Below the pieces are notes generated by a model, which searched no databases, was not told the DNA's origin, and saw only the letters and a program-made list of their open reading frames with translations. Below are positions 1 to 46,132 of a DNA stretch of 46,132 bases, in pieces (within the stretch, counting starts at the first letter, position 1; each line of letters begins with the position of its first letter). The stretch spans positions 1-46,132 of the forward strand of contig CAZNBS010000005.1 in the NCBI GenBank assembly GCA_964570955.1. Direction: 5' to 3'. Origin of the DNA: an uncultured Burkholderiales bacterium (GTDB lineage: Bacteria; Pseudomonadota; Gammaproteobacteria; Burkholderiales; SHXO01). Both the position numbers and the translations under genes were made by a program.

Positions 1-128
1 CGATGTTCCTGCACCGCAAGCTGGTCGGTTCGTTCCTCACGCTCGCGCACATCGGCGCGCGCGTCGATGCGCGTGCCCTGGTGCTGCCACTGCTCGCACG
101 CACGGGCGCGCCGACGCGCCGCCGATGA
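1..128 (+). CDS. 3' end of an unidentified CDS (partial, enters from upstream of the window)
   Basis: Frame 3 is open from base 3 to TGA at 126-128. Third positions are G/C-rich like the confirmed genes. No recognisable motif in the ~41 visible residues. Confidence 0.25.
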   Translation, partial: MFLHRKLVGSFLTLAHIGARVDARALVLPLLARTGAPTRRR

Positions 129-226
129 AGCCTGTGCTCGACCCGGGGCTGCATCGACGAGTTCCGAAGCGATGCCCTGGGCGCGCTGCCGGGCGCCGGT
201 GCTGTCATCCCGGGGGGGCAGCCACC

Positions 227-784
227 TCAACGAGATCCCGACGTCCGGCGAAGCGGCAGGCGCAACGACGTGTCGATCGCCTCGATGTCCGCCAGGTCGC
301 CGCCGGCTGACGACGGTCGCACGGCGACGAGCGCATCGAATTCGATGCGCTCGCCCGCAAGGCGATTCGACTGCGCCAGGCGTTCGCGCGTCGCGACCGG
401 CAGGCCGCCTCGATAGAGCAGGCTGAGGTGGGGGCGCAGCAGGTAGCCTGCGTCGTGCCCCGGGTCGTCGCGCAGGTGCCGTTGAAGGGCGAACAGACGC
501 GGGTCGTCGAACTCGACGAACAGCGTCCTGAAATGGGCCTCGGAGTGTGCGGTTGCGCCCGCCACCAGCGTCATCGGCTCGCAGACGCGCGCGACGCGAT
601 CGAGCAACGCCTCGGGCGACGGTCCACCGGGTGCACGGCTCACATGGAGCGTGATGTGCGGTTCGAACGCCGGACCACCGTGGGCCTTGCCGAGGACGGC
701 GATCAGTTCGGCAAGGGAGGATCGCCGCGGCTCCGCCGGCACCAGCCAGAACGCCACGGCATGCGGTTTCGAGGCATCGGCCAT
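227..784 (-). CDS. 2H phosphoesterase superfamily protein (LigT/cyclic phosphodiesterase-like)
   Basis: Two H-x-T/S-L motifs (HITLH and HLSLLY) at the spacing typical of the 2H fold. Start placed at ATG 782-784 (MADASKPH), 4 nt after the stop of the upstream gene. The longer track ORF (to 907) overlaps that gene. Confidence 0.55.
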   Translation of the reverse strand: MADASKPHAVAFWLVPAEPRRSSLAELIAVLGKAHGGPAFEPHITLHVSRAPGGPSPEALLDRVARVCEPMTLVAGATAHSEAHFRTLFVEFDDPRLFALQRHLRDDPGHDAGYLLRPHLSLLYRGGLPVATRERLAQSNRLAGERIEFDALVAVRPSSAGGDLADIEAIDTSLRLPLRRTSGSR

Positions 785-788
785 CGGG

Positions 789-1613
789 TCACGCCCGCCC
801 CGACCATACGCCGGGAAATTCGCTGACTGCCGCCAGGCCCTCGGGCGTTCCGATGTCGAGGAAACGTGCGTCGGACAGGAACACACTGTCGACGTGCAGC
901 CCGGCACGGATCGCCGCTGCGATCACTGCGCCCATCGGCCAGTCCGGCGACGGTCCGCGTGCGCCCGAGCGCGCGAGTTCCGCCAGGCGACCGGTTTCCT
1001 CGACGAGAAAGCGCGTGAACCCCGGGCCCCACACCGCCAGCATGTAGCCGGTGTCGCCTTCGCGGCGAACGGGCGCCTCCTCCTTGGTCACCAGCCGGGT
1101 GACGCGGCCCTGCGCGTCCGTGCCGACCAGGTCCAGTCCGTCGGTCAGTGCTCCGGCAAACAGGCCCAGCACGATGTCGGCGCCCGTGGCGTGCAACCGC
1201 TCGCGGGCGCGCACGAAACAGTCATCGGGGTGAATCAGGATGTCCGGGAAGCCGAACAGCACGGTGGCATCGTCGGTGAACGGAGCCGCCTGGGCGGCGC
1301 TGAACGGTGGGCCCCACGGCTCGTTCATCATCAGGTAGGCGATCGACAGGCCCAGGTGCGAACCATCGCCGTAGTAGTCCGCGATGTCGAACTTGCCGCT
1401 GCGCACGACGAAGAAGATGCGACGCGCGCCGCCCGCGCGCATTCGCTCGAGCAGATACTGCGACACTGCCTTGGGCCGGCCGCGAAGTGCGACGGGCTCG
1501 CGGTGCACGCCCACCGGCAGCAACTCCTTGCTGCACGGCAGAGGCGCCAGGCGCGTCGCGCGGCCGGCCGCGGCGATCACGCCGACGATGGCAGGAGCGG
1601 TGCCGGACGACAT
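789..1613 (-). CDS. sugar-phosphate nucleotidyltransferase family protein
   Basis: N-terminal GxGxRL-type signature VIAAAGRATRLAPLPCSKELLPV. Start chosen at ATG 1611-1613 (MSSGTAPAIVG), which puts the motif at the N-terminus as in RfbA/GalU-like enzymes. Confidence 0.7.
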   Translation of the reverse strand: MSSGTAPAIVGVIAAAGRATRLAPLPCSKELLPVGVHREPVALRGRPKAVSQYLLERMRAGGARRIFFVVRSGKFDIADYYGDGSHLGLSIAYLMMNEPWGPPFSAAQAAPFTDDATVLFGFPDILIHPDDCFVRARERLHATGADIVLGLFAGALTDGLDLVGTDAQGRVTRLVTKEEAPVRREGDTGYMLAVWGPGFTRFLVEETGRLAELARSGARGPSPDWPMGAVIAAAIRAGLHVDSVFLSDARFLDIGTPEGLAAVSEFPGVWSGRA

Positions 1614-1740
1614 CGGGTCATCGGAAATCTTGTCATATGACGGATGATAGCCAGACCGGCGAGGGTACGGCGTCGAGCCACCTGTCCGCACGCATCGTGT
1701 CTAATACCGTTCATCGTCCATCTCACGCTGGAACGTCGCG

Positions 1741-2967
1741 ATGAAACTCGGAAAGATCGTTGCGGGATCACTCGCCGTCCTTGCCGTGGCGGGCGCCGCC
1801 GGCTGGCTCAGCCTCGACAAGGAGACGCGCGGCCTGCTGGCGACGCTGCCGACCAACCGCGATCTGCTGTTCTGGAGCCAGCCGCAGCGCGATGCCGCGT
1901 TTCGCGCGCTCGATCGCCTGCCGGTGCTGGCGAAGGCACGCGTGGTGCCGGCCAGCGGCGACCCGCTGCCGCTGCCGTCGGGTCCGTCGCTGAAGCTGCC
2001 GCTCGACGTGGACGCCTACATGGCCGGCCAGCGCAGTGCGGCGCTGCTCGTACTGCACGACGGCAAGCTGCGCCTCGAGCGCTACGGCCTCGACTTCGAC
2101 GCGCACGGACGCTGGACGAGCTTCTCGGTGGCCAAGTCGATCACCTCCACGCTGGTGGGCGCCGCCCTTCGCGACGGCTTCATCCGCAGCATGGACGACA
2201 AGGTCAGCGACTACATCCCCGACATGAAGGGCTCGGCCTACGACGACGTCAGTATCCGCCAGTTGCTGACGATGACCTCGGGTGTGCGATGGAACGAGGA
2301 CTACGCCGACCCGAACTCCGACGTGGCCCGGTTCAACAACCACGAGCCCGAGGAGGGCGTCGACGCGCTGGTGAGCTACCTGCGCCGGTTGCCGCGCGAC
2401 GTGCCGGCTGGCACACGCTGGCACTACAGCACCGGGGAGACCAACCTGGTCGGCATCCTGATCGGCAACGCGACGAAAAGGCCGCTGTCGGAGTACCTGT
2501 CCGAGAAGATCTGGAAGCCGGCCGGCATGGAGCAGCAGGCCACCTGGATTCTCAGCCGCACCGGCAAGGAGATCAGCGGGTGCTGCATCCAGGCCGCGAC
2601 GCGCGACTTCGCGCGCTTCGGCCTCTTCATCCTGAACGGCGCCCGGGTCGACGGCCAGAGCATCGTGCCCGAGGGCTGGCTGGCCGAAGCCACGACCGGG
2701 CGCACCGCCATCGGCGTGCCCGATCGGGGCTACGGCTACCAGTGGTGGACCTACGGCGACGGAAGTTTTTCCGCGCGCGGCATCTTTGGCCAGGGCATCT
2801 TCATCGACCCCAGGCGCAGGATCGTGATCGCCTCCAGCGCCAACTGGGGTGGCGGTGCGCGTGACCCTGTCGCGAGCGAGGCGCGCGAGGCGTTCTACCG
2901 CGCCGTGCAGAAGGCGGTGGACGACGAGGCGGCGGCGAGCCGGGAGAACGGGCAGGCGCGACAATGA
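1741..2967 (+). CDS. serine hydrolase, beta-lactamase/PBP4* family, N-terminal membrane anchor
   Basis: Hydrophobic N-terminus (IVAGSLAVLAVAGAAGW). S-x-x-K active-site motif in FSVAKSITSTLVG. Overall class C beta-lactamase/6-aminohexanoate-dimer-hydrolase-like layout. Confidence 0.8.
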   Translation: MKLGKIVAGSLAVLAVAGAAGWLSLDKETRGLLATLPTNRDLLFWSQPQRDAAFRALDRLPVLAKARVVPASGDPLPLPSGPSLKLPLDVDAYMAGQRSAALLVLHDGKLRLERYGLDFDAHGRWTSFSVAKSITSTLVGAALRDGFIRSMDDKVSDYIPDMKGSAYDDVSIRQLLTMTSGVRWNEDYADPNSDVARFNNHEPEEGVDALVSYLRRLPRDVPAGTRWHYSTGETNLVGILIGNATKRPLSEYLSEKIWKPAGMEQQATWILSRTGKEISGCCIQAATRDFARFGLFILNGARVDGQSIVPEGWLAEATTGRTAIGVPDRGYGYQWWTYGDGSFSARGIFGQGIFIDPRRRIVIASSANWGGGARDPVASEAREAFYRAVQKAVDDEAAASRENGQARQ

Positions 2968-3067
2968 CCGAACCTTGGCGTTGCGCCGTCTTCTTCGCTG
3001 GCCGGGGATACGCGCGCACCCCGAACCGTCGGGCCCGGAAGCGAGGCACGATAGCGGGCGACTGGAC

Positions 3068-3244
3068 ATGACACGACAAGACCGGCGACTCGCGCGCCAT
3101 CTCGCCATCGCCGTGGCATTGAAGCTGGCCGTGCTGGCCGCCCTGTGGTGGGCGTTCGTCCGCGACGAGCGTGTCAGCGTCGATGCGGCGGCCACCGCCG
3201 CCCACCTGAGCGCTCAACCGTCCCGAACCGGAGAAACACCGTGA
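3068..3244 (+). CDS. cydP: small membrane protein preceding cydA (CydP-like)
   Basis: 58-aa ORF MTRQDRRLARHLAIAVALKLAVLAALWWAFV... with one TM helix. Its TGA (3242-3244) overlaps the GTG start of cydA (GTGA). Position and architecture match the CydP small subunit found in betaproteobacterial cyd operons. Confidence 0.45.
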   Translation: MTRQDRRLARHLAIAVALKLAVLAALWWAFVRDERVSVDAAATAAHLSAQPSRTGETP

Positions 3245-4815
3245 TCCCGGAACACCTGGTCGACCTGTCACGGCTTCAGTTCGCCGCGACCGCGATGTAC
3301 CACTTCCTGTTCGTGCCGCTTACCCTCGGGATGGTCTGGCTGCTGGTCATCATGGAAAGCGTCTACGTGATGACCGGCAAGATCGTCTGGAAGGACATGA
3401 CCCGCTTCTGGGGCAAGTTGTTCGGGATCAACTTCGCGCTCGGCGTGACCACCGGCATCACGCTGGAGTTCCAGTTCGGCACCAATTGGGCGTACTACTC
3501 GCACTACGTCGGGGACATCTTCGGCGCGCCACTGGCCATCGAGGGGCTGATGGCCTTCTTCCTCGAGAGCACCTTCATCGGCCTGTTCTTCTTCGGCTGG
3601 GACCGGCTCACGAAGACCCAGCACTTGATGGTGACGACCTTGATGGCCGTCGGCACCAACCTGAGTGCACTCTGGATCCTGATCGCCAACGGGTGGATGC
3701 AGAACCCGGTCGGCGCCGAATTCAACTGGCAGACGATGCGCATGGAGCTGACGGACTTCTGGGCCGTGGTCTTCAACCCCGATGCGCAGGCCAAGTTCGT
3801 GCACACGGTCTCGGCGGGCTACGTGACCGGCGCGATGTTCGTACTCTCGATCTCCGCCTGGTACCTGCTGAAGGGACGCGACGTGGAGTTCGCGAAGCGC
3901 AGCTTCCGCGTCGCCGCCGCGTTCGGCCTGGCCAGCGTGCTCAGCGTGATCGTGCTCGGCGACGAGTCGGGGTACACGGTCGGCGAGGCGCAGCAGACGA
4001 AGATGGCCGCGCTCGAGGCGATGTGGGAGACCGAGCCCGCGCCGGCCGGCCTGAAGCTGGTCGCTGGCATCGACGAGGCCAACCAGCGCAACACCTGGGA
4101 GGTCGAAATCCCGTGGCTGATGGGGCTGATCGGCACCCGCTCGATCAGCCGGCAGATTCCCGGCATTCACGAGATCAAGGCCAGGAACCGCGAGCGCATC
4201 GTCAACGGCATCACCGCGGTGGTCGCGCTCGAGGCGCTGCGCAAGCACCCCGATGACCCCGTGGCGCGGCAGACGCTGCGGGCCACGCAGGGCGACCTCG
4301 GCTTCGGCCTGCTGCTGAAGAAGTACACCGCCGACGTGCGCCAGGTCACGCCCGAGATGATCCGCAAGGCCGTCGACGACACCGTGCCGCGCGTGACGCC
4401 GATGTTCTGGACTTTCCGCATCATGGTCGGGCTGGGATTCGCGATGCTGCTGCTTTTCGGGCTTGCGTTCTGGAGCACGCTGCGCAGCGACTGCAACGCG
4501 CGACCCTGGCTGCTGCGCTGGGCGCTCTGGATGTTGCCGGCGCCGTGGATCGCCTGCGAACTCGGCTGGTTCGTCGCCGAGTACGGCCGGCAGCCCTGGA
4601 CGATCTACGGCGTGCTTCCTACGCACCTGAGCGTTTCGACGCTGAGCGTCGAGAGCCTGTACGGTTCGCTCGCCGGCTTCGTGGGCTTCTACACGCTGTT
4701 GCTGATCGTCGAGATCTACCTGATGGTGAAGTTCGCGCGCCAGGGGCCCGGCAGTCTGGGCACCGGCCGCTACGAGCGCGAAGTCGCGCACCGCGCCGCT
4801 GCGGCGCACGCCTGA
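3241..4815 (+). CDS. cydA: cytochrome bd ubiquinol oxidase subunit I
   Basis: Near-identical blocks to E. coli CydA: LSRLQFAxTAMYHFLFVPLTLG, GKLFGINFALGVxTGxTxEFQFGTNW, EGLMAFFLESTF, GWMQNP, AEYGRQPW. Long Q-loop type. GTG start at 3241 gives the canonical N-terminus. Confidence 0.95.
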   Translation: MIPEHLVDLSRLQFAATAMYHFLFVPLTLGMVWLLVIMESVYVMTGKIVWKDMTRFWGKLFGINFALGVTTGITLEFQFGTNWAYYSHYVGDIFGAPLAIEGLMAFFLESTFIGLFFFGWDRLTKTQHLMVTTLMAVGTNLSALWILIANGWMQNPVGAEFNWQTMRMELTDFWAVVFNPDAQAKFVHTVSAGYVTGAMFVLSISAWYLLKGRDVEFAKRSFRVAAAFGLASVLSVIVLGDESGYTVGEAQQTKMAALEAMWETEPAPAGLKLVAGIDEANQRNTWEVEIPWLMGLIGTRSISRQIPGIHEIKARNRERIVNGITAVVALEALRKHPDDPVARQTLRATQGDLGFGLLLKKYTADVRQVTPEMIRKAVDDTVPRVTPMFWTFRIMVGLGFAMLLLFGLAFWSTLRSDCNARPWLLRWALWMLPAPWIACELGWFVAEYGRQPWTIYGVLPTHLSVSTLSVESLYGSLAGFVGFYTLLLIVEIYLMVKFARQGPGSLGTGRYEREVAHRAAAAHA

Positions 4816-4830
4816 CGGAGGAAACAGGTC

Positions 4831-5973
4831 ATGATCGACTATCCGACCCTGAAGGTCGTCTGGTGGCTGCTGGTCGGCGTGCTGCTGGTCGGCTTCGCGA
4901 TCATGGATGGCCATGACATGGGCGTGGGCACGCTGCTGCCCTTCGTCGGCAAGGGCGACGACGAGCGTCGCGTTGTCATCAACACCGTAGGGCCGCACTG
5001 GGACGGCAACCAGGTGTGGTTCATCACCGGAGGCGGCGCGATCTTCGCCGCCTGGCCGCTGGTCTACGCCACTGCGTTCAGCGGCTTCTACTGGGCGATG
5101 CTCGCAGTGCTGTGGGCGCTGTTCTTCCGGCCGGTGGGGTTCGATTATCGCAGCAAGGTCCACGCCCCCGCCTGGCGCAGCGCCTGGGACTGGGGCCTGT
5201 TCGTCGGCGGCGCCGTGCCGCCGCTGATCTTCGGCGTGGCCTTCGGCAACCTGTTGCAGGGTGTGCCCTTCGGCTTCGACGAGTATCTCGTCTCCACCTA
5301 TACCGGCAGCTTCTGGCAATTGCTGAACCCCTTCGCATTGCTCACTGGTGTGGTGAGCAGTGCGATGATCACGATGCACGGCGGCACCTATCTGGCGCAT
5401 CGCACCGAAGGCGCGATCCAGCAGCGCGCCGTGCACGGCGCCGCCGGCGGGGCGTTCGTGATGGTGCTGTCCTTCATCGCTGCCGGGCTCTGGCTGCGAT
5501 TCGGTCCCATCGAGGGCTACGTCATCACCTCGGCGGTCGATCCCGGCGCGATGGCCGATCCGCTGGCCAAGACGGTTGCGCGCAGCGCGGACGCCTGGTG
5601 GTTGAACTACGGCACGCAGCCGCTGCTGTGGCTGTTGCCGGCGCTGGGCATCGGGGGAGCGCTGCTGGCCGCGGGGCTGGTGGGCAGGGGGCGCACGCTG
5701 TCGGCGTTCGTCGCGTCGTCGCTGGCGATCGTGGGCGTCATCGGTACGGCCGGGGCCGCTATGTTCCCGTTCGTGATGCCGTCCTCGACAATGCCGAACG
5801 CGAGCCTGACGGTCTGGGACGGCGTCTCCAGTCATCTGACGTTGGGGCTGATGTTCTGGGCGACGCTGATTTTCATGCCGCTGATCGTCCTGTACACCTC
5901 GTGGGCCTACCGCGTGATGCGCGGCAAGGTGACCGTCGCGCAGATTCGCGCCAACGACCACACCGCTTACTGA
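4831..5973 (+). CDS. cydB: cytochrome bd ubiquinol oxidase subunit II
   Basis: MIDYPTLKVVWWLLVGVLLVGFAIMDGHDMGVG N-terminus and 8-9 hydrophobic segments. GGAGG RBS 8 nt upstream. Immediately follows cydA. Confidence 0.95.
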   Translation: MIDYPTLKVVWWLLVGVLLVGFAIMDGHDMGVGTLLPFVGKGDDERRVVINTVGPHWDGNQVWFITGGGAIFAAWPLVYATAFSGFYWAMLAVLWALFFRPVGFDYRSKVHAPAWRSAWDWGLFVGGAVPPLIFGVAFGNLLQGVPFGFDEYLVSTYTGSFWQLLNPFALLTGVVSSAMITMHGGTYLAHRTEGAIQQRAVHGAAGGAFVMVLSFIAAGLWLRFGPIEGYVITSAVDPGAMADPLAKTVARSADAWWLNYGTQPLLWLLPALGIGGALLAAGLVGRGRTLSAFVASSLAIVGVIGTAGAAMFPFVMPSSTMPNASLTVWDGVSSHLTLGLMFWATLIFMPLIVLYTSWAYRVMRGKVTVAQIRANDHTAY

Positions 5974-5985
5974 AGGAGCACGCCG

Positions 5986-6117
5986 ATGTGGTACTTCGCC
6001 TGGATGCTGGGTGTCGGCTTCGCGGTGCTGCTGGCGATCCTCAATGCGATGTGGGGAGAGAACGAGGCAGCCCGCCACGAGGCCGCCGAGCGCGGCGACG
6101 ATGGAGCCCGGCAGTGA
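5986..6117 (+). CDS. cydX: cytochrome bd oxidase small subunit CydX
   Basis: 43-aa ORF absent from the track (below the size cut-off): MWYFAWMLGVGFAVLLAILNAMWGENEAARHEAAERGDDGARQ. The first 10 residues match E. coli CydX (MWYFAWILG...). Located 12 nt after the cydB stop. Confidence 0.85.
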   Translation: MWYFAWMLGVGFAVLLAILNAMWGENEAARHEAAERGDDGARQ

Positions 6118-6395
6118 GCACGACGACGCCAGCCGCGCCGTCGCGCACCCGGTTGCCCAGCCTTGTCGTCGCGCTGGCCATCATGGTCGGCGGCACGGCG
6201 TATCCGCCGCTGATGGCCGACAGTGCGGGCCAGGCCGACCACGGCCTGGCGATGGCGCTGTTCTGGGCAATGAGCGCCGGTTTCGTACGCGGTGTCGGAT
6301 TCGTGCCGCGAACAGCGGTGTGGTACTGGCTGTTCTCGGGCTGGGCCTGTGCCGCAGCACTGGTGCTCGCCGCCGCGCTGAAGTCGATGCATTGA
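6114..6395 (+). CDS. ybgE: cyd operon protein YbgE
   Basis: GTG 6114 overlaps the cydX TGA (GTGA). HGLAMALFWAMSAGFVRGVGFVPRTAVWYWLF aligns with E. coli YbgE HGLLLMWAVCAGVIHGVGFRPQKVLWQGIF. It is only the tail of the spurious 5016..6395 track ORF. Confidence 0.75.
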   Translation: MSTTTPAAPSRTRLPSLVVALAIMVGGTAYPPLMADSAGQADHGLAMALFWAMSAGFVRGVGFVPRTAVWYWLFSGWACAAALVLAAALKSMH

Positions 6396-6416
6396 AGCGT
6401 ACCCATCGAGGCGAAC

Positions 6417-6875
6417 ATGACGATGCCACTTTCGCGGATTGAAGTTCACGCGCTGGAGGAAGCGCTCGGCGACGAGTACCAGGCGTGGTCGACCTACGAC
6501 CAGGTGATCGCCGATTTCGGCGAGGTTCGTCCGTTCGTCAATATCCGGGACGCCGAGGCGCGCCACATCGCCGCGCTGGTCGCTTTGTTCGAGCGTCATG
6601 GGCTGAACACGCCGGCGAACCCGTGGCCGGGCAAGGTCGTTCGCTACGCCAGCGTGCGTGAGGCCTGCACGGCTGGCGTCGCCGCCGAAATTGCCAATGC
6701 AGCACTCTACGACCGCCTGCTCGCGGCCACGCAGCGGCCGGACATCCTCGCCGTCTTCCGTAGTCTGCAGGAAGCGTCGCAGCAGCGACACCTGCCGGCT
6801 TTCCGGCGCTGCGCCGAACGAAGTGCGACCGGCGACGGGGGCGGGCAGCGACGCCGACGTGGGGCGCGCCGGTGA
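6417..6875 (+). CDS. ferritin-like domain protein (DUF2202 family)
   Basis: LEEALGDEYQAWSTYDQVIADFGEVRPFVNIRDAEARHIAALVALFERHGL matches the DUF2202 pattern (E-E-x-x-A ... F-x-NI-x-x-x-E-x-x-H). A second half carries E...QRH. Confidence 0.6.
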   Translation: MTMPLSRIEVHALEEALGDEYQAWSTYDQVIADFGEVRPFVNIRDAEARHIAALVALFERHGLNTPANPWPGKVVRYASVREACTAGVAAEIANAALYDRLLAATQRPDILAVFRSLQEASQQRHLPAFRRCAERSATGDGGGQRRRRGARR

Positions 6876-7180
6876 ACGTCAAAGCCGAAGAGGGCAGCAG
6901 CCATCGCAGCGACGCTCCGTTTGAGCGGCACACGGCCCGTCACGACACGTGGTTCGAGCAACATGACGCGGCGCATGAGCCTTGCGACTGTTTGACGAGG
7001 ATCAGTGCTCCCGATAGTGGGGGGGGCGTCAGACTGTCTTTTTGATACGCTGTTTTTCCCGGGTGGAAAGGAGGTTCCATGTCAGATCAACCGCAGGGTT
7101 GCGCGCGGGTGACGGGTTCCGTGGTCGGCGGCCCGCCCGATGCGCAACCCGAACCCAGCCCAAGACAGGAGGCAACCAGG

Positions 7181-7786
7181 ATGACCGCACGTGTGGGGCA
7201 GAAAGCCCCCGACTTCAATGCTCCCGCCTACTACCGGGGCAAGTTCACCAACGTCAAGTTGTCGGACTTTGCCGGCAAGTGGGTGATGCTGTGCTTCTAT
7301 CCCGGCGATTTCACCTTCGTCTGAGCCACTGAAGTGTCCGCGGTCGCGGCAAGGTATCAGACGTTGCAGGATCTCGGAGTCGAAGTCGTCTCGGTCAGTG
7401 TGGACAGCCACTTCGTCCACAAGATGTGGGATGACCACGAACTGAGCAAGATGGTCAACGGCGGCGTGCCCTTCCACATGGCTGCCGACCAGGCGGGCAA
7501 TGTGGGGCGCGCCTACGGTGTCTGGGACGAGAGCCAGGGGATCGAGATGCGCGGTCGCTTCATCATCGACCCGGATGGCGTGATCCAGGCCATGGAGGTG
7601 CTCACCCCGCCGGTCGGACGCAAGTTCGCCGAGACCGTGCGCCAGGTACAGGCCTTTCAGGTGGTGCGTGCGTCGGGCGGCGCGGAAGCGACTCCCGCGG
7701 GTTGGGAGCCGGGCAAACCGACCCTCGAGCCGGGTCCCGATCTGGTGGGCAAGGTCTGGGAGGTCTGGAACCCGTCGATGGAGTGA
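7181..7786 (+). CDS. selenocysteine-containing peroxiredoxin (AhpC/Prx1 family); TGA 7322-7324 decoded as Sec
   Basis: Track ORFs 7079..7324 and 7334..7786 share one frame and are separated only by TGA. Read-through gives [23 protein letters not shown], the Prx active-site block FYPxDFTFVCPTE with TGA at the peroxidatic Cys. AGGAGG lies 8 nt before ATG 7181 ([12 protein letters not shown]). Total 201 codons, the normal Prx length. A SECIS hairpin follows. Confidence 0.8.
7335..7351 (+). promoter_or_regulatory. bacterial SECIS minihelix (fdhF type)
   Basis: UGUCCGCGGUCGCGGCA pairs as U-A, G-C, bulged U, then the 4-bp stem CCGC/GCGG closing a GGUC loop. This is isomorphic with the E. coli fdhF 17-nt minihelix GGUUGCAGGUCUGCACC (bulged U, GGUC loop). 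It starts 10 nt after the UGA, versus 11 nt in fdhF. Confidence 0.65.
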
Positions 7787-7799
7787 GCTGATCGGGGAT

Positions 7800-8211
7800 G
7801 TCCAGCCGCGGGCGTTCGGGATATCGGAGAACAACTCCGCGCCGCGCTCGCCCGCGGCGAACACCCACCTCGTTGTCCGAGAGCGCGATCCTGCCGTCGC
7901 AGCCGCACGCGGATGCGATTGTCACGACACAGGCCGGATTGAACCTGTCGTGGAAGAACTCTTTGGCGCGCGAGAACGCGCGCCTGGAGCGGCCGGCGCG
8001 TCGCGGCCGGCAGCAGTGCCGCCTCGACCACCTGCGGTCCGGCGCTCTTGCCGCCGAATCCGCCTCCGATGCAGGGCGTGATGACGCGGACGTCGTCCTG
8101 CTTTATCCGCAGGCCTTGCGCGCTCAGGTCGGGAGCCGGAAAGGGGGGCTGCGTCGAGGTCCAGATGACCTCGAGCGCAACCGGTTGCCCGTTCAAGGTG
8201 AAGCGGATCAC
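7800..8211 (-). pseudogene. decayed CoxS/CoxL-type (xanthine dehydrogenase family) molybdoenzyme remnant
   Basis: ORF 7657..8211 begins MIRFTLNGQPVALEV (typical 2Fe-2S small-subunit start). It runs directly into VIWTSTQPPF...VRVITPCIGGGFGGKS...RRPLQ (the mid-large-subunit WTSTQ and GGGFGxK blocks). The continuation (CGCDGRIALSDNEV) is in another frame (7602..7925). This indicates an internal deletion plus a frameshift. The lower boundary is approximate. Confidence 0.45.
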
Positions 8212-8341
8212 GTGCGCACCCTTGCCTGAGGCCGCGTGCCGACGACCGTATGAGAATAGTGCGGCGGTCGTTCGGCGATGGCGAGTGGCCGGTCGTCTTG
8301 CCTGGAAGGCGAATAACCGGGCATCGCCAGGGCCACTACTG

Positions 8342-9106
8342 CTACTTCACCGCTAGAAGCCGAGCAAGTTGTCCCGCCGTCGCGTTCAGAGCCGGCAGCA
8401 ACTCCTTCACGATCTTCGGGTACGTGTAGGCGGAGGTCGTGAACGAGACCGTCAGCGCGAACTTCTGCCCGCGCGGAGTCACCAGGGGAATCCCGACCGC
8501 GCCGTAACCGAGGCTGAGCTGGTCTTCGACCACCTCGTAGCCGCGCTCGGCCGCATCGACGATCGCCTTGACGAGGCGCGGGCGGTTGACCAGCGTTTTC
8601 GGAGTGAGCTTCTCGAGAGGCATCGTCGCGACGAACGCGCGCACGTCTGCATAGGTGGCTCCGATCAGCACGCGCCCCATGGCAGTGCAATGCGCGGGCA
8701 GTCGCATCCCCACGTGCAGGTTCATCGTGACGAGTCGGCTCTTCTCGGCGTGCGCGACGTTGCGGCCGACGATCACGACCTTGTTTCCGTCGAGCACCGC
8801 GAGATTCACGGCGCCGCCGGTTCGATCGGCGAGCGCCTGCATTTCCGGGCCGGCGACGACCGGAAGGGACATGCTGGTCAGTGCCGCGTAGCCGAGCTCC
8901 AGCACCAGCGGCCGCAGTTGATATCGCTTTAGCGATTCGTCGAAATCCAGGTAGCCCTCGTCCTGGAGCGTCTGCAGAAAGCGAAGGCAGGTGGCCTTCG
9001 TCAGGTCCACACGCCTGGCAAGTTCGGTCAGGCTCGGCTGGGGGAGGTCGTTGAACGCCCGGAGGATCCCCAGGCCTCTGGAAAGGGATCTGTTGGTCTT
9101 CAGCAA
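8342..9106 (-). CDS. IclR family transcriptional regulator
   Basis: N-terminal winged HTH (SLSRGLGILRAFNDLPQPSLTELARRVDLTKATCLRFLQTLQDEGYL) followed by an IclR effector domain. Divergent from the 9287-16210 gene set. Confidence 0.9.
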   Translation of the reverse strand: MLKTNRSLSRGLGILRAFNDLPQPSLTELARRVDLTKATCLRFLQTLQDEGYLDFDESLKRYQLRPLVLELGYAALTSMSLPVVAGPEMQALADRTGGAVNLAVLDGNKVVIVGRNVAHAEKSRLVTMNLHVGMRLPAHCTAMGRVLIGATYADVRAFVATMPLEKLTPKTLVNRPRLVKAIVDAAERGYEVVEDQLSLGYGAVGIPLVTPRGQKFALTVSFTTSAYTYPKIVKELLPALNATAGQLARLLAVK

Positions 9107-9235
9107 GGTGGATGTCCTCTAGCGTCTCCCGTGGCAGCGCTGTCCGGGCAACGCATTTCCGGCGCGGCGACGCTGCATCGCGGCAAGGATATGCGCTTGC
9201 GCGGATCTTTCAAGGCGCTTATGATGACATCAAAA

Positions 9236-9261
9236 TGAACCGTAGGTTCACCAAGTGAACC
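9236..9261. promoter_or_regulatory. candidate IclR operator (palindrome plus third half-site)
   Basis: TGAACC-GTA-GGTTCA is a perfect 6-3-6 inverted repeat at 9236-9250, followed by GTGAACC at 9255-9261. It lies in the AT-richer divergent intergenic region between the IclR gene and the SCP2-like gene. Confidence 0.35.
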
Positions 9262-9286
9262 TTTTCTCCAACAGGTTGCTCCAGCA

Positions 9287-9691
9287 GTGCAAACCCCTGC
9301 AACGCCGGATCCGAACGCCGGCCCGCTCTACGTCGGTCTGTCCCGGTTCGCGCGCCTGTGGAGCGCGCAGAGAGGTCGACTTGTGTCTGCGCGGCTGGAA
9401 GGGGCGCTGGGCCGGGCGATTCGCTGCGAGTCGACGACGGGTGAGATCGTCGAATTCTCTCTGCGCCGGGCGCAACTCGATTTCGAGCCGGAAGGCTCCC
9501 CGCGAATGCCGCACGCGACGATCCGGATGAATCCGAAGGACTGGTCGCGAGTCTTCACCGGAGAGCTTCACGTAATGGCGATCATTCTCGCGGGGCGAGC
9601 CCCGTTTCCGAAGGACCAGAGACGCCTGCTGATGCAGTTCTCGATGCTGCTTCAGACGACCATGCTGTCCGGGACGGCTGGCAATGAGTAG
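9287..9691 (+). CDS. SCP2 sterol-carrier-like domain protein
   Basis: 134 aa. The C-terminal WSRVFTGELHVMAIILAGRAPFPKDQRRLLMQFSMLL resembles the SCP2 C-terminal pattern (G-x-l-x...G-k-l-x-i-x-G-d...). GTG start. The stop overlaps the next start (ATGAGTAG). Confidence 0.4.
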   Translation: MQTPATPDPNAGPLYVGLSRFARLWSAQRGRLVSARLEGALGRAIRCESTTGEIVEFSLRRAQLDFEPEGSPRMPHATIRMNPKDWSRVFTGELHVMAIILAGRAPFPKDQRRLLMQFSMLLQTTMLSGTAGNE

Positions 9692-11117
9692 CGCGGCGCC
9701 GCGACCGACGGTGTCGGGCGATGCCACGGCGCAGCAGAGCCCGGCCGTCACCGAGGCTTACGCGCGCTTTGCGCTCGAATTGACGTTCGAGGACATCCCC
9801 GCGGATGTCGTCGAGATCGCGCGCGAGCAGATTCTGGCGACGATCGGATCCTGTTATGCAGGCAGCAAGATGCCGAGCGCCGCGCGGATTGCCGCGGGCC
9901 TGAGAATCCTTGGGGCCGGCGAGACGGCGACCTTGCTGGGTGCACCGGGTCGCATGCCAGCCCCGTCGGCCGCACTGTACAACTCGGCAGTGGCGCAGAT
10001 CATCGAGTGGGACGACTGGGTCATCATCAGTCACACCGGCGCTGCGGTCGTCCCGACAGCGCTCGCGGTGGGCGAGATGGTCGGAGCGCCGGGGCGGGAG
10101 ATCGTCACGGCGGTCGTGATCGGCAACGAGATCAACGGTCGCACGTCGCGGGCGATCCAGAAGGGCGCCTACGTCGGAAATTCGATGCCGAATCACCAGA
10201 TCGAGTCGCCGCTTCTGGCGAGCCGTCTTCTCGGACTGAATGTGATCCAGGCACGACGCGCCGTGAGCCACTCGGGCTTCCTTGCCATGGAGAGTTGTCC
10301 GATCGGCTGGATGAGCGACAGCAAGGTGCTCTGCAACGGCCTGCCGGCGATGTGGGGCATCGTCGCGGCTTCACTTGCGAAGGAGGGGCTCGTCGGCAAT
10401 CTCGACATGATCGAACATCCCGCCGGCCTGCTGAGCACCGTGTCGGAGGTCGTCGATCAGGCGGAACTCCTGAAGGACCTGGGACGGGAATGGTATACGC
10501 GGACGTTGAACACCAAGCGCCATCCGTCGTGCGCCTACAACCTCGCTGCGATCGAATGCGCGATCGCCCTCGAGGCGCGCATTCCGGACTTCGATCCGCT
10601 TCGCGTGAGCAAGCTCGAGATCGAGGGACCGGGGGTCATGCTCTACGTCGCTTCGCGCTTCCAGGCGCTCGATCCCGACGTCTACGAGCAGGTCCGGCAG
10701 GAGGCGATCACTCATGTCGCGCTCTGCTTCGATGCCGGCTACGGGATCATGGCTTCGCTGGTCGATGGCGAACTCGGATACCGCCAGTACCTGAATGACC
10801 GGATCTTCTCCGACGAGGTGCGGCATCTGCGCTCGCGCATCGAGTTCCGCGCCGACCCGGTGATGCACGCCGCCTACTACGCAGACTATCAGTACGGTGC
10901 GCGCGTGCGCGTGACCATGGACGACGGGCGCGTGTACGTGGAGGAGCGCAGGCAGCTTCTCGGCGCGAGGGACAGGCCGTTCGATCACGCCATCAAGTTC
11001 CGGGAGGGAGCCTCGGGACTGCTCGATCCGCAGAAGATCGAAGAGGCGATCGGGGCACTGCGCAGTCTGGAACATTGCGAGGACGTTCGCCACGTGACTC
11101 GCATTCTGGAAACGTGA
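9684..11117 (+). CDS. MmgE/PrpD family protein (2-methylcitrate dehydratase superfamily)
   Basis: 477 aa. N-terminal LTFEDIPADVVEIAREQILATIGSCYAGS is the usual MmgE/PrpD opening. Size and two-domain layout fit the family. Confidence 0.8.
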   Translation: MSSAAPRPTVSGDATAQQSPAVTEAYARFALELTFEDIPADVVEIAREQILATIGSCYAGSKMPSAARIAAGLRILGAGETATLLGAPGRMPAPSAALYNSAVAQIIEWDDWVIISHTGAAVVPTALAVGEMVGAPGREIVTAVVIGNEINGRTSRAIQKGAYVGNSMPNHQIESPLLASRLLGLNVIQARRAVSHSGFLAMESCPIGWMSDSKVLCNGLPAMWGIVAASLAKEGLVGNLDMIEHPAGLLSTVSEVVDQAELLKDLGREWYTRTLNTKRHPSCAYNLAAIECAIALEARIPDFDPLRVSKLEIEGPGVMLYVASRFQALDPDVYEQVRQEAITHVALCFDAGYGIMASLVDGELGYRQYLNDRIFSDEVRHLRSRIEFRADPVMHAAYYADYQYGARVRVTMDDGRVYVEERRQLLGARDRPFDHAIKFREGASGLLDPQKIEEAIGALRSLEHCEDVRHVTRILET

Positions 11118-11131
11118 TCAGGGAGAGGGGA

Positions 11132-12310
11132 ATGAAGGAGTACGCGGATTTCGATGGCCTCGCCTTTGCGGTGACCTGGCCTCCGAACGTCACGTTCGGG
11201 GCGGGGGCCGTGGCGAGCCTCGGTGACCGTGCTCGCGCCATGGGGGGAAGGAAGGCACTGCTCGTTACCGATCCCGGTCTCGTGGCGATCGGCCTCGCCG
11301 ACAAGGTTGCAGGTTTCCTGCGCGCTTCGGGCATCGAGGCCGACGTCTTCGGAAAGGTCAAGCCGAATCCGACCATGGCCGAGGTCACCGAAGGTGTCGC
11401 GCGCGTGAGCAGCGGTGGGCACGACTTCATCGTTGCGCTGGGTGGTGGCAGTTCGATCGATGCGGCAAAGGTCATCTCGATGCAGTTGCTGTCAGGGCGC
11501 ACCATCCAGGAGATCGAGGCCAAGGGCGTCGACGATGCGCCCGGTAGGCCGCTGGGCTTCATTGCGGTTCCGACCACTGCCGGTACCGGTAGCGAGGCGA
11601 CGACCGGCGCCCTGGTGAAGGACGCGAGCGGAAAGAAGTACCTGGTACGCAGCGTTCGTTGCAGGCCGGCGCAGTCGATCCTCGATCCGGAGCTCACCCG
11701 CAGCGTCCCTGCCCGGATGACCGCATCGACCGGAATGGATGCGTTCATCCACGCGGTGGGCGCCTACACCAATACGCAGGTGAACCCGATCGGCGACGTC
11801 TGCGCCCAGGAGGCGATCCGGCTCGTGAGCGGCAACCTCCTGCAAGCCATTGGGGACGGCAACGACCTGTCGGCACGTAGCGCGATGATGCTGGCGAGCC
11901 ATCTTGCCGGGATTGCAATCTCGCAAAAGGGGAACGACGCAATCCACGGACTGAGCACCGCAGTCGAGTCGATGGTCGACTGCACGCACGGCGAGAGCCT
12001 GAGCGCATTGATGCCGCACATCCTTCGCTTCAACCACGAGGCTGCGGCGCCGCGCTATGCGCAGATTGCCCGGCTGATGGGGCGCGACGTTGCCGGAAGA
12101 ACCGTCATGCAGGCTGCAGCGGTCGGGATCGAGGCAATGATCGAGCTTCGGGATGCGGCGGGCACGTGCCGCGCCCTGCGCGAGATTGGCGTGAAGCCGG
12201 AGATGGCGGAGCGCCTGACGGAACTGGCCGCCAAGGGACGTTCCACGCTGATCAACTGCCGAAAGCCCGATCGGGAGCAAATCGCCGCGCTCTACCAGGC
12301 GGCGATCTGA
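11132..12310 (+). CDS. iron-containing (group III) alcohol dehydrogenase
   Basis: VALGGGSSIDAAKV glycine-rich NAD motif, GxxH/His-rich metal region (AFIHAVGAYT, HGLS, THGESL). Start at ATG 11132 (MKEYADFDG) after GGGAGAGGGG. Confidence 0.85.
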   Translation: MKEYADFDGLAFAVTWPPNVTFGAGAVASLGDRARAMGGRKALLVTDPGLVAIGLADKVAGFLRASGIEADVFGKVKPNPTMAEVTEGVARVSSGGHDFIVALGGGSSIDAAKVISMQLLSGRTIQEIEAKGVDDAPGRPLGFIAVPTTAGTGSEATTGALVKDASGKKYLVRSVRCRPAQSILDPELTRSVPARMTASTGMDAFIHAVGAYTNTQVNPIGDVCAQEAIRLVSGNLLQAIGDGNDLSARSAMMLASHLAGIAISQKGNDAIHGLSTAVESMVDCTHGESLSALMPHILRFNHEAAAPRYAQIARLMGRDVAGRTVMQAAAVGIEAMIELRDAAGTCRALREIGVKPEMAERLTELAAKGRSTLINCRKPDREQIAALYQAAI

Positions 12311-12335
12311 CGATGCTTTCGTGGAGCAACGAGCG

Positions 12336-13805
12336 ATGAAGCGAGAGGATGTCCTTCGTTCCGCCCCCTATCCGATGCTCATCGGCGGCAAGGAGGTGGC
12401 GAGCCTTTCCGGCAAGACGTTCGCGTCTTGCGATCCTTCGAACGGCAGGAAGCTGGCCGACGTGTACGAAGCGGGCCCCGAGGACGTCGAGCGGGCGGTC
12501 GCCGCCGCGCATGAAGCCTTTCAGGGACCCTGGCGCAGCGTGCTTCCGAAGGACCGATCGCGGATGCTGATGAAGCTGGCCAGGCTGCTGGAGTCGAAGA
12601 TCGAGGCGATGTCGTGGCTGGAATGCTACGACGCCGGAAAACCCATCGCGGCTTCGAGGGCCTGGCTCAACGGGGCCCCGGGCACCCTCGAGTACTACGC
12701 CGGCATTCTGCTCGGGTTGGCGGGCGAGACGCTCGACGTTTCGGATCGTACGCTCTTCGACTACACGGTGCGCGAACCCCTCGGTGTCTGCGGCCTGATC
12801 GTTCCGTGGAACTTTCCGCTCAGCATCGCGCTGCTGAAGATGGCGCCGGCGCTGGCGGCGGGCAATTGCGTCGTCGTCAAGCCATCCGAAGTCACGCCGC
12901 TTTCGACGGTCGAACTCGGTACGCTGGTCGCGGAGGCCGGATTCCCGCCAGGCGTGGTGAACATCGTCAACGGCCCCGGAGATCCGGTCGGCATGGCGCT
13001 GGTCCGCGATCCGAGGGTCGCCAAGATCTCCTTTACCGGCGGTACCGTGACCGGCAAGGAGATCTTCCGCGAGGCCGCGTCGACGGTGAAGCGACTGACG
13101 CTCGAGCTCGGGGGCAAGTCGGCGTCGCTGGTTTTCTCCGATGCCGACCTGGGAAAAGCGGTAGGAGTTGCCTACAACGACATGGTTCGCAACTCGGGGC
13201 AGGTCTGCGGCGCCTGCACTCGCTTGCTGCTGCACGAGTCGATTGCCGACGCCTTCATCGAGGCATTGGCCGCCAAGCTGCGGCCGTTGCGAATCGGCCT
13301 TCCGGACGATCCGGCAACGGAGATGGGGCCGCTCGTCAGTCCTGTCCAGCTCGCCCGGGTGACCGACTACCTCGAGATCGGTCGCAACGAGGGTGCGCAC
13401 ATCGAGTCGTACTCCGATCCGCGTTCCCGCCCCGAGCTGGCAAGCGGGTGCTACATCGCGCCGACCCTGATCCAGGGGGCTACGAATGCGATGAGGGTGG
13501 CGAGGGAGGAGATCTTCGGGCCGGTGCTCACGGTGATCCGGTTCGGCTCGGAGGAAGAGGCCGTCCGGATCGCGAACGACTCGAGCTATGGCCTGGCCGC
13601 GTGCGTCTTCACCAGCGACGCGTCCAGGGCGATGCGCCTGACCCGTTCGCTCAGCGCGGGAACAGTCTGCGTGAACACGGGAGTTCGTTCGTCGGTCGAT
13701 GCGCCGTTCGGCGGGTTCCGCGAAAGCGGCCTCGGCAAGGAGCGAGGGAAGGAGGCCCTGCTGGACGACACGCAGATCAAGAACGTTCGCTACGGATTGG
13801 CTTGA
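12336..13805 (+). CDS. NAD(P)-dependent aldehyde dehydrogenase
   Basis: ALDH signatures LTLELGGKSA (catalytic Glu) and NSGQVCGACTR (catalytic Cys), plus EEIFGPV. GGAG lies 9 nt before ATG 12336. Confidence 0.9.
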   Translation: MKREDVLRSAPYPMLIGGKEVASLSGKTFASCDPSNGRKLADVYEAGPEDVERAVAAAHEAFQGPWRSVLPKDRSRMLMKLARLLESKIEAMSWLECYDAGKPIAASRAWLNGAPGTLEYYAGILLGLAGETLDVSDRTLFDYTVREPLGVCGLIVPWNFPLSIALLKMAPALAAGNCVVVKPSEVTPLSTVELGTLVAEAGFPPGVVNIVNGPGDPVGMALVRDPRVAKISFTGGTVTGKEIFREAASTVKRLTLELGGKSASLVFSDADLGKAVGVAYNDMVRNSGQVCGACTRLLLHESIADAFIEALAAKLRPLRIGLPDDPATEMGPLVSPVQLARVTDYLEIGRNEGAHIESYSDPRSRPELASGCYIAPTLIQGATNAMRVAREEIFGPVLTVIRFGSEEEAVRIANDSSYGLAACVFTSDASRAMRLTRSLSAGTVCVNTGVRSSVDAPFGGFRESGLGKERGKEALLDDTQIKNVRYGLA

Positions 13806-13844
13806 GGTCGTCGATACCGCTTCATACCGTCGAAGGAGGAGCAC

Positions 13845-14831
13845 ATGAAAGCGTTGCACAGGTACTTTGGGATCCTGCTGACTACCGCTGTCGCGCTGGC
13901 CGCCGGGGTGGGGCCGGTGCAGGCTCAGAACTATCCCGACAAGACCATCCACTTCGTCGTGCCGTGGCCGCCAGGGGGCGCAGCAGACATGATGGCGCGC
14001 CTGATCGGCGAAGGCATTGCCAAGGAGCTCGGGCAGAGTGTCGTCGTGGAGAACAAGCCGGGTGCCGGCGGCCTGATCGGCACCGAAGCGGTCGCACGCT
14101 CGGCCCCCGACGGCTACACGCTCGTGCTCGGGAGCACCGGCCCCAACTCGATCGCGGGGAGCCTCTACCGCAACCTGCGCTACGACCCGGCCAAGGACCT
14201 GGCGGGCGTGACCCAGATCACCGAGTTGCCGCTGCTGCTGATCGTCAATGCGTCGCTGCCGGTGAACTCGGTGGGCGAGCTGATCGACTACGCGAAGAAG
14301 AATCCGGGCAAGCTCAATTTCGGATCGGTCGGTGCGGGTACTGCCCAGCACCTGACGTCCGAGATCTTCAAGGCGAAGGCCGGCCTCGACATGGTGCACG
14401 TGCCCTACAAGGGAAGCGCACCGGCGTTCACCGGGCTCGTCGGAGGGGAAGTCCAGATGCTCTTCGACAACATCCCCGCCTCCCAGGCGATGATCAAGGC
14501 GGGCAAGGTGAAGGCAATCGCGATCAGCAGCCGCAGTCGGTCGCCGGCGTTGCCCGACGTACCGACCGTCGCCGAGTCTGGCCTGCCGGGTTTCCACGTC
14601 GTGGCCTGGCAGAACGTCGCAGTGCCCGCGGGTACACCCCCCGCGATCGTGCAGCGGCTCAACAGGGAAATCGTCAAGTTCATCAACACCGACGCGATGC
14701 GCAAGCGACTCACGGACATGGGCGCGAACGTCGTCGGCAACACGCCGGAACAGGAAGCGCAGAGGATCCGCGACGAAGTGGCGCAGTGGGGTGCGGCAGT
14801 CGCCGCCGCGGGCGTCAAGCTGGACTACTAG
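13845..14831 (+). CDS. Bug family (TctC-like) tripartite tricarboxylate transporter substrate-binding protein
   Basis: Signal peptide, then PDKTIHFVVPWPPGGAADMMARLIGE and VPYKGSAPAFTGLVGGEVQM, the hallmark Bug motifs. GAAGGAGGA RBS. Confidence 0.9.
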   Translation: MKALHRYFGILLTTAVALAAGVGPVQAQNYPDKTIHFVVPWPPGGAADMMARLIGEGIAKELGQSVVVENKPGAGGLIGTEAVARSAPDGYTLVLGSTGPNSIAGSLYRNLRYDPAKDLAGVTQITELPLLLIVNASLPVNSVGELIDYAKKNPGKLNFGSVGAGTAQHLTSEIFKAKAGLDMVHVPYKGSAPAFTGLVGGEVQMLFDNIPASQAMIKAGKVKAIAISSRSRSPALPDVPTVAESGLPGFHVVAWQNVAVPAGTPPAIVQRLNREIVKFINTDAMRKRLTDMGANVVGNTPEQEAQRIRDEVAQWGAAVAAAGVKLDY

Positions 14832-14875
14832 CGGTTGCCGCTGCGACGAATGCGCCGAGCCGCCGTTGCCTTGCC

Positions 14876-16210
14876 ATGACGCGAACGATCGTCGAGCCCG
14901 AACGACGCACGCCAGTCCTGGGTGAACCGCAAGTCCTGGTCGTGGGTGGCGGCGCGGCCGGAATCGCTGCCGCGTGTGCGGCGGCCCGCAGCGGGGTCGA
15001 GACGCTTCTGATCGAGCGCTTCGGATTCCTTGGCGGTACCCTGACCGCCGTCACGCTGGGCGGTTTCTGCGGCACGCATGCAATCGTCGACGACTCGCGA
15101 CTGGCGCGCGTCGTCGGCGGGTTGTACCTGGACCTGGAGGATCGCCTTCGCAAGCGACACGCGGTATCCGATCCGGTCCGCCACGGTCGCATCTTGGGGG
15201 TGCCTTACGACTCGGTCTGCCTGAAGCTGGTCGCTGACGAGATGGTTGCCGGACAAGGGGTGACGACGCTCCTGCACACGCATGTCGTCGGCGTGCGTCG
15301 CGAAGGCAACCGGGTCGACGCAGTCATCGTCGAGAACAAGGGCGGAAGGGCGGCGATCTGCCCGCGCGTCGTCGTCGATTGCTCGGGCGACGGAGACGTC
15401 GCGGCGTTCGCCGGCGCCGACTACGCGCTCGGCGATGATGGACGAACGCAGGCGGGTTCCACGATGTTTCGCCTCGCCGGAGTCGACACGACAATTGCCG
15501 GCAGTCTGACGCGCCCGCAGATTCGCGAGCTGCTCGAGCGTGCCGTGAGCGAGGGCTATCCGCTTCCGAGGACGGCCACGGGCGTGCACGTCAACCCGAT
15601 CGAAGGCGTCGTGCACCTGAATGTCACGCGACTCGGGCGCCCCGACGGCAGCGCCTACGACCTCACGAACCCGCAAGACCTCACCGAGGCCGAGCGTGTC
15701 GGACGGGCGCAGGCGTTTGTCTACGAGGAGGTGTTCCGGCGCTACATCCCGGGTTTCGAGAGAGCGCGCATCGTCGACATCGGCGCGACGGTAGGAATTC
15801 GCGAAACGCGGCTGGTCAAGGGCGAAGAGGTCTTGACGGAAGAAGCAGTGAGGAACTGCGTCAAGCCGAAAAGCCGGATCGCCTGCACGTCCTGGCCGCT
15901 GGAGACGCACCAGGGAGGCAGAGGGACGACCTGGGAGTTCCTGCCCGACGGAGACTACTACGGCATTCCGTACGGTTGCCTGGTCGTGAGTGGCCTGGAG
16001 AACGTCTTCGTTGCTGGCAGGAATCTGTCTGCGACGCACGCGGCGCAAGCGTCGGCGCGAGTGGCGGGGCCGTGCTTCGCGATGGGCGAGGCGGCCGGCG
16101 TTGCGGCCGCGATGGCTGCCCGGGGCAATGTTCGCAGCACGGACGTCCCGATCGGCGAACTGCAGCGCGTTCTGGAGCGGCAGGGGGCGATCCTGACACC
16201 AGCGCTATGA
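14876..16210 (+). CDS. FAD-dependent oxidoreductase (FAD_oxidored/GIDA-like family)
   Basis: VLVVGGGAAGIAAACAAARSGVETLLIERFGFLGGTLT dinucleotide-binding fold. It is the C-terminal third of the artefactual 12614..16210 track ORF. ATG 14876 gives 444 aa. Confidence 0.8.
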   Translation: MTRTIVEPERRTPVLGEPQVLVVGGGAAGIAAACAAARSGVETLLIERFGFLGGTLTAVTLGGFCGTHAIVDDSRLARVVGGLYLDLEDRLRKRHAVSDPVRHGRILGVPYDSVCLKLVADEMVAGQGVTTLLHTHVVGVRREGNRVDAVIVENKGGRAAICPRVVVDCSGDGDVAAFAGADYALGDDGRTQAGSTMFRLAGVDTTIAGSLTRPQIRELLERAVSEGYPLPRTATGVHVNPIEGVVHLNVTRLGRPDGSAYDLTNPQDLTEAERVGRAQAFVYEEVFRRYIPGFERARIVDIGATVGIRETRLVKGEEVLTEEAVRNCVKPKSRIACTSWPLETHQGGRGTTWEFLPDGDYYGIPYGCLVVSGLENVFVAGRNLSATHAAQASARVAGPCFAMGEAAGVAAAMAARGNVRSTDVPIGELQRVLERQGAILTPAL

Positions 16211-16302
16211 GAACAATGAACTCGCAGCCGAGCCGGCACGGATCGGGCCTGTGACGAGCAGCCTGGCCGAACAGCAGATCAGGCCGCAGGCAGGTGCTCG
16301 AT

Positions 16303-16327
16303 CGCCGAACGCGCCCCGCGTTCGGCG
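16303..16327. terminator. GC-rich hairpin between convergent genes
   Basis: CGCCGAACGCG-CCC-CGCGTTCGGCG, an 11-bp perfect stem. It lies 3 nt beyond the stop of the minus-strand DsrC-like gene and 92 nt beyond the plus-strand oxidoreductase. There is no clear U-tract. Confidence 0.4.
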
Positions 16328-16330
16328 ACG

Positions 16331-16696
16331 TTACGCCACGCTCCCGAACCCCAGGTCCACCGAACCCGCCGGTGGCTCGAGCCCGGCAAGCCGGCAGCCC
16401 TGCGCGATCGGTCCGCCGGGCAGCAGGCTGTAGAGGTACTTGATGCCGCCCTTATAGTGGAACTTTTCGTCGAGGGCGTCGCTCAGGTCGCGCAGGTGGA
16501 GCGGCTCGTCCTCGTGGCGGGCGAAGAACTCCTGAAGCCCGCGCACGACGGCCCAGTGATCGTCGCCGAGGATCAGGTGCTCCTGTTGGGCGATCTGCTC
16601 TGCTCTCGCGCGTGTCCAGTCGGGCGGCGCGTGCGGAAAGCCCGGCGCGGCGGGCTCTCTCTGGACGGGCTGGAACGCGTCCTGAATGCTCGTCAT
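16331..16696 (-). CDS. DsrC/TusE family sulfur-relay-like protein, atypical C-terminal arm
   Basis: 121 aa. W-x-x-x-x-A-x-x-IA, HWAVVRGLQEFF, KGGIKYLYSLLPGGPIAQGCRLAGLEPPAGSV parallels TusE/DsrC (...YLYxLFPxGPxKQxxKIAGLPKPxxC-V/I). Start is ATG 16694-16696 with an AGGTGA RBS. Confidence 0.8.
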   Translation of the reverse strand: MTSIQDAFQPVQREPAAPGFPHAPPDWTRARAEQIAQQEHLILGDDHWAVVRGLQEFFARHEDEPLHLRDLSDALDEKFHYKGGIKYLYSLLPGGPIAQGCRLAGLEPPAGSVDLGFGSVA

Positions 16697-17239
16697 GATG
16701 GTCACCTGCAGAAACGAGCTGTGGAATCGAGAAGTATCCTCCTCGACGCAAGGCCTGCCAAGCTCCAGTGCAGTCGCACAGAGAAAAGGAACATGCCGGC
16801 ACTCTGCGTGCCGCAACCTGACAGGCAGAGGCGTGCGGATGCGCCAGGCCGAATTGCATCGGACCGGGCGAGATCGCGCGTTGATCGAGCAAGTCCGCAG
16901 CAAGGACGTGCATCGCAGCCGGGCGGTGAACCGGGCGCACACGCTGGCTTGCCTGCGCCGGGGTATCTCCGAGGCGCAGTTTCTGGCGTTGCTGGTAGTG
17001 GCGCGCCAAGGTCGTCCGCACATGTACGTCAGACACGGCCGTGGAAGTGCGGGTTGTTGTCCTGGCGAGCTCGGTGCCGCCCGAGGGGCGCAAGCGCTGG
17101 ATGATGGTCGAACACGAGCACGCCGCACGGACGCGGGCTTCCGCAAGTGGGGTTAGCGATCGTGAGACGGCGCGCCGCAATTCAGGAGGCGCCGTCTCCG
17201 AATCGAAGTCGTAGCTGAAAGCCCGTGGACGAAGCGACC

Positions 17240-18157
17240 TCAGCGCCCCGGTCCTCCGACTGGAGACGACGGCGGCACGTGACCCCAGTCGCTGATCTGC
17301 GAATATGTCTTGATCTCCCAGGCGTCGTCGTCGATGACGATGCCGCCCCAGCCAAACTCGAGCCCGAATCCAGAGGGCGTTTGCACGTAGAACGAGAGCA
17401 TCCGGTCGTTCGGGTGGCGTCCGATACCGTGAATGAACGCCACGTCGGCCTTCGCGCAACGGTCGTGGGCCAGTCCGACGTCGTCCATGTTCTCGACCTG
17501 CACCATGATGTGGTGGATGCGCTTCTCGCTCGGCATGTATGCGGTCGCCAGCGAATGATGTCGCCCGGTGGCCGCGTGCAGGAACGTCGCGTCGATGACC
17601 ATACCAGGGGCCATCTCCATGCGGATGTAGTCGCTGAGCCTCAGCCCGAGCGTGTTCTTGTAGAACTGCACAGTGCGCTGCGCCCCCGGATCGCGCGCCA
17701 CTGCCAGCACATGCCCGACACCGAGGCGGCCAGTATTGAAGTTGCCGAGGAGCACTTTCGAGCGGAATGCGCCAGACATCGGAGCACGATGCGCGCCCAC
17801 GTAGAACTCGTGTTTCAGGCCGTTTGGATCTTCGCAGGCGAACACGCGCTCGACCCGACGGCTGTCTGCGAGCTCGCGGCCCCCATCCGTGACGACGACG
17901 CCCGCCGCTCGCAGCCGCTCGACGTACGCGTCCAGCTCGTCGTGGGTGTCGAGTTCCCATCCGGCGGCGAGGAAGTCGTCCTCGCCGGTCTTTGTGATGA
18001 GCATGCGCTGCTCGTGGTCGTCCATGCGCAGCGCGAGTGACTTGCCTGGCTCGCGACGTCCTGCCTGAAGTCCGATGACATCGATCGCGAAGCGTTCCCA
18101 CGCGTCGAGATCGCTCGCCCCAATTACGAAGTACCCGATATTGGACAATTCAGCCAC
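17240..18157 (-). CDS. type I extradiol ring-cleavage dioxygenase (BphC/HsaC-like, VOC superfamily)
   Basis: Two-domain VOC layout. IGYFVIGASDLDAWERF, GHVLAV, HHIMVQV, and GIGRHPNDRMLSFYVQTPSGFGLEFG (the conserved GRHxNDxMxSFY...E block). GTG start with GGGAG RBS. Confidence 0.9.
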   Translation of the reverse strand: MAELSNIGYFVIGASDLDAWERFAIDVIGLQAGRREPGKSLALRMDDHEQRMLITKTGEDDFLAAGWELDTHDELDAYVERLRAAGVVVTDGGRELADSRRVERVFACEDPNGLKHEFYVGAHRAPMSGAFRSKVLLGNFNTGRLGVGHVLAVARDPGAQRTVQFYKNTLGLRLSDYIRMEMAPGMVIDATFLHAATGRHHSLATAYMPSEKRIHHIMVQVENMDDVGLAHDRCAKADVAFIHGIGRHPNDRMLSFYVQTPSGFGLEFGWGGIVIDDDAWEIKTYSQISDWGHVPPSSPVGGPGR

Positions 18158-18232
18158 GATCTACTCCCAGAGTTGATTGGTAGTGCGTTGTATGCATGCC
18201 GGCCGTCGATCGTCGGTCGCACGTGCGCCAGG

Positions 18233-20150
<1,918 letters not shown>

Positions 20151-20165
20151 GTCCTCTCCGACTGA

Positions 20166-21080
20166 TCAGGCCACGACAGGTTCGAGCGTCAACCTTCCGC
20201 CGAGAATCTCCTCGGCGAACATTTCTGCGGTGCGCGCGGCTGCCGCGGTCATGATGTCGAGGTTGCCGGCATACGTGGGCAGGTAATCGCCCAGCCCTTC
20301 GACTTCCAGATAGATCGAGACGCGATCACCGTCGATCACCGGGCCGTTGACGAGCCGGTAGCCGGGAACGTATTCCTGTACGTCGGCGATCATCGCGTGG
20401 ACCGATTCCTCGATCGACGCCGCTCGCGGCTTGCCGTGCACGAGGCAGTGGACGGTGTCGCGCATGATCATCGGTGGTTCCGCGGGATTGACGATGATGA
20501 TCGCCTTGCCCTTTCCGGCGCCGCCGACATGCTCGATCGCGGCCGCGGTCGTGCGGGTGAACTCGTCGATGTTCCTGCGTGTGCCGGGTCCCGCAGAGCG
20601 CGAGGAGACGGTGGCGACGATTTCGGCATAATGAACCGGCTGCACGCGACTGATGGCGTGAACGATCGGGATCGTTGCCTGTCCACCGCAGGTAACCATG
20701 TTCACGTTCATCTCACGATTGCCGAGGTGTCCGGCCAGGTTCACCGGCGGTACGCAGTACGGGCCAACAGCCGCCGGCGTCAGGTCGATCATCAGGACGC
20801 CCGCGGCGTTGAGCTTGCGGCTGTTCTCCGCATGCGCGTAGGCGCTGGTCGCGTCGAACGCGATCTGGATGGCGTCGGCCGCAATGTGCGGAAGCAGCCC
20901 ATCGACGCCGTCCGCGGTGGTCGCGAGTCCGAGTTCTCGCGCCTTCGCCAGACCGTCGGAGTCCGGATCGATACCGACCATCCAGATGGGTTCGAGCAGA
21001 TGGCTGCGTCGCAGTTTTGCAAGCAGATCGGTACCGATGTTCCCGGGGCCGATCAGCGCGCACCTGACCTTCTGCATCAT
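20166..21080 (-). CDS. acetaldehyde dehydrogenase (acetylating) (DmpF/BphJ/HsaG family)
   Basis: [16 protein letters not shown] Rossmann start and [14 protein letters not shown] catalytic-Cys block. Start at one of the tandem ATGs at 21075-21080. Confidence 0.95.
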
Positions 21081-21093
21081 CCGATCTCGCCGT

Positions 21094-21894
21094 TCAGCCA
21101 AAACACACCGAGCAGCGGCCCAGGCCGCCGATCTCCATCTGCAGAAAGTCGCCCTTCTGCACGTTCACCATTCCCGACAGGGCACCGGACAGGATGACCT
21201 CGCCGGACTCGAGCGGAACACCAAAACGGCCGAGCGTATTGGCGAGCCAGGCGACCGCATTGACGGGGCTGCCCATGCTTGCCGCACCCGCGCCAAGCCC
21301 GATGATCTGCCCGTTGCGTTCCATCACCATTCCGCAACTGTAGAAGTCGAATTCGTGCGGCGCGACCATGCGGTCGCCGAGTACGAACACGCCGCAACTG
21401 GCGTTGTCGGCGACGGTGTCCTGGATCCGGATCTTCCAGTCGCGAATGCGCGAATCGACAATCTCGAAGCAGGGGAGCACGCCTTCGGTGGCAGCAAGCA
21501 CCTCGGCGGCCGTCACGCCCGGACCGCGCAGCGTCCGCTTAAGTACGAAGGCGATCTCGGCCTCCGCCTTCGGCTGGATGAGGCGGTCGATCGCGACGAC
21601 GCTCCCGCGCCCGTAGGCCATGTCGTCGAGCAGGACACCGAAGTCTGGCTGCTCGACGCCGAGCATCATCATCACGGCGTGACTGGTCACGCCGATCTTC
21701 TTGCCGATCACCCGGCTGCCGTGGTCGCACCGCAACTCGATCAGTCGGCGCTGTACACGATAGGCATCCTCGATCGTGAGATCCTGGTTCCGCTCCGTCA
21801 ACGGTTCGAGGGTCCGACGCTGCATGAGCGCGTCGAACAACTCCCGGCTGTGCGCGAGGATAGCGTCGTCGATCATCATCGATTGGCGGGCCAT
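21094..21894 (-). CDS. 2-oxopent-4-enoate (2-hydroxypenta-2,4-dienoate) hydratase (MhpD/BphH/HsaE family)
   Basis: [17 protein letters not shown]...GKKIGVTS...[10 protein letters not shown]...VADNAS, the typical FAH-fold hydratase pattern. Start is ATG 21892-21894, 6 nt after the upstream stop. Confidence 0.9.
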
Positions 21895-21899
21895 TCGAA

Positions 21900-23123
21900 T
21901 CAGTCCGGGTAGCGCGGCAGCTCGTACATGCCGGGAGGCAGTCCCTGCCCAAGGTGGAATCCGCCGAGCATGCCGGCGAAGTCGTCCGCGTTCTGCGTGG
22001 TGTGATTGGCCGCGACGAGCATGTCGCGCAGAACGCGTTGCATCGGATTGTTGCGATAGATGCCGCGCGCAGAGTTCGCTTTGTGCAGCAGCAGCACCGC
22101 CTGCTCGCACTCGCGGCCGACGCGTGCGATGTCAAGGATGTGCTCGATGCGCAATGCCTCCGGCACCTTCTCGCGGCGCTCGACGATGGGCCGGGTCTCC
22201 GCCATGATCTGCAGCAACCGGGCGCGTGACGACCTGACCAGCGCGATCGCGTTGCCCAGGCGGTCCTTGACATACGGGCTGAGCGCGACCGACCCGGGAA
22301 CCATGATTCCCTGCCGCTTCCGGGTATGCTCGATGAAGTGGTCGATCATCGCCTGCGCGAAGCCGACGATTGCCGACGACACCGATGCGAAGAACACCTG
22401 GTTGAACGGATACCAGTACTCGACCGCCATGTCCGGCCGAGGCTCGTACTCGACGATGCTGTGGGAGCGATAGTCCGGGACAAAGGTGTCGGGCTTGAGC
22501 TTCACGCTCTTGCTGCCCGTGCCGCACAGTCCCATCGTGAACCAGTCGTCGATCTGCTCGTAGTCGTTGCGCGAAACGAGGAATGAACGATGGTCGACGA
22601 AGCGGGTTTTCTCGTCGAAGACGCGCGCGCCGATGTACGCCCCGCCTCTTGCGTGGTCGGTGCCGCTGGAGGTGCCCCATGTGCCATTGAGGACCCAGCC
22701 GCCGTCGACCTTCCTGCAGGTGCCGAATGGCGCATACGACGACGCAACCAGTGTCTCGCTGTCGCGCGACCAGATGTCGGCGCAGGCGCGCTCCGGCATT
22801 TGCCCGAACTCCCACTGGTGTACGCCGAGGATCATCAGGTTCCAGCCGCTCGAACAGCATCCGCGGCCGACCTCCATCAGTACGCGCATGAAGGTGACCG
22901 GATCCATCTGGTAGCCGCCCCATTTGCGCGGCTGCATGATCCGGAAGAATCCGGCTTGCCTGAAGGCGTCGATGACCTCGTCGTCCACGCGCCGGGCCTG
23001 CTCGATCGCATCGGCGCGTTCGCGAAGCATCGGCACCAGAGCGCGCGCGCGCGCGACGAGCTCGTCGGCGGAGGGAATCTCCGCGTCTGCGGCAGCGGCC
23101 GCCCGGGTATCAATACTCTCCAT
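21900..23123 (-). CDS. acyl-CoA-dehydrogenase-fold flavin-dependent monooxygenase, oxygenase component (HsaA/TesA1/C2-HpaH group)
   Basis: 407 aa. LVPMLRERADAIEQARRVDDEVIDAFRQAGFFRIMQPRKWGGYQ opening, middle beta-domain (GGWVLNGTWGTSSG), C-terminal helical domain. GGAGGAGG RBS. Paired with a flavin reductase directly upstream. Confidence 0.85.
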   Translation of the reverse strand: MESIDTRAAAAADAEIPSADELVARARALVPMLRERADAIEQARRVDDEVIDAFRQAGFFRIMQPRKWGGYQMDPVTFMRVLMEVGRGCCSSGWNLMILGVHQWEFGQMPERACADIWSRDSETLVASSYAPFGTCRKVDGGWVLNGTWGTSSGTDHARGGAYIGARVFDEKTRFVDHRSFLVSRNDYEQIDDWFTMGLCGTGSKSVKLKPDTFVPDYRSHSIVEYEPRPDMAVEYWYPFNQVFFASVSSAIVGFAQAMIDHFIEHTRKRQGIMVPGSVALSPYVKDRLGNAIALVRSSRARLLQIMAETRPIVERREKVPEALRIEHILDIARVGRECEQAVLLLHKANSARGIYRNNPMQRVLRDMLVAANHTTQNADDFAGMLGGFHLGQGLPPGMYELPRYPD

Positions 23124-23216
23124 CTGATCCTCCTCCCACTGTCTGCAACTTCATGTTCGAAACGGGACAACCTGTCGCGCAGGTCGCGCTCGCGTACGAG
23201 GCGCCAATCTGGTACC

Positions 23217-23798
23217 TCACCAGATCCACTCGATCGGTTGCTCGGTGCTGCACCTCAACGGGGCAAGCTGACGGAAGCAGCCGTCGAGATAGATGAGCCC
23301 TTCGCGGGCGCCACCACCGGAGTCATCGTCGGAACGATGAACTGCGATGACGTCGCCGAGGAACATCGAATGCGTGCTGGCAGGAATCGTCTCCGTTACG
23401 TCACACACCAGTGTCACGCACGCGCCCTCGAGAGCAGGCGCGCCCGCGAGCGTTGACCAGCGACCCTCTGCGAAGCGCGTTTCGCCCATCACGCCCGGCT
23501 CCATGCCGGCAAAACGTCTCGCGAGTCCGATCGCTTCGCCGGGCAACACATTGACGCTTAGCCGACGGCTGGCAACGATCGCGTCGTGCGTGCCGGTCTT
23601 CCGGTTCAGGCAGACGAGCAAGCGTGGTGGATCGGCCGTGATCGAGCAGACGGCGGTCGCCGTCAGGCCAGAACGCCTGCCGGGCGTCCCGGTGGCCACG
23701 ATGCAGACCGCGCCTGCAAGCGACCTCATCGCAGCGCGAAAGGTGCTCACATCGACCGGCGCTGCCTTCGCTGCGGCGATTGCCGTCATCGTTTCCAT
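23217..23798 (-). CDS. NAD(P)H-flavin reductase component (HsaB/HpaC-like, flavin_reduct domain)
   Basis: FRAAMRSLAGAVCIVAT...GLTATAVCSITADPPRLLVCLN...HSMFLGDV, the canonical flavin reductase motifs. Start is ATG 23796-23798 downstream of the sigma54 promoter. The longer track ORF would start upstream of that promoter. Confidence 0.85.
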   Translation of the reverse strand: METMTAIAAAKAAPVDVSTFRAAMRSLAGAVCIVATGTPGRRSGLTATAVCSITADPPRLLVCLNRKTGTHDAIVASRRLSVNVLPGEAIGLARRFAGMEPGVMGETRFAEGRWSTLAGAPALEGACVTLVCDVTETIPASTHSMFLGDVIAVHRSDDDSGGGAREGLIYLDGCFRQLAPLRCSTEQPIEWIW

Positions 23799-23829
23799 GC
23801 GTACTTTGCTCTCCACCCAAATGGCTGAC

Positions 23830-23845
23830 GCAAAACTCATGCCAG
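23830..23845 (-). promoter_or_regulatory. sigma54 (-24/-12) promoter of the monooxygenase/meta-cleavage operon
   Basis: The minus strand reads TGGCATGAGTTTTGCG, i.e. TGGCAT-N5-TTGC with exact GG-N10-GC spacing. It sits ~30 nt upstream of the flavin reductase ATG, opposite a divergent sigma54 activator gene. Confidence 0.7.
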
Positions 23846-24049
23846 AGAAGTCTCGCCACTCCGCAGCCTGCCGTAGGCACATCACATGGTGCGACGCAAC
23901 CTAGAGCTAGAGTGAAGGGAAATCGAGCGGGATTGCTGCGATTGCATATGGCATGTGGTGGGTGATGGAGAACAGGCAAGACCGTTCTGCAGCCCTTGCG
24001 GTTGAAGAAAAATATTCTTACCGTTCAGAAAAATCCTTATGGTGAGGCG

Positions 24050-25894
24050 ATGAGCAATACCGCTATCGAGATCACTCAGTCCGCCGGAGCCAGGCGGCCA
24101 ACTCATGCCGAGCGGGGGGCGTCACTTGCGTTCAGCGATCTGGACCCCCGGGCCCTGACCGAACGGTTCCACTTCGACCTCAAGGCAGGGTGCATCTGGC
24201 TGGATACCCAGCGAGTGCTGATCCTGCAGGCCGAGTGGTTCGTCGAGCTTCGGCGCGAGCTGGTTGTGACGCTGGGGGTCCGGAAGGCGCGTGGATTGAT
24301 CACCCGGCTGGGTTACGCCGCGGGCTGCCGTGATGGGCAACTCGCGATCAAACTGCATGGGAGCCGTCCGCTTCGTGAGATCGTCGACTCCGGGACCCTG
24401 CTGCATGCGTTGCAGGGAACGGTCGCCGTGGTGCCGCTCGTCTACGAACTCGACCTGGACGCGCACCACTGTCACATGGAGTTCGCCTGGAAGAACTCGA
24501 TCGAGGATCACGCCCAGCTGAGGACCGCGAAACAGACAGGCGAACCGACCTGCTGGATGGAGATCGGCTATGCGTCAGGTTTCCTGACCACGTGCCTCGG
24601 ATCGTCCGTCGTCGTGCGTGAGACCGAATGCGCGGCGCTGGGCCACTCAGGTTGTCGATGCGTTGCCAGATTCGAGGACGAATGGGACGATCCGTCCGGG
24701 GACGTCGAGTATCTTCAGGCGTGGTCGGCGGCGGCGCCACCGGACGTCGTCGTTGCAGGGCAGCCCGAGACCAACGTCTGCGATGAGGGATCCGGCTGCG
24801 CTGAAGCAGCCGGGAACGGGCCGACATCCGTGGAGCCGAGCGTGCTGGGTCGCTCGGCTGCGTTCAACGGCGTTGCGCAGAAGATCGAGCGGGTGGCGGG
24901 AACGGAGGCCACCGTCCTGTTACTCGGCGAGAGCGGGGTTGGCAAGAGTCTGTTCGCGCGTGAGATCCATCGGCGTGGCAAGCGGGCCGACGGTCCCTTC
25001 ATCGAACTGAATTGCGCATCGCTCCCCGAGACGCTGCTCGAGTCCGAGTTGTTCGGTGTTGAGCGCGGCGCCTACACCGGAGCGAATGCGAGCCGCGCTG
25101 GGCGCTTCGAACGCGCGGCTGGCGGAACGCTGTTTCTCGACGAGATCGGCACGCTCGGATTCACCGCGCAGGGGAAGCTGCTGCGGGTGTTGCAATCGGG
25201 CGAATTCGAACGCCTGGGTGGCGGCAAGACACTGCGCGGCAACGTGCGACTGGTGGCCGCGACCAACGAAGACCTGCGCAGATCGGTCAACGAAGGGCGC
25301 TTCCGTCTGGACCTCTTCTATCGTCTGAATCTCTTTCCGATCGAAGTGCCTCCGCTGCGCGATCGACGCGACGACCTGCCCTTGCTCATCGATCACTTCC
25401 TCGAGCGCTACCGGGAGCGATATGGCAGGCGCCATCGGATGTCCATCAGCCCGCGTGCTTATCGCACGCTGCTCTCGCATTCGTGGCCCGGCAACGTGCG
25501 GGAACTCGAAAATGTGCTCGAGCGCGCGGTGATCCTGGTAAACGATGGCGAAACCCTCGATCTGCATCACCTGTTCACAGACCCGACCGAGTTTCCCGCC
25601 GAGGAGGGACTGCTGATCGACGACACAGGGCGCCTTGTGGGGACGCGCCAGAGCTCTCGCGCTGATGCGGATAACGCGGAGGACACGGTTGCCGGTGCCG
25701 CATCCGTTCAGGACTGGGCGCGACGTGCGCTGGACGACTGCGACGCCCTGGGTCTGTCGGGGTTGGAGCGCAAGCTCGTGATGGCCGCGTTGCGCGAGGC
25801 TGGAGGAGACGTCCGGATGGCCGCACGCAAACTCGGCCTGACCCGCGCCCAGATCGACTACCGATTGAAGAAGTGGGGCGAGACGCCCGCCTGA
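24050..25894 (+). CDS. sigma54-dependent transcriptional activator, XylR/DmpR/HbpR subclass (XylR_N + V4R sensor, AAA+, HTH_8)
   Basis: Aromatic-effector-type A domain ([15 protein letters not shown]..., V4R with [11 protein letters not shown]). Walker [22 protein letters not shown] sigma54-contact loop, FLDEIG, C-terminal Fis-type [23 protein letters not shown]. Confidence 0.9.
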
Positions 25895-26088
25895 TGCCGC
25901 ATCGACGTCCGTGAGCCGGCTCCTGACCGGTTCATGAGCCAGGTCGATTCCGGATAGATCCCCAGGTTGGTTTTCTGGATCCGACGGGAGCGGGGGGCGC
26001 CCGCGGAAGTTGTCCGCGAACACCTCGCGGCTAGGGTTTTCACCAATACGCAGCCTCCTGGTTGACTGATAAGGTTCCTTATATAACA

Positions 26089-26109
26089 CTATGCTGATAA
26101 TCAGCATAG
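26089..26109. promoter_or_regulatory. candidate MarR operator: perfect 21-bp palindrome
   Basis: CTATGCTGAT-A-ATCAGCATAG (10-1-10, no mismatch), 25 nt upstream of the MarR GTG start. It lies in an AT-rich patch with TTGACT at 26062-26067 and a GATAAT-like hexamer at its centre. Confidence 0.5.
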
Positions 26110-26133
26110 GATGTAAGGGACTCGATAGCCGCC

Positions 26134-26613
26134 GTGTTCAACCCGCTGTCCAAGCCCGGATTGTTGGTACGGAGACTGCATCAGATATCGGTGCGGCTGT
26201 TCGAGTCGTTCACCGTTGACCTCGCGATGTCTCCGGTCCAGTACGGCGTGCTGCAGGCTGTCGTAGACAACCCGGGCATCGACCAGGCCTCGCTGACGCA
26301 GATCGCCGATGTCGATCGCACCTCGGGGGTTCGTCTGGTCGATCGTCTGGAAGATCTCGGCCTGGTCAGGCGCGAAGTGTGCTCCGAGGATCGGAGGGTT
26401 CGCCGTCTGTATGCAACGCCGTTGGCCGAGCCGCTGATCCGGAAGGCCGACGCGGGTGCCGAGGCTTCGCAGCGCGCACTCCTTTCTCCTCTGAATACGG
26501 CTGAGCGCGAGGAGTTCATGCGCATGCTGCGGGTACTGGTTTCGGTTCACGCCGCGGAGGGCTATGCCCTGCACGAAGGCGCGAACCAGGCAGTCAACGA
26601 GCCACGCCCATGA
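26134..26613 (+). CDS. MarR family transcriptional regulator
   Basis: Winged-helix core SPVQYGVLQAVVDNPGIDQASLTQIADVDRTSGVRLVDRLEDLGLVRREVCSEDRRVRRLYATP. GTG start. The stop overlaps the next ATG (ATGA). Confidence 0.85.
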   Translation: MFNPLSKPGLLVRRLHQISVRLFESFTVDLAMSPVQYGVLQAVVDNPGIDQASLTQIADVDRTSGVRLVDRLEDLGLVRREVCSEDRRVRRLYATPLAEPLIRKADAGAEASQRALLSPLNTAEREEFMRMLRVLVSVHAAEGYALHEGANQAVNEPRP

Positions 26614-27602
26614 ATGCGCTTCGCCTTACGGTTGCCTGCTGGGACTACGACCGTGTTCGCCCCCTGATGGATGGGCGCGTGAGAGTGGACGGTGCACGCC
26701 TTAACGTCCTGCCACTGACTCCCGAGGAGACCTTCTTTCGCGCGTTCCGCAACGCCGAATTCGAGGTGAGCGAGCTTTCGCTCTCCTCAACGCTGATGAT
26801 GATCTCGCGCGGTGAATGCGCCTACACACCGATCCCGGTCTTCCCCTCGCGCTCCTTCCGTCATTCCTGCATCTACGTGCGTCAGGGCAGTGGTATCGAG
26901 CGGCCCGATCAGCTCAGAGGTTGTCGTGTGGCGATTCCCGAGTACCAGGTGACAGCGGCCATGGTGGCGCGAGGCCTGCTGGCCGATGAGTATGCCGTTC
27001 AGCCGAGTGATCTGAAATGGGTGCAGGCAGGGCTGGAGCAGGTGGGTCGGGAGGACAAGATCCGCTTTGAGCCGCCCGCAGGCGTTTGCATCGAAAAGGT
27101 ACGCGACCGGACCATTGTCGAGTTGTTCGAGCAGGGCGAGGTCGACGCGATGATCAGTCCCCGCGCACCGCGCAGCTTCGATCCTGCCGGCGGCGGCGCG
27201 ATCCGGCGGCTTTTCCCCGAGCCAGGGTTGGTCGAAGCCGCCTACTACCGAAAGACGGGGATCTTTCCGATCATGCATGTGCTGGGCATCCGCAACGACA
27301 TCCTGACTGCGAATCCATGGCTGCCGGGAAGTCTGGTCAAGGCCTTTACGCTGGCAAAGAACATGGCGCTGGCCGAACTTGCAGATGCCACTGCGCTCAA
27401 GGTGGCCTTGCCCTTCCTGCCCGCGCACGTGACCGAGGCCCATCGACTGTTCGGGCCCGACTTCTGGGCCTATGGCCTGGAGGCCAACCGCAAGTCCCTG
27501 GAAGCCGCCGTGCGCTGGTCACATGAGCAGGGGTTGTCAGTGAGGCGCCTGGGCATCGAAGAACTGTTTGCCCCGCAGTCACTGGCGAGCTGCAAGGTCT
27601 AA
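26610..27602 (+). CDS. 4,5-dihydroxyphthalate decarboxylase-like protein (NMT1/periplasmic-binding-fold decarboxylase family)
   Basis: The N-terminus LTVACWDYDRVRPLMDGRVRVDGARLNVLPLTPEETFFRAFRNAEFEVSELSLSS follows the pattern I recall for Pht5/PhtD-type decarboxylases (CxDYDRTRALxDGRVxIEG...EEIFxRAFRxxEFDVSELSxSS). Substrate not assignable. Confidence 0.6.
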   Translation: MNALRLTVACWDYDRVRPLMDGRVRVDGARLNVLPLTPEETFFRAFRNAEFEVSELSLSSTLMMISRGECAYTPIPVFPSRSFRHSCIYVRQGSGIERPDQLRGCRVAIPEYQVTAAMVARGLLADEYAVQPSDLKWVQAGLEQVGREDKIRFEPPAGVCIEKVRDRTIVELFEQGEVDAMISPRAPRSFDPAGGGAIRRLFPEPGLVEAAYYRKTGIFPIMHVLGIRNDILTANPWLPGSLVKAFTLAKNMALAELADATALKVALPFLPAHVTEAHRLFGPDFWAYGLEANRKSLEAAVRWSHEQGLSVRRLGIEELFAPQSLASCKV

Positions 27603-27608
27603 CAGGCG

Positions 27609-28829
27609 ATGGCCGATCAGCGCACCGTGATCGTTGGTGCAGGGCAGGCGGGAGGGACAGTGGCCGCCACCTTGAGGCACCTTGGCTACACGGGTTCGAT
27701 CACCGTGGTCGGCGACGAGCGCTGGCTGCCTTACGAGCGACCGCCACTCTCGAAGGCGCTTCTTCGAGGTTCGCTCGAGATCGACAGGATCTTTCTGCGG
27801 CCTGCAGCCTTCTATGCCGAACAGGGGATCAGGCTTCTCACGGGGCGGCACGTCTGCGCCATCGACCGTACGCGGTGCCTGTTGGAACTGGATGAAGGCG
27901 ACGCTGTGGGATACGACCAACTGGTGATCGCCACCGGTGCGCGCGCCCGTCGCCTGAGCGTTCCGGGTGCCGAATGCCTGGAAATCCACGTGCTGCGCAG
28001 CATCGATGATGCGCTTGTGCTGCGCGAGGCGCTGCTGTCATCGGCCCGGGTGCTGATCGTCGGCGGTGGCTTCATTGGAATGGAGATCGCGGCCGTTGTG
28101 CGCTCGCTTGGCCTGTCGGTCACGGTGATCGAAGCGGCGCCGACTCTGATGGCGCGCACCTTGCCCCCGGAAGTTGCCGCGTTTCTGGCCGGTGTGCACG
28201 TCGACCGAGGCGTGGCGATTCACACCGGTGTTGCGGTACGGGGTTTCTCACCGCGTCCGGGTGGCGGTGTCGTCGCGCAGACGAGCATGGGTCCCGTCGA
28301 GGCCGATGTGGTGGTCGCCGGTATCGGCGCGATCCCGAACACCGAATTTGCCGAAGCCGCGGGTCTGGCCGTCGAGGATGGTCTGCTGGTCGACGAGTTC
28401 GGGCGCACCGACGATCGACGCATATGGGCAGCCGGCGACGTGACGCGCCACTTCAATCCGTTGCTCGGCCGCCGTGTGCGTCTGGAGTCGTGGAAAAACG
28501 CGCAGAACCAGGCCATTGCGGTGGCGAAGGCCATCGCAGGGCAACCGGCGCCTTATGCCGAACTCCCATGGCTCTGGAGTGACCAGTACGACCTCAACCT
28601 GCAACTGTCCGGCGTGCCCCGGGGCGACGAGCACTTCGTCTGGCGTGGTACACCGGATGACGGGCGTTTCACGGTAATCGGTCTGAGCGGCGAGACGCCG
28701 TCTCTTGCGATTACCGTGAACCAGGGTCGCGAAATGCGATTCGCCCAGCAGTTGATCGCACGTGGTACCCCTGTCGATCCGTTACAGCTCGCGGATGTCC
28801 GCATCCCGCTGCAACGCATGGCCGCCTGA
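27609..28829 (+). CDS. FAD/NAD(P)-dependent ferredoxin reductase (BphA4/CamA-type)
   Basis: Two dinucleotide folds (VIVGAGQAGG and VLIVGGGFIGMEIAA), GDV motif (WAAGDVT), C-terminal reductase_C domain. 406 aa. Confidence 0.85.
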   Translation: MADQRTVIVGAGQAGGTVAATLRHLGYTGSITVVGDERWLPYERPPLSKALLRGSLEIDRIFLRPAAFYAEQGIRLLTGRHVCAIDRTRCLLELDEGDAVGYDQLVIATGARARRLSVPGAECLEIHVLRSIDDALVLREALLSSARVLIVGGGFIGMEIAAVVRSLGLSVTVIEAAPTLMARTLPPEVAAFLAGVHVDRGVAIHTGVAVRGFSPRPGGGVVAQTSMGPVEADVVVAGIGAIPNTEFAEAAGLAVEDGLLVDEFGRTDDRRIWAAGDVTRHFNPLLGRRVRLESWKNAQNQAIAVAKAIAGQPAPYAELPWLWSDQYDLNLQLSGVPRGDEHFVWRGTPDDGRFTVIGLSGETPSLAITVNQGREMRFAQQLIARGTPVDPLQLADVRIPLQRMAA

Positions 28830-28842
28830 CTGGGCCCCAATC

Positions 28843-30303
28843 ATGGGACCGATCGAACATCGACTGCCCGCCTGCCGCGATCTCTTCTATGGCGGGAAGT
28901 GGCACGTGCCGCTGGGTGGTTATACCCGAACCGTCGATCCGGCCACGCAAACCGATCTCGGCCCCGTGGCCGAAGCCAATGCGGCAGACGTGGATGCCGC
29001 TGTGCGTGCTGCCCACGAGGCATATCCGTCCTGGAGGAGTCTGGCTCCGGCGGAACGTGGAGCGCTACTGCGACGACTGGCGGAACGGGTGCGCGCCTGC
29101 GCCGACGAGTTCGCCTTCCTCGACGCGATCAACTGCGGCAACCCGATACGCGAGATGGGCCGTGATGCCGATGTCGCGGCGGCACAGCTGGATTACTACG
29201 GTGGTCTCGTGCGCGAGCTCAAGGGCGAAACGCTTCCACTGGGCGATCAGGCCATCAACTACTCCGTTCGCGAGCCATGGGGTGTCGTGGCACGCATCGT
29301 CGCCTATAACCATCCCCTGATGTTTCTGGCCGGCAAGCTGGCGCCGGCGCTGGCCGCCGGCAACACCGTCATCCTGAAGGCGCCCGCGCAGGCCCCGCTG
29401 TCGGCATACCGTCTGGCCGAACTGGTTGCCGAGGTCATGCCTGCAGGCGTCGTCGGCATTCTCAGCGGCGATCGCGAATGCGGGCAGGCACTGGTGTCGC
29501 ATCCACTGGTGCGGAGGGTCGCGTTAATCGGTTCGACTGCGACCGGCGCGGCGGTCCTGCGAGGCGCAGCCGACAAGATCATGCCGGCCCAACTGGAACT
29601 CGGCGGCAAGAATCCGCTGATCATCTGTCCGGATGCCGACCTGGAGCGCGCCCTCGACGGTGCCGTTTCCGGCATGAATTTCACCTGGGCAGGGCAGAGC
29701 TGCGGTTCGACGTCGCGCTGCTTCGTGCATCGGTCGATTTACGACGTCGCGATCGAAGGCATTCGCCAGCGGGTGATCGAGCGCCACCGTTGCGGGCTCC
29801 CCACCGATCCCGCCACCACGATGGGTTGCCTGATCTCCAGGGCGCAATTCGACAAGACGATGGGTTTCATCGAGTCGGCCCATGCCGAAGGGGCGCGGCT
29901 CGTGTGCGGCGGCGGTCGTCCTGCCGACCCGGCGCTGTCCCGAGGCTGGTTTGTCGAGGCCACGGTATTCGCCGACGTGACTCCGTCCATGCGCCTCTCT
30001 CGGGAAGAGGTCTTCGGCCCCGTGCTCGCGATGATCCCCTGGGATAGCGAAGACGAACTCGTCGAGCAGGTGAACGCACCTGAATATGGCTTGACGGCAT
30101 CCATCTGGACCCGCGACCTCGCGCGCGCCCACAGGCTGGCAGCTCGCGTCGAATCCGGCTACGTCTGGATCAATCACGCGAGCTCGCATCTGCCGGGTGC
30201 CGACTTCGGTGGCTACAAGCGTTCCGGACTCGGGCGCGAGGAAGGCCTGTCGGAGCTGCTCGCATGGACACAGTCGAAGAATGTCTTTGTCTCGCTCGGC
30301 TGA
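28843..30303 (+). CDS. NAD(P)-dependent aldehyde dehydrogenase (aromatic aldehyde type likely)
   Basis: LELGGKNPLII (Glu), WAGQSCGSTSRCF (Cys), EEVFGPV. ATG 28843 (MGPIEHRLP...) gives 486 aa. Confidence 0.9.
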   Translation: MGPIEHRLPACRDLFYGGKWHVPLGGYTRTVDPATQTDLGPVAEANAADVDAAVRAAHEAYPSWRSLAPAERGALLRRLAERVRACADEFAFLDAINCGNPIREMGRDADVAAAQLDYYGGLVRELKGETLPLGDQAINYSVREPWGVVARIVAYNHPLMFLAGKLAPALAAGNTVILKAPAQAPLSAYRLAELVAEVMPAGVVGILSGDRECGQALVSHPLVRRVALIGSTATGAAVLRGAADKIMPAQLELGGKNPLIICPDADLERALDGAVSGMNFTWAGQSCGSTSRCFVHRSIYDVAIEGIRQRVIERHRCGLPTDPATTMGCLISRAQFDKTMGFIESAHAEGARLVCGGGRPADPALSRGWFVEATVFADVTPSMRLSREEVFGPVLAMIPWDSEDELVEQVNAPEYGLTASIWTRDLARAHRLAARVESGYVWINHASSHLPGADFGGYKRSGLGREEGLSELLAWTQSKNVFVSLG

Positions 30304-30327
30304 GCCGGGCGCTCGAGGAGTCAATCG

Positions 30328-31443
30328 GTGAAAGCAACGATCCCAAAGCCGCCTTTCGAGACGACCGCGAATGCGCTGGAGGCCTTCACCAGCGAACTGA
30401 ACACGCGGTACCACATGATGGGGCAGTGGCAGGACGAAGGTTTGCTCAAGAGCATGATGGGTGGCGCAAAACCCGTCGGTGAACCCACAGTCTGGCCCTG
30501 GGCGGTCACCGAGTCGAAGCTGCTCGAGGCGTGCGACGTGCTCCCGGAAAGCATGGGGGCGCGACGCAGCCTCCTGATGCTCAACCCGGGCATCAAGGGC
30601 AAGAACGGCACCACTAACAACCTGTTGATGGGCGTACAGCTGGTCAAGCCAGGCGAGGTTGCCTGGGCCCACCGCCATTCGATCTCCGCACTGCGCTTCG
30701 CGATCGAGGGCTCTCGGGATCTGTACAGCGTCGTCGACGGCGAGCGGCTTGCGCTCGAGACCAACGACCTGGTCCTGACGCCGAGCTGGACCTGGCACGA
30801 CCACCACAACGAGAGCGATCGCCACGGGCTGTGGATCGACGTCCTTAACGTGCCACTCCTGGTAAGCCTCGGCCAGGTCGGCTTCGAACCTTACGGTCAC
30901 GCGGAGCAAACGCTGCAGAGGAACAGCGATTACATCAGCTCGCGCGCCGGAATCGTCCGCCCGACCTGGGAGCAGCGGCCGGTGCGCAACTACCCGCTTC
31001 GGTATGCGTGGTCGGCGGTCAGCAAGGAGCTGGAACGTCTGCACGATGCAGCGGGATGCCCCTTCGACGACGTCAACCTGGAGTACGTGAACCCCATGAC
31101 AGGCGGTCCAGCGTTGCCGACGATGCGCTGCTGTGTCCAGTTGCTGCGCCCCGGATTCGAAGGACGTTCGCAGTGCCGCACCTCAAGCACCGCGTATTTC
31201 GTCATCGAGGGCGAGGGCACCACCGTGGTCGACGGCAAGGAGCTGCGTTGGGGGCCGCGAGATGTCATCGCCGTGCCGAACGCCTGCGTCCGCCAGCACT
31301 TCAATCGATCGACACGCGACCGGGCCGTGCTGTTCTCGGTCAGCGACTCGCCGCTGCTCGAGGCCATCGGTCTTTATCGCGAAGACCCGGCCCTGCCGTT
31401 GGCCGCTCTACCCGCTGTGCCCGCGCGCCCCGTGCGTGCGTGA
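30328..31443 (+). CDS. bicupin ring-cleavage dioxygenase, gentisate 1,2-dioxygenase / 1-hydroxy-2-naphthoate dioxygenase family
   Basis: N-terminal cupin with PGEVAWAHRHSISALRFAIEG...LVLTPSWTWHDHHNES (His ligands). A second cupin lies around TSSTAYFVIEGEGTTVVDG. ~370 aa as in GDO-like enzymes. GTG start after GAGGAG. Confidence 0.75.
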   Translation: MKATIPKPPFETTANALEAFTSELNTRYHMMGQWQDEGLLKSMMGGAKPVGEPTVWPWAVTESKLLEACDVLPESMGARRSLLMLNPGIKGKNGTTNNLLMGVQLVKPGEVAWAHRHSISALRFAIEGSRDLYSVVDGERLALETNDLVLTPSWTWHDHHNESDRHGLWIDVLNVPLLVSLGQVGFEPYGHAEQTLQRNSDYISSRAGIVRPTWEQRPVRNYPLRYAWSAVSKELERLHDAAGCPFDDVNLEYVNPMTGGPALPTMRCCVQLLRPGFEGRSQCRTSSTAYFVIEGEGTTVVDGKELRWGPRDVIAVPNACVRQHFNRSTRDRAVLFSVSDSPLLEAIGLYREDPALPLAALPAVPARPVRA

Positions 31444-31466
31444 ATTTTCCCAGGAGGCCGTCCGAT

Positions 31467-31940
31467 ATGGATTCCCAACTGCACCTGCGCGTGGCAGAAC
31501 TCTACACGCGCCATTCCGAGATCATCAGCGACAATCATCTCGAGCAATGGCCAGACCTCTACACCGAGGACTGCCTCTACAAGCTCGTTTCACGCGCCAA
31601 CTTCGACCGCCAGCTCCCCCTGGGAACGATCCTGTGCGAAAGCCGTGGCGCCCTGATCGATCGCGTGACCGCAATTCGCAACACCATGGTCTACGCGCCG
31701 CGAAGCATCATCCACACCGTGAGCAATGCGCGGCTGACCGAAGTGGCGACCGACGGCGCGCTGTCGGCGCGCAGCATGTTCTGCGTCTGGCAGACCCTCC
31801 CGGACGGCCAGAGTCACCTTCAACTGGTTGGGCGAAGCTTCGATCGCATTGCCGTCAACGGCGAAGAACTGCGGTTCCGGGAGCGTATCGCCGTCTTCGA
31901 CTCGGAACTCGTTCCTGGATCCATTGTCTACCCCATCTGA
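31467..31940 (+). CDS. aromatic ring-hydroxylating oxygenase beta (small) subunit
   Basis: 157 aa SnoaL-like fold. LEQWPDLYTEDCLYKLVSR...ALIDRVTAIRNT...H is typical of Ring_hydroxyl_B. AGGAGG RBS. Confidence 0.85.
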   Translation: MDSQLHLRVAELYTRHSEIISDNHLEQWPDLYTEDCLYKLVSRANFDRQLPLGTILCESRGALIDRVTAIRNTMVYAPRSIIHTVSNARLTEVATDGALSARSMFCVWQTLPDGQSHLQLVGRSFDRIAVNGEELRFRERIAVFDSELVPGSIVYPI

Positions 31941-31963
31941 AAGCAAGCCCAGGAGACCGCAGT

Positions 31964-33229
31964 ATGGACACCGCCTCTAAAGCACCATTCGCACCACGGG
32001 CGCCGCGCGCCTGGCCTACGGAAGACTGCTCCCGCATTCCGAACTGGATCTACTCTGATCCGGATCACTATCAGGCCGAACTGGACCGCATCTTCTACGG
32101 GCCGTTCTGGACCTTCGTCGGACTCGAGTGCGAGGTGCCCAATCACGGAGACTGGAAGCAGGCTGTCGTGGGCGAACGCGCAGTGATCCTGACGCGCGCC
32201 AGGGATGCTCAGGTGCACGTGGTCCTCAACAGTTGCGCACATCGGGGGGCACAGATCTGCAACAAGGCGTTCGGCCACGACAAGGAACTGATGTGCCCCT
32301 ACCATCAGTGGACCTTCGACCTGAACGGCGACCTGTTGGGCGTGCCGTTCCGTCGGGGTGTCAAAGGCAAGGGCGGCTATCCGTCGGACTTCGACCCCAG
32401 AAAGCATCCGCTGCGCAAACTCAAGGTGGAATGCGTCAACGGCGCGGTCTTCGCGAGTTTCGACGAGCGCACCCTGCCGATGAAGGACTACCTCGGCGAC
32501 GAACTCTACAAGCGCCTGACGCGCGTTTTCGACGGCCGCGAACTCAAACTTCTGGGCCACCAGCGACAGAAGATCAAGGGCAACTGGAAGCTCTATCCGG
32601 AGAACATGAAGGATTCGTACCACGCCACGTTGCTGCACGTCTTCCTGATCAGTTTCGGCCTGTATCGAATCGATCAGAAGGGCGAATTGCTACAGGATTC
32701 GCGCACGCTCGCGCACAACGTCGTGAGCTCGCGCGCTAACAGCAGCGAGACGAAGGAGGCCAGGGAGATGAGGTCGCTCAAGGCCGATTTCCAGCTCAAC
32801 GACATGCGGATCGTGACGCCGGTCAAGGAATACGATGACGACGTCACGATCCAGAACGTGACGATGTTTCCCGGTCTCACGGTGCAGCAACAACAGAACC
32901 TGCTGCAGTGCCGCAACGTGATCCCGCGGGGACCGAACGAATTCGAGTTGTCATGGACGTACTTCGGCTACGCCGACGATACCGAGGAGATGACGCAGCG
33001 CCGCCTGCGTCTGGCGAACCTCACCGGCGCGGCTGGTCTGATCTCGGTGGACGACACTGAGGTATTCGAGTTCTCCGGTGCCGGCATGCGTCCCAATGCG
33101 GATCGTGACTGCGTCGTCGAGCTTGCCGGCCGTTCACCCGAACCTCCCAGGGAGTTCGGTGACATGGTTTCGGAAGGCCCGATCAGGGGTTTCTACGATT
33201 TCTACAGACGCATCATGTTCAACGATTGA
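31964..33229 (+). CDS. Rieske non-haem iron oxygenase alpha subunit (NagG/salicylate-5-hydroxylase/OhbB-like group)
   Basis: Rieske CAHRGAQIC-x13-CPYHQW. Mononuclear iron motif NMKDSYHATLLH. GVPFRRG and NWKLYPEN blocks are shared with NagG-type large subunits. 421 aa. Confidence 0.9.
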   Translation: MDTASKAPFAPRAPRAWPTEDCSRIPNWIYSDPDHYQAELDRIFYGPFWTFVGLECEVPNHGDWKQAVVGERAVILTRARDAQVHVVLNSCAHRGAQICNKAFGHDKELMCPYHQWTFDLNGDLLGVPFRRGVKGKGGYPSDFDPRKHPLRKLKVECVNGAVFASFDERTLPMKDYLGDELYKRLTRVFDGRELKLLGHQRQKIKGNWKLYPENMKDSYHATLLHVFLISFGLYRIDQKGELLQDSRTLAHNVVSSRANSSETKEAREMRSLKADFQLNDMRIVTPVKEYDDDVTIQNVTMFPGLTVQQQQNLLQCRNVIPRGPNEFELSWTYFGYADDTEEMTQRRLRLANLTGAAGLISVDDTEVFEFSGAGMRPNADRDCVVELAGRSPEPPREFGDMVSEGPIRGFYDFYRRIMFND

Positions 33230-33238
33230 GGTTAAGCC

Positions 33239-33559
33239 ATGTCCGGGATTCGCTTCGAATCGGTCGCGAACGTCGACGACATCGAGCCCGGCCAGGGCCT
33301 GCGATGCATCGTAGGCGGTCGGGCCATCGCGCTGTTCAATGTCGATGGTCGATTCCATGCAATCGACGACCGCTGTTCTCACGACGACGCGTCGCTCGCG
33401 GAAGGCTGGCTGGAGGGCTGCGAAATCGAGTGCCCGTTGCATCAGGGGCGCTTCGACGTCACCAGCGGCAAGGCAACGGCTGCGCCCTGTGTCGTGGATG
33501 TCTCGACCTATCCGATACGCATCGAAGATGGGCGCATCTCGGTCGCCGTCCCGATCTGA
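33239..33559 (+). CDS. Rieske-type [2Fe-2S] ferredoxin component
   Basis: 106 aa with CSHDDASL...CPLHQGRF (C-x-H ... C-x-x-H). Confidence 0.9.
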   Translation: MSGIRFESVANVDDIEPGQGLRCIVGGRAIALFNVDGRFHAIDDRCSHDDASLAEGWLEGCEIECPLHQGRFDVTSGKATAAPCVVDVSTYPIRIEDGRISVAVPI

Positions 33560-33570
33560 CCCGTTCTGAT

Positions 33571-33602
33571 GGCGCCGCCTCCCGAAGGCTGGAGGCGGCG
33601 CC
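33571..33602 (+). terminator. 12-bp perfect GC hairpin (attenuator/terminator-like or RNA stabiliser)
   Basis: GGCGCCGCCTCC-cgaaggct-GGAGGCGGCGCC between the ferredoxin stop and the hemerythrin-like gene. No U-tract follows. Confidence 0.35.
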
Positions 33603-33622
33603 TCGCGCGACCGAAGGAAACC

Positions 33623-34207
33623 ATGAAGCGTCGCAGCCTCAAGATCATCCACGACGAGCACGCGTCGCTGGCCGCCGTGCTGCACTCGGCGCGCATGATG
33701 GTGGATCGCGGACCGACCGGCGATCACAGGAGCTTCTTCGAGACGTTGCGAGCCATGCTGTTCTACATCGACGAGTTTCCCGAGCGTCTCCACCATCCGA
33801 AGGAAACCGGGCTTCTGTTTCCGCGCGTGGTGCAGTCGGTGCCCGCGTTGAGCGCAACGGTGGCGCAGCTGAACCGCGACCACGACTTTACCGAGACGGC
33901 GGTGCGCGACCTGGGGCATTTGCTGCTGGCCTGGGAGTTGCTCGGCGATGTGCGCAAGACCGCCTTCGTCGACGGCTTCACCCGCTATCTCGAACGGTAT
34001 CTGACGCACATGCAACTCGAGGAGCGCGAGATCCTTCCCGCTGCGGAGAAGCATCTCGGTGAGGCTGACTGGCAGATACTCGATGCCGCATTCGAGCAGA
34101 ACCGTGATCCGCTGACCGGCAACTACAAGCCCGATCCGCAGTTCGCGGAGCTCTTCTCGCGCATTCTGCGCGGGGCGCCAGCACCGATCGGGCTCGGGAA
34201 CCGCTGA
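33623..34207 (+). CDS. hemerythrin HHE cation-binding domain protein
   Basis: Repeated His/Glu ligand motifs: IIHDEHASL, ERLHHPKE, LTHMQLEEREI, four-helix periodicity. ATG 33623 is preceded by AAGGAA. Confidence 0.7.
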   Translation: MKRRSLKIIHDEHASLAAVLHSARMMVDRGPTGDHRSFFETLRAMLFYIDEFPERLHHPKETGLLFPRVVQSVPALSATVAQLNRDHDFTETAVRDLGHLLLAWELLGDVRKTAFVDGFTRYLERYLTHMQLEEREILPAAEKHLGEADWQILDAAFEQNRDPLTGNYKPDPQFAELFSRILRGAPAPIGLGNR

Positions 34208-34327
34208 CCCTGCAGTGACGGGTGCGAAGTGCGCCGGCAACGAGGGATCCGGCACTCGCCGATGCTCAGGCGCCCCGGGAACGCCAAGTCGCCCCGGGCT
34301 TTCACGACGCGCAGCAACGCGACACAT

Positions 34328-36221
34328 TAGTCCGAAGTTCCGACCCAGCTGAGCCGCTTGCAGGCACCTGATCCGAGTCAGATCAATGAGATAGACGTAA
34401 TTGTCGGCTGAATTTTGAATATCACGTGGACATGCATATCCACCTCCTCCCCAACCGAGGCTCGCCGCCCACCGTTTTACTGCGCGAGTCGTATCGCGAG
34501 GGATCGAAGGTGCGCAAGCGAACGCTGGCCAATCTCTCGAGCTTGGCGGCTGCGCAGATCGAAGCCATGCGCGCCGTGCTGGCTGGCAAGGCCGTGCAGC
34601 CGATCGCGCAAACGTTGGAGATCACCGGCTCGCGCCCGCACGGCCACGTGCAGGCGGTGCACGCCGCGATGCGTCGGCTGGAGGTGGCCTCGTTGCTGGA
34701 CACCAAGCCCTCGCCCGAGCGCGACCGGGTGCTCGCCATGATCGCCGCGCGCATCGTCGCGCCTTCACCGAAACTGGCCATCACACGCTGGTGGCACACG
34801 ACGACGCTGGCCGAGGAGTTCGGCGTCGTCGACGCCGACGAGAGCGACCTGTACGCGGCGATGGACTGGCTGCTTGAGCGCCAGGAGCGAATTGAGAACA
34901 AGCTCGCCGCGCGCCACCTCGCCGAAGGTGGCCTCGTGCTCTACGACCTGTCGTCGAGCTACTTCGAGGGCACGACCTGCCCGCCGGCGCGCCTGGGCCA
35001 CAGCCGCGACGGGCGCCGCGGGATGTTGCAGGTCAACTACGGCTTGCTCACCGATGCGCGCGGCTGCCCGGTGGCCGTATCGGTGCACGAGGGCAACGTC
35101 GCCGACAGTGCGACGTTCCTGCCGGCGGTGCAGCGGCTGCGCGAGCGCTTCGGCGTGGGTGAGCTCATGATGGTGGGCGATCGCGGCATGATCGGACACA
35201 AGGCGATCGAGGAGTTGCGCAGCCACCAGGGCATCGGCTGGATCACGGCGCTCAAGAGCGGCTCGATCCGCGCGCTCATCGAGCAGGGGCAGCTGCAGCT
35301 CGGGCTGTTCGACGAGCGCAACCTCATCGAGCTCGCCTCGCCCGAGTACCCGGGCGAGCGGTTCGTGGCATGCCGCAATCCGCAACTGGCGAAGCTTCGT
35401 GCGTTCAAGCGCGAGGATCTGCTGCGCGCTACCGAGAAGAATCTGCAGGCGATCGAAGATCGCGTCCAGGCGGGCCGGCTCGAGGGGGCCGATGCGATCG
35501 GCCTGCGCGTGGGTAAGGTCGTGAACCAGTACAAGGTCGCCAAGCACTTCGAACTGGAGATCGAAGACCGAAGCTTCAGCTTCGCGCGCAAGGAGCAGGT
35601 GATCGCTGCCGAAGCCGCGCTCGATGGAATCTACATCATCTGCACCTCGGTGGGCATCGAGCGTATGGATGCGCCCGAGTGCGTACGCAGCTGCAAGGCG
35701 CTGGCCAACGTGGAGCGGGCGTTCCGGTCGCTCAAGACGGTGGACCTGAAGGTGCGTCCCATCCACCACCGCACGGAAAATCGCGTGCGCGCGCACATCT
35801 TCCTGTGCATGCTCGCCTACTACGTCGAGTGGCACATGCGCGAGGCGTGGCGCGAGTTGATGTTCGCCGACACCGAGCAGCACGCAAAAGCGAGCCGCGA
35901 TCCGGTGGCGCCGGCCAGGTGCTCAGCCAAGGCGCTGGCGCAGGCGGCGAGCCACGCGCTCGACGACGGCACGCCCGTGCACAGCTTCGCCACGCTGATG
36001 GCCGAGATGGCCACCGTCGTGCGCAACACCTGCCGCACGCCCCGCGCCGAGGCCGAGGCGCCGACCTTCGAGATCGTCACGACCGCCAACGCCAAGCAGA
36101 AGCGCGCCCTCGAGTTGATTCAGAACATCGAGCCGTAGACAGAACGCGGAACCTCGATCTCGCGCCATGTCATTGGCGCACAAGGCAAAACCCGCTACCG
36201 GGGCGCTGGAACTTCAGCTTA
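34328..36221 (+). mobile_element. IS1634-family (IS4-like) insertion sequence; boundaries approximate
   Basis: Single transposase ORF flanked by imperfect inverted ends sharing a GAAGTTCC core. Left end is TAGTCCGAAGTTCCGACCC at 34328. The right end reverse-complements to TAAGCTGAAGTTCCAGCGCC and ends at 36221. No convincing target-site duplication was seen. Confidence 0.5.
34426..36138 (+). CDS. IS1634 family DDE transposase
   Basis: The N-terminus LLRESYREGSKVRKRTLANLSSL matches the IS1634 hallmark (ESYREGGKVRQRxLxNLG). DDE-type core (LVLYDLSSSYFEG, MVGDRGM, IICTS). C-terminal YxxRxxIExxFRxLK block (ERAFRSLKTVDLKVRPIHH). An alternative ATG lies at 34432. Confidence 0.85.
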   Translation: MDMHIHLLPNRGSPPTVLLRESYREGSKVRKRTLANLSSLAAAQIEAMRAVLAGKAVQPIAQTLEITGSRPHGHVQAVHAAMRRLEVASLLDTKPSPERDRVLAMIAARIVAPSPKLAITRWWHTTTLAEEFGVVDADESDLYAAMDWLLERQERIENKLAARHLAEGGLVLYDLSSSYFEGTTCPPARLGHSRDGRRGMLQVNYGLLTDARGCPVAVSVHEGNVADSATFLPAVQRLRERFGVGELMMVGDRGMIGHKAIEELRSHQGIGWITALKSGSIRALIEQGQLQLGLFDERNLIELASPEYPGERFVACRNPQLAKLRAFKREDLLRATEKNLQAIEDRVQAGRLEGADAIGLRVGKVVNQYKVAKHFELEIEDRSFSFARKEQVIAAEAALDGIYIICTSVGIERMDAPECVRSCKALANVERAFRSLKTVDLKVRPIHHRTENRVRAHIFLCMLAYYVEWHMREAWRELMFADTEQHAKASRDPVAPARCSAKALAQAASHALDDGTPVHSFATLMAEMATVVRNTCRTPRAEAEAPTFEIVTTANAKQKRALELIQNIEP

Positions 36222-36231
36222 CGAGTACAAC

Positions 36232-37206
36232 ATGGTGCATCTCAATCGCCGCAAGCTGATGGCCGCTTCATTGGCCAGTGTGTTGGCCCAGTCCACATGG
36301 GCCCAATCGCTGCCTTCGACTGCGCGCATCCTCGTCGGCTTCCCGCCCGGTTCGGGGCCAGACCTCGCAGCCCGCCAGCTTGGCCTCGCCCTCACGGGCA
36401 AGCTGGCCTCGGTCGCCGTGGTGGAGAACCGCACCGGCGCCTCGGGCAACATCGCGGTCAGTGCTGCGCTCAGTGCCGCGCCCGACGGCATGACCCTGCT
36501 GTCGAACCCCAGCGGCGTGATGACAGTCAATCCGCACATTTTCCGCAAGCTCGCCTTCTCGCCGTTCACGGACCTGACGCCTATCAGCACCACATGCCGC
36601 TATGAACTCGCTCTGGCGGTCGGGCCGGCTGTGCCGGAATCGGTGATGACACTGACCGATTTCAGCGACTGGACGCGCCAGCAGCGTCAGCCCGTGGCCT
36701 ATGGGTCGTCGGGCGGCAGTCTGTATCTGCTGGGCTACGCGTTCGGCCGCAGTCAGAAGCTCGACCTGATCCACGTGCCTTACCGGGGTGCCGGACCCAT
36801 GCTCGTCGATATCCAGGCTGGGCAAGTGCCTGCCGGCACCGGCTCGCTGCCCGCGCTGATGGCGCAAGCCGGCAGTGGCAAGCTGCGCGTGCTCGCCAGC
36901 ACCGGATCGGCGCGGTCACGCTTCTTTCCCTCTGTCCCAACATTCGAGGAACAAGGCGTGCATGGGCTGGCCATGCGCGAGTGGCACGGCATCTACGTCG
37001 CGGGAAAGCCGACCCTGGAGGTCATCGCGCGGCTGGTGACGCTGGTGCAGGCAGCGGTGAACTTACCGTCCTTCGTCGAGGCCATGGGTAAGATGGGTTT
37101 CGAAGCCGCAGCCTCGTCGCCAGAGGAGTTGGACCGGCTGGCACGCAGCGATTCCGAGCGCTGGGGCGAGATTGTCAAGGCATCGGGCTTCGTTCAGGAA
37201 AACTGA
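36232..37206 (+). CDS. Bug family (TctC-like) substrate-binding protein
   Basis: Signal peptide with [39 protein letters not shown]. Its ATG lies only ~11 nt from the inferred IS end, and no good SD is present. Confidence 0.85.
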
Positions 37207-37309
37207 GCGGTGAAACCCTCGCACGGATTCTGGTCCGCCTAGCCGCGCTACGCCTCGTCTCCTTCCCGTCGGCACGCGTTCCGGCGCCGTCGTCCGTGCG
37301 TACAGAGAA

Positions 37310-37500
37310 AAGCGCAGGAACATCTGCCGCGAATAGCCGAGTACCATCACAAAGGCCATCAGCGAGCGGCGCGCCCGCCCGATCACGAGATGGCCGAAGT
37401 GCCCCCAGTCGACCTGCGCCTGTTCGGCTGGCAGCGTGCGCAGCCGCAGGTAGGCTTCGACGGGGCGCCCCAGCTCAGGCGCCCCGGGAACGCTTCTGCG
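37310..37500 (-). pseudogene. IS21-family IstA transposase remnant (~60 codons of the DDE core)
   Basis: Within track ORF 37063..37635, [45 protein letters not shown] matches the IstA block (FETxPGEQAQVDxG...FVAVLGYSR...). Similarity is lost on both sides, and there is no start, HTH or istB. Confidence 0.45.
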
Positions 37501-38080
37501 CAGGCCTGCCTGCGACTGCGCGCGCACCCGGCACGGGTTCATCGGAGAGTGTCGCATTGAAGGCCTCTGCGTCGGCGGCCAGTGTCGCACGCACCTTGCG
37601 CAACAACAGCTTGAGCAGTGTTTCCTCGGCGGCACCGAGATCGCTGAGCATCAATGAATTGACGTCCCTGGCGATGCCCATCAATTCGTGCTCGAGCGTT
37701 CGCGCACGCTCGGTCAGCCGGATGCGCATCTTGCGACGGTCGTGCCTGTCACGCTGGCGTGTGACGAGACCGTCGCGTTCCATCGCACGCAGCATCTCCT
37801 GCACCGAAGGTTCCATCAAGCCCAGACGCTGTGCGAGTTCGCGCTGCGTGACGTCGTCGCGCTGCCACAAGACCCGCAGCATGAACCAGGCACCTCCACG
37901 GATGCCGTGCCGTGCGATGCGCGCGTAAAGAGATCGCTTGACGAAGCGACCGCTGTCGGCGATCAGGAATCCGAGACTGTCATCGAGGCTCTCCGGCAGA
38001 TGCCGTTCCTGGGTTTCGTCTACCCGTCTCGAGGCCAGGGCCTCGTCGGGCTCTCGCGAAGGCTGGCGACGATTTTTCAT
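37475..38080 (-). CDS. MarR family transcriptional regulator
   Basis: Core [58 protein letters not shown]. Divergent from the ABC transporter operon. The last ~10 codons overlap the IS21 remnant. Confidence 0.85.
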
Positions 38081-38173
38081 ACAGAAAGGATGCTAAGCGT
38101 TTTTCTGTCCGCTGTAAGGCGGTGTTGGGCCCAAGGAATCGGGTTTTCCCTAACTACAAAAGGAGTAAACAAA

Positions 38174-38205
38174 TAGGAACCTTTGTATTATATTCATGGT
38201 TCCTA
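38174..38205. promoter_or_regulatory. candidate MarR operator / promoter region of the ABC operon
   Basis: TAGGAACC-N16-GGTTCCTA inverted repeat with an AT-rich spacer (tttgtattatattcat, -10-like), in the AT-rich divergent intergenic region. A second repeat, ACAGAAA-N14-TTTCTGT, lies at 38081-38108 next to the MarR ATG. Confidence 0.35.
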
Positions 38206-38253
38206 AGTATTTTGTTCGTTATCCCCACGATCTCCCAAATGAGAGGCGCCACC

Positions 38254-39438
38254 ATGATGCGTTTTCGATCCGTCTTTCTCCGGGCACTCCTGATCACCGT
38301 TGCGAGCGCCCTGATGGGTGCGCCGGCACTTGCGCAGTCGCCCCTGAAGATCGGCTTCGTGGCCGAACTGTCGGGTCCGCAGGCCGCGCTCGGACAGGAT
38401 CAGTACGACGGTTTCATGCTGTTCCTGGAGCAGCACGGCGGGCGCCTTGGGAACCTGCCGGTTCAGGTCCTTCGAGAAGACACGCAGCTTCGGCCGGAAG
38501 TCGCCGTCCAGATCGTTCAGAGACTGATCGAACGCGACAGGGTCCCGATCATCACGGGCGTGACTTTCTCCAACGTCATGATGGCGATTCACAAACCTGT
38601 CACAGAGCGCAAAGTATTCCTGATCAGTTCGCTGGCCGGTCCTTCGCCGATCGCGGGCGCGCAATGCTCGCCGTACCAGTTCATTACTTCGTTCCAGCTC
38701 GACGTCGCTGCCGAGGCGCACGCGCACTACGCCAACGAGAAGGGCTATAAGCGCATCTTCCTGTTGGCGCCCAACTACCAGGCCGGAAAGGATTTTCTGG
38801 CTGGCTTCAGAAGGGTGTTCAAGGGTGAGGTGGTCGATGAGGTCTACACGGCGATGAATGCACCCGATTTCTCCGCCGAACTGACGCAGGTTGCTGCGGC
38901 CCGCCCGGACGCCGTCTTCGCTTTCTATCCGGGCGCGCTGGGCATCAACTTCGTGCGTCAGTACAGCCAGATGGGTCTACTCAAGACCACGCCTCTCCTT
39001 TCCCAGGGCGCGGTCGACGGCTCCACGCTGCCGGCGCTTGGCGACGCTGCGCTGGGCGCTCTGAATGGCGCACCCTGGGGGCCGGATCTGGAGAACGTGG
39101 CCAATCGGAACTTCGTGCAGGCGTTCGAGGAGAAGTACAAGCGTATCCCGACTCTGTTCGCCGCCCAGAGCTATGACGCGGCACAGTTGCTGGACTCCGC
39201 GCTGCGTCGCGTCATGGGTAATGTGGAGGACAAGGAAGCGCTGCGCCTGGCGCTCAAGGCGGCGGAGTTCCCATCGGTGCGCGGCAATTTTCGCTTCGGC
39301 AACAATCAGTTTCCGATTCAGGATTACTTCATTCAGCAGGTGGTCAAGGATGCCAGAGGTCGCGTCACCCTCAGGACGGTGGCAACGCCGTTGAAGAATC
39401 ACGCGGATTCGTACGCGGTACGGTGCCCCATGAAGTGA
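38254..39438 (+). CDS. ABC transporter substrate-binding protein (LivJ/Peripla_BP_6 family)
   Basis: Signal peptide MMRFRSVFLRALLITVASALMGAPALA, then LKIGFVAELSGPQAALGQDQYDGF, typical of the branched-chain/aromatic-acid binding protein family. ATG 38254 follows GAGAGG. Confidence 0.85.
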   Translation: MMRFRSVFLRALLITVASALMGAPALAQSPLKIGFVAELSGPQAALGQDQYDGFMLFLEQHGGRLGNLPVQVLREDTQLRPEVAVQIVQRLIERDRVPIITGVTFSNVMMAIHKPVTERKVFLISSLAGPSPIAGAQCSPYQFITSFQLDVAAEAHAHYANEKGYKRIFLLAPNYQAGKDFLAGFRRVFKGEVVDEVYTAMNAPDFSAELTQVAAARPDAVFAFYPGALGINFVRQYSQMGLLKTTPLLSQGAVDGSTLPALGDAALGALNGAPWGPDLENVANRNFVQAFEEKYKRIPTLFAAQSYDAAQLLDSALRRVMGNVEDKEALRLALKAAEFPSVRGNFRFGNNQFPIQDYFIQQVVKDARGRVTLRTVATPLKNHADSYAVRCPMK

Positions 39439-39469
39439 ACGGCAACGCGACCACCAGGGACGCCGGACC

Positions 39470-40390
39470 ATGACCCTTTCGGTCTTCCTTGTCCAATTGC
39501 TCAACGGCGTGCAGTTCGGTGTCCTGTTGTTCCTGCTGTCGGCGGGCTTGACCCTTGTGCTCGGCATCATGGGATTCGTGAACCTGATGCATGGATCCCT
39601 GTTCATGCTGGGGGCGTACTTCTCGGTGACCCTGTACGGCTTGTCCGGTTCGTTCGTTCTGGCCGGTGCGGGTGCGGTCTTCGCGACGGCTTCGGCGGGA
39701 TTGCTGCTGGAACGTCTGGTATTGCGCAGGCTCTATGCGCGCAGTCACCTCGATCAGGTACTCGCGACTTTCGGCCTGATCCTGATATCCAACGAGGTGG
39801 TGCGTGCAGTCTGGGGGCCGGCAGCCCGGTCCATGGACGTGCCCGCAGTCCTGTCGCACACCGTGAGCCTGTTCGGCTTGCCTTACCCGACCTACCGCTT
39901 CGCCGTCATTGGCGTGGGGCTGGCTATCGCGATCGGCATGTACGTGCTGATTCACCGGACCCGGCTGGGCATCTGGATTCGCGCCGCAGCGTCGAATGCG
40001 CCGATGTCCGGAGCGATGGGCATCAACGTCCAGTTGCTCAACATGGCGATGATCGGCTTGGGCGCCGCACTGGCTGCACTGGCGGGTTTGATGGCCGCGC
40101 CACTGTCCTCGGTGCAGGCGGGAATGGGCGAACCCATCCTGATCATGACGCTGGTGGTCATCGTCACCGGCGGCATTGGCTCGGTCCGCGGCGCCTTTTA
40201 CGGTGCGTTGATCGTGGGTGTCATCGAAACGCTGGGCCGTACTCTGTTGCCGTTGCTGCTGCGCGAACTCGTGGAGCGCTCGACCGCCCAGGCCATCGGC
40301 CCGACCATCGCTTCGATGTTGATCTACCTCGTGATGGCCGCGGTGCTCGTCTACCGTCCGCAAGGCCTGTTCGCGGTGAAGCATGCCTGA
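39470..40390 (+). CDS. ABC transporter permease (LivH family)
   Basis: Opening LVQLLNGVQFGVLLFLLSAGLTLVLGIMGFVNLMHGSLFMLGAY, 8 hydrophobic segments. Confidence 0.9.
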   Translation: MTLSVFLVQLLNGVQFGVLLFLLSAGLTLVLGIMGFVNLMHGSLFMLGAYFSVTLYGLSGSFVLAGAGAVFATASAGLLLERLVLRRLYARSHLDQVLATFGLILISNEVVRAVWGPAARSMDVPAVLSHTVSLFGLPYPTYRFAVIGVGLAIAIGMYVLIHRTRLGIWIRAAASNAPMSGAMGINVQLLNMAMIGLGAALAALAGLMAAPLSSVQAGMGEPILIMTLVVIVTGGIGSVRGAFYGALIVGVIETLGRTLLPLLLRELVERSTAQAIGPTIASMLIYLVMAAVLVYRPQGLFAVKHA

Positions 40391-41375
40391 CTTCGGGAAA
40401 TACGGTCCTCGTGAATGGGTCGGTCTGCTGATGCTGGCGCTCCTGGCCATTCTGGTCCCGGCGGCATATGCCTGGTCGGGGCAGGCCTACTACCTGACCC
40501 TGGCGACTCGCATCGTCGTCTTCGCGCTGGCTGCCGTGGGCCTGAACCTCGCGCTGGGCCTTGGTGGCATGGTCAGCCTTGGGCACGCGATGTATCTGGG
40601 TATCGGTGCCTACACGGTGGGAATTCTGTCCGAGTTCGGAATTGCGCAGGGATACGTGCACCTGGCAGTCGCTGTCGGCGTGGGAGCGTTGGTGGCGTTT
40701 CCAGTGGGCATGGTCTGTCTGCGCACCAGCGGGATGGCATTCATCATGATCACGCTGGCGTTTGCGCAGATGGCCTATTTCGTCGCTGTCGGCCTCAAAC
40801 GCTTTGGAGGCGAAGACGGTCTGCCAGTGGCCGCGCGCAGTCAGGTAGCCGCTCTGGATCCGTCCGACGGCCTGGTGTTCTACCTGCTCGCCCTGGCAAT
40901 TCTCGGACTGGTGCTCCTGGGGCTGCAGCGTTTGATCCACTCGCGTTTCGGCATGGCGCTGCAGGGATCGCGGATCAACGAGCGGCGCATGTCTGCGATG
41001 GGCTTTCCGGTACTCCGCTGCCGGTTGCTGGCCTACGTCCTTTCCGCCGAGATCTGCGTGGTCGCGGGCATCCTGCTCGCCAACTTCACGCGATTCGTTT
41101 CGCCGTCCTACATGCAGTGGTCGATGTCCGGGGAGTTGATCGTCATGGTGGTGCTGGGGGGAATGGGTACTCTCCTTGGGCCTGTCATCGGGGCAGCGAG
41201 CCTGGTGTCGCTCGAAGAGCTTCTGACCGGCCTCCATCTGGAATCGCTGCCGACATTGAGCCGTCTTCTCGGGGATCACTCCCTCGCACTCGTCGGCCTG
41301 TTCGTGATCCTGGTTACGCTCAAGCTGCATCGGGGTTTACTGGGGTCGCTGCGCTCGTCCGGAGATCCGTCGTGA
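40383..41375 (+). CDS. ABC transporter permease (LivM family)
   Basis: Block NLALGLGGMVSLGHAMYLGIGAYT. Overlaps the previous gene by 8 nt. Confidence 0.9.
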   Translation: MPDFGKYGPREWVGLLMLALLAILVPAAYAWSGQAYYLTLATRIVVFALAAVGLNLALGLGGMVSLGHAMYLGIGAYTVGILSEFGIAQGYVHLAVAVGVGALVAFPVGMVCLRTSGMAFIMITLAFAQMAYFVAVGLKRFGGEDGLPVAARSQVAALDPSDGLVFYLLALAILGLVLLGLQRLIHSRFGMALQGSRINERRMSAMGFPVLRCRLLAYVLSAEICVVAGILLANFTRFVSPSYMQWSMSGELIVMVVLGGMGTLLGPVIGAASLVSLEELLTGLHLESLPTLSRLLGDHSLALVGLFVILVTLKLHRGLLGSLRSSGDPS

Positions 41376-42127
41376 GGGTTCTGCTGCGAGTCGAGCACCT
41401 GACCAGGCGTTTCCGCGGGCTGACTGCCACGGACGACGTCAGCATGGACGTGATCGAAGGCGAGTTGCACGCCCTGATCGGACCCAATGGCGCGGGCAAG
41501 ACCACACTGATCAATCTGTTGTCGGGCGAGCTTCGGCCCGATGCAGGAACCATCGTCTTCGACGGATGCGACGTGACGCGCACGTCGATCCAGGAGCGGG
41601 CGCTGAAGGGACTTGTGCGTTCATTCCAGATCACGTCGGTGTTTCCGGAACTGACCGTGCGACAGAACGTCATGTTGGCCGTTCAGGCTGTCTCGGGGCA
41701 TACCTTCCGGTTCATTCGGGACGTGCGCACGGATTCCCGGCTGATTGCTCCGGCGAGAGAGGCGCTGCGGGTGGTCGGGTTGGAGGAGAGTGCCGATCGT
41801 CCGGTCGCAGACCTCGCGCACGGTGCGAGACGCCAGCTGGACATGGCCATGGTGCTGGCGCTGACGCCGCGGCTGATGCTGCTCGACGAACCGCTGGCCG
41901 GCATGAGCGGGGCCGACGCCGAAAGTATGGTGGATCTGCTTGGTCGCCTCAAGTCCAGCTGTACGGTCGTGCTGGTCGAACACGACATGGATGCCGTGTT
42001 CTCGTTGGCGGACCGTCTGACGGTGCTGGCTGCAGGCCGCCCGGTCGCAACGGGCACGCCGGAGCAGATCCGCAACGACCCCATGGTGCGTGATGCGTAC
42101 CTTGGCGAGGAAGACATGTACGCATGA
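41372..42127 (+). CDS. ABC transporter ATP-binding protein (LivG family)
   Basis: Walker A GPNGAGKTT, Walker B LMLLDEPLAGM, H-loop VLVEHDM. The GTG start overlaps the LivM-like TGA (GTGA). It is the tail of track ORF 40415..42127. Confidence 0.9.
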   Translation: MRVLLRVEHLTRRFRGLTATDDVSMDVIEGELHALIGPNGAGKTTLINLLSGELRPDAGTIVFDGCDVTRTSIQERALKGLVRSFQITSVFPELTVRQNVMLAVQAVSGHTFRFIRDVRTDSRLIAPAREALRVVGLEESADRPVADLAHGARRQLDMAMVLALTPRLMLLDEPLAGMSGADAESMVDLLGRLKSSCTVVLVEHDMDAVFSLADRLTVLAAGRPVATGTPEQIRNDPMVRDAYLGEEDMYA

Positions 42128-42837
42128 CAGACGTCCTGTTACAGATCGACGGCCTGCATTCGGGCTATGGCCAGATACCCGTGCTGCACGATGTTTCGAT
42201 CCAGATTCCGCGCGGAACGGTCACGACGCTGATCGGTCGCAATGGCATGGGGAAGACGACGACCGTCAGGGCCATCATGGGACAGTTGCCTGCACATCGG
42301 GGGAGCCTGCGCTTTGTCGACAAGGACATCACCGGGATTCCAGACTGGCACGTTGCCCGTTGCGGCATCGGCCTGGTTCCGGAGGGGAGGGGCATTTTTC
42401 CGAACCTGAACGTGCGGGAGAACCTGGTTTGCGGCGCCGCCAATCGCCATCGGTCGTCCAGCCCATGGACTCTGGAACGCGTCTATGCGGTGTTTCCGCG
42501 CCTCAAGGAACGGGAGGCGAATCTCGGCACCAGGCTGTCGGGTGGCGAGCAGCAGATGCTGGCGATCGGACGAGCGCTGTTGACCAATCCGCTGTTGCTC
42601 ATCCTCGATGAGGCAACTGAGGGGCTGGCGCCCTTAATCCGCAGGGAAATCTGGAATTGCCTCGACGAACTCAAGCAGGCCGGGCAGTCGATGCTGGTCA
42701 TCGACAAGAACCTGAAGGCCCTCTGCCAGATCGCCGACTACCACTATGTGCTCGACAAGGGCCGCGTGGCCTGGCAAGGCAGTACCGATGCTTTGCGGAC
42801 TGATTGGGCGAGGGTGCAGGCCCGTTTGGCCATCTGA
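42124..42837 (+). CDS. ABC transporter ATP-binding protein (LivF family)
   Basis: Walker A GRNGMGKTT, signature LSGGEQQML, Walker B LILDEATEGLAP. ATGA overlap with the previous gene. Confidence 0.9.
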   Translation: MTDVLLQIDGLHSGYGQIPVLHDVSIQIPRGTVTTLIGRNGMGKTTTVRAIMGQLPAHRGSLRFVDKDITGIPDWHVARCGIGLVPEGRGIFPNLNVRENLVCGAANRHRSSSPWTLERVYAVFPRLKEREANLGTRLSGGEQQMLAIGRALLTNPLLLILDEATEGLAPLIRREIWNCLDELKQAGQSMLVIDKNLKALCQIADYHYVLDKGRVAWQGSTDALRTDWARVQARLAI

Positions 42838-42889
42838 ACCCATTCAGGAATTATTTTCGAGCCTATACATAGGACCCTAAGGACTCTGC

Positions 42890-43852
42890 ATGAAAATTAC
42901 TCGCGATGACTTTGTCGGTGTGGCCGGCATAGTCCCAACCCCCGCAACACCGGACGCCGGTCAATGGCATGCCACGCAGACCATTGCCTACGACGAGGCC
43001 GCAAGGATGATCGACCTCGTTATCGGAGCGGGCGTGGACATCGTGATGACGACGGGCACGTTCGGGGAGTGTGCGACGTTGACCTGGCCGGAGTTGCAGG
43101 GTTTCGTGGAACGCGTGGTCCAGGCCACGGCCCGTCGCGCTCCGGTGTTCGCGGGTGTCACGACGCTCAACACACGCGACACCATCGAGCGTGCCCGCGT
43201 ACTGCTGAAGTTGGGAGCCGATGGCGTCTTTGTTGGTCGTCCGATGTGGCTGGCGATGGATGACGCGGGCATCGTGCGCTACTACAGAGACCTTGCACAG
43301 GCACTACCGCGCGTGCCTCTGGTGATCTACGACAACCACATCGCGTTCAAGGGCAAGATCTCGACGGCGGTGTATCGCGAATTGGCAAGGATTCCCGAGA
43401 TCATCGCCACCAAACACATGGGTGGCCCCGCTCTGGAAGGCGACATGCTTGCAGTCGGGAACGCCATGCGCGTGCTTCCGCTGGCGCCCGAGTGGGGACC
43501 CGTTGCCGAGCGCCATCCGGAACTGGCCCGTGCGTGCTGGTCTGGCGGAGTGGCTTGCGCCCCGACGCCCATTGTCGCGGTCGCGCGGGCCATTGCTGCG
43601 CGCGACTGGTTGCGGGTACGGGAGATTACGGAAAGACTGAAATGGGCCGAGGCCCCCATGTTTCCCAGCGGTGAACTGGGGCGCTTCATGGACTACAGCA
43701 TCCAGATCGCACACATTCGTTTCAAGGCAGCGGGACTGATTGACCCTGGGCCGCCGCGACCGCCGTATCTGGACCTGCCTGCTGAGTATGCGCTCGGCGC
43801 AGAAGAGTGCGGGCGGCGATGGGCGCAATTGCAACGGGAGTTCGCTGCCTGA
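42890..43852 (+). CDS. DHDPS-fold hydratase-aldolase, NahE/PhdJ-like (trans-o-hydroxybenzylidenepyruvate-type)
   Basis: VPTPATPDAGQWHATQTIAYDEAARMIDLVIGAGVDIVMTTGTFGECATLTWPE...TTLNTRDTIERAR...GRPMW parallels NahE as I recall it (MPTPSTPDASDW...GTFGECATLTW...TALNTRE...VPMW). Catalytic Lys region IIATKHMGG. Confidence 0.7.
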   Translation: MKITRDDFVGVAGIVPTPATPDAGQWHATQTIAYDEAARMIDLVIGAGVDIVMTTGTFGECATLTWPELQGFVERVVQATARRAPVFAGVTTLNTRDTIERARVLLKLGADGVFVGRPMWLAMDDAGIVRYYRDLAQALPRVPLVIYDNHIAFKGKISTAVYRELARIPEIIATKHMGGPALEGDMLAVGNAMRVLPLAPEWGPVAERHPELARACWSGGVACAPTPIVAVARAIAARDWLRVREITERLKWAEAPMFPSGELGRFMDYSIQIAHIRFKAAGLIDPGPPRPPYLDLPAEYALGAEECGRRWAQLQREFAA

Positions 43853-43918
43853 CCGGATCGGGCGACGATGCAGAGCGGACAGCAGGCGGCGACGACGACG
43901 AGGAGGAGGAGAAGATTC

Positions 43919-45841
43919 ATGCAGTTCTATCTGGACGGCGTGCGGGGGCGCGACCCGTACTTTGCCGAGGCGTCCGACTACGCCAGGGCGCACCCGCACG
44001 GGGACGCCGTGCCCGCGCAGCTCGACGTGCTGATCGTCGGCTGTGGCCCGGCGGGTCTGACGCTGGCGGCGCAACTGGCGGTGTTTCCTGAGATTCGCAC
44101 GGCGATCGTCGAGCAGAAGGACGCGCCGCTGCACCTGGGCCAGGCCGACGGCATTGCCTGCCGCACGATGGAGATGTTCCAGGCGTTCGGTTTCGCCGAC
44201 AGGGTCGAGAAGGAGGCCTGCTGGATCAACGAGGTGACGTTCTGGAAGCCCGACGAACGGCGACCCACCGAGATCGTGCGCCACGGCCGCGTGCAGGACA
44301 CCGAAGACGGCCTGTCGGAGTTCCCGCACGTGGTGCTGAACCAGGCACGGGTGCACGACTTCTATCTGGAGCGGATGCGCGATTCGCCCAGCCGGCTCGA
44401 GCCGCACTATTCGCGCCGGCTGCTCGACGTCGCGATCGAGCCTTCGGCGAGCGACTATCCGGTGACGGCACGCATCGAGCGCATCGACGCGGCGCACGCC
44501 GGGCAGGTGGAGACGGTGCGCGCGCGCTACGTGGTGGGCTGCGACGGCGCGCGTAGCACGGTGCGCAAGTCGATCGGGCGCGAACTGGTGGGCGACGTGG
44601 CCAACCAGGCCTGGGGCGTGATGGACGTGCTGGCGGTGACGGACTTTCCGGACATCCGCCACAAGGCGGCGATCCAGTCGGCCAACGGCGGCAACCTGCT
44701 GCTGATTCCGCGCGAAGGTGGCTACCTGGTGCGCCTGTACGTGGAGATGGACAAGCTGGGCGCCGACGAACGCGTGGCCCAGCGCCACATCACGCAGCAG
44801 CAGATCGTCGAAGCGGCGCGGCGCATCCTGCATCCGTACACGCTCGACGTGAAGGAGGTCGCCTGGTGGTCGGTCTACGAGATCGGCCACCGCATCTGCG
44901 ACCGGTACGACGACGTGCCCGACGGCGCGGCGCCCGGGCGCCTGCCGCGCGTCTTCATCGCGGGCGACGCCTGCCACACGCACAGCCCCAAGGCGGGGCA
45001 GGGCATGAACTTCTCGATGCAGGACACCTTCAACCTGGGCTGGAAGCTCGCGGCGGTGCTGCGCGGGCAGTGCGCGCCCCCCCTGCTGGACAGCTATTCG
45101 GCCGAGCGCCAGTCGGTGGGGCACGCGCTGATCGCCTTCGATCGCGAGTGGGCGAAGATGATCAGCGACAAGCCGGCCGATGGACGCGCGGGCGGCGTGG
45201 ACCCGAAGGAGTTCCAGAAGTACTTCGAGCAGCACCTGCGCTTCACCGCGGGGATGGGCACGCGGTACCGGCCCTCGGTCATTCGTGGCGAAGCCACGCA
45301 CCAGGGGCTGGCCACGGGGTTCGAACTGGGCACGCGCTTTCACTCCGCGCCCGTGGTGCGGCTCGCCGACGCGAAGCCGATGCAGCTGGGCCACGTGCAC
45401 CAGGCCGACGGCCGCTGGCGCCTGTACGCCTTTGCCGGTGCCGACGATCTCGCGCACCCGGAGGCGGGCCTGCTCGCGCTTTGCCGCTTCCTGCAGGACT
45501 CGCCCGATTCGCCGGTGCGCCGGTTCACGCGCTCCGGCCAGGACGTGGATGCGGTGTTCGACCTGCGCGCCGTCTTCCAGCAGCGCCACAGCGGGATCGC
45601 CATCGAGACGCTGCCCGCGATCCTGCTACCGCACAAGGGCCGCTACGGTCTGTGCGACTACGAGAAGCTCTACACCGCCGACCTCGGGCGCGGTCCGGAC
45701 ATCTTCGCGCTGCGCGGCGTGAATCGCGAGCAGGGCGCGCTGGTGGTCGTGCGGCCCGACCAGTACATCGGCCACGTGCTGCCGCTGAACGCGCACGGGG
45801 AACTGGCGACCTTCTTCGCGGGTTTCATGCTGCCGAACTGA
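43919..45841 (+). CDS. mobA: 3-hydroxybenzoate 4-monooxygenase-like FAD monooxygenase (phenol 2-monooxygenase/PHOX family with thioredoxin-like C-domain)
   Basis: 640 aa. Long stretches match Comamonas testosteroni MobA as recalled: DVLIVGCGPAGLTLAAQLAVFPEIRT, LGQADGIACRTMEMFQAFGFA, RHGRVQDTEDGLSEFPHVVLNQARVHDFYLERMR, GDACHTHSPKAGQGMNFSMQD, ALVVVRPDQY. ATG 43919 follows AGGAGGAGGAG. Confidence 0.8.
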   Translation: MQFYLDGVRGRDPYFAEASDYARAHPHGDAVPAQLDVLIVGCGPAGLTLAAQLAVFPEIRTAIVEQKDAPLHLGQADGIACRTMEMFQAFGFADRVEKEACWINEVTFWKPDERRPTEIVRHGRVQDTEDGLSEFPHVVLNQARVHDFYLERMRDSPSRLEPHYSRRLLDVAIEPSASDYPVTARIERIDAAHAGQVETVRARYVVGCDGARSTVRKSIGRELVGDVANQAWGVMDVLAVTDFPDIRHKAAIQSANGGNLLLIPREGGYLVRLYVEMDKLGADERVAQRHITQQQIVEAARRILHPYTLDVKEVAWWSVYEIGHRICDRYDDVPDGAAPGRLPRVFIAGDACHTHSPKAGQGMNFSMQDTFNLGWKLAAVLRGQCAPPLLDSYSAERQSVGHALIAFDREWAKMISDKPADGRAGGVDPKEFQKYFEQHLRFTAGMGTRYRPSVIRGEATHQGLATGFELGTRFHSAPVVRLADAKPMQLGHVHQADGRWRLYAFAGADDLAHPEAGLLALCRFLQDSPDSPVRRFTRSGQDVDAVFDLRAVFQQRHSGIAIETLPAILLPHKGRYGLCDYEKLYTADLGRGPDIFALRGVNREQGALVVVRPDQYIGHVLPLNAHGELATFFAGFMLPN

Positions 45842-45905
45842 CGCGCGGGTCGATCAGGCGTCCTGGGCAAGCGTGCCACGGCGTCGACCCCGGGGCAGAT
45901 CCCAT

Positions 45906-46132
45906 CTACCGATAGATCAGCGAGGGCAGCCAAGTGGTGAGCGGCGGCCAGTAGCTCGCCACCATCAGCGCCGCTACCGCCGCTGCCACGAAAGGCATGA
46001 TCGCACGGCCCACCTGGCCGAGCGACAGCCCGGCGATGCCACAGCTCACGAACAGGCAGATGCCCACCGGCGGGGTCAGCATGCCGATGGCGAGGTTCAC
46101 CACCATCAGCACGCCGAAGTGCATCGGGTCGA
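45906..46132 (-). CDS. TRAP transporter large permease (DctM family), C-terminal part; gene continues beyond the window
   Basis: DPMHFGVLMVVNLAIGMLTPPVGICLFV is the conserved DctM C-terminal block. The frame stays open upstream of the first ATG to the window edge. Confidence 0.75.
   Translation of the reverse strand, partial: DPMHFGVLMVVNLAIGMLTPPVGICLFVSCGIAGLSLGQVGRAIMPFVAAAVAALMVASYWPPLTTWLPSLIYR

Follow-up and report, generated by a model that had tools for sequence, protein, structure and literature searches.

The window, a stretch of 46,132 nucleotides from an uncultured Burkholderiales bacterium, very probably carries at positions 7079 to 7786 a single gene, prxU, which encodes a selenocysteine (Sec)-containing peroxiredoxin (Prx) of the Prx1/AhpC fold and in which UGA is recoded by way of an fdhF-like SECIS element. 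A Sec peroxiredoxin of the PrxU kind had been proposed in an earlier sequence-only reading of this DNA. That proposal is upheld by a TGA in all 80 of the loci compared (the best 80 of more than 537), a covarying hairpin, a dN/dS of about 0.06 on the 3' side of the TGA, and a score of 385 bits for the read-through product against the family model NF040737.

Translation of the open reading frames (ORFs) showed that positions 7079 to 7786 (plus strand, as for every feature given below) form one frame of 236 codons including the stop, with TGA 7322-7324 as the sole internal stop codon. Read through, the full coding sequence has 235 codons, with Sec at codon 82 and a terminal TGA at 7784-7786. The ORFs 7079 to 7324 and 7334 to 7786 are thus in one frame and are split solely by this TGA, as had already been read from the sequence. 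The internal TGA closes the catalytic motif P75-x-x-x-T79-x-x-U82 (7301 to 7324; PGDFTFV followed by UGA). When the product was aligned by phmmer with AhpC of Amphibacillus xylanus (1WE0; E = 1.8e-44), the PxxxTxxC(U) motif and the active-site Arg were aligned, and the TGA stood opposite the Cys of FSFVCPTEL, confirming that it occupies the position of the peroxidatic Cys.

The gene had first been taken to begin at 7181. Because the conserved reading frame opens at 7079, we reclassified 7181 as an internal start. The frame is open upstream to an ATG that is preceded by AAAGGAGG in 79 of the 80 best loci (of more than 537). In the window, the Shine-Dalgarno sequence for this long isoform is AAGGAGG at 7068 to 7074; it is of the AAAGGAGG type, which nearly all related loci have 4 to 6 nt 5' of the upstream ATG. 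The expectation that ORF callers would cut the gene in two was correct. The exact sequence is present in the public assemblies GCA_048499355.1 and GCA_023383895.1, among others, where it is called either as 81 aa plus 150 aa or as 47 aa plus 150 aa. The same split is seen in many 150-aa fragments that rank among the closest database matches, and an identical downstream product was found on 22 contigs from separate samples.

The read-through product was assigned to the PrxU family by its match to NCBIfam model NF040737 ("peroxi_PrxU"), which gave 385.5 bits, where the cutoff is 270, and covered aa 6 to 233 of 235. This is a curated equivalog model of 233 positions that carries the name "thioredoxin-dependent peroxiredoxin" and spans the N-terminal extension described below. 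The next-best model, AhpC (TIGR03137), gave 195.7 bits, which is under its cutoff of 272. With the stop read as Cys, Pfam searches returned AhpC-TSA (2e-39), Redoxin, and the C-terminal domain 1-cysPrx_C. The motif residues P75, T79, and U82 and the active-site residue R158, by which Prx1/AhpC proteins are recognized, were invariant in our alignment A2. Arg158 (codon 7550-7552), the conserved Prx active-site Arg, lies in MRGRFIID, opposite DRGTFIID of AhpC 1WE0.

A structure was modeled with AF2 from a 79-sequence alignment for a natural Cys-type long form (P0034) that is 59% identical to the window product. The model had a mean pLDDT of 87.5, with values above 90 in the Prx core, and Foldseek matched it to structures of typical 2-Cys Prx (AhpC, Prx2, Prx3, and Prx4) at a target-normalized TM score of about 0.9. 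From this model and the Pfam domains, the window product is assigned a thioredoxin fold of the Prx1/AhpC type with a C-terminal arm of the Prx1 type. Sec-containing Prx (TxxU) is listed in PMC13188914 and PMC1794560, on the basis of Söhling et al. 2001, as an experimentally verified family of bacterial selenoproteins. The prxU gene of the window is an unannotated member of this curated and experimentally founded family, and for that reason the novelty of the base finding is low.

Species-representative genomes were scanned with the C-terminal 150 residues of the product as the query, which yielded more than 537 confirmed loci, and the best 80 of these were compared. At least six phyla are represented among them: Chloroflexota, Acidobacteriota, Pseudomonadota, Actinomycetota, NC10, and Spirochaetota. 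The Pseudomonadota among these 80 include Thiobacillus, Thauera, Methyloversatilis, Ottowia, and Thiohalophilus. Given the number of matching loci and the existence of a curated NCBI model, the earlier description of Sec-containing Prx as rare was overstated.

Inspection of the codon in these relatives, which the sequence-only reading had put forward as a check, gave a uniform answer. In 80 of the best 80 loci (of more than 537), TGA occupies exactly the same codon, between FYPGDFTFV and ATEVSAVA. Natural homologues of the Cys type also exist (P0001, P0010, P0034, P0054, and P0108), and database entries that read FVWATE result from translating this TGA as Trp. In comparisons with the closest relatives, whose product is 94% identical, dN/dS was 0.046 before the TGA and 0.061 after it, at dS values of 0.45 to 0.6. 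The latter value indicates that the downstream part is translated and constrained, and purifying selection on the 3' side of the UGA argues indirectly for Sec decoding in this lineage. A pseudogene, that is, an ordinary Cys Prx that acquired a nonsense mutation and whose 3' part is decaying, would fit the two fragments annotated in public assemblies and a window in which no Sec machinery is visible, but it is effectively refuted by the recurrence of the TGA in all 80 best loci across phyla, the dN/dS of 0.061 at a dS of 0.45 after it, the intact downstream frame of 150 codons, the identity of the downstream product on the 22 separately sampled contigs, and the covariation of the SECIS.

The SECIS minihelix, UGUCCGCGGUCGCGGCA, lies at 7335 to 7351, 10 nt after the UGA. 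It consists of a U-A pair, a G-C pair, a bulged U (U7337), a CCGC/GCGG stem, and a GGUC loop at 7342 to 7345, and it folds as ((.((((....)))))) with a predicted energy of -6.2 kcal/mol. The minihelix of E. coli fdhF, GGUUGCAGGUCUGCACC, a string that we located within fdhF in about 5,400 E. coli genomes, folds as (((.(((....)))))). The fold and the comparison with fdhF are both in agreement with the initial description of a hairpin of fdhF architecture whose spacer is shifted by 1 nt. Single-sequence folding of 7322 to 7370 was unremarkable relative to shuffled sequences (z = +1.0), and the SECIS claim therefore rests on covariation. Rfam searches of the whole window at the gathering threshold and of 7250 to 7450 at a permissive threshold returned no relevant family.

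Covariation was assessed in a gapless alignment (A1) of the 80 sequences from the best of the more than 537 loci. The pair formed by columns 30 and 39, which are the wobble positions of a Ser codon and an Ala codon, is GC in 61 sequences, CG in 12, AU in 4, and UA in 2, and it is broken once, in a sequence (L077) that has other defects as well. The pair 27-42 is GC in 44 sequences, AU in 11, and GU in 1. The observed covariation score was reached by none of 500 column shuffles, and it collapsed when the 3' partner was slid by one to three columns. Throughout the 80 sequences of A1, GCGGUCGC is invariant, synonymous sites included. The shape of the stem follows the sixth codon after the UGA. 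Asp at this position (57 sequences) goes with a stem that is continuous over 7 bp; Ala (21 sequences, most of them from Proteobacteria and the window among them) goes with a stem of 4 bp, a bulged U, and a further 2 to 3 bp, an arrangement like that of fdhF. The bulged-U register is kept, pair by pair, in 19 to 21 of the 21 Ala-type sequences. Judged by these compensatory changes at synonymous sites, 7335 to 7351 is a genuine SECIS hairpin. A candidate lower helix that would enclose the UGA (7312 to 7318 with 7331 to 7336) is 97.7% pairable; it shows almost no compensatory change and competes with the upper stem.

Genes for Sec synthesis and insertion were sought in the window and at the related loci. 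None of selA, selB, selD, and the tRNA-Sec gene was found within the 46-kb window, and no tRNA-Sec was found in 60 related loci. Directly 3' of prxU and on the same strand, related loci carry a selA-like ORF in 12 cases and a selB-like ORF in 7, for 13 loci together; one representative of each was confirmed (selA by TIGR00474, 4e-178; selB by TIGR00475, 2e-114). In the window, TGA is the ordinary stop codon of 22 of the 25 genes, prxU itself included, which excludes a reassigned code. No further selenoprotein gene was found in the window, where the remaining same-frame TGA junctions are ordinary gene ends.

These results bear on the possibility that the TGA is passed without Sec, either by readthrough with a near-cognate Trp or Cys or under a reassigned code, or that two separate polypeptides are made and assemble. 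The Trp in some database entries (FVWATE) and a GTG 10 nt after the TGA, at 7334, could be taken to favor such readings. We consider them very unlikely. The TGA codon terminates most of the window's genes and this one too; homologues have Cys at the site and never a genomically encoded Trp; a covarying hairpin of the SelB type has no role in either model; and selA and selB adjoin prxU in relatives. Moreover, 16 of the 80 sequences in the alignment have GTA or GTC as the Val codon that follows the TGA (column 27), and this codon is therefore not a conserved start.

The window also contains cydA, cydB, cydX, ybgE, a DUF2202 gene, an IclR regulator, aromatic meta-cleavage genes, and transporters, and it contains no tRNA gene. 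The placement of prxU after the cyd operon, as first noted, is correct for this genome; it is not conserved, since sister MAGs with a 94% identical product differ in this respect. A functional link to the cyd operon as a general feature was considered and rejected, because prxU has other neighbors in the sister MAGs.

The reclassified start adds 34 residues upstream of the internal start, and these contain a Cys that had been overlooked. The sequence-only reading counted only one Cys besides the recoded position; the inventory is C8, C72, and U82, with Cys8 as a third candidate for redox chemistry. The N-terminal Cys peptide, M1 to G13, is encoded by 7079 to 7117, with the Cys8 codon at 7100-7102, and it is present in 79 of the best 80 loci (of more than 537). 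Its motif is M-x-(D/E)-x-P-x-G-C-A-R-V-(T/S)-G, after which comes a variable linker rich in Pro, Glu, Ser, and Thr. A motif search matched Cys8 in all 81 sequences, off-register in two of them; its codon is TGC in 47 and TGT in 34. The Arg of the extension is kept in 79 of 81 and uses all six of its codons, and the Ala and Gly use all four of theirs. Since the residues are kept while their synonymous sites vary freely, the N-terminal motif is conserved as protein. Across the wider family, Cys-type members included, conservation is at least 90% for both Cys8 and Cys72.

In the window, the linker is encoded by 7118 to 7180; it is rich in Pro, Glu, and Ser, varies in sequence among relatives, and contains an internal Shine-Dalgarno sequence, AGGAGG, at 7167 to 7172. 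The spacing from Cys8 to the internal start is held at 27 to 32 residues. In the AF2 model of the Cys-type long form, linker residues 20 to 35 have a pLDDT below 50 and are predicted to be disordered, and the N-terminal peptide (residues 1 to 20) has a pLDDT of about 65 with two short beta bridges. No solved structure was found that covers the extension, and alignments to solved structures start at residues 36 to 41. One low-GC locus (L094) encodes a genuinely short protein: stop codons precede the equivalent of 7181, which is its only start. The idea that Ala follows Sec in proteins with the extension and Pro in short forms was discarded, because two sequences called short that read U-P-T-E (L092 and L093) have an in-frame Cys extension.

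The internal start at 7181-7183, which would give a short isoform of 201 codons, is ATG in 71 of 81 sequences, GTG in 9, and ATC in 1. All nine Val cases use GTG, which makes up 38% of the Val codons in those genes. A Shine-Dalgarno-like motif at positions -16 to -4 of this start was found in 78 of 81 sequences (96%) against a background of 7.4%, and the strong form AGGAG/GGAGG was found in 65 of 81 against a background of 2%. The conservation of this motif and start within a linker that is otherwise unconstrained indicates selection for internal initiation. With two conserved ribosome-binding sites and starts, the gene probably yields two isoforms: a product of about 25 kDa that starts at 7079 and carries the Cys arm and one of about 22 kDa that starts at 7181 and is without the arm. 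The simplest history would begin with an ancestral short PrxU; when the N-terminal arm was gained, the old ribosome-binding site would have been retained within the linker that came with it. We found no description of the N-terminal Cys arm or of the dual starts of PrxU in the searchable literature, and the NF040737 profile does span the extension.

The canonical C-terminal resolving position is occupied by Thr205 (codon 7691-7693), in EATPAGW compared with EVCPAKW of AhpC 1WE0. The earlier statement that the resolving Cys is absent therefore holds for the canonical position; the broader claim that there is no resolving Cys is not established, since Cys8 exists. With Thr at this position, the protein is not strictly a typical 2-Cys Prx. 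Among 120 family matches, the resolving position is mostly Thr or Ala, with Cys in the minority. The other conserved Cys, Cys72 (codon 7292-7294), belongs to strand beta3 (MLCFYP) and precedes Sec by ten residues; its conservation within the PrxU clade is at least 90%. Tyr replaces it in the classic 2-Cys relatives with a C-terminal resolving Cys (P0046, P0079, P0083, and P0111). One sequence (P0030) has Ser in place of Sec together with Ile in place of Cys72.

A catalytic cycle can be proposed from these features. SelB would decode UGA 7322-7324 as Sec under the guidance of the 17-nt hairpin 10 nt downstream. On the basis of what is known of the family, Sec82, acting with Pro75, Thr79, and Arg158, would reduce peroxide and be converted to a selenenic acid. 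Most likely, a protein thiol would resolve the oxidized Sec, giving a selenenylsulfide that a thioredoxin-type reductant would then reduce; thioredoxin is implied by the curated family name.

Which thiol takes part is the point on which the readings divide. The protein may act as a "1-Sec" peroxidase, with an external thiol or thioredoxin as the direct reductant of the selenenic acid, or Cys72 may be the resolving residue; the N-terminal Cys peptide would then serve in regulation, docking, metal binding, or protection of Sec. This account falls only a little short of being probable. The reaction of selenenic acids with external thiols is fast, as glutathione peroxidases illustrate. The genuine short form keeps Cys72 and has no extension, so Cys8 is not essential to the chemistry of the family. 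In addition, Cys72 is specific to the PrxU clade, being Tyr in the relatives with a canonical resolving Cys, and it was lost together with Sec in the sequence that has Ser and Ile at the two positions. Against this account, Cys8 is near-invariant and under protein-level selection across phyla, also in Cys-type members, and the 27- to 32-residue tether shows the pattern expected of a redox arm that is limited by its reach.

A resolving role for the N-terminal Cys is the reading that we prefer. We tentatively regard Cys8, on its disordered tether of about 25 residues, as the best candidate for the resolving thiol of the long isoform, with Cys72 as the alternative; Cys8 is preferred because it is near-invariant, because the length of its tether is constrained, and because it is kept in Cys-type members. 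More tentatively still, the tethered N-terminal Cys of long PrxU (G-C-A-R-V/P-T-G) might be a new resolving or relay site that swings to Sec, and the retention of the ancestral start might then provide both armed and unarmed subunits, possibly in mixed oligomers.

Because the gene is annotated as two fragments, both antioxidant capacity and selenium use are under-counted in Burkholderiales, in Thiobacillus- and Thauera-type bacteria, and in Chloroflexota, Acidobacteriota, and NC10. A specialist would expect the base finding, and the Cys arm and dual starts are the only parts that may be new to such a reader. These parts offer a testable hypothesis on the recycling of a Sec Prx that has lost its canonical resolving Cys. 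The clean covariation at synonymous sites also makes the PrxU family a good training case for the prediction of bacterial SECIS elements.

The closest known system is PrxU of Eubacterium (Peptoclostridium) acidaminophilum, which likewise has Sec at the peroxidatic position of TxxU in an AhpC/TSA fold. The host differs, since E. acidaminophilum is a Gram-positive strict anaerobe and the present gene belongs to a MAG of the Burkholderiales type that has a cyd operon and aerobic catabolism of aromatics. Another difference is that Sec is followed here by Ala (U-A-T-E) instead of the canonical Pro. The founding PrxU is reportedly about 203 aa long, which would make it a short form that lacks the Cys arm. 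Typical 2-Cys Prx, such as AhpC of Amphibacillus xylanus (1WE0), Salmonella AhpC, and human Prx2, share with the present protein the fold, the PxxxTxxC motif, the Arg, and an arm of the 1-cysPrx_C type. In contrast to them, it has Sec for the peroxidatic Cys, Thr205 for the resolving Cys, and Cys72 as an extra conserved Cys, and no AhpF-like partner gene adjoins prxU in the window.

At the RNA level, the hairpin resembles the E. coli fdhF SECIS in its length of 17 nt, its GGUC loop, the single U that bulges from the lower part of the stem, and its place within the coding sequence just 3' of the UGA. The spacer from the UGA to the helix is 10 nt in this prxU and 11 nt in E. coli fdhF, the bulge is predicted one position further in for fdhF, and the stem sequences are unrelated. 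Most PrxU members outside the window's subgroup depart further from fdhF, with a continuous 7-bp stem and no bulge. For the N-terminal arm, a precedent for a resolving Cys located N-terminal to the peroxidatic residue is provided by Prx with an N-terminal resolving Cys, such as yeast Ahp1 of the Prx5 subfamily. Those proteins belong to another subfamily, their resolving Cys lies in the folded domain and not on a disordered tether, and their peroxidatic residue is Cys, whereas that of PrxU is Sec.

The selenocysteine peroxiredoxin gene prxU (7079-7786, + strand) follows the cyd operon, whose gene order is cydP-cydA-cydB-cydX-ybgE-DUF2202. This order includes two small cyd-operon genes on the + strand, cydX (YbgT_YccB, 43 aa; 5986-6117) and ybgE (93 aa; 6114-6395), as well as a 58-aa CydP-like ORF upstream of cydA (about 3068-3244, + strand), which was taken from the public assembly call. 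In about 7 related loci, a KatG-like catalase-peroxidase, assigned by sequence motif only, lies 2 to 3 kb from prxU (for example, at 5108-6448 of locus L037). Judged by these motifs, the nearby KatG-like genes are consistent with an oxidative-stress gene neighborhood.

On the opposite strand, ORF 7657-8211 is antisense to prxU and overlaps its 3' end. This ORF is annotated as a 184-aa gene in some public assemblies, and it contains a relic of a molybdopterin-dependent dehydrogenase (7980-8169, - strand) whose match to Pfam MoCoBD_1 covers only profile positions 60 to 123 of 244 (E = 2e-11). The relic suggests a local rearrangement or insertion next to prxU.

Elsewhere in the window are an aromatic meta-cleavage cluster and a more distant phenol-hydroxylase-type FAD monooxygenase (17240-25894 and 43868-45841). 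The cluster encodes a BphC-type extradiol dioxygenase, a hydrolase, a DmpG/DmpF-type aldolase and acetaldehyde dehydrogenase, and a sigma-54 activator of the XylR/DmpR type as regulator. Since a DDE transposase gene (Pfam DDE_Tnp_1; 34426-36138, + strand) sits among catabolic genes, it is probably part of an insertion sequence. GC3-filtered gene finding left out a DsrC-family gene (about 16331-16696, - strand; public assembly call) and the adjoining FAD-dependent oxidoreductase gene (about 14876-16210, + strand).

Among the best 80 of more than 537 related prxU loci, the sole degenerate copy was found in an uncultured Chloroflexia MAG (L077; contig_23449, about 2736-3450). Here the N-terminal Cys motif lies outside the reading frame, the sequence of the catalytic motif is FSPGDFTFS, and the SECIS wobble pair is lost to an A-C mismatch. 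These defects are due to indel errors in long reads, or else the copy is a genuine pseudogene. Separately, a 199-aa JGI metagenome homologue (P0030) has Ser where other members have Sec or Cys, and Ile in place of Cys72, so that both redox residues have been lost together. This protein may be a non-peroxidatic paralogue.

A candidate lower helix around the UGA, pairing 7312-7318 with 7331-7336, was 97.7% pairable across the 80 sequences, with compensatory change nearly absent. If formed, this helix would leave the UGA within a loop of 12 nt; it and the lower end of the SECIS stem compete for pairing. In the gap-free alignment of the same sequences (columns 26 to 43, window 7335-7352), the SECIS itself takes two architectures according to the residue six codons after Sec. 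Because architecture is tied to this residue, RNA structure and protein sequence co-evolve at that codon. Asp-type elements (57 sequences) form a continuous 7-bp stem. Ala-type elements (21 sequences, mostly from Proteobacteria) consist of 4 bp, a bulged U, and a further 2 to 3 bp, and this bulged-U stem resembles the SECIS of Escherichia coli fdhF.

Follow-up and report, generated by a model that had tools for sequence, protein, structure and literature searches.

For o-phthalate, a 2026 review lists three routes only, which proceed by way of a 4,5-, a 3,4-, or a 2,3-dioxygenase (PMC13040137). No paper assigning genes to the catabolism of 2-naphthoate was found in the literature searched, and within that literature an earlier note on the present locus was right in not recognizing its combination of genes as a described operon. 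These genes are located in a window of 46,132 nt, that is, the whole stretch of DNA analyzed, from an uncultured Burkholderiales bacterium (contig CAZNBS010000005.1). With slightly better than even confidence, and judging from sequence, we propose that they belong to an island for the degradation of a bicyclic aromatic acid of the 2-naphthoate/1-hydroxy-2-naphthoate type, which would proceed via a phthalate-type acid, 3-hydroxybenzoate, and protocatechuate.

Nine genes on the + strand, belonging to the families the earlier note had assigned, are tightly packed between positions 26134 and 34207. They encode a MarR regulator (MarR1, 159 aa, 26134–26613; Pfam MarR_2, 1.8e-11), a homologue of the PhtD/OphC-family decarboxylases (330 aa, 26610–27602), the ferredoxin-NAD(+) reductase of a Rieske system (406 aa, 27609–28829; Pfam Pyr_redox_2 and Reductase_C), an aldehyde dehydrogenase (ALDH, 486 aa, 28843–30303; Pfam Aldedh, 1.5e-146), a bicupin ring-cleaving dioxygenase of lineage B (371 aa, 30328–31443), the beta (157 aa, 31467–31940; Pfam Ring_hydroxyl_B, 1.2e-12) and alpha (421 aa, 31964–33229) subunits of a Rieske oxygenase, a Rieske-type ferredoxin (106 aa, 33239–33559; Pfam Rieske, 8.5e-20), and a hemerythrin-domain protein (212 aa, 33569–34207, or 194 aa when started from 33623; Pfam Hemerythrin, 1.6e-11). 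The start codons of the beta and alpha genes were corrected in this analysis; the corrected alpha start is served by an AGGAGA ribosome-binding site and agrees with orthologues of 421 aa. Gap measurement bore out the close spacing, with an ATGA overlap between marR and the second gene and subsequent gaps of 6, 13, 24, 23, 23, 9, and 9 nt. The nine-gene block was found again in other Burkholderiaceae assemblies at 75–98% protein identity, and the search for conserved synteny that had been suggested retrieved eight or nine of these genes, in identical order, from the independent assemblies L007–L009 and L019. Thus, the block is more than a chance association.

A perfect palindrome (10+1+10; 26089–26109) is located 25 nt upstream of the start of marR. 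It is unique in the window, was matched in 0 of 100 shuffles, and is conserved in L019, with its core kept in the more distant orthologous clusters of L007–L009. It is likely the operator to which, as we infer, MarR1 binds; MarR1 orthologues (77–98% identity) head the same operon in relatives.

Most likely, one catabolic island of ∼17 genes is made up of two adjacent transcription units, of which the nine genes constitute the first. Between the two units lies an IS-bearing insertion of 3,188 bp (34285–37472), which contains a DDE transposase (34426–36138; Pfam DDE_Tnp_1) and a TctC-family binding protein (36232–37206; Pfam TctC) and has a 21-nt direct repeat on either side (34264–34284 and 37473–37493). 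L019, the nearest relative (94% nucleotide identity), is collinear with 25001–34284 and 37473–46132, contains the 21-mer a single time, and lacks the insertion. A mobile element splits the island here, and the two units directly adjoin in L019. The second unit encodes a five-gene ABC importer (38122–42837, + strand; Pfam Peripla_BP_6, BPD_transp_2, and ABC_tran; 78–86% identical to the L007 counterparts), made up of a binding protein (likely limits 38254–39438), permeases (39470–40390 and 40383–41375), and ATPases (41372–42127 and 42124–42837), followed by a hydratase-aldolase of the PhdJ/PhnH type (320 aa, 42890–43852, + strand). The gene for a 3-hydroxybenzoate 4-hydroxylase of the MobA type (43868–45841, + strand; PDB 2dkh, E 0, 1050 bits, full length) begins 15 nt past that of the aldolase. 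Divergently oriented from this unit is the gene for a further regulator, MarR2 (37475–38080, − strand), which shares 72% identity with the MarR at this position in L007/L008 and 94% with that in L019. Each MarR would keep one unit repressed as long as no aromatic acid is bound. Both units recur in L007–L009 at 75–87% protein identity. The hemerythrin-domain protein, which may be an accessory of the proposed route, has a copy in the same position in L019 (92% identity); a hemerythrin-domain protein of 39% identity is found in L007 after the ABC genes.

All genes of the operon claimed previously are present, but they make up the first half of a larger island rather than a stand-alone unit. Dihydrodiol dehydrogenase, maleylpyruvate isomerase, and fumarylpyruvate hydrolase are indeed missing from 26089–34207. 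The earlier note had considered two routes, neither complete; while the absence of the dihydrodiol dehydrogenase is real, the hydratase-aldolase and MobA are encoded in the second unit, and the apparent incompleteness is largely a consequence of coordinates covering the first half alone.

The alpha subunit of the Rieske oxygenase matches NagG (7c8z, 1e-115) and TphA2 (2e-90) and is 45.8% identical to an annotated nagG. In the phylogeny that had been suggested, it is part of a distinct, well-supported clade apart from nagG; by its sequence, it belongs to an uncharacterized clade of the aryl-carboxylate subfamily, of which the gene order beta before alpha is a trait. The ferredoxin reductase scores 415 bits on the NCBIfam model AndAa, which is under the model cut-off, and the Rieske ferredoxin matches the NCBIfam HcaC and AndAb types. 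The first of the two earlier routes, of the nag type, would lead from an aldehyde to a salicylate-type acid, by C5 hydroxylation to a gentisate-type diol, and to cleavage by a gentisate dioxygenase (GDO). Although, among solved structures, the alpha subunit is matched best by NagG and the bicupin by GDOs, this route is most improbable: the alpha subunit, 46% identical to nagG, sits in a separate clade; the bicupin scores 233 bits on the GDO model, the cut-off of which is 442 bits; maleylpyruvate isomerase and the hydrolase are absent; and the gentisate-type product would be a 2,4-diketo acid, unusable by the hydratase-aldolase, which is nevertheless invariably linked.

Indeed, in all 25 genome loci of the alpha clade, a bicupin and a PhdJ-like aldolase are encoded next to the oxygenase, and in 22 an ALDH is linked as well; the aldolase was found in none of ∼50 loci of the sister clade. 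Classical phthalate (oph) genes stand beside the clade in 12 of the 25 loci, in the order ALDH gene, ophA2, ophC, ophB. As this set is present, the oxygenase is not needed for phthalate in those loci and should act upstream. The alpha tree does not separate clusters that contain oph genes from those that lack them; hence, the oxygenase of the present island shows no sign of changed specificity. The carboxylate-binding arginine of the subfamily is conserved and the distal-carboxylate (second-carboxylate) motif of TphA2 is absent (both described in PMC9060491), and the mappable pocket positions carry hydrophobic or neutral residues, without a further basic one that could bind a second carboxylate. 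Such a pocket speaks against the notion that 1-hydroxy-2-naphthoate is the imported acid, that bicupin, aldolase, and ALDH convert it to phthalate, and that the Rieske oxygenase is a NagG-like monooxygenase acting on phthalate only, to give 3- or 4-hydroxyphthalate and then 3-hydroxybenzoate. Also, a phthalate hydroxylase would be redundant in the 12 loci carrying the complete ophA2/ophB/ophC set in one block with the same oxygenase clade. This route is therefore unlikely, despite the fact that it would use all enzymes and account for the lack of the dehydrogenase as well as for the 3-hydroxybenzoate hydroxylases, and that a PhtD-like gene is in direct linkage with a sister clade (∼50% identity) of this oxygenase (order alpha, beta, ferredoxin, PhtD-like). 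It would further accord with the subtype-ii genomes searched (that of the window, L019, and the Pusillimonas MAG L026), all three of which contain the built-in decarboxylase and lack an OphA2 orthologue. If true, it would constitute a fourth aerobic route for o-phthalate, one without dihydrodiol dehydrogenase.

When compared with the phn cluster of Massilia sp. WG5, the ALDH shares 73% identity with the product of the gene at the phnI position (38% for phnF), and the aldolase shares 62% with that at the phnH position (37% for phnE); the 73% and 62% fall in the range covered by orthologues of the island itself. The aldolase matches PhdJ (6dan, 7.5e-107) more strongly than NahE (7.6e-76), and the ALDH is predicted to be a 2-carboxybenzaldehyde-type dehydrogenase. 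The suggested comparison of the bicupin placed GDOs closest among solved structures (2d40, 1e-56; another, 3e-52), with salicylate 1,2-dioxygenase at 5e-39; identity to PhnG is 33%, and relatives at ∼50% identity mostly bear the JGI name 1-hydroxy-2-naphthoate dioxygenase. The iron ligands and an Arg/Gln/Arg triad are conserved, and the enzyme is predicted to cleave a 1-hydroxy-2-naphthoate-type acid. Monocyclic acids are, however, the substrates of its nearest solved relatives, and a monocyclic route would be coherent chemically: a (hydroxylated) benzene dicarboxylate would be hydroxylated by the Rieske oxygenase, decarboxylation would give a salicylate-type acid, the bicupin would act as salicylate 1,2-dioxygenase, and aldolase and ALDH would yield pyruvate plus 4-oxobut-2-enoate and then maleate/fumarate, making isomerase and hydrolase unnecessary. 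Binding proteins of dicarboxylate-uptake type (TctC, DctP) in related clusters would fit as well. We nevertheless regard this route as rather unlikely, because the phnI- and phnH-position genes of a phenanthrene cluster lie within the same diversity as ALDH and aldolase, phthalate dioxygenase genes lie directly 3′ of the ALDH gene in the 12 loci, no locus showed a maleate isomerase or hydratase, and MobA or the 3HB6H-like enzyme would be left without a role.

The decarboxylase homologue matches a 4,5-dihydroxyphthalate decarboxylase (PDB 9jp7, E 9e-92); the comparison with OphC that had been suggested gave 47% identity to that of classical oph clusters and 68–87% within its own clade. It is a predicted hydroxyphthalate decarboxylase, the substrate being assigned by homology. 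In the review's account of Nakazawa and Hayashi 1978, the 4,5-dihydroxyphthalate decarboxylase of Comamonas is active on 4-hydroxyphthalate (PMC13040137). The gene after the aldolase encodes a 3-hydroxybenzoate hydroxylase in two orthologous lineages, of two different kinds: MobA here and in L019, and in L007–L009 a 3HB6H-like enzyme (4bjy, 1e-72), after which a bicupin and an FAA-family hydrolase are encoded. We infer the link of the island to 3-hydroxybenzoate from this gene adjacency in two sister lineages. Neither OphA2 and OphB orthologues nor any phthalate dioxygenase or dihydrodiol dehydrogenase was found in the genome of the window as assembled or in that of L019; as the former is a MAG (86.7% complete, 515 contigs), absence of the oph genes is not proven. 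Genomes whose island lacks the built-in decarboxylase carry OphA2 elsewhere. Decarboxylases of three unrelated families (PhtD-like, UbiD/UbiX, and Amidohydro_2) occur in equivalent clusters, related modules are flanked by IS elements, and L099, which outside the lineage has the closest relative of the alpha subunit (83%), lacks a nearby decarboxylase, all of which could suggest a mosaic of unrelated modules joined by mobile elements and serving no single substrate, for instance, a 1-hydroxy-2-naphthoate module and a separate hydroxyphthalate/3-hydroxybenzoate module. Such a mosaic is quite improbable, as genes of the supposed modules are interleaved within each unit (unit 1 opens with marR and the decarboxylase gene, which are coupled in translation, and unit 2 contains both aldolase and MobA) and the arrangement is kept across lineages at 75–87% protein identity.

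The second earlier route, of the phd/pht type, came close to the evidence, except that the hydratase-aldolase lay outside the span considered; refined, it is the explanation we prefer. In this degradation of a naphthoate-type acid, every step of which is derived from homology and gene linkage, the ABC system would import the acid and the three-component Rieske oxygenase (alpha, beta, ferredoxin, and reductase) would hydroxylate it beside the carboxyl group. The bicupin would cleave the ring of the resulting 1-hydroxy-2-naphthoate-type acid between the hydroxyl- and carboxyl-bearing carbons, the hydratase-aldolase would release pyruvate and a 2-carboxybenzaldehyde-type aldehyde, and the ALDH would oxidize the latter to a phthalate-type diacid. 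A 2-naphthoate pathway with exactly these steps, from hydroxylation to aldehyde oxidation, has reportedly been described in Burkholderia JT 1500; the work is among those cited in PMC8006333. The PhtD-like enzyme would then convert a monohydroxylated phthalate to 3-hydroxybenzoate, and MobA the latter to protocatechuate.

Against this route stand the limited identity of the bicupin to PhnG and its kinship to solved GDOs, the locus L099 without a nearby decarboxylase, and the intermixing of oph-containing and oph-free clusters. Moreover, enzymes of the PhtD type should require a hydroxyl on the ring, and no obvious candidate for adding one to phthalate is encoded in the island. Either the growth substrate would already be hydroxylated on its second ring, or the same Rieske oxygenase may also hydroxylate phthalate. 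At this stage, known clusters employ a phthalate dioxygenase and a dihydrodiol dehydrogenase, whereas the island would skip the usual phthalate dioxygenase; with the phn cluster on the phenanthrene plasmid of Massilia sp. WG5, it shares the PhnI-like ALDH and the PhnH-like aldolase.

The nine plus-strand genes that the earlier note had assigned to named families between positions 26134 and 34207 were all recovered by Pfam, NCBIfam, and PDB matches. This unit 1 is headed by a MarR regulator (MarR1; 26134-26613, +; Pfam MarR_2), followed by a PhtD/OphC-like protein (26610-27602, +), the sole solved relative of which is the 4,5-dihydroxyphthalate decarboxylase 9jp7 (E 9e-92), a ferredoxin reductase (27609-28829, +; Pyr_redox_2 and Reductase_C), an aldehyde dehydrogenase (ALDH; 28843-30303, +; Aldedh), a bicupin with gentisate dioxygenases as best solved relatives (30328-31443, +), the Rieske beta (31467-31940, +; Ring_hydroxyl_B) and alpha subunits (31964-33229, +; NagG 7c8z, 1e-115; TphA2, 2e-90), a Rieske ferredoxin (33239-33559, +; Rieske), and a hemerythrin-domain protein (33569-34207, +; Hemerythrin). 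The starts of the beta and alpha genes were reset to ATG codons that fit the orthologues. The described ATGA overlap between marR and the second gene, and gaps of 6-24 nt between the unit-1 genes, were borne out, as was the palindrome at 26089-26109, which is perfect, occurs only once in the window, and is kept in the nearest related locus (L019) and partly in more distant orthologous clusters. A scan for terminators and promoters gave counts not above the shuffled expectation. Hemerythrin-domain genes are found repeatedly, in a number of unrelated settings, next to clusters of the Rieske, phn, and oph types (window 33569-34207; related loci L017:10952-11398, L003:1093-1494, and L007:16971-17543), the proteins of the window and L007 being only 39% identical.

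L019, a Burkholderiaceae MAG contig of 94% nucleotide identity, is collinear with the window at 25001-34284 and 37473-46132. The 21-mer GCTCAGGCGCCCCGGGAACGC is present in L019 in a single copy; in the window, one copy lies on either side of a 3,188-bp insertion, which carries a DDE transposase gene, a TctC-family gene, and a remnant, and interrupts no gene; the 21-nt direct repeat around it (34264-37493) is unusually long for a target-site duplication. When the insertion is left out, the hemerythrin gene is directly followed by unit 2, which comprises a divergent MarR gene (MarR2; 37475-38080, −), a five-gene ABC importer, a DHDPS-fold enzyme (42890-43852) with the hydratase-aldolase PhdJ (6dan, 7.5e-107) as best solved relative versus 7.6e-76 for NahE, and a 3-hydroxybenzoate 4-hydroxylase homologue matching Comamonas MobA over its full length (E 0). 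The ORFs at 40415-42127 and 37296-37928 were dismissed as overlapping-frame artefacts. A 7+7 inverted repeat (ACAGAAA, 14 nt, TTTCTGT) in the MarR2/ABC intergenic region (38081-38108) is a candidate MarR2 operator, and is unlike the MarR1 palindrome. Directly upstream of the island, a separate catabolic unit (17240-25894) consists of a XylR/DmpR-type sigma-54 activator gene divergent from a minus-strand operon for a flavin reductase, an ACAD-fold oxygenase, meta-pathway enzymes, and an extradiol dioxygenase.

Both units are present in three further Burkholderiaceae assemblies (L007-L009; 75-87% protein identity), where a gentisate-pathway set comes after the aldolase gene: the gene of a 3-hydroxybenzoate 6-hydroxylase-like flavoprotein (4bjy, 1e-72), then those of another bicupin and an FAA-family hydrolase. 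The idea that the island is a mosaic of unrelated modules is weakened by the genes being interleaved across both units and by the conserved arrangement of either unit.

The relationship of the oxygenase was analyzed with alpha subunits from 80 genome loci. Relatives of at least 60% identity formed one well-supported clade (25 loci), in which the beta gene precedes the alpha gene and a PhdJ-like aldolase and a bicupin are always nearby (25/25 each), as is a PhnI-like ALDH in 22. In the sister clade (∼50% identity, ∼50 loci) the order is alpha, then beta; no PhdJ-like aldolase, few bicupins, and rarely a PhnI-like ALDH were found nearby, the usual partners being a ferredoxin and a PhtD-like gene and, in L056, also an OCD-family gene and a bicupin. 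When 400 genomes from this bacterial order were searched, just one distant match was obtained, representative genomes being a poor source of relatives; the oxygenase was found in none of nine same-genus genomes, and the island is therefore accessory.

The sister clade has a conserved cluster of its own in soil Burkholderiales MAGs (L056:9995-16251 and ∼20 similar loci, among them L045, L050, L052-L058, L060, L072-L075, and L098), ordered alpha, beta, ferredoxin, PhtD-like decarboxylase, ornithine-cyclodeaminase-family protein, and bicupin, next to a TctC gene in divergent orientation. Such a cluster may turn a hydroxy-dicarboxylate into a gentisate-type acid by hydroxylation and decarboxylation. 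L020, an 8-kb contig filed under the cyanobacterial assembly Microcoleus sp. B3-D7, encodes module proteins that share 99-100% identity with their Tepidicella and Hydrogenophaga counterparts, and is probably a contaminant contig or the result of very recent transfer.

The alpha subunit of the window is 45.8% identical to an annotated NagG, reached the cut-off of no NCBIfam model, and belongs, with full support, to a clade separate from NagG. It keeps the carboxylate-binding arginine common to NagG, TphA2, AndAc, and AhdA1c (TphA2 R309/NagG R323). The residues by which TphA2 holds the second, para carboxylate (N224, S243, and R390; PMC9060491) align with Tyr, Val, and Met; this missing distal-carboxylate motif ruled out a terephthalate dioxygenase. 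The nag-type route that the earlier note had offered as one of two readings, from an aldehyde via a salicylate-type acid to gentisate cleavage, failed on three counts: the alpha subunit is not a NagG orthologue, the bicupin scored 233 bits against the gentisate 1,2-dioxygenase model TIGR02272 (cut-off, 442), and a Pfam family search of the genes of 26134-45841 detected neither maleylpyruvate isomerase nor fumarylpyruvate hydrolase, the lack of which the same note had remarked on.

The other reading, a phd/pht-type route through cleavage of a hydroxynaphthoate, was upheld in part, in a refined and extended form. By homology, the aldolase is of the PhdJ/PhnH type and the ALDH of the PhnI/PhdK type. 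The phenanthrene degrader Massilia sp. WG5 carries, on a plasmid, an AFK2-type phn cluster including phnH-, phnG-, and phnI-position genes; clusters of this type encode the lower pathway of phenanthrene degradation, from 1-hydroxy-2-naphthoate to o-phthalate (PMC3318190). The ALDH of the window is 73% identical to the product of the phnI-position gene, the function of which is itself assigned by synteny with AFK2-type clusters (PMC3318190), and the aldolase is 62% identical to that of the phnH-position gene and 37% to that of the NahE-type phnE-position gene. Because the values of 73% and 62% fall within the spread among the island's own orthologues, the two enzymes most likely handle 2′-carboxybenzalpyruvate-type and 2-carboxybenzaldehyde-type substrates. 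Besides its complete AFK2-type phn cluster, this plasmid bears an IS6-flanked tandem duplication (NZ_CP012641.2, 1-27000; L010 and L017) with genes for the aldolase, the bicupin, and the beta and alpha subunits together with oph genes.

Among the bicupins of related islands, two lineages can be told apart, A including PhnG and B including the enzyme of the window. In lineage B, the Arg/Gln/Arg residues known from salicylate 1,2-dioxygenase are retained, as are the iron ligands; automatic JGI product names of its relatives at ∼50% identity are mostly 1-hydroxy-2-naphthoate dioxygenase, and those of the nearest ones gentisate dioxygenase. At the positions which we take to govern specificity in salicylate 1,2-dioxygenase (A85, W104, and G106), the bicupin of the window has Ser, Leu, and Gly, and no substrate-linked pattern emerged at these positions in either lineage. 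1,4-Dihydroxy-2-naphthoate was rejected as substrate, as its cleavage product would need a hydrolase and the invariably linked enzyme is a hydratase-aldolase.

What follows the ALDH step varies among clusters. In 12 loci of the clade (from Polaromonas, Hydrogenophaga, Rubrivivax, Ramlibacter, Tepidicella, and others), ophA2, ophC, and ophB lie directly after the ALDH gene or beside the module. Paraburkholderia loci have UbiD/UbiX, the pair in P. tuberum and P. atlantica (L015:12536-14805; L023; L028) occupying the position of the PhtD-like gene in the window's lineage. The Actinomadura locus (L014) has a distant OphC-like gene, an Amidohydro_2 gene (also seen in L100), and protocatechuate-branch genes. 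In the window's lineage, as in L016 and in a Pusillimonas MAG, the PhtD-like gene is the only one, at the operon head. Equivalent clusters thus contain three unrelated decarboxylase families (PhtD-like, UbiD/UbiX, and Amidohydro_2). Clusters with differing post-ALDH genes are intermixed on the alpha tree, and the oxygenase pocket positions did not separate clusters with oph genes from those without.

At loci where the ALDH gene is succeeded by a complete oph set, the module must end in phthalate, and the oxygenase cannot be required to process it. The possibility that the oxygenase acts downstream only is weakened by the 12 clade loci that also carry oph genes. A monocyclic, salicylate-type route would be chemically coherent, but the PhnH/PhnI relationships and the adjacency of ALDH and ophA2 genes speak against it, and it leaves MobA without a role. 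The simplest role for the oxygenase would be to make the hydroxy acid from the unhydroxylated one, because it is of the aryl-carboxylate type and always found beside an uptake system and a ring-fission set of the 1-hydroxy-2-naphthoate type; it would then convert 2-naphthoate to 1-hydroxy-2-naphthoate. In the literature searched, no published gene assignment was found for this conversion or for aerobic naphthoate breakdown.

In the genome of the window (a MAG, 86.7% complete), no match to OphA2 was found, the Pfam LigXa_C search having had no positive control; as to the cis-dihydrodiol dehydrogenase, already reported as missing, an OphB search of the genome returned only 24-30% identical Gfo/Idh/MocA-family matches elsewhere. 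Neither OphA2 nor OphB was found in the genome of L019, and the Pusillimonas MAG has only a 36% OphA2 relative. Polaromonas aquatica and Paraburkholderia tuberum, the islands of which lack the PhtD-like gene, encode OphA2 (74-78%) elsewhere in the genome. Given this pattern, the built-in decarboxylase and the 3-hydroxybenzoate hydroxylase look like a replacement for the oph genes.

The 4,5-dihydroxyphthalate decarboxylase of Comamonas is active on 4-hydroxyphthalate (PMC13040137). From 3- or 4-hydroxyphthalate, a PhtD-type enzyme would produce 3-hydroxybenzoate, which is reportedly also the product of the Comamonas enzyme. An exit via 3-hydroxybenzoate fits the occurrence of two different 3-hydroxybenzoate hydroxylases after the aldolase gene. 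The hydroxyl group could derive from a naphthoate substrate already hydroxylated on the other ring, or the Rieske enzyme could hydroxylate phthalate too. A combined reading, by which the clade is the 2-naphthoate 1-hydroxylase of the 1997 pathway (Burkholderia sp. JT 1500) and the same enzyme, in this variant, monohydroxylates phthalate, with decarboxylation to 3-hydroxybenzoate and neither dihydrodiol nor dehydrogenase, as an undescribed aerobic o-phthalate route, appears rather improbable to us.

RNA-library contigs cover the stretch, some of them spanning several genes, at a depth that is flat, insertion included; DNA carry-over is therefore possible, and the contigs are no proof of transcription or co-transcription. 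A joined form without the insertion was not reliably observed, all listed joints having sides of at most 30 letters. DNA identical to that of the island is contained in metagenomes from 13 studies (sludge, bioreactor, soil, and aquatic samples), and the assembly may derive from some of those runs. In the turnover of methylnaphthalenes and PAHs, naphthoic acids arise both as signature metabolites and as dead-end products. The candidate oxygenase clade, present in Polaromonas, Hydrogenophaga, Rubrivivax, Ramlibacter, Massilia, Paraburkholderia, and Actinomadura, has a recognizable genomic signature (the beta gene ahead of the alpha gene, and genes for a bicupin and a PhdJ-like aldolase alongside). 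Polaromonas aquatica CCUG 39402, Hydrogenophaga intermedia MER 62, Tepidicella baoligensis B18-50, Paraburkholderia tuberum STM678, and Massilia sp. WG5 are carriers available in culture. The present variant seems to bypass phthalate dioxygenase via 3-hydroxybenzoate, which, if true, would add to the three known aerobic o-phthalate pathways and be relevant to the bioremediation of plasticisers and PAHs.

Compared with described systems, the island consists of known enzyme families, but its oxygenase belongs to an uncharacterised clade, and its way out of the phthalate stage is likely new. With NagGH/NagAa/NagAb of Ralstonia sp. U2 and the aryl-carboxylate subfamily (TphA2A3, AndAcAd, and AhdA1c) it shares the three-component architecture with alpha and beta subunits, NagG being the best solved match of its alpha subunit (1e-115); it differs from NagGH in having beta before alpha and in being linked to an aldolase instead of maleylpyruvate enzymes. 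Three enzyme families are common to the island and phnG-phnH-phnI/phdI-phdJ-phdK, and the phn/phd gene order of aldolase, bicupin, and ALDH is kept in clusters related to the island. The island differs in its bicupin, which belongs to another lineage (33% identical to PhnG), in having an uptake system and a three-component Rieske oxygenase as well, and in lacking upper-pathway PAH genes, and its phthalate-type product is not handed to a phthalate dioxygenase. The predicted decarboxylase of the island is a homologue of OphC/PhtD, 47% identical to OphC of the phthalate 4,5-dioxygenase pathway (OphA1A2, OphB, and OphC). The full oph set is fused to the island in many related clusters, whereas OphA2 and OphB were found neither in the island nor in its genome or that of L019.

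According to a 2026 review, aerobic o-phthalate routes proceed only by 4,5-, 3,4-, or 2,3-dioxygenation, each with a dihydrodiol dehydrogenase (PMC13040137; PMC6362003). The o-phthalate 2,3-dioxygenase of Pseudomonas sp. PTH10 (opa; PMC6362003) shows that an alpha/beta Rieske enzyme of the three-component type can attack o-phthalate beside a carboxyl group, but it needs the dihydrodiol dehydrogenase OpaB and leads via meta-cleavage of 2,3-dihydroxybenzoate; the island encodes neither, and no such dehydrogenase or meta-cleavage genes were seen among the cluster products. Another related system is the 2-naphthoate pathway of Burkholderia sp. JT 1500 (Morawski et al, 1997; cited in PMC8006333), described biochemically only. 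The original paper reportedly left the enzyme of the first step open, and we know of no genes for this pathway. Its intermediates, said to be 2-naphthoate, 1-hydroxy-2-naphthoate, 2′-carboxybenzalpyruvate, phthalaldehydate, phthalate, and protocatechuate, are the same as those predicted for the island. From the phthalate stage, the island appears to exit via 3-hydroxybenzoate, not via a dihydroxyphthalate.
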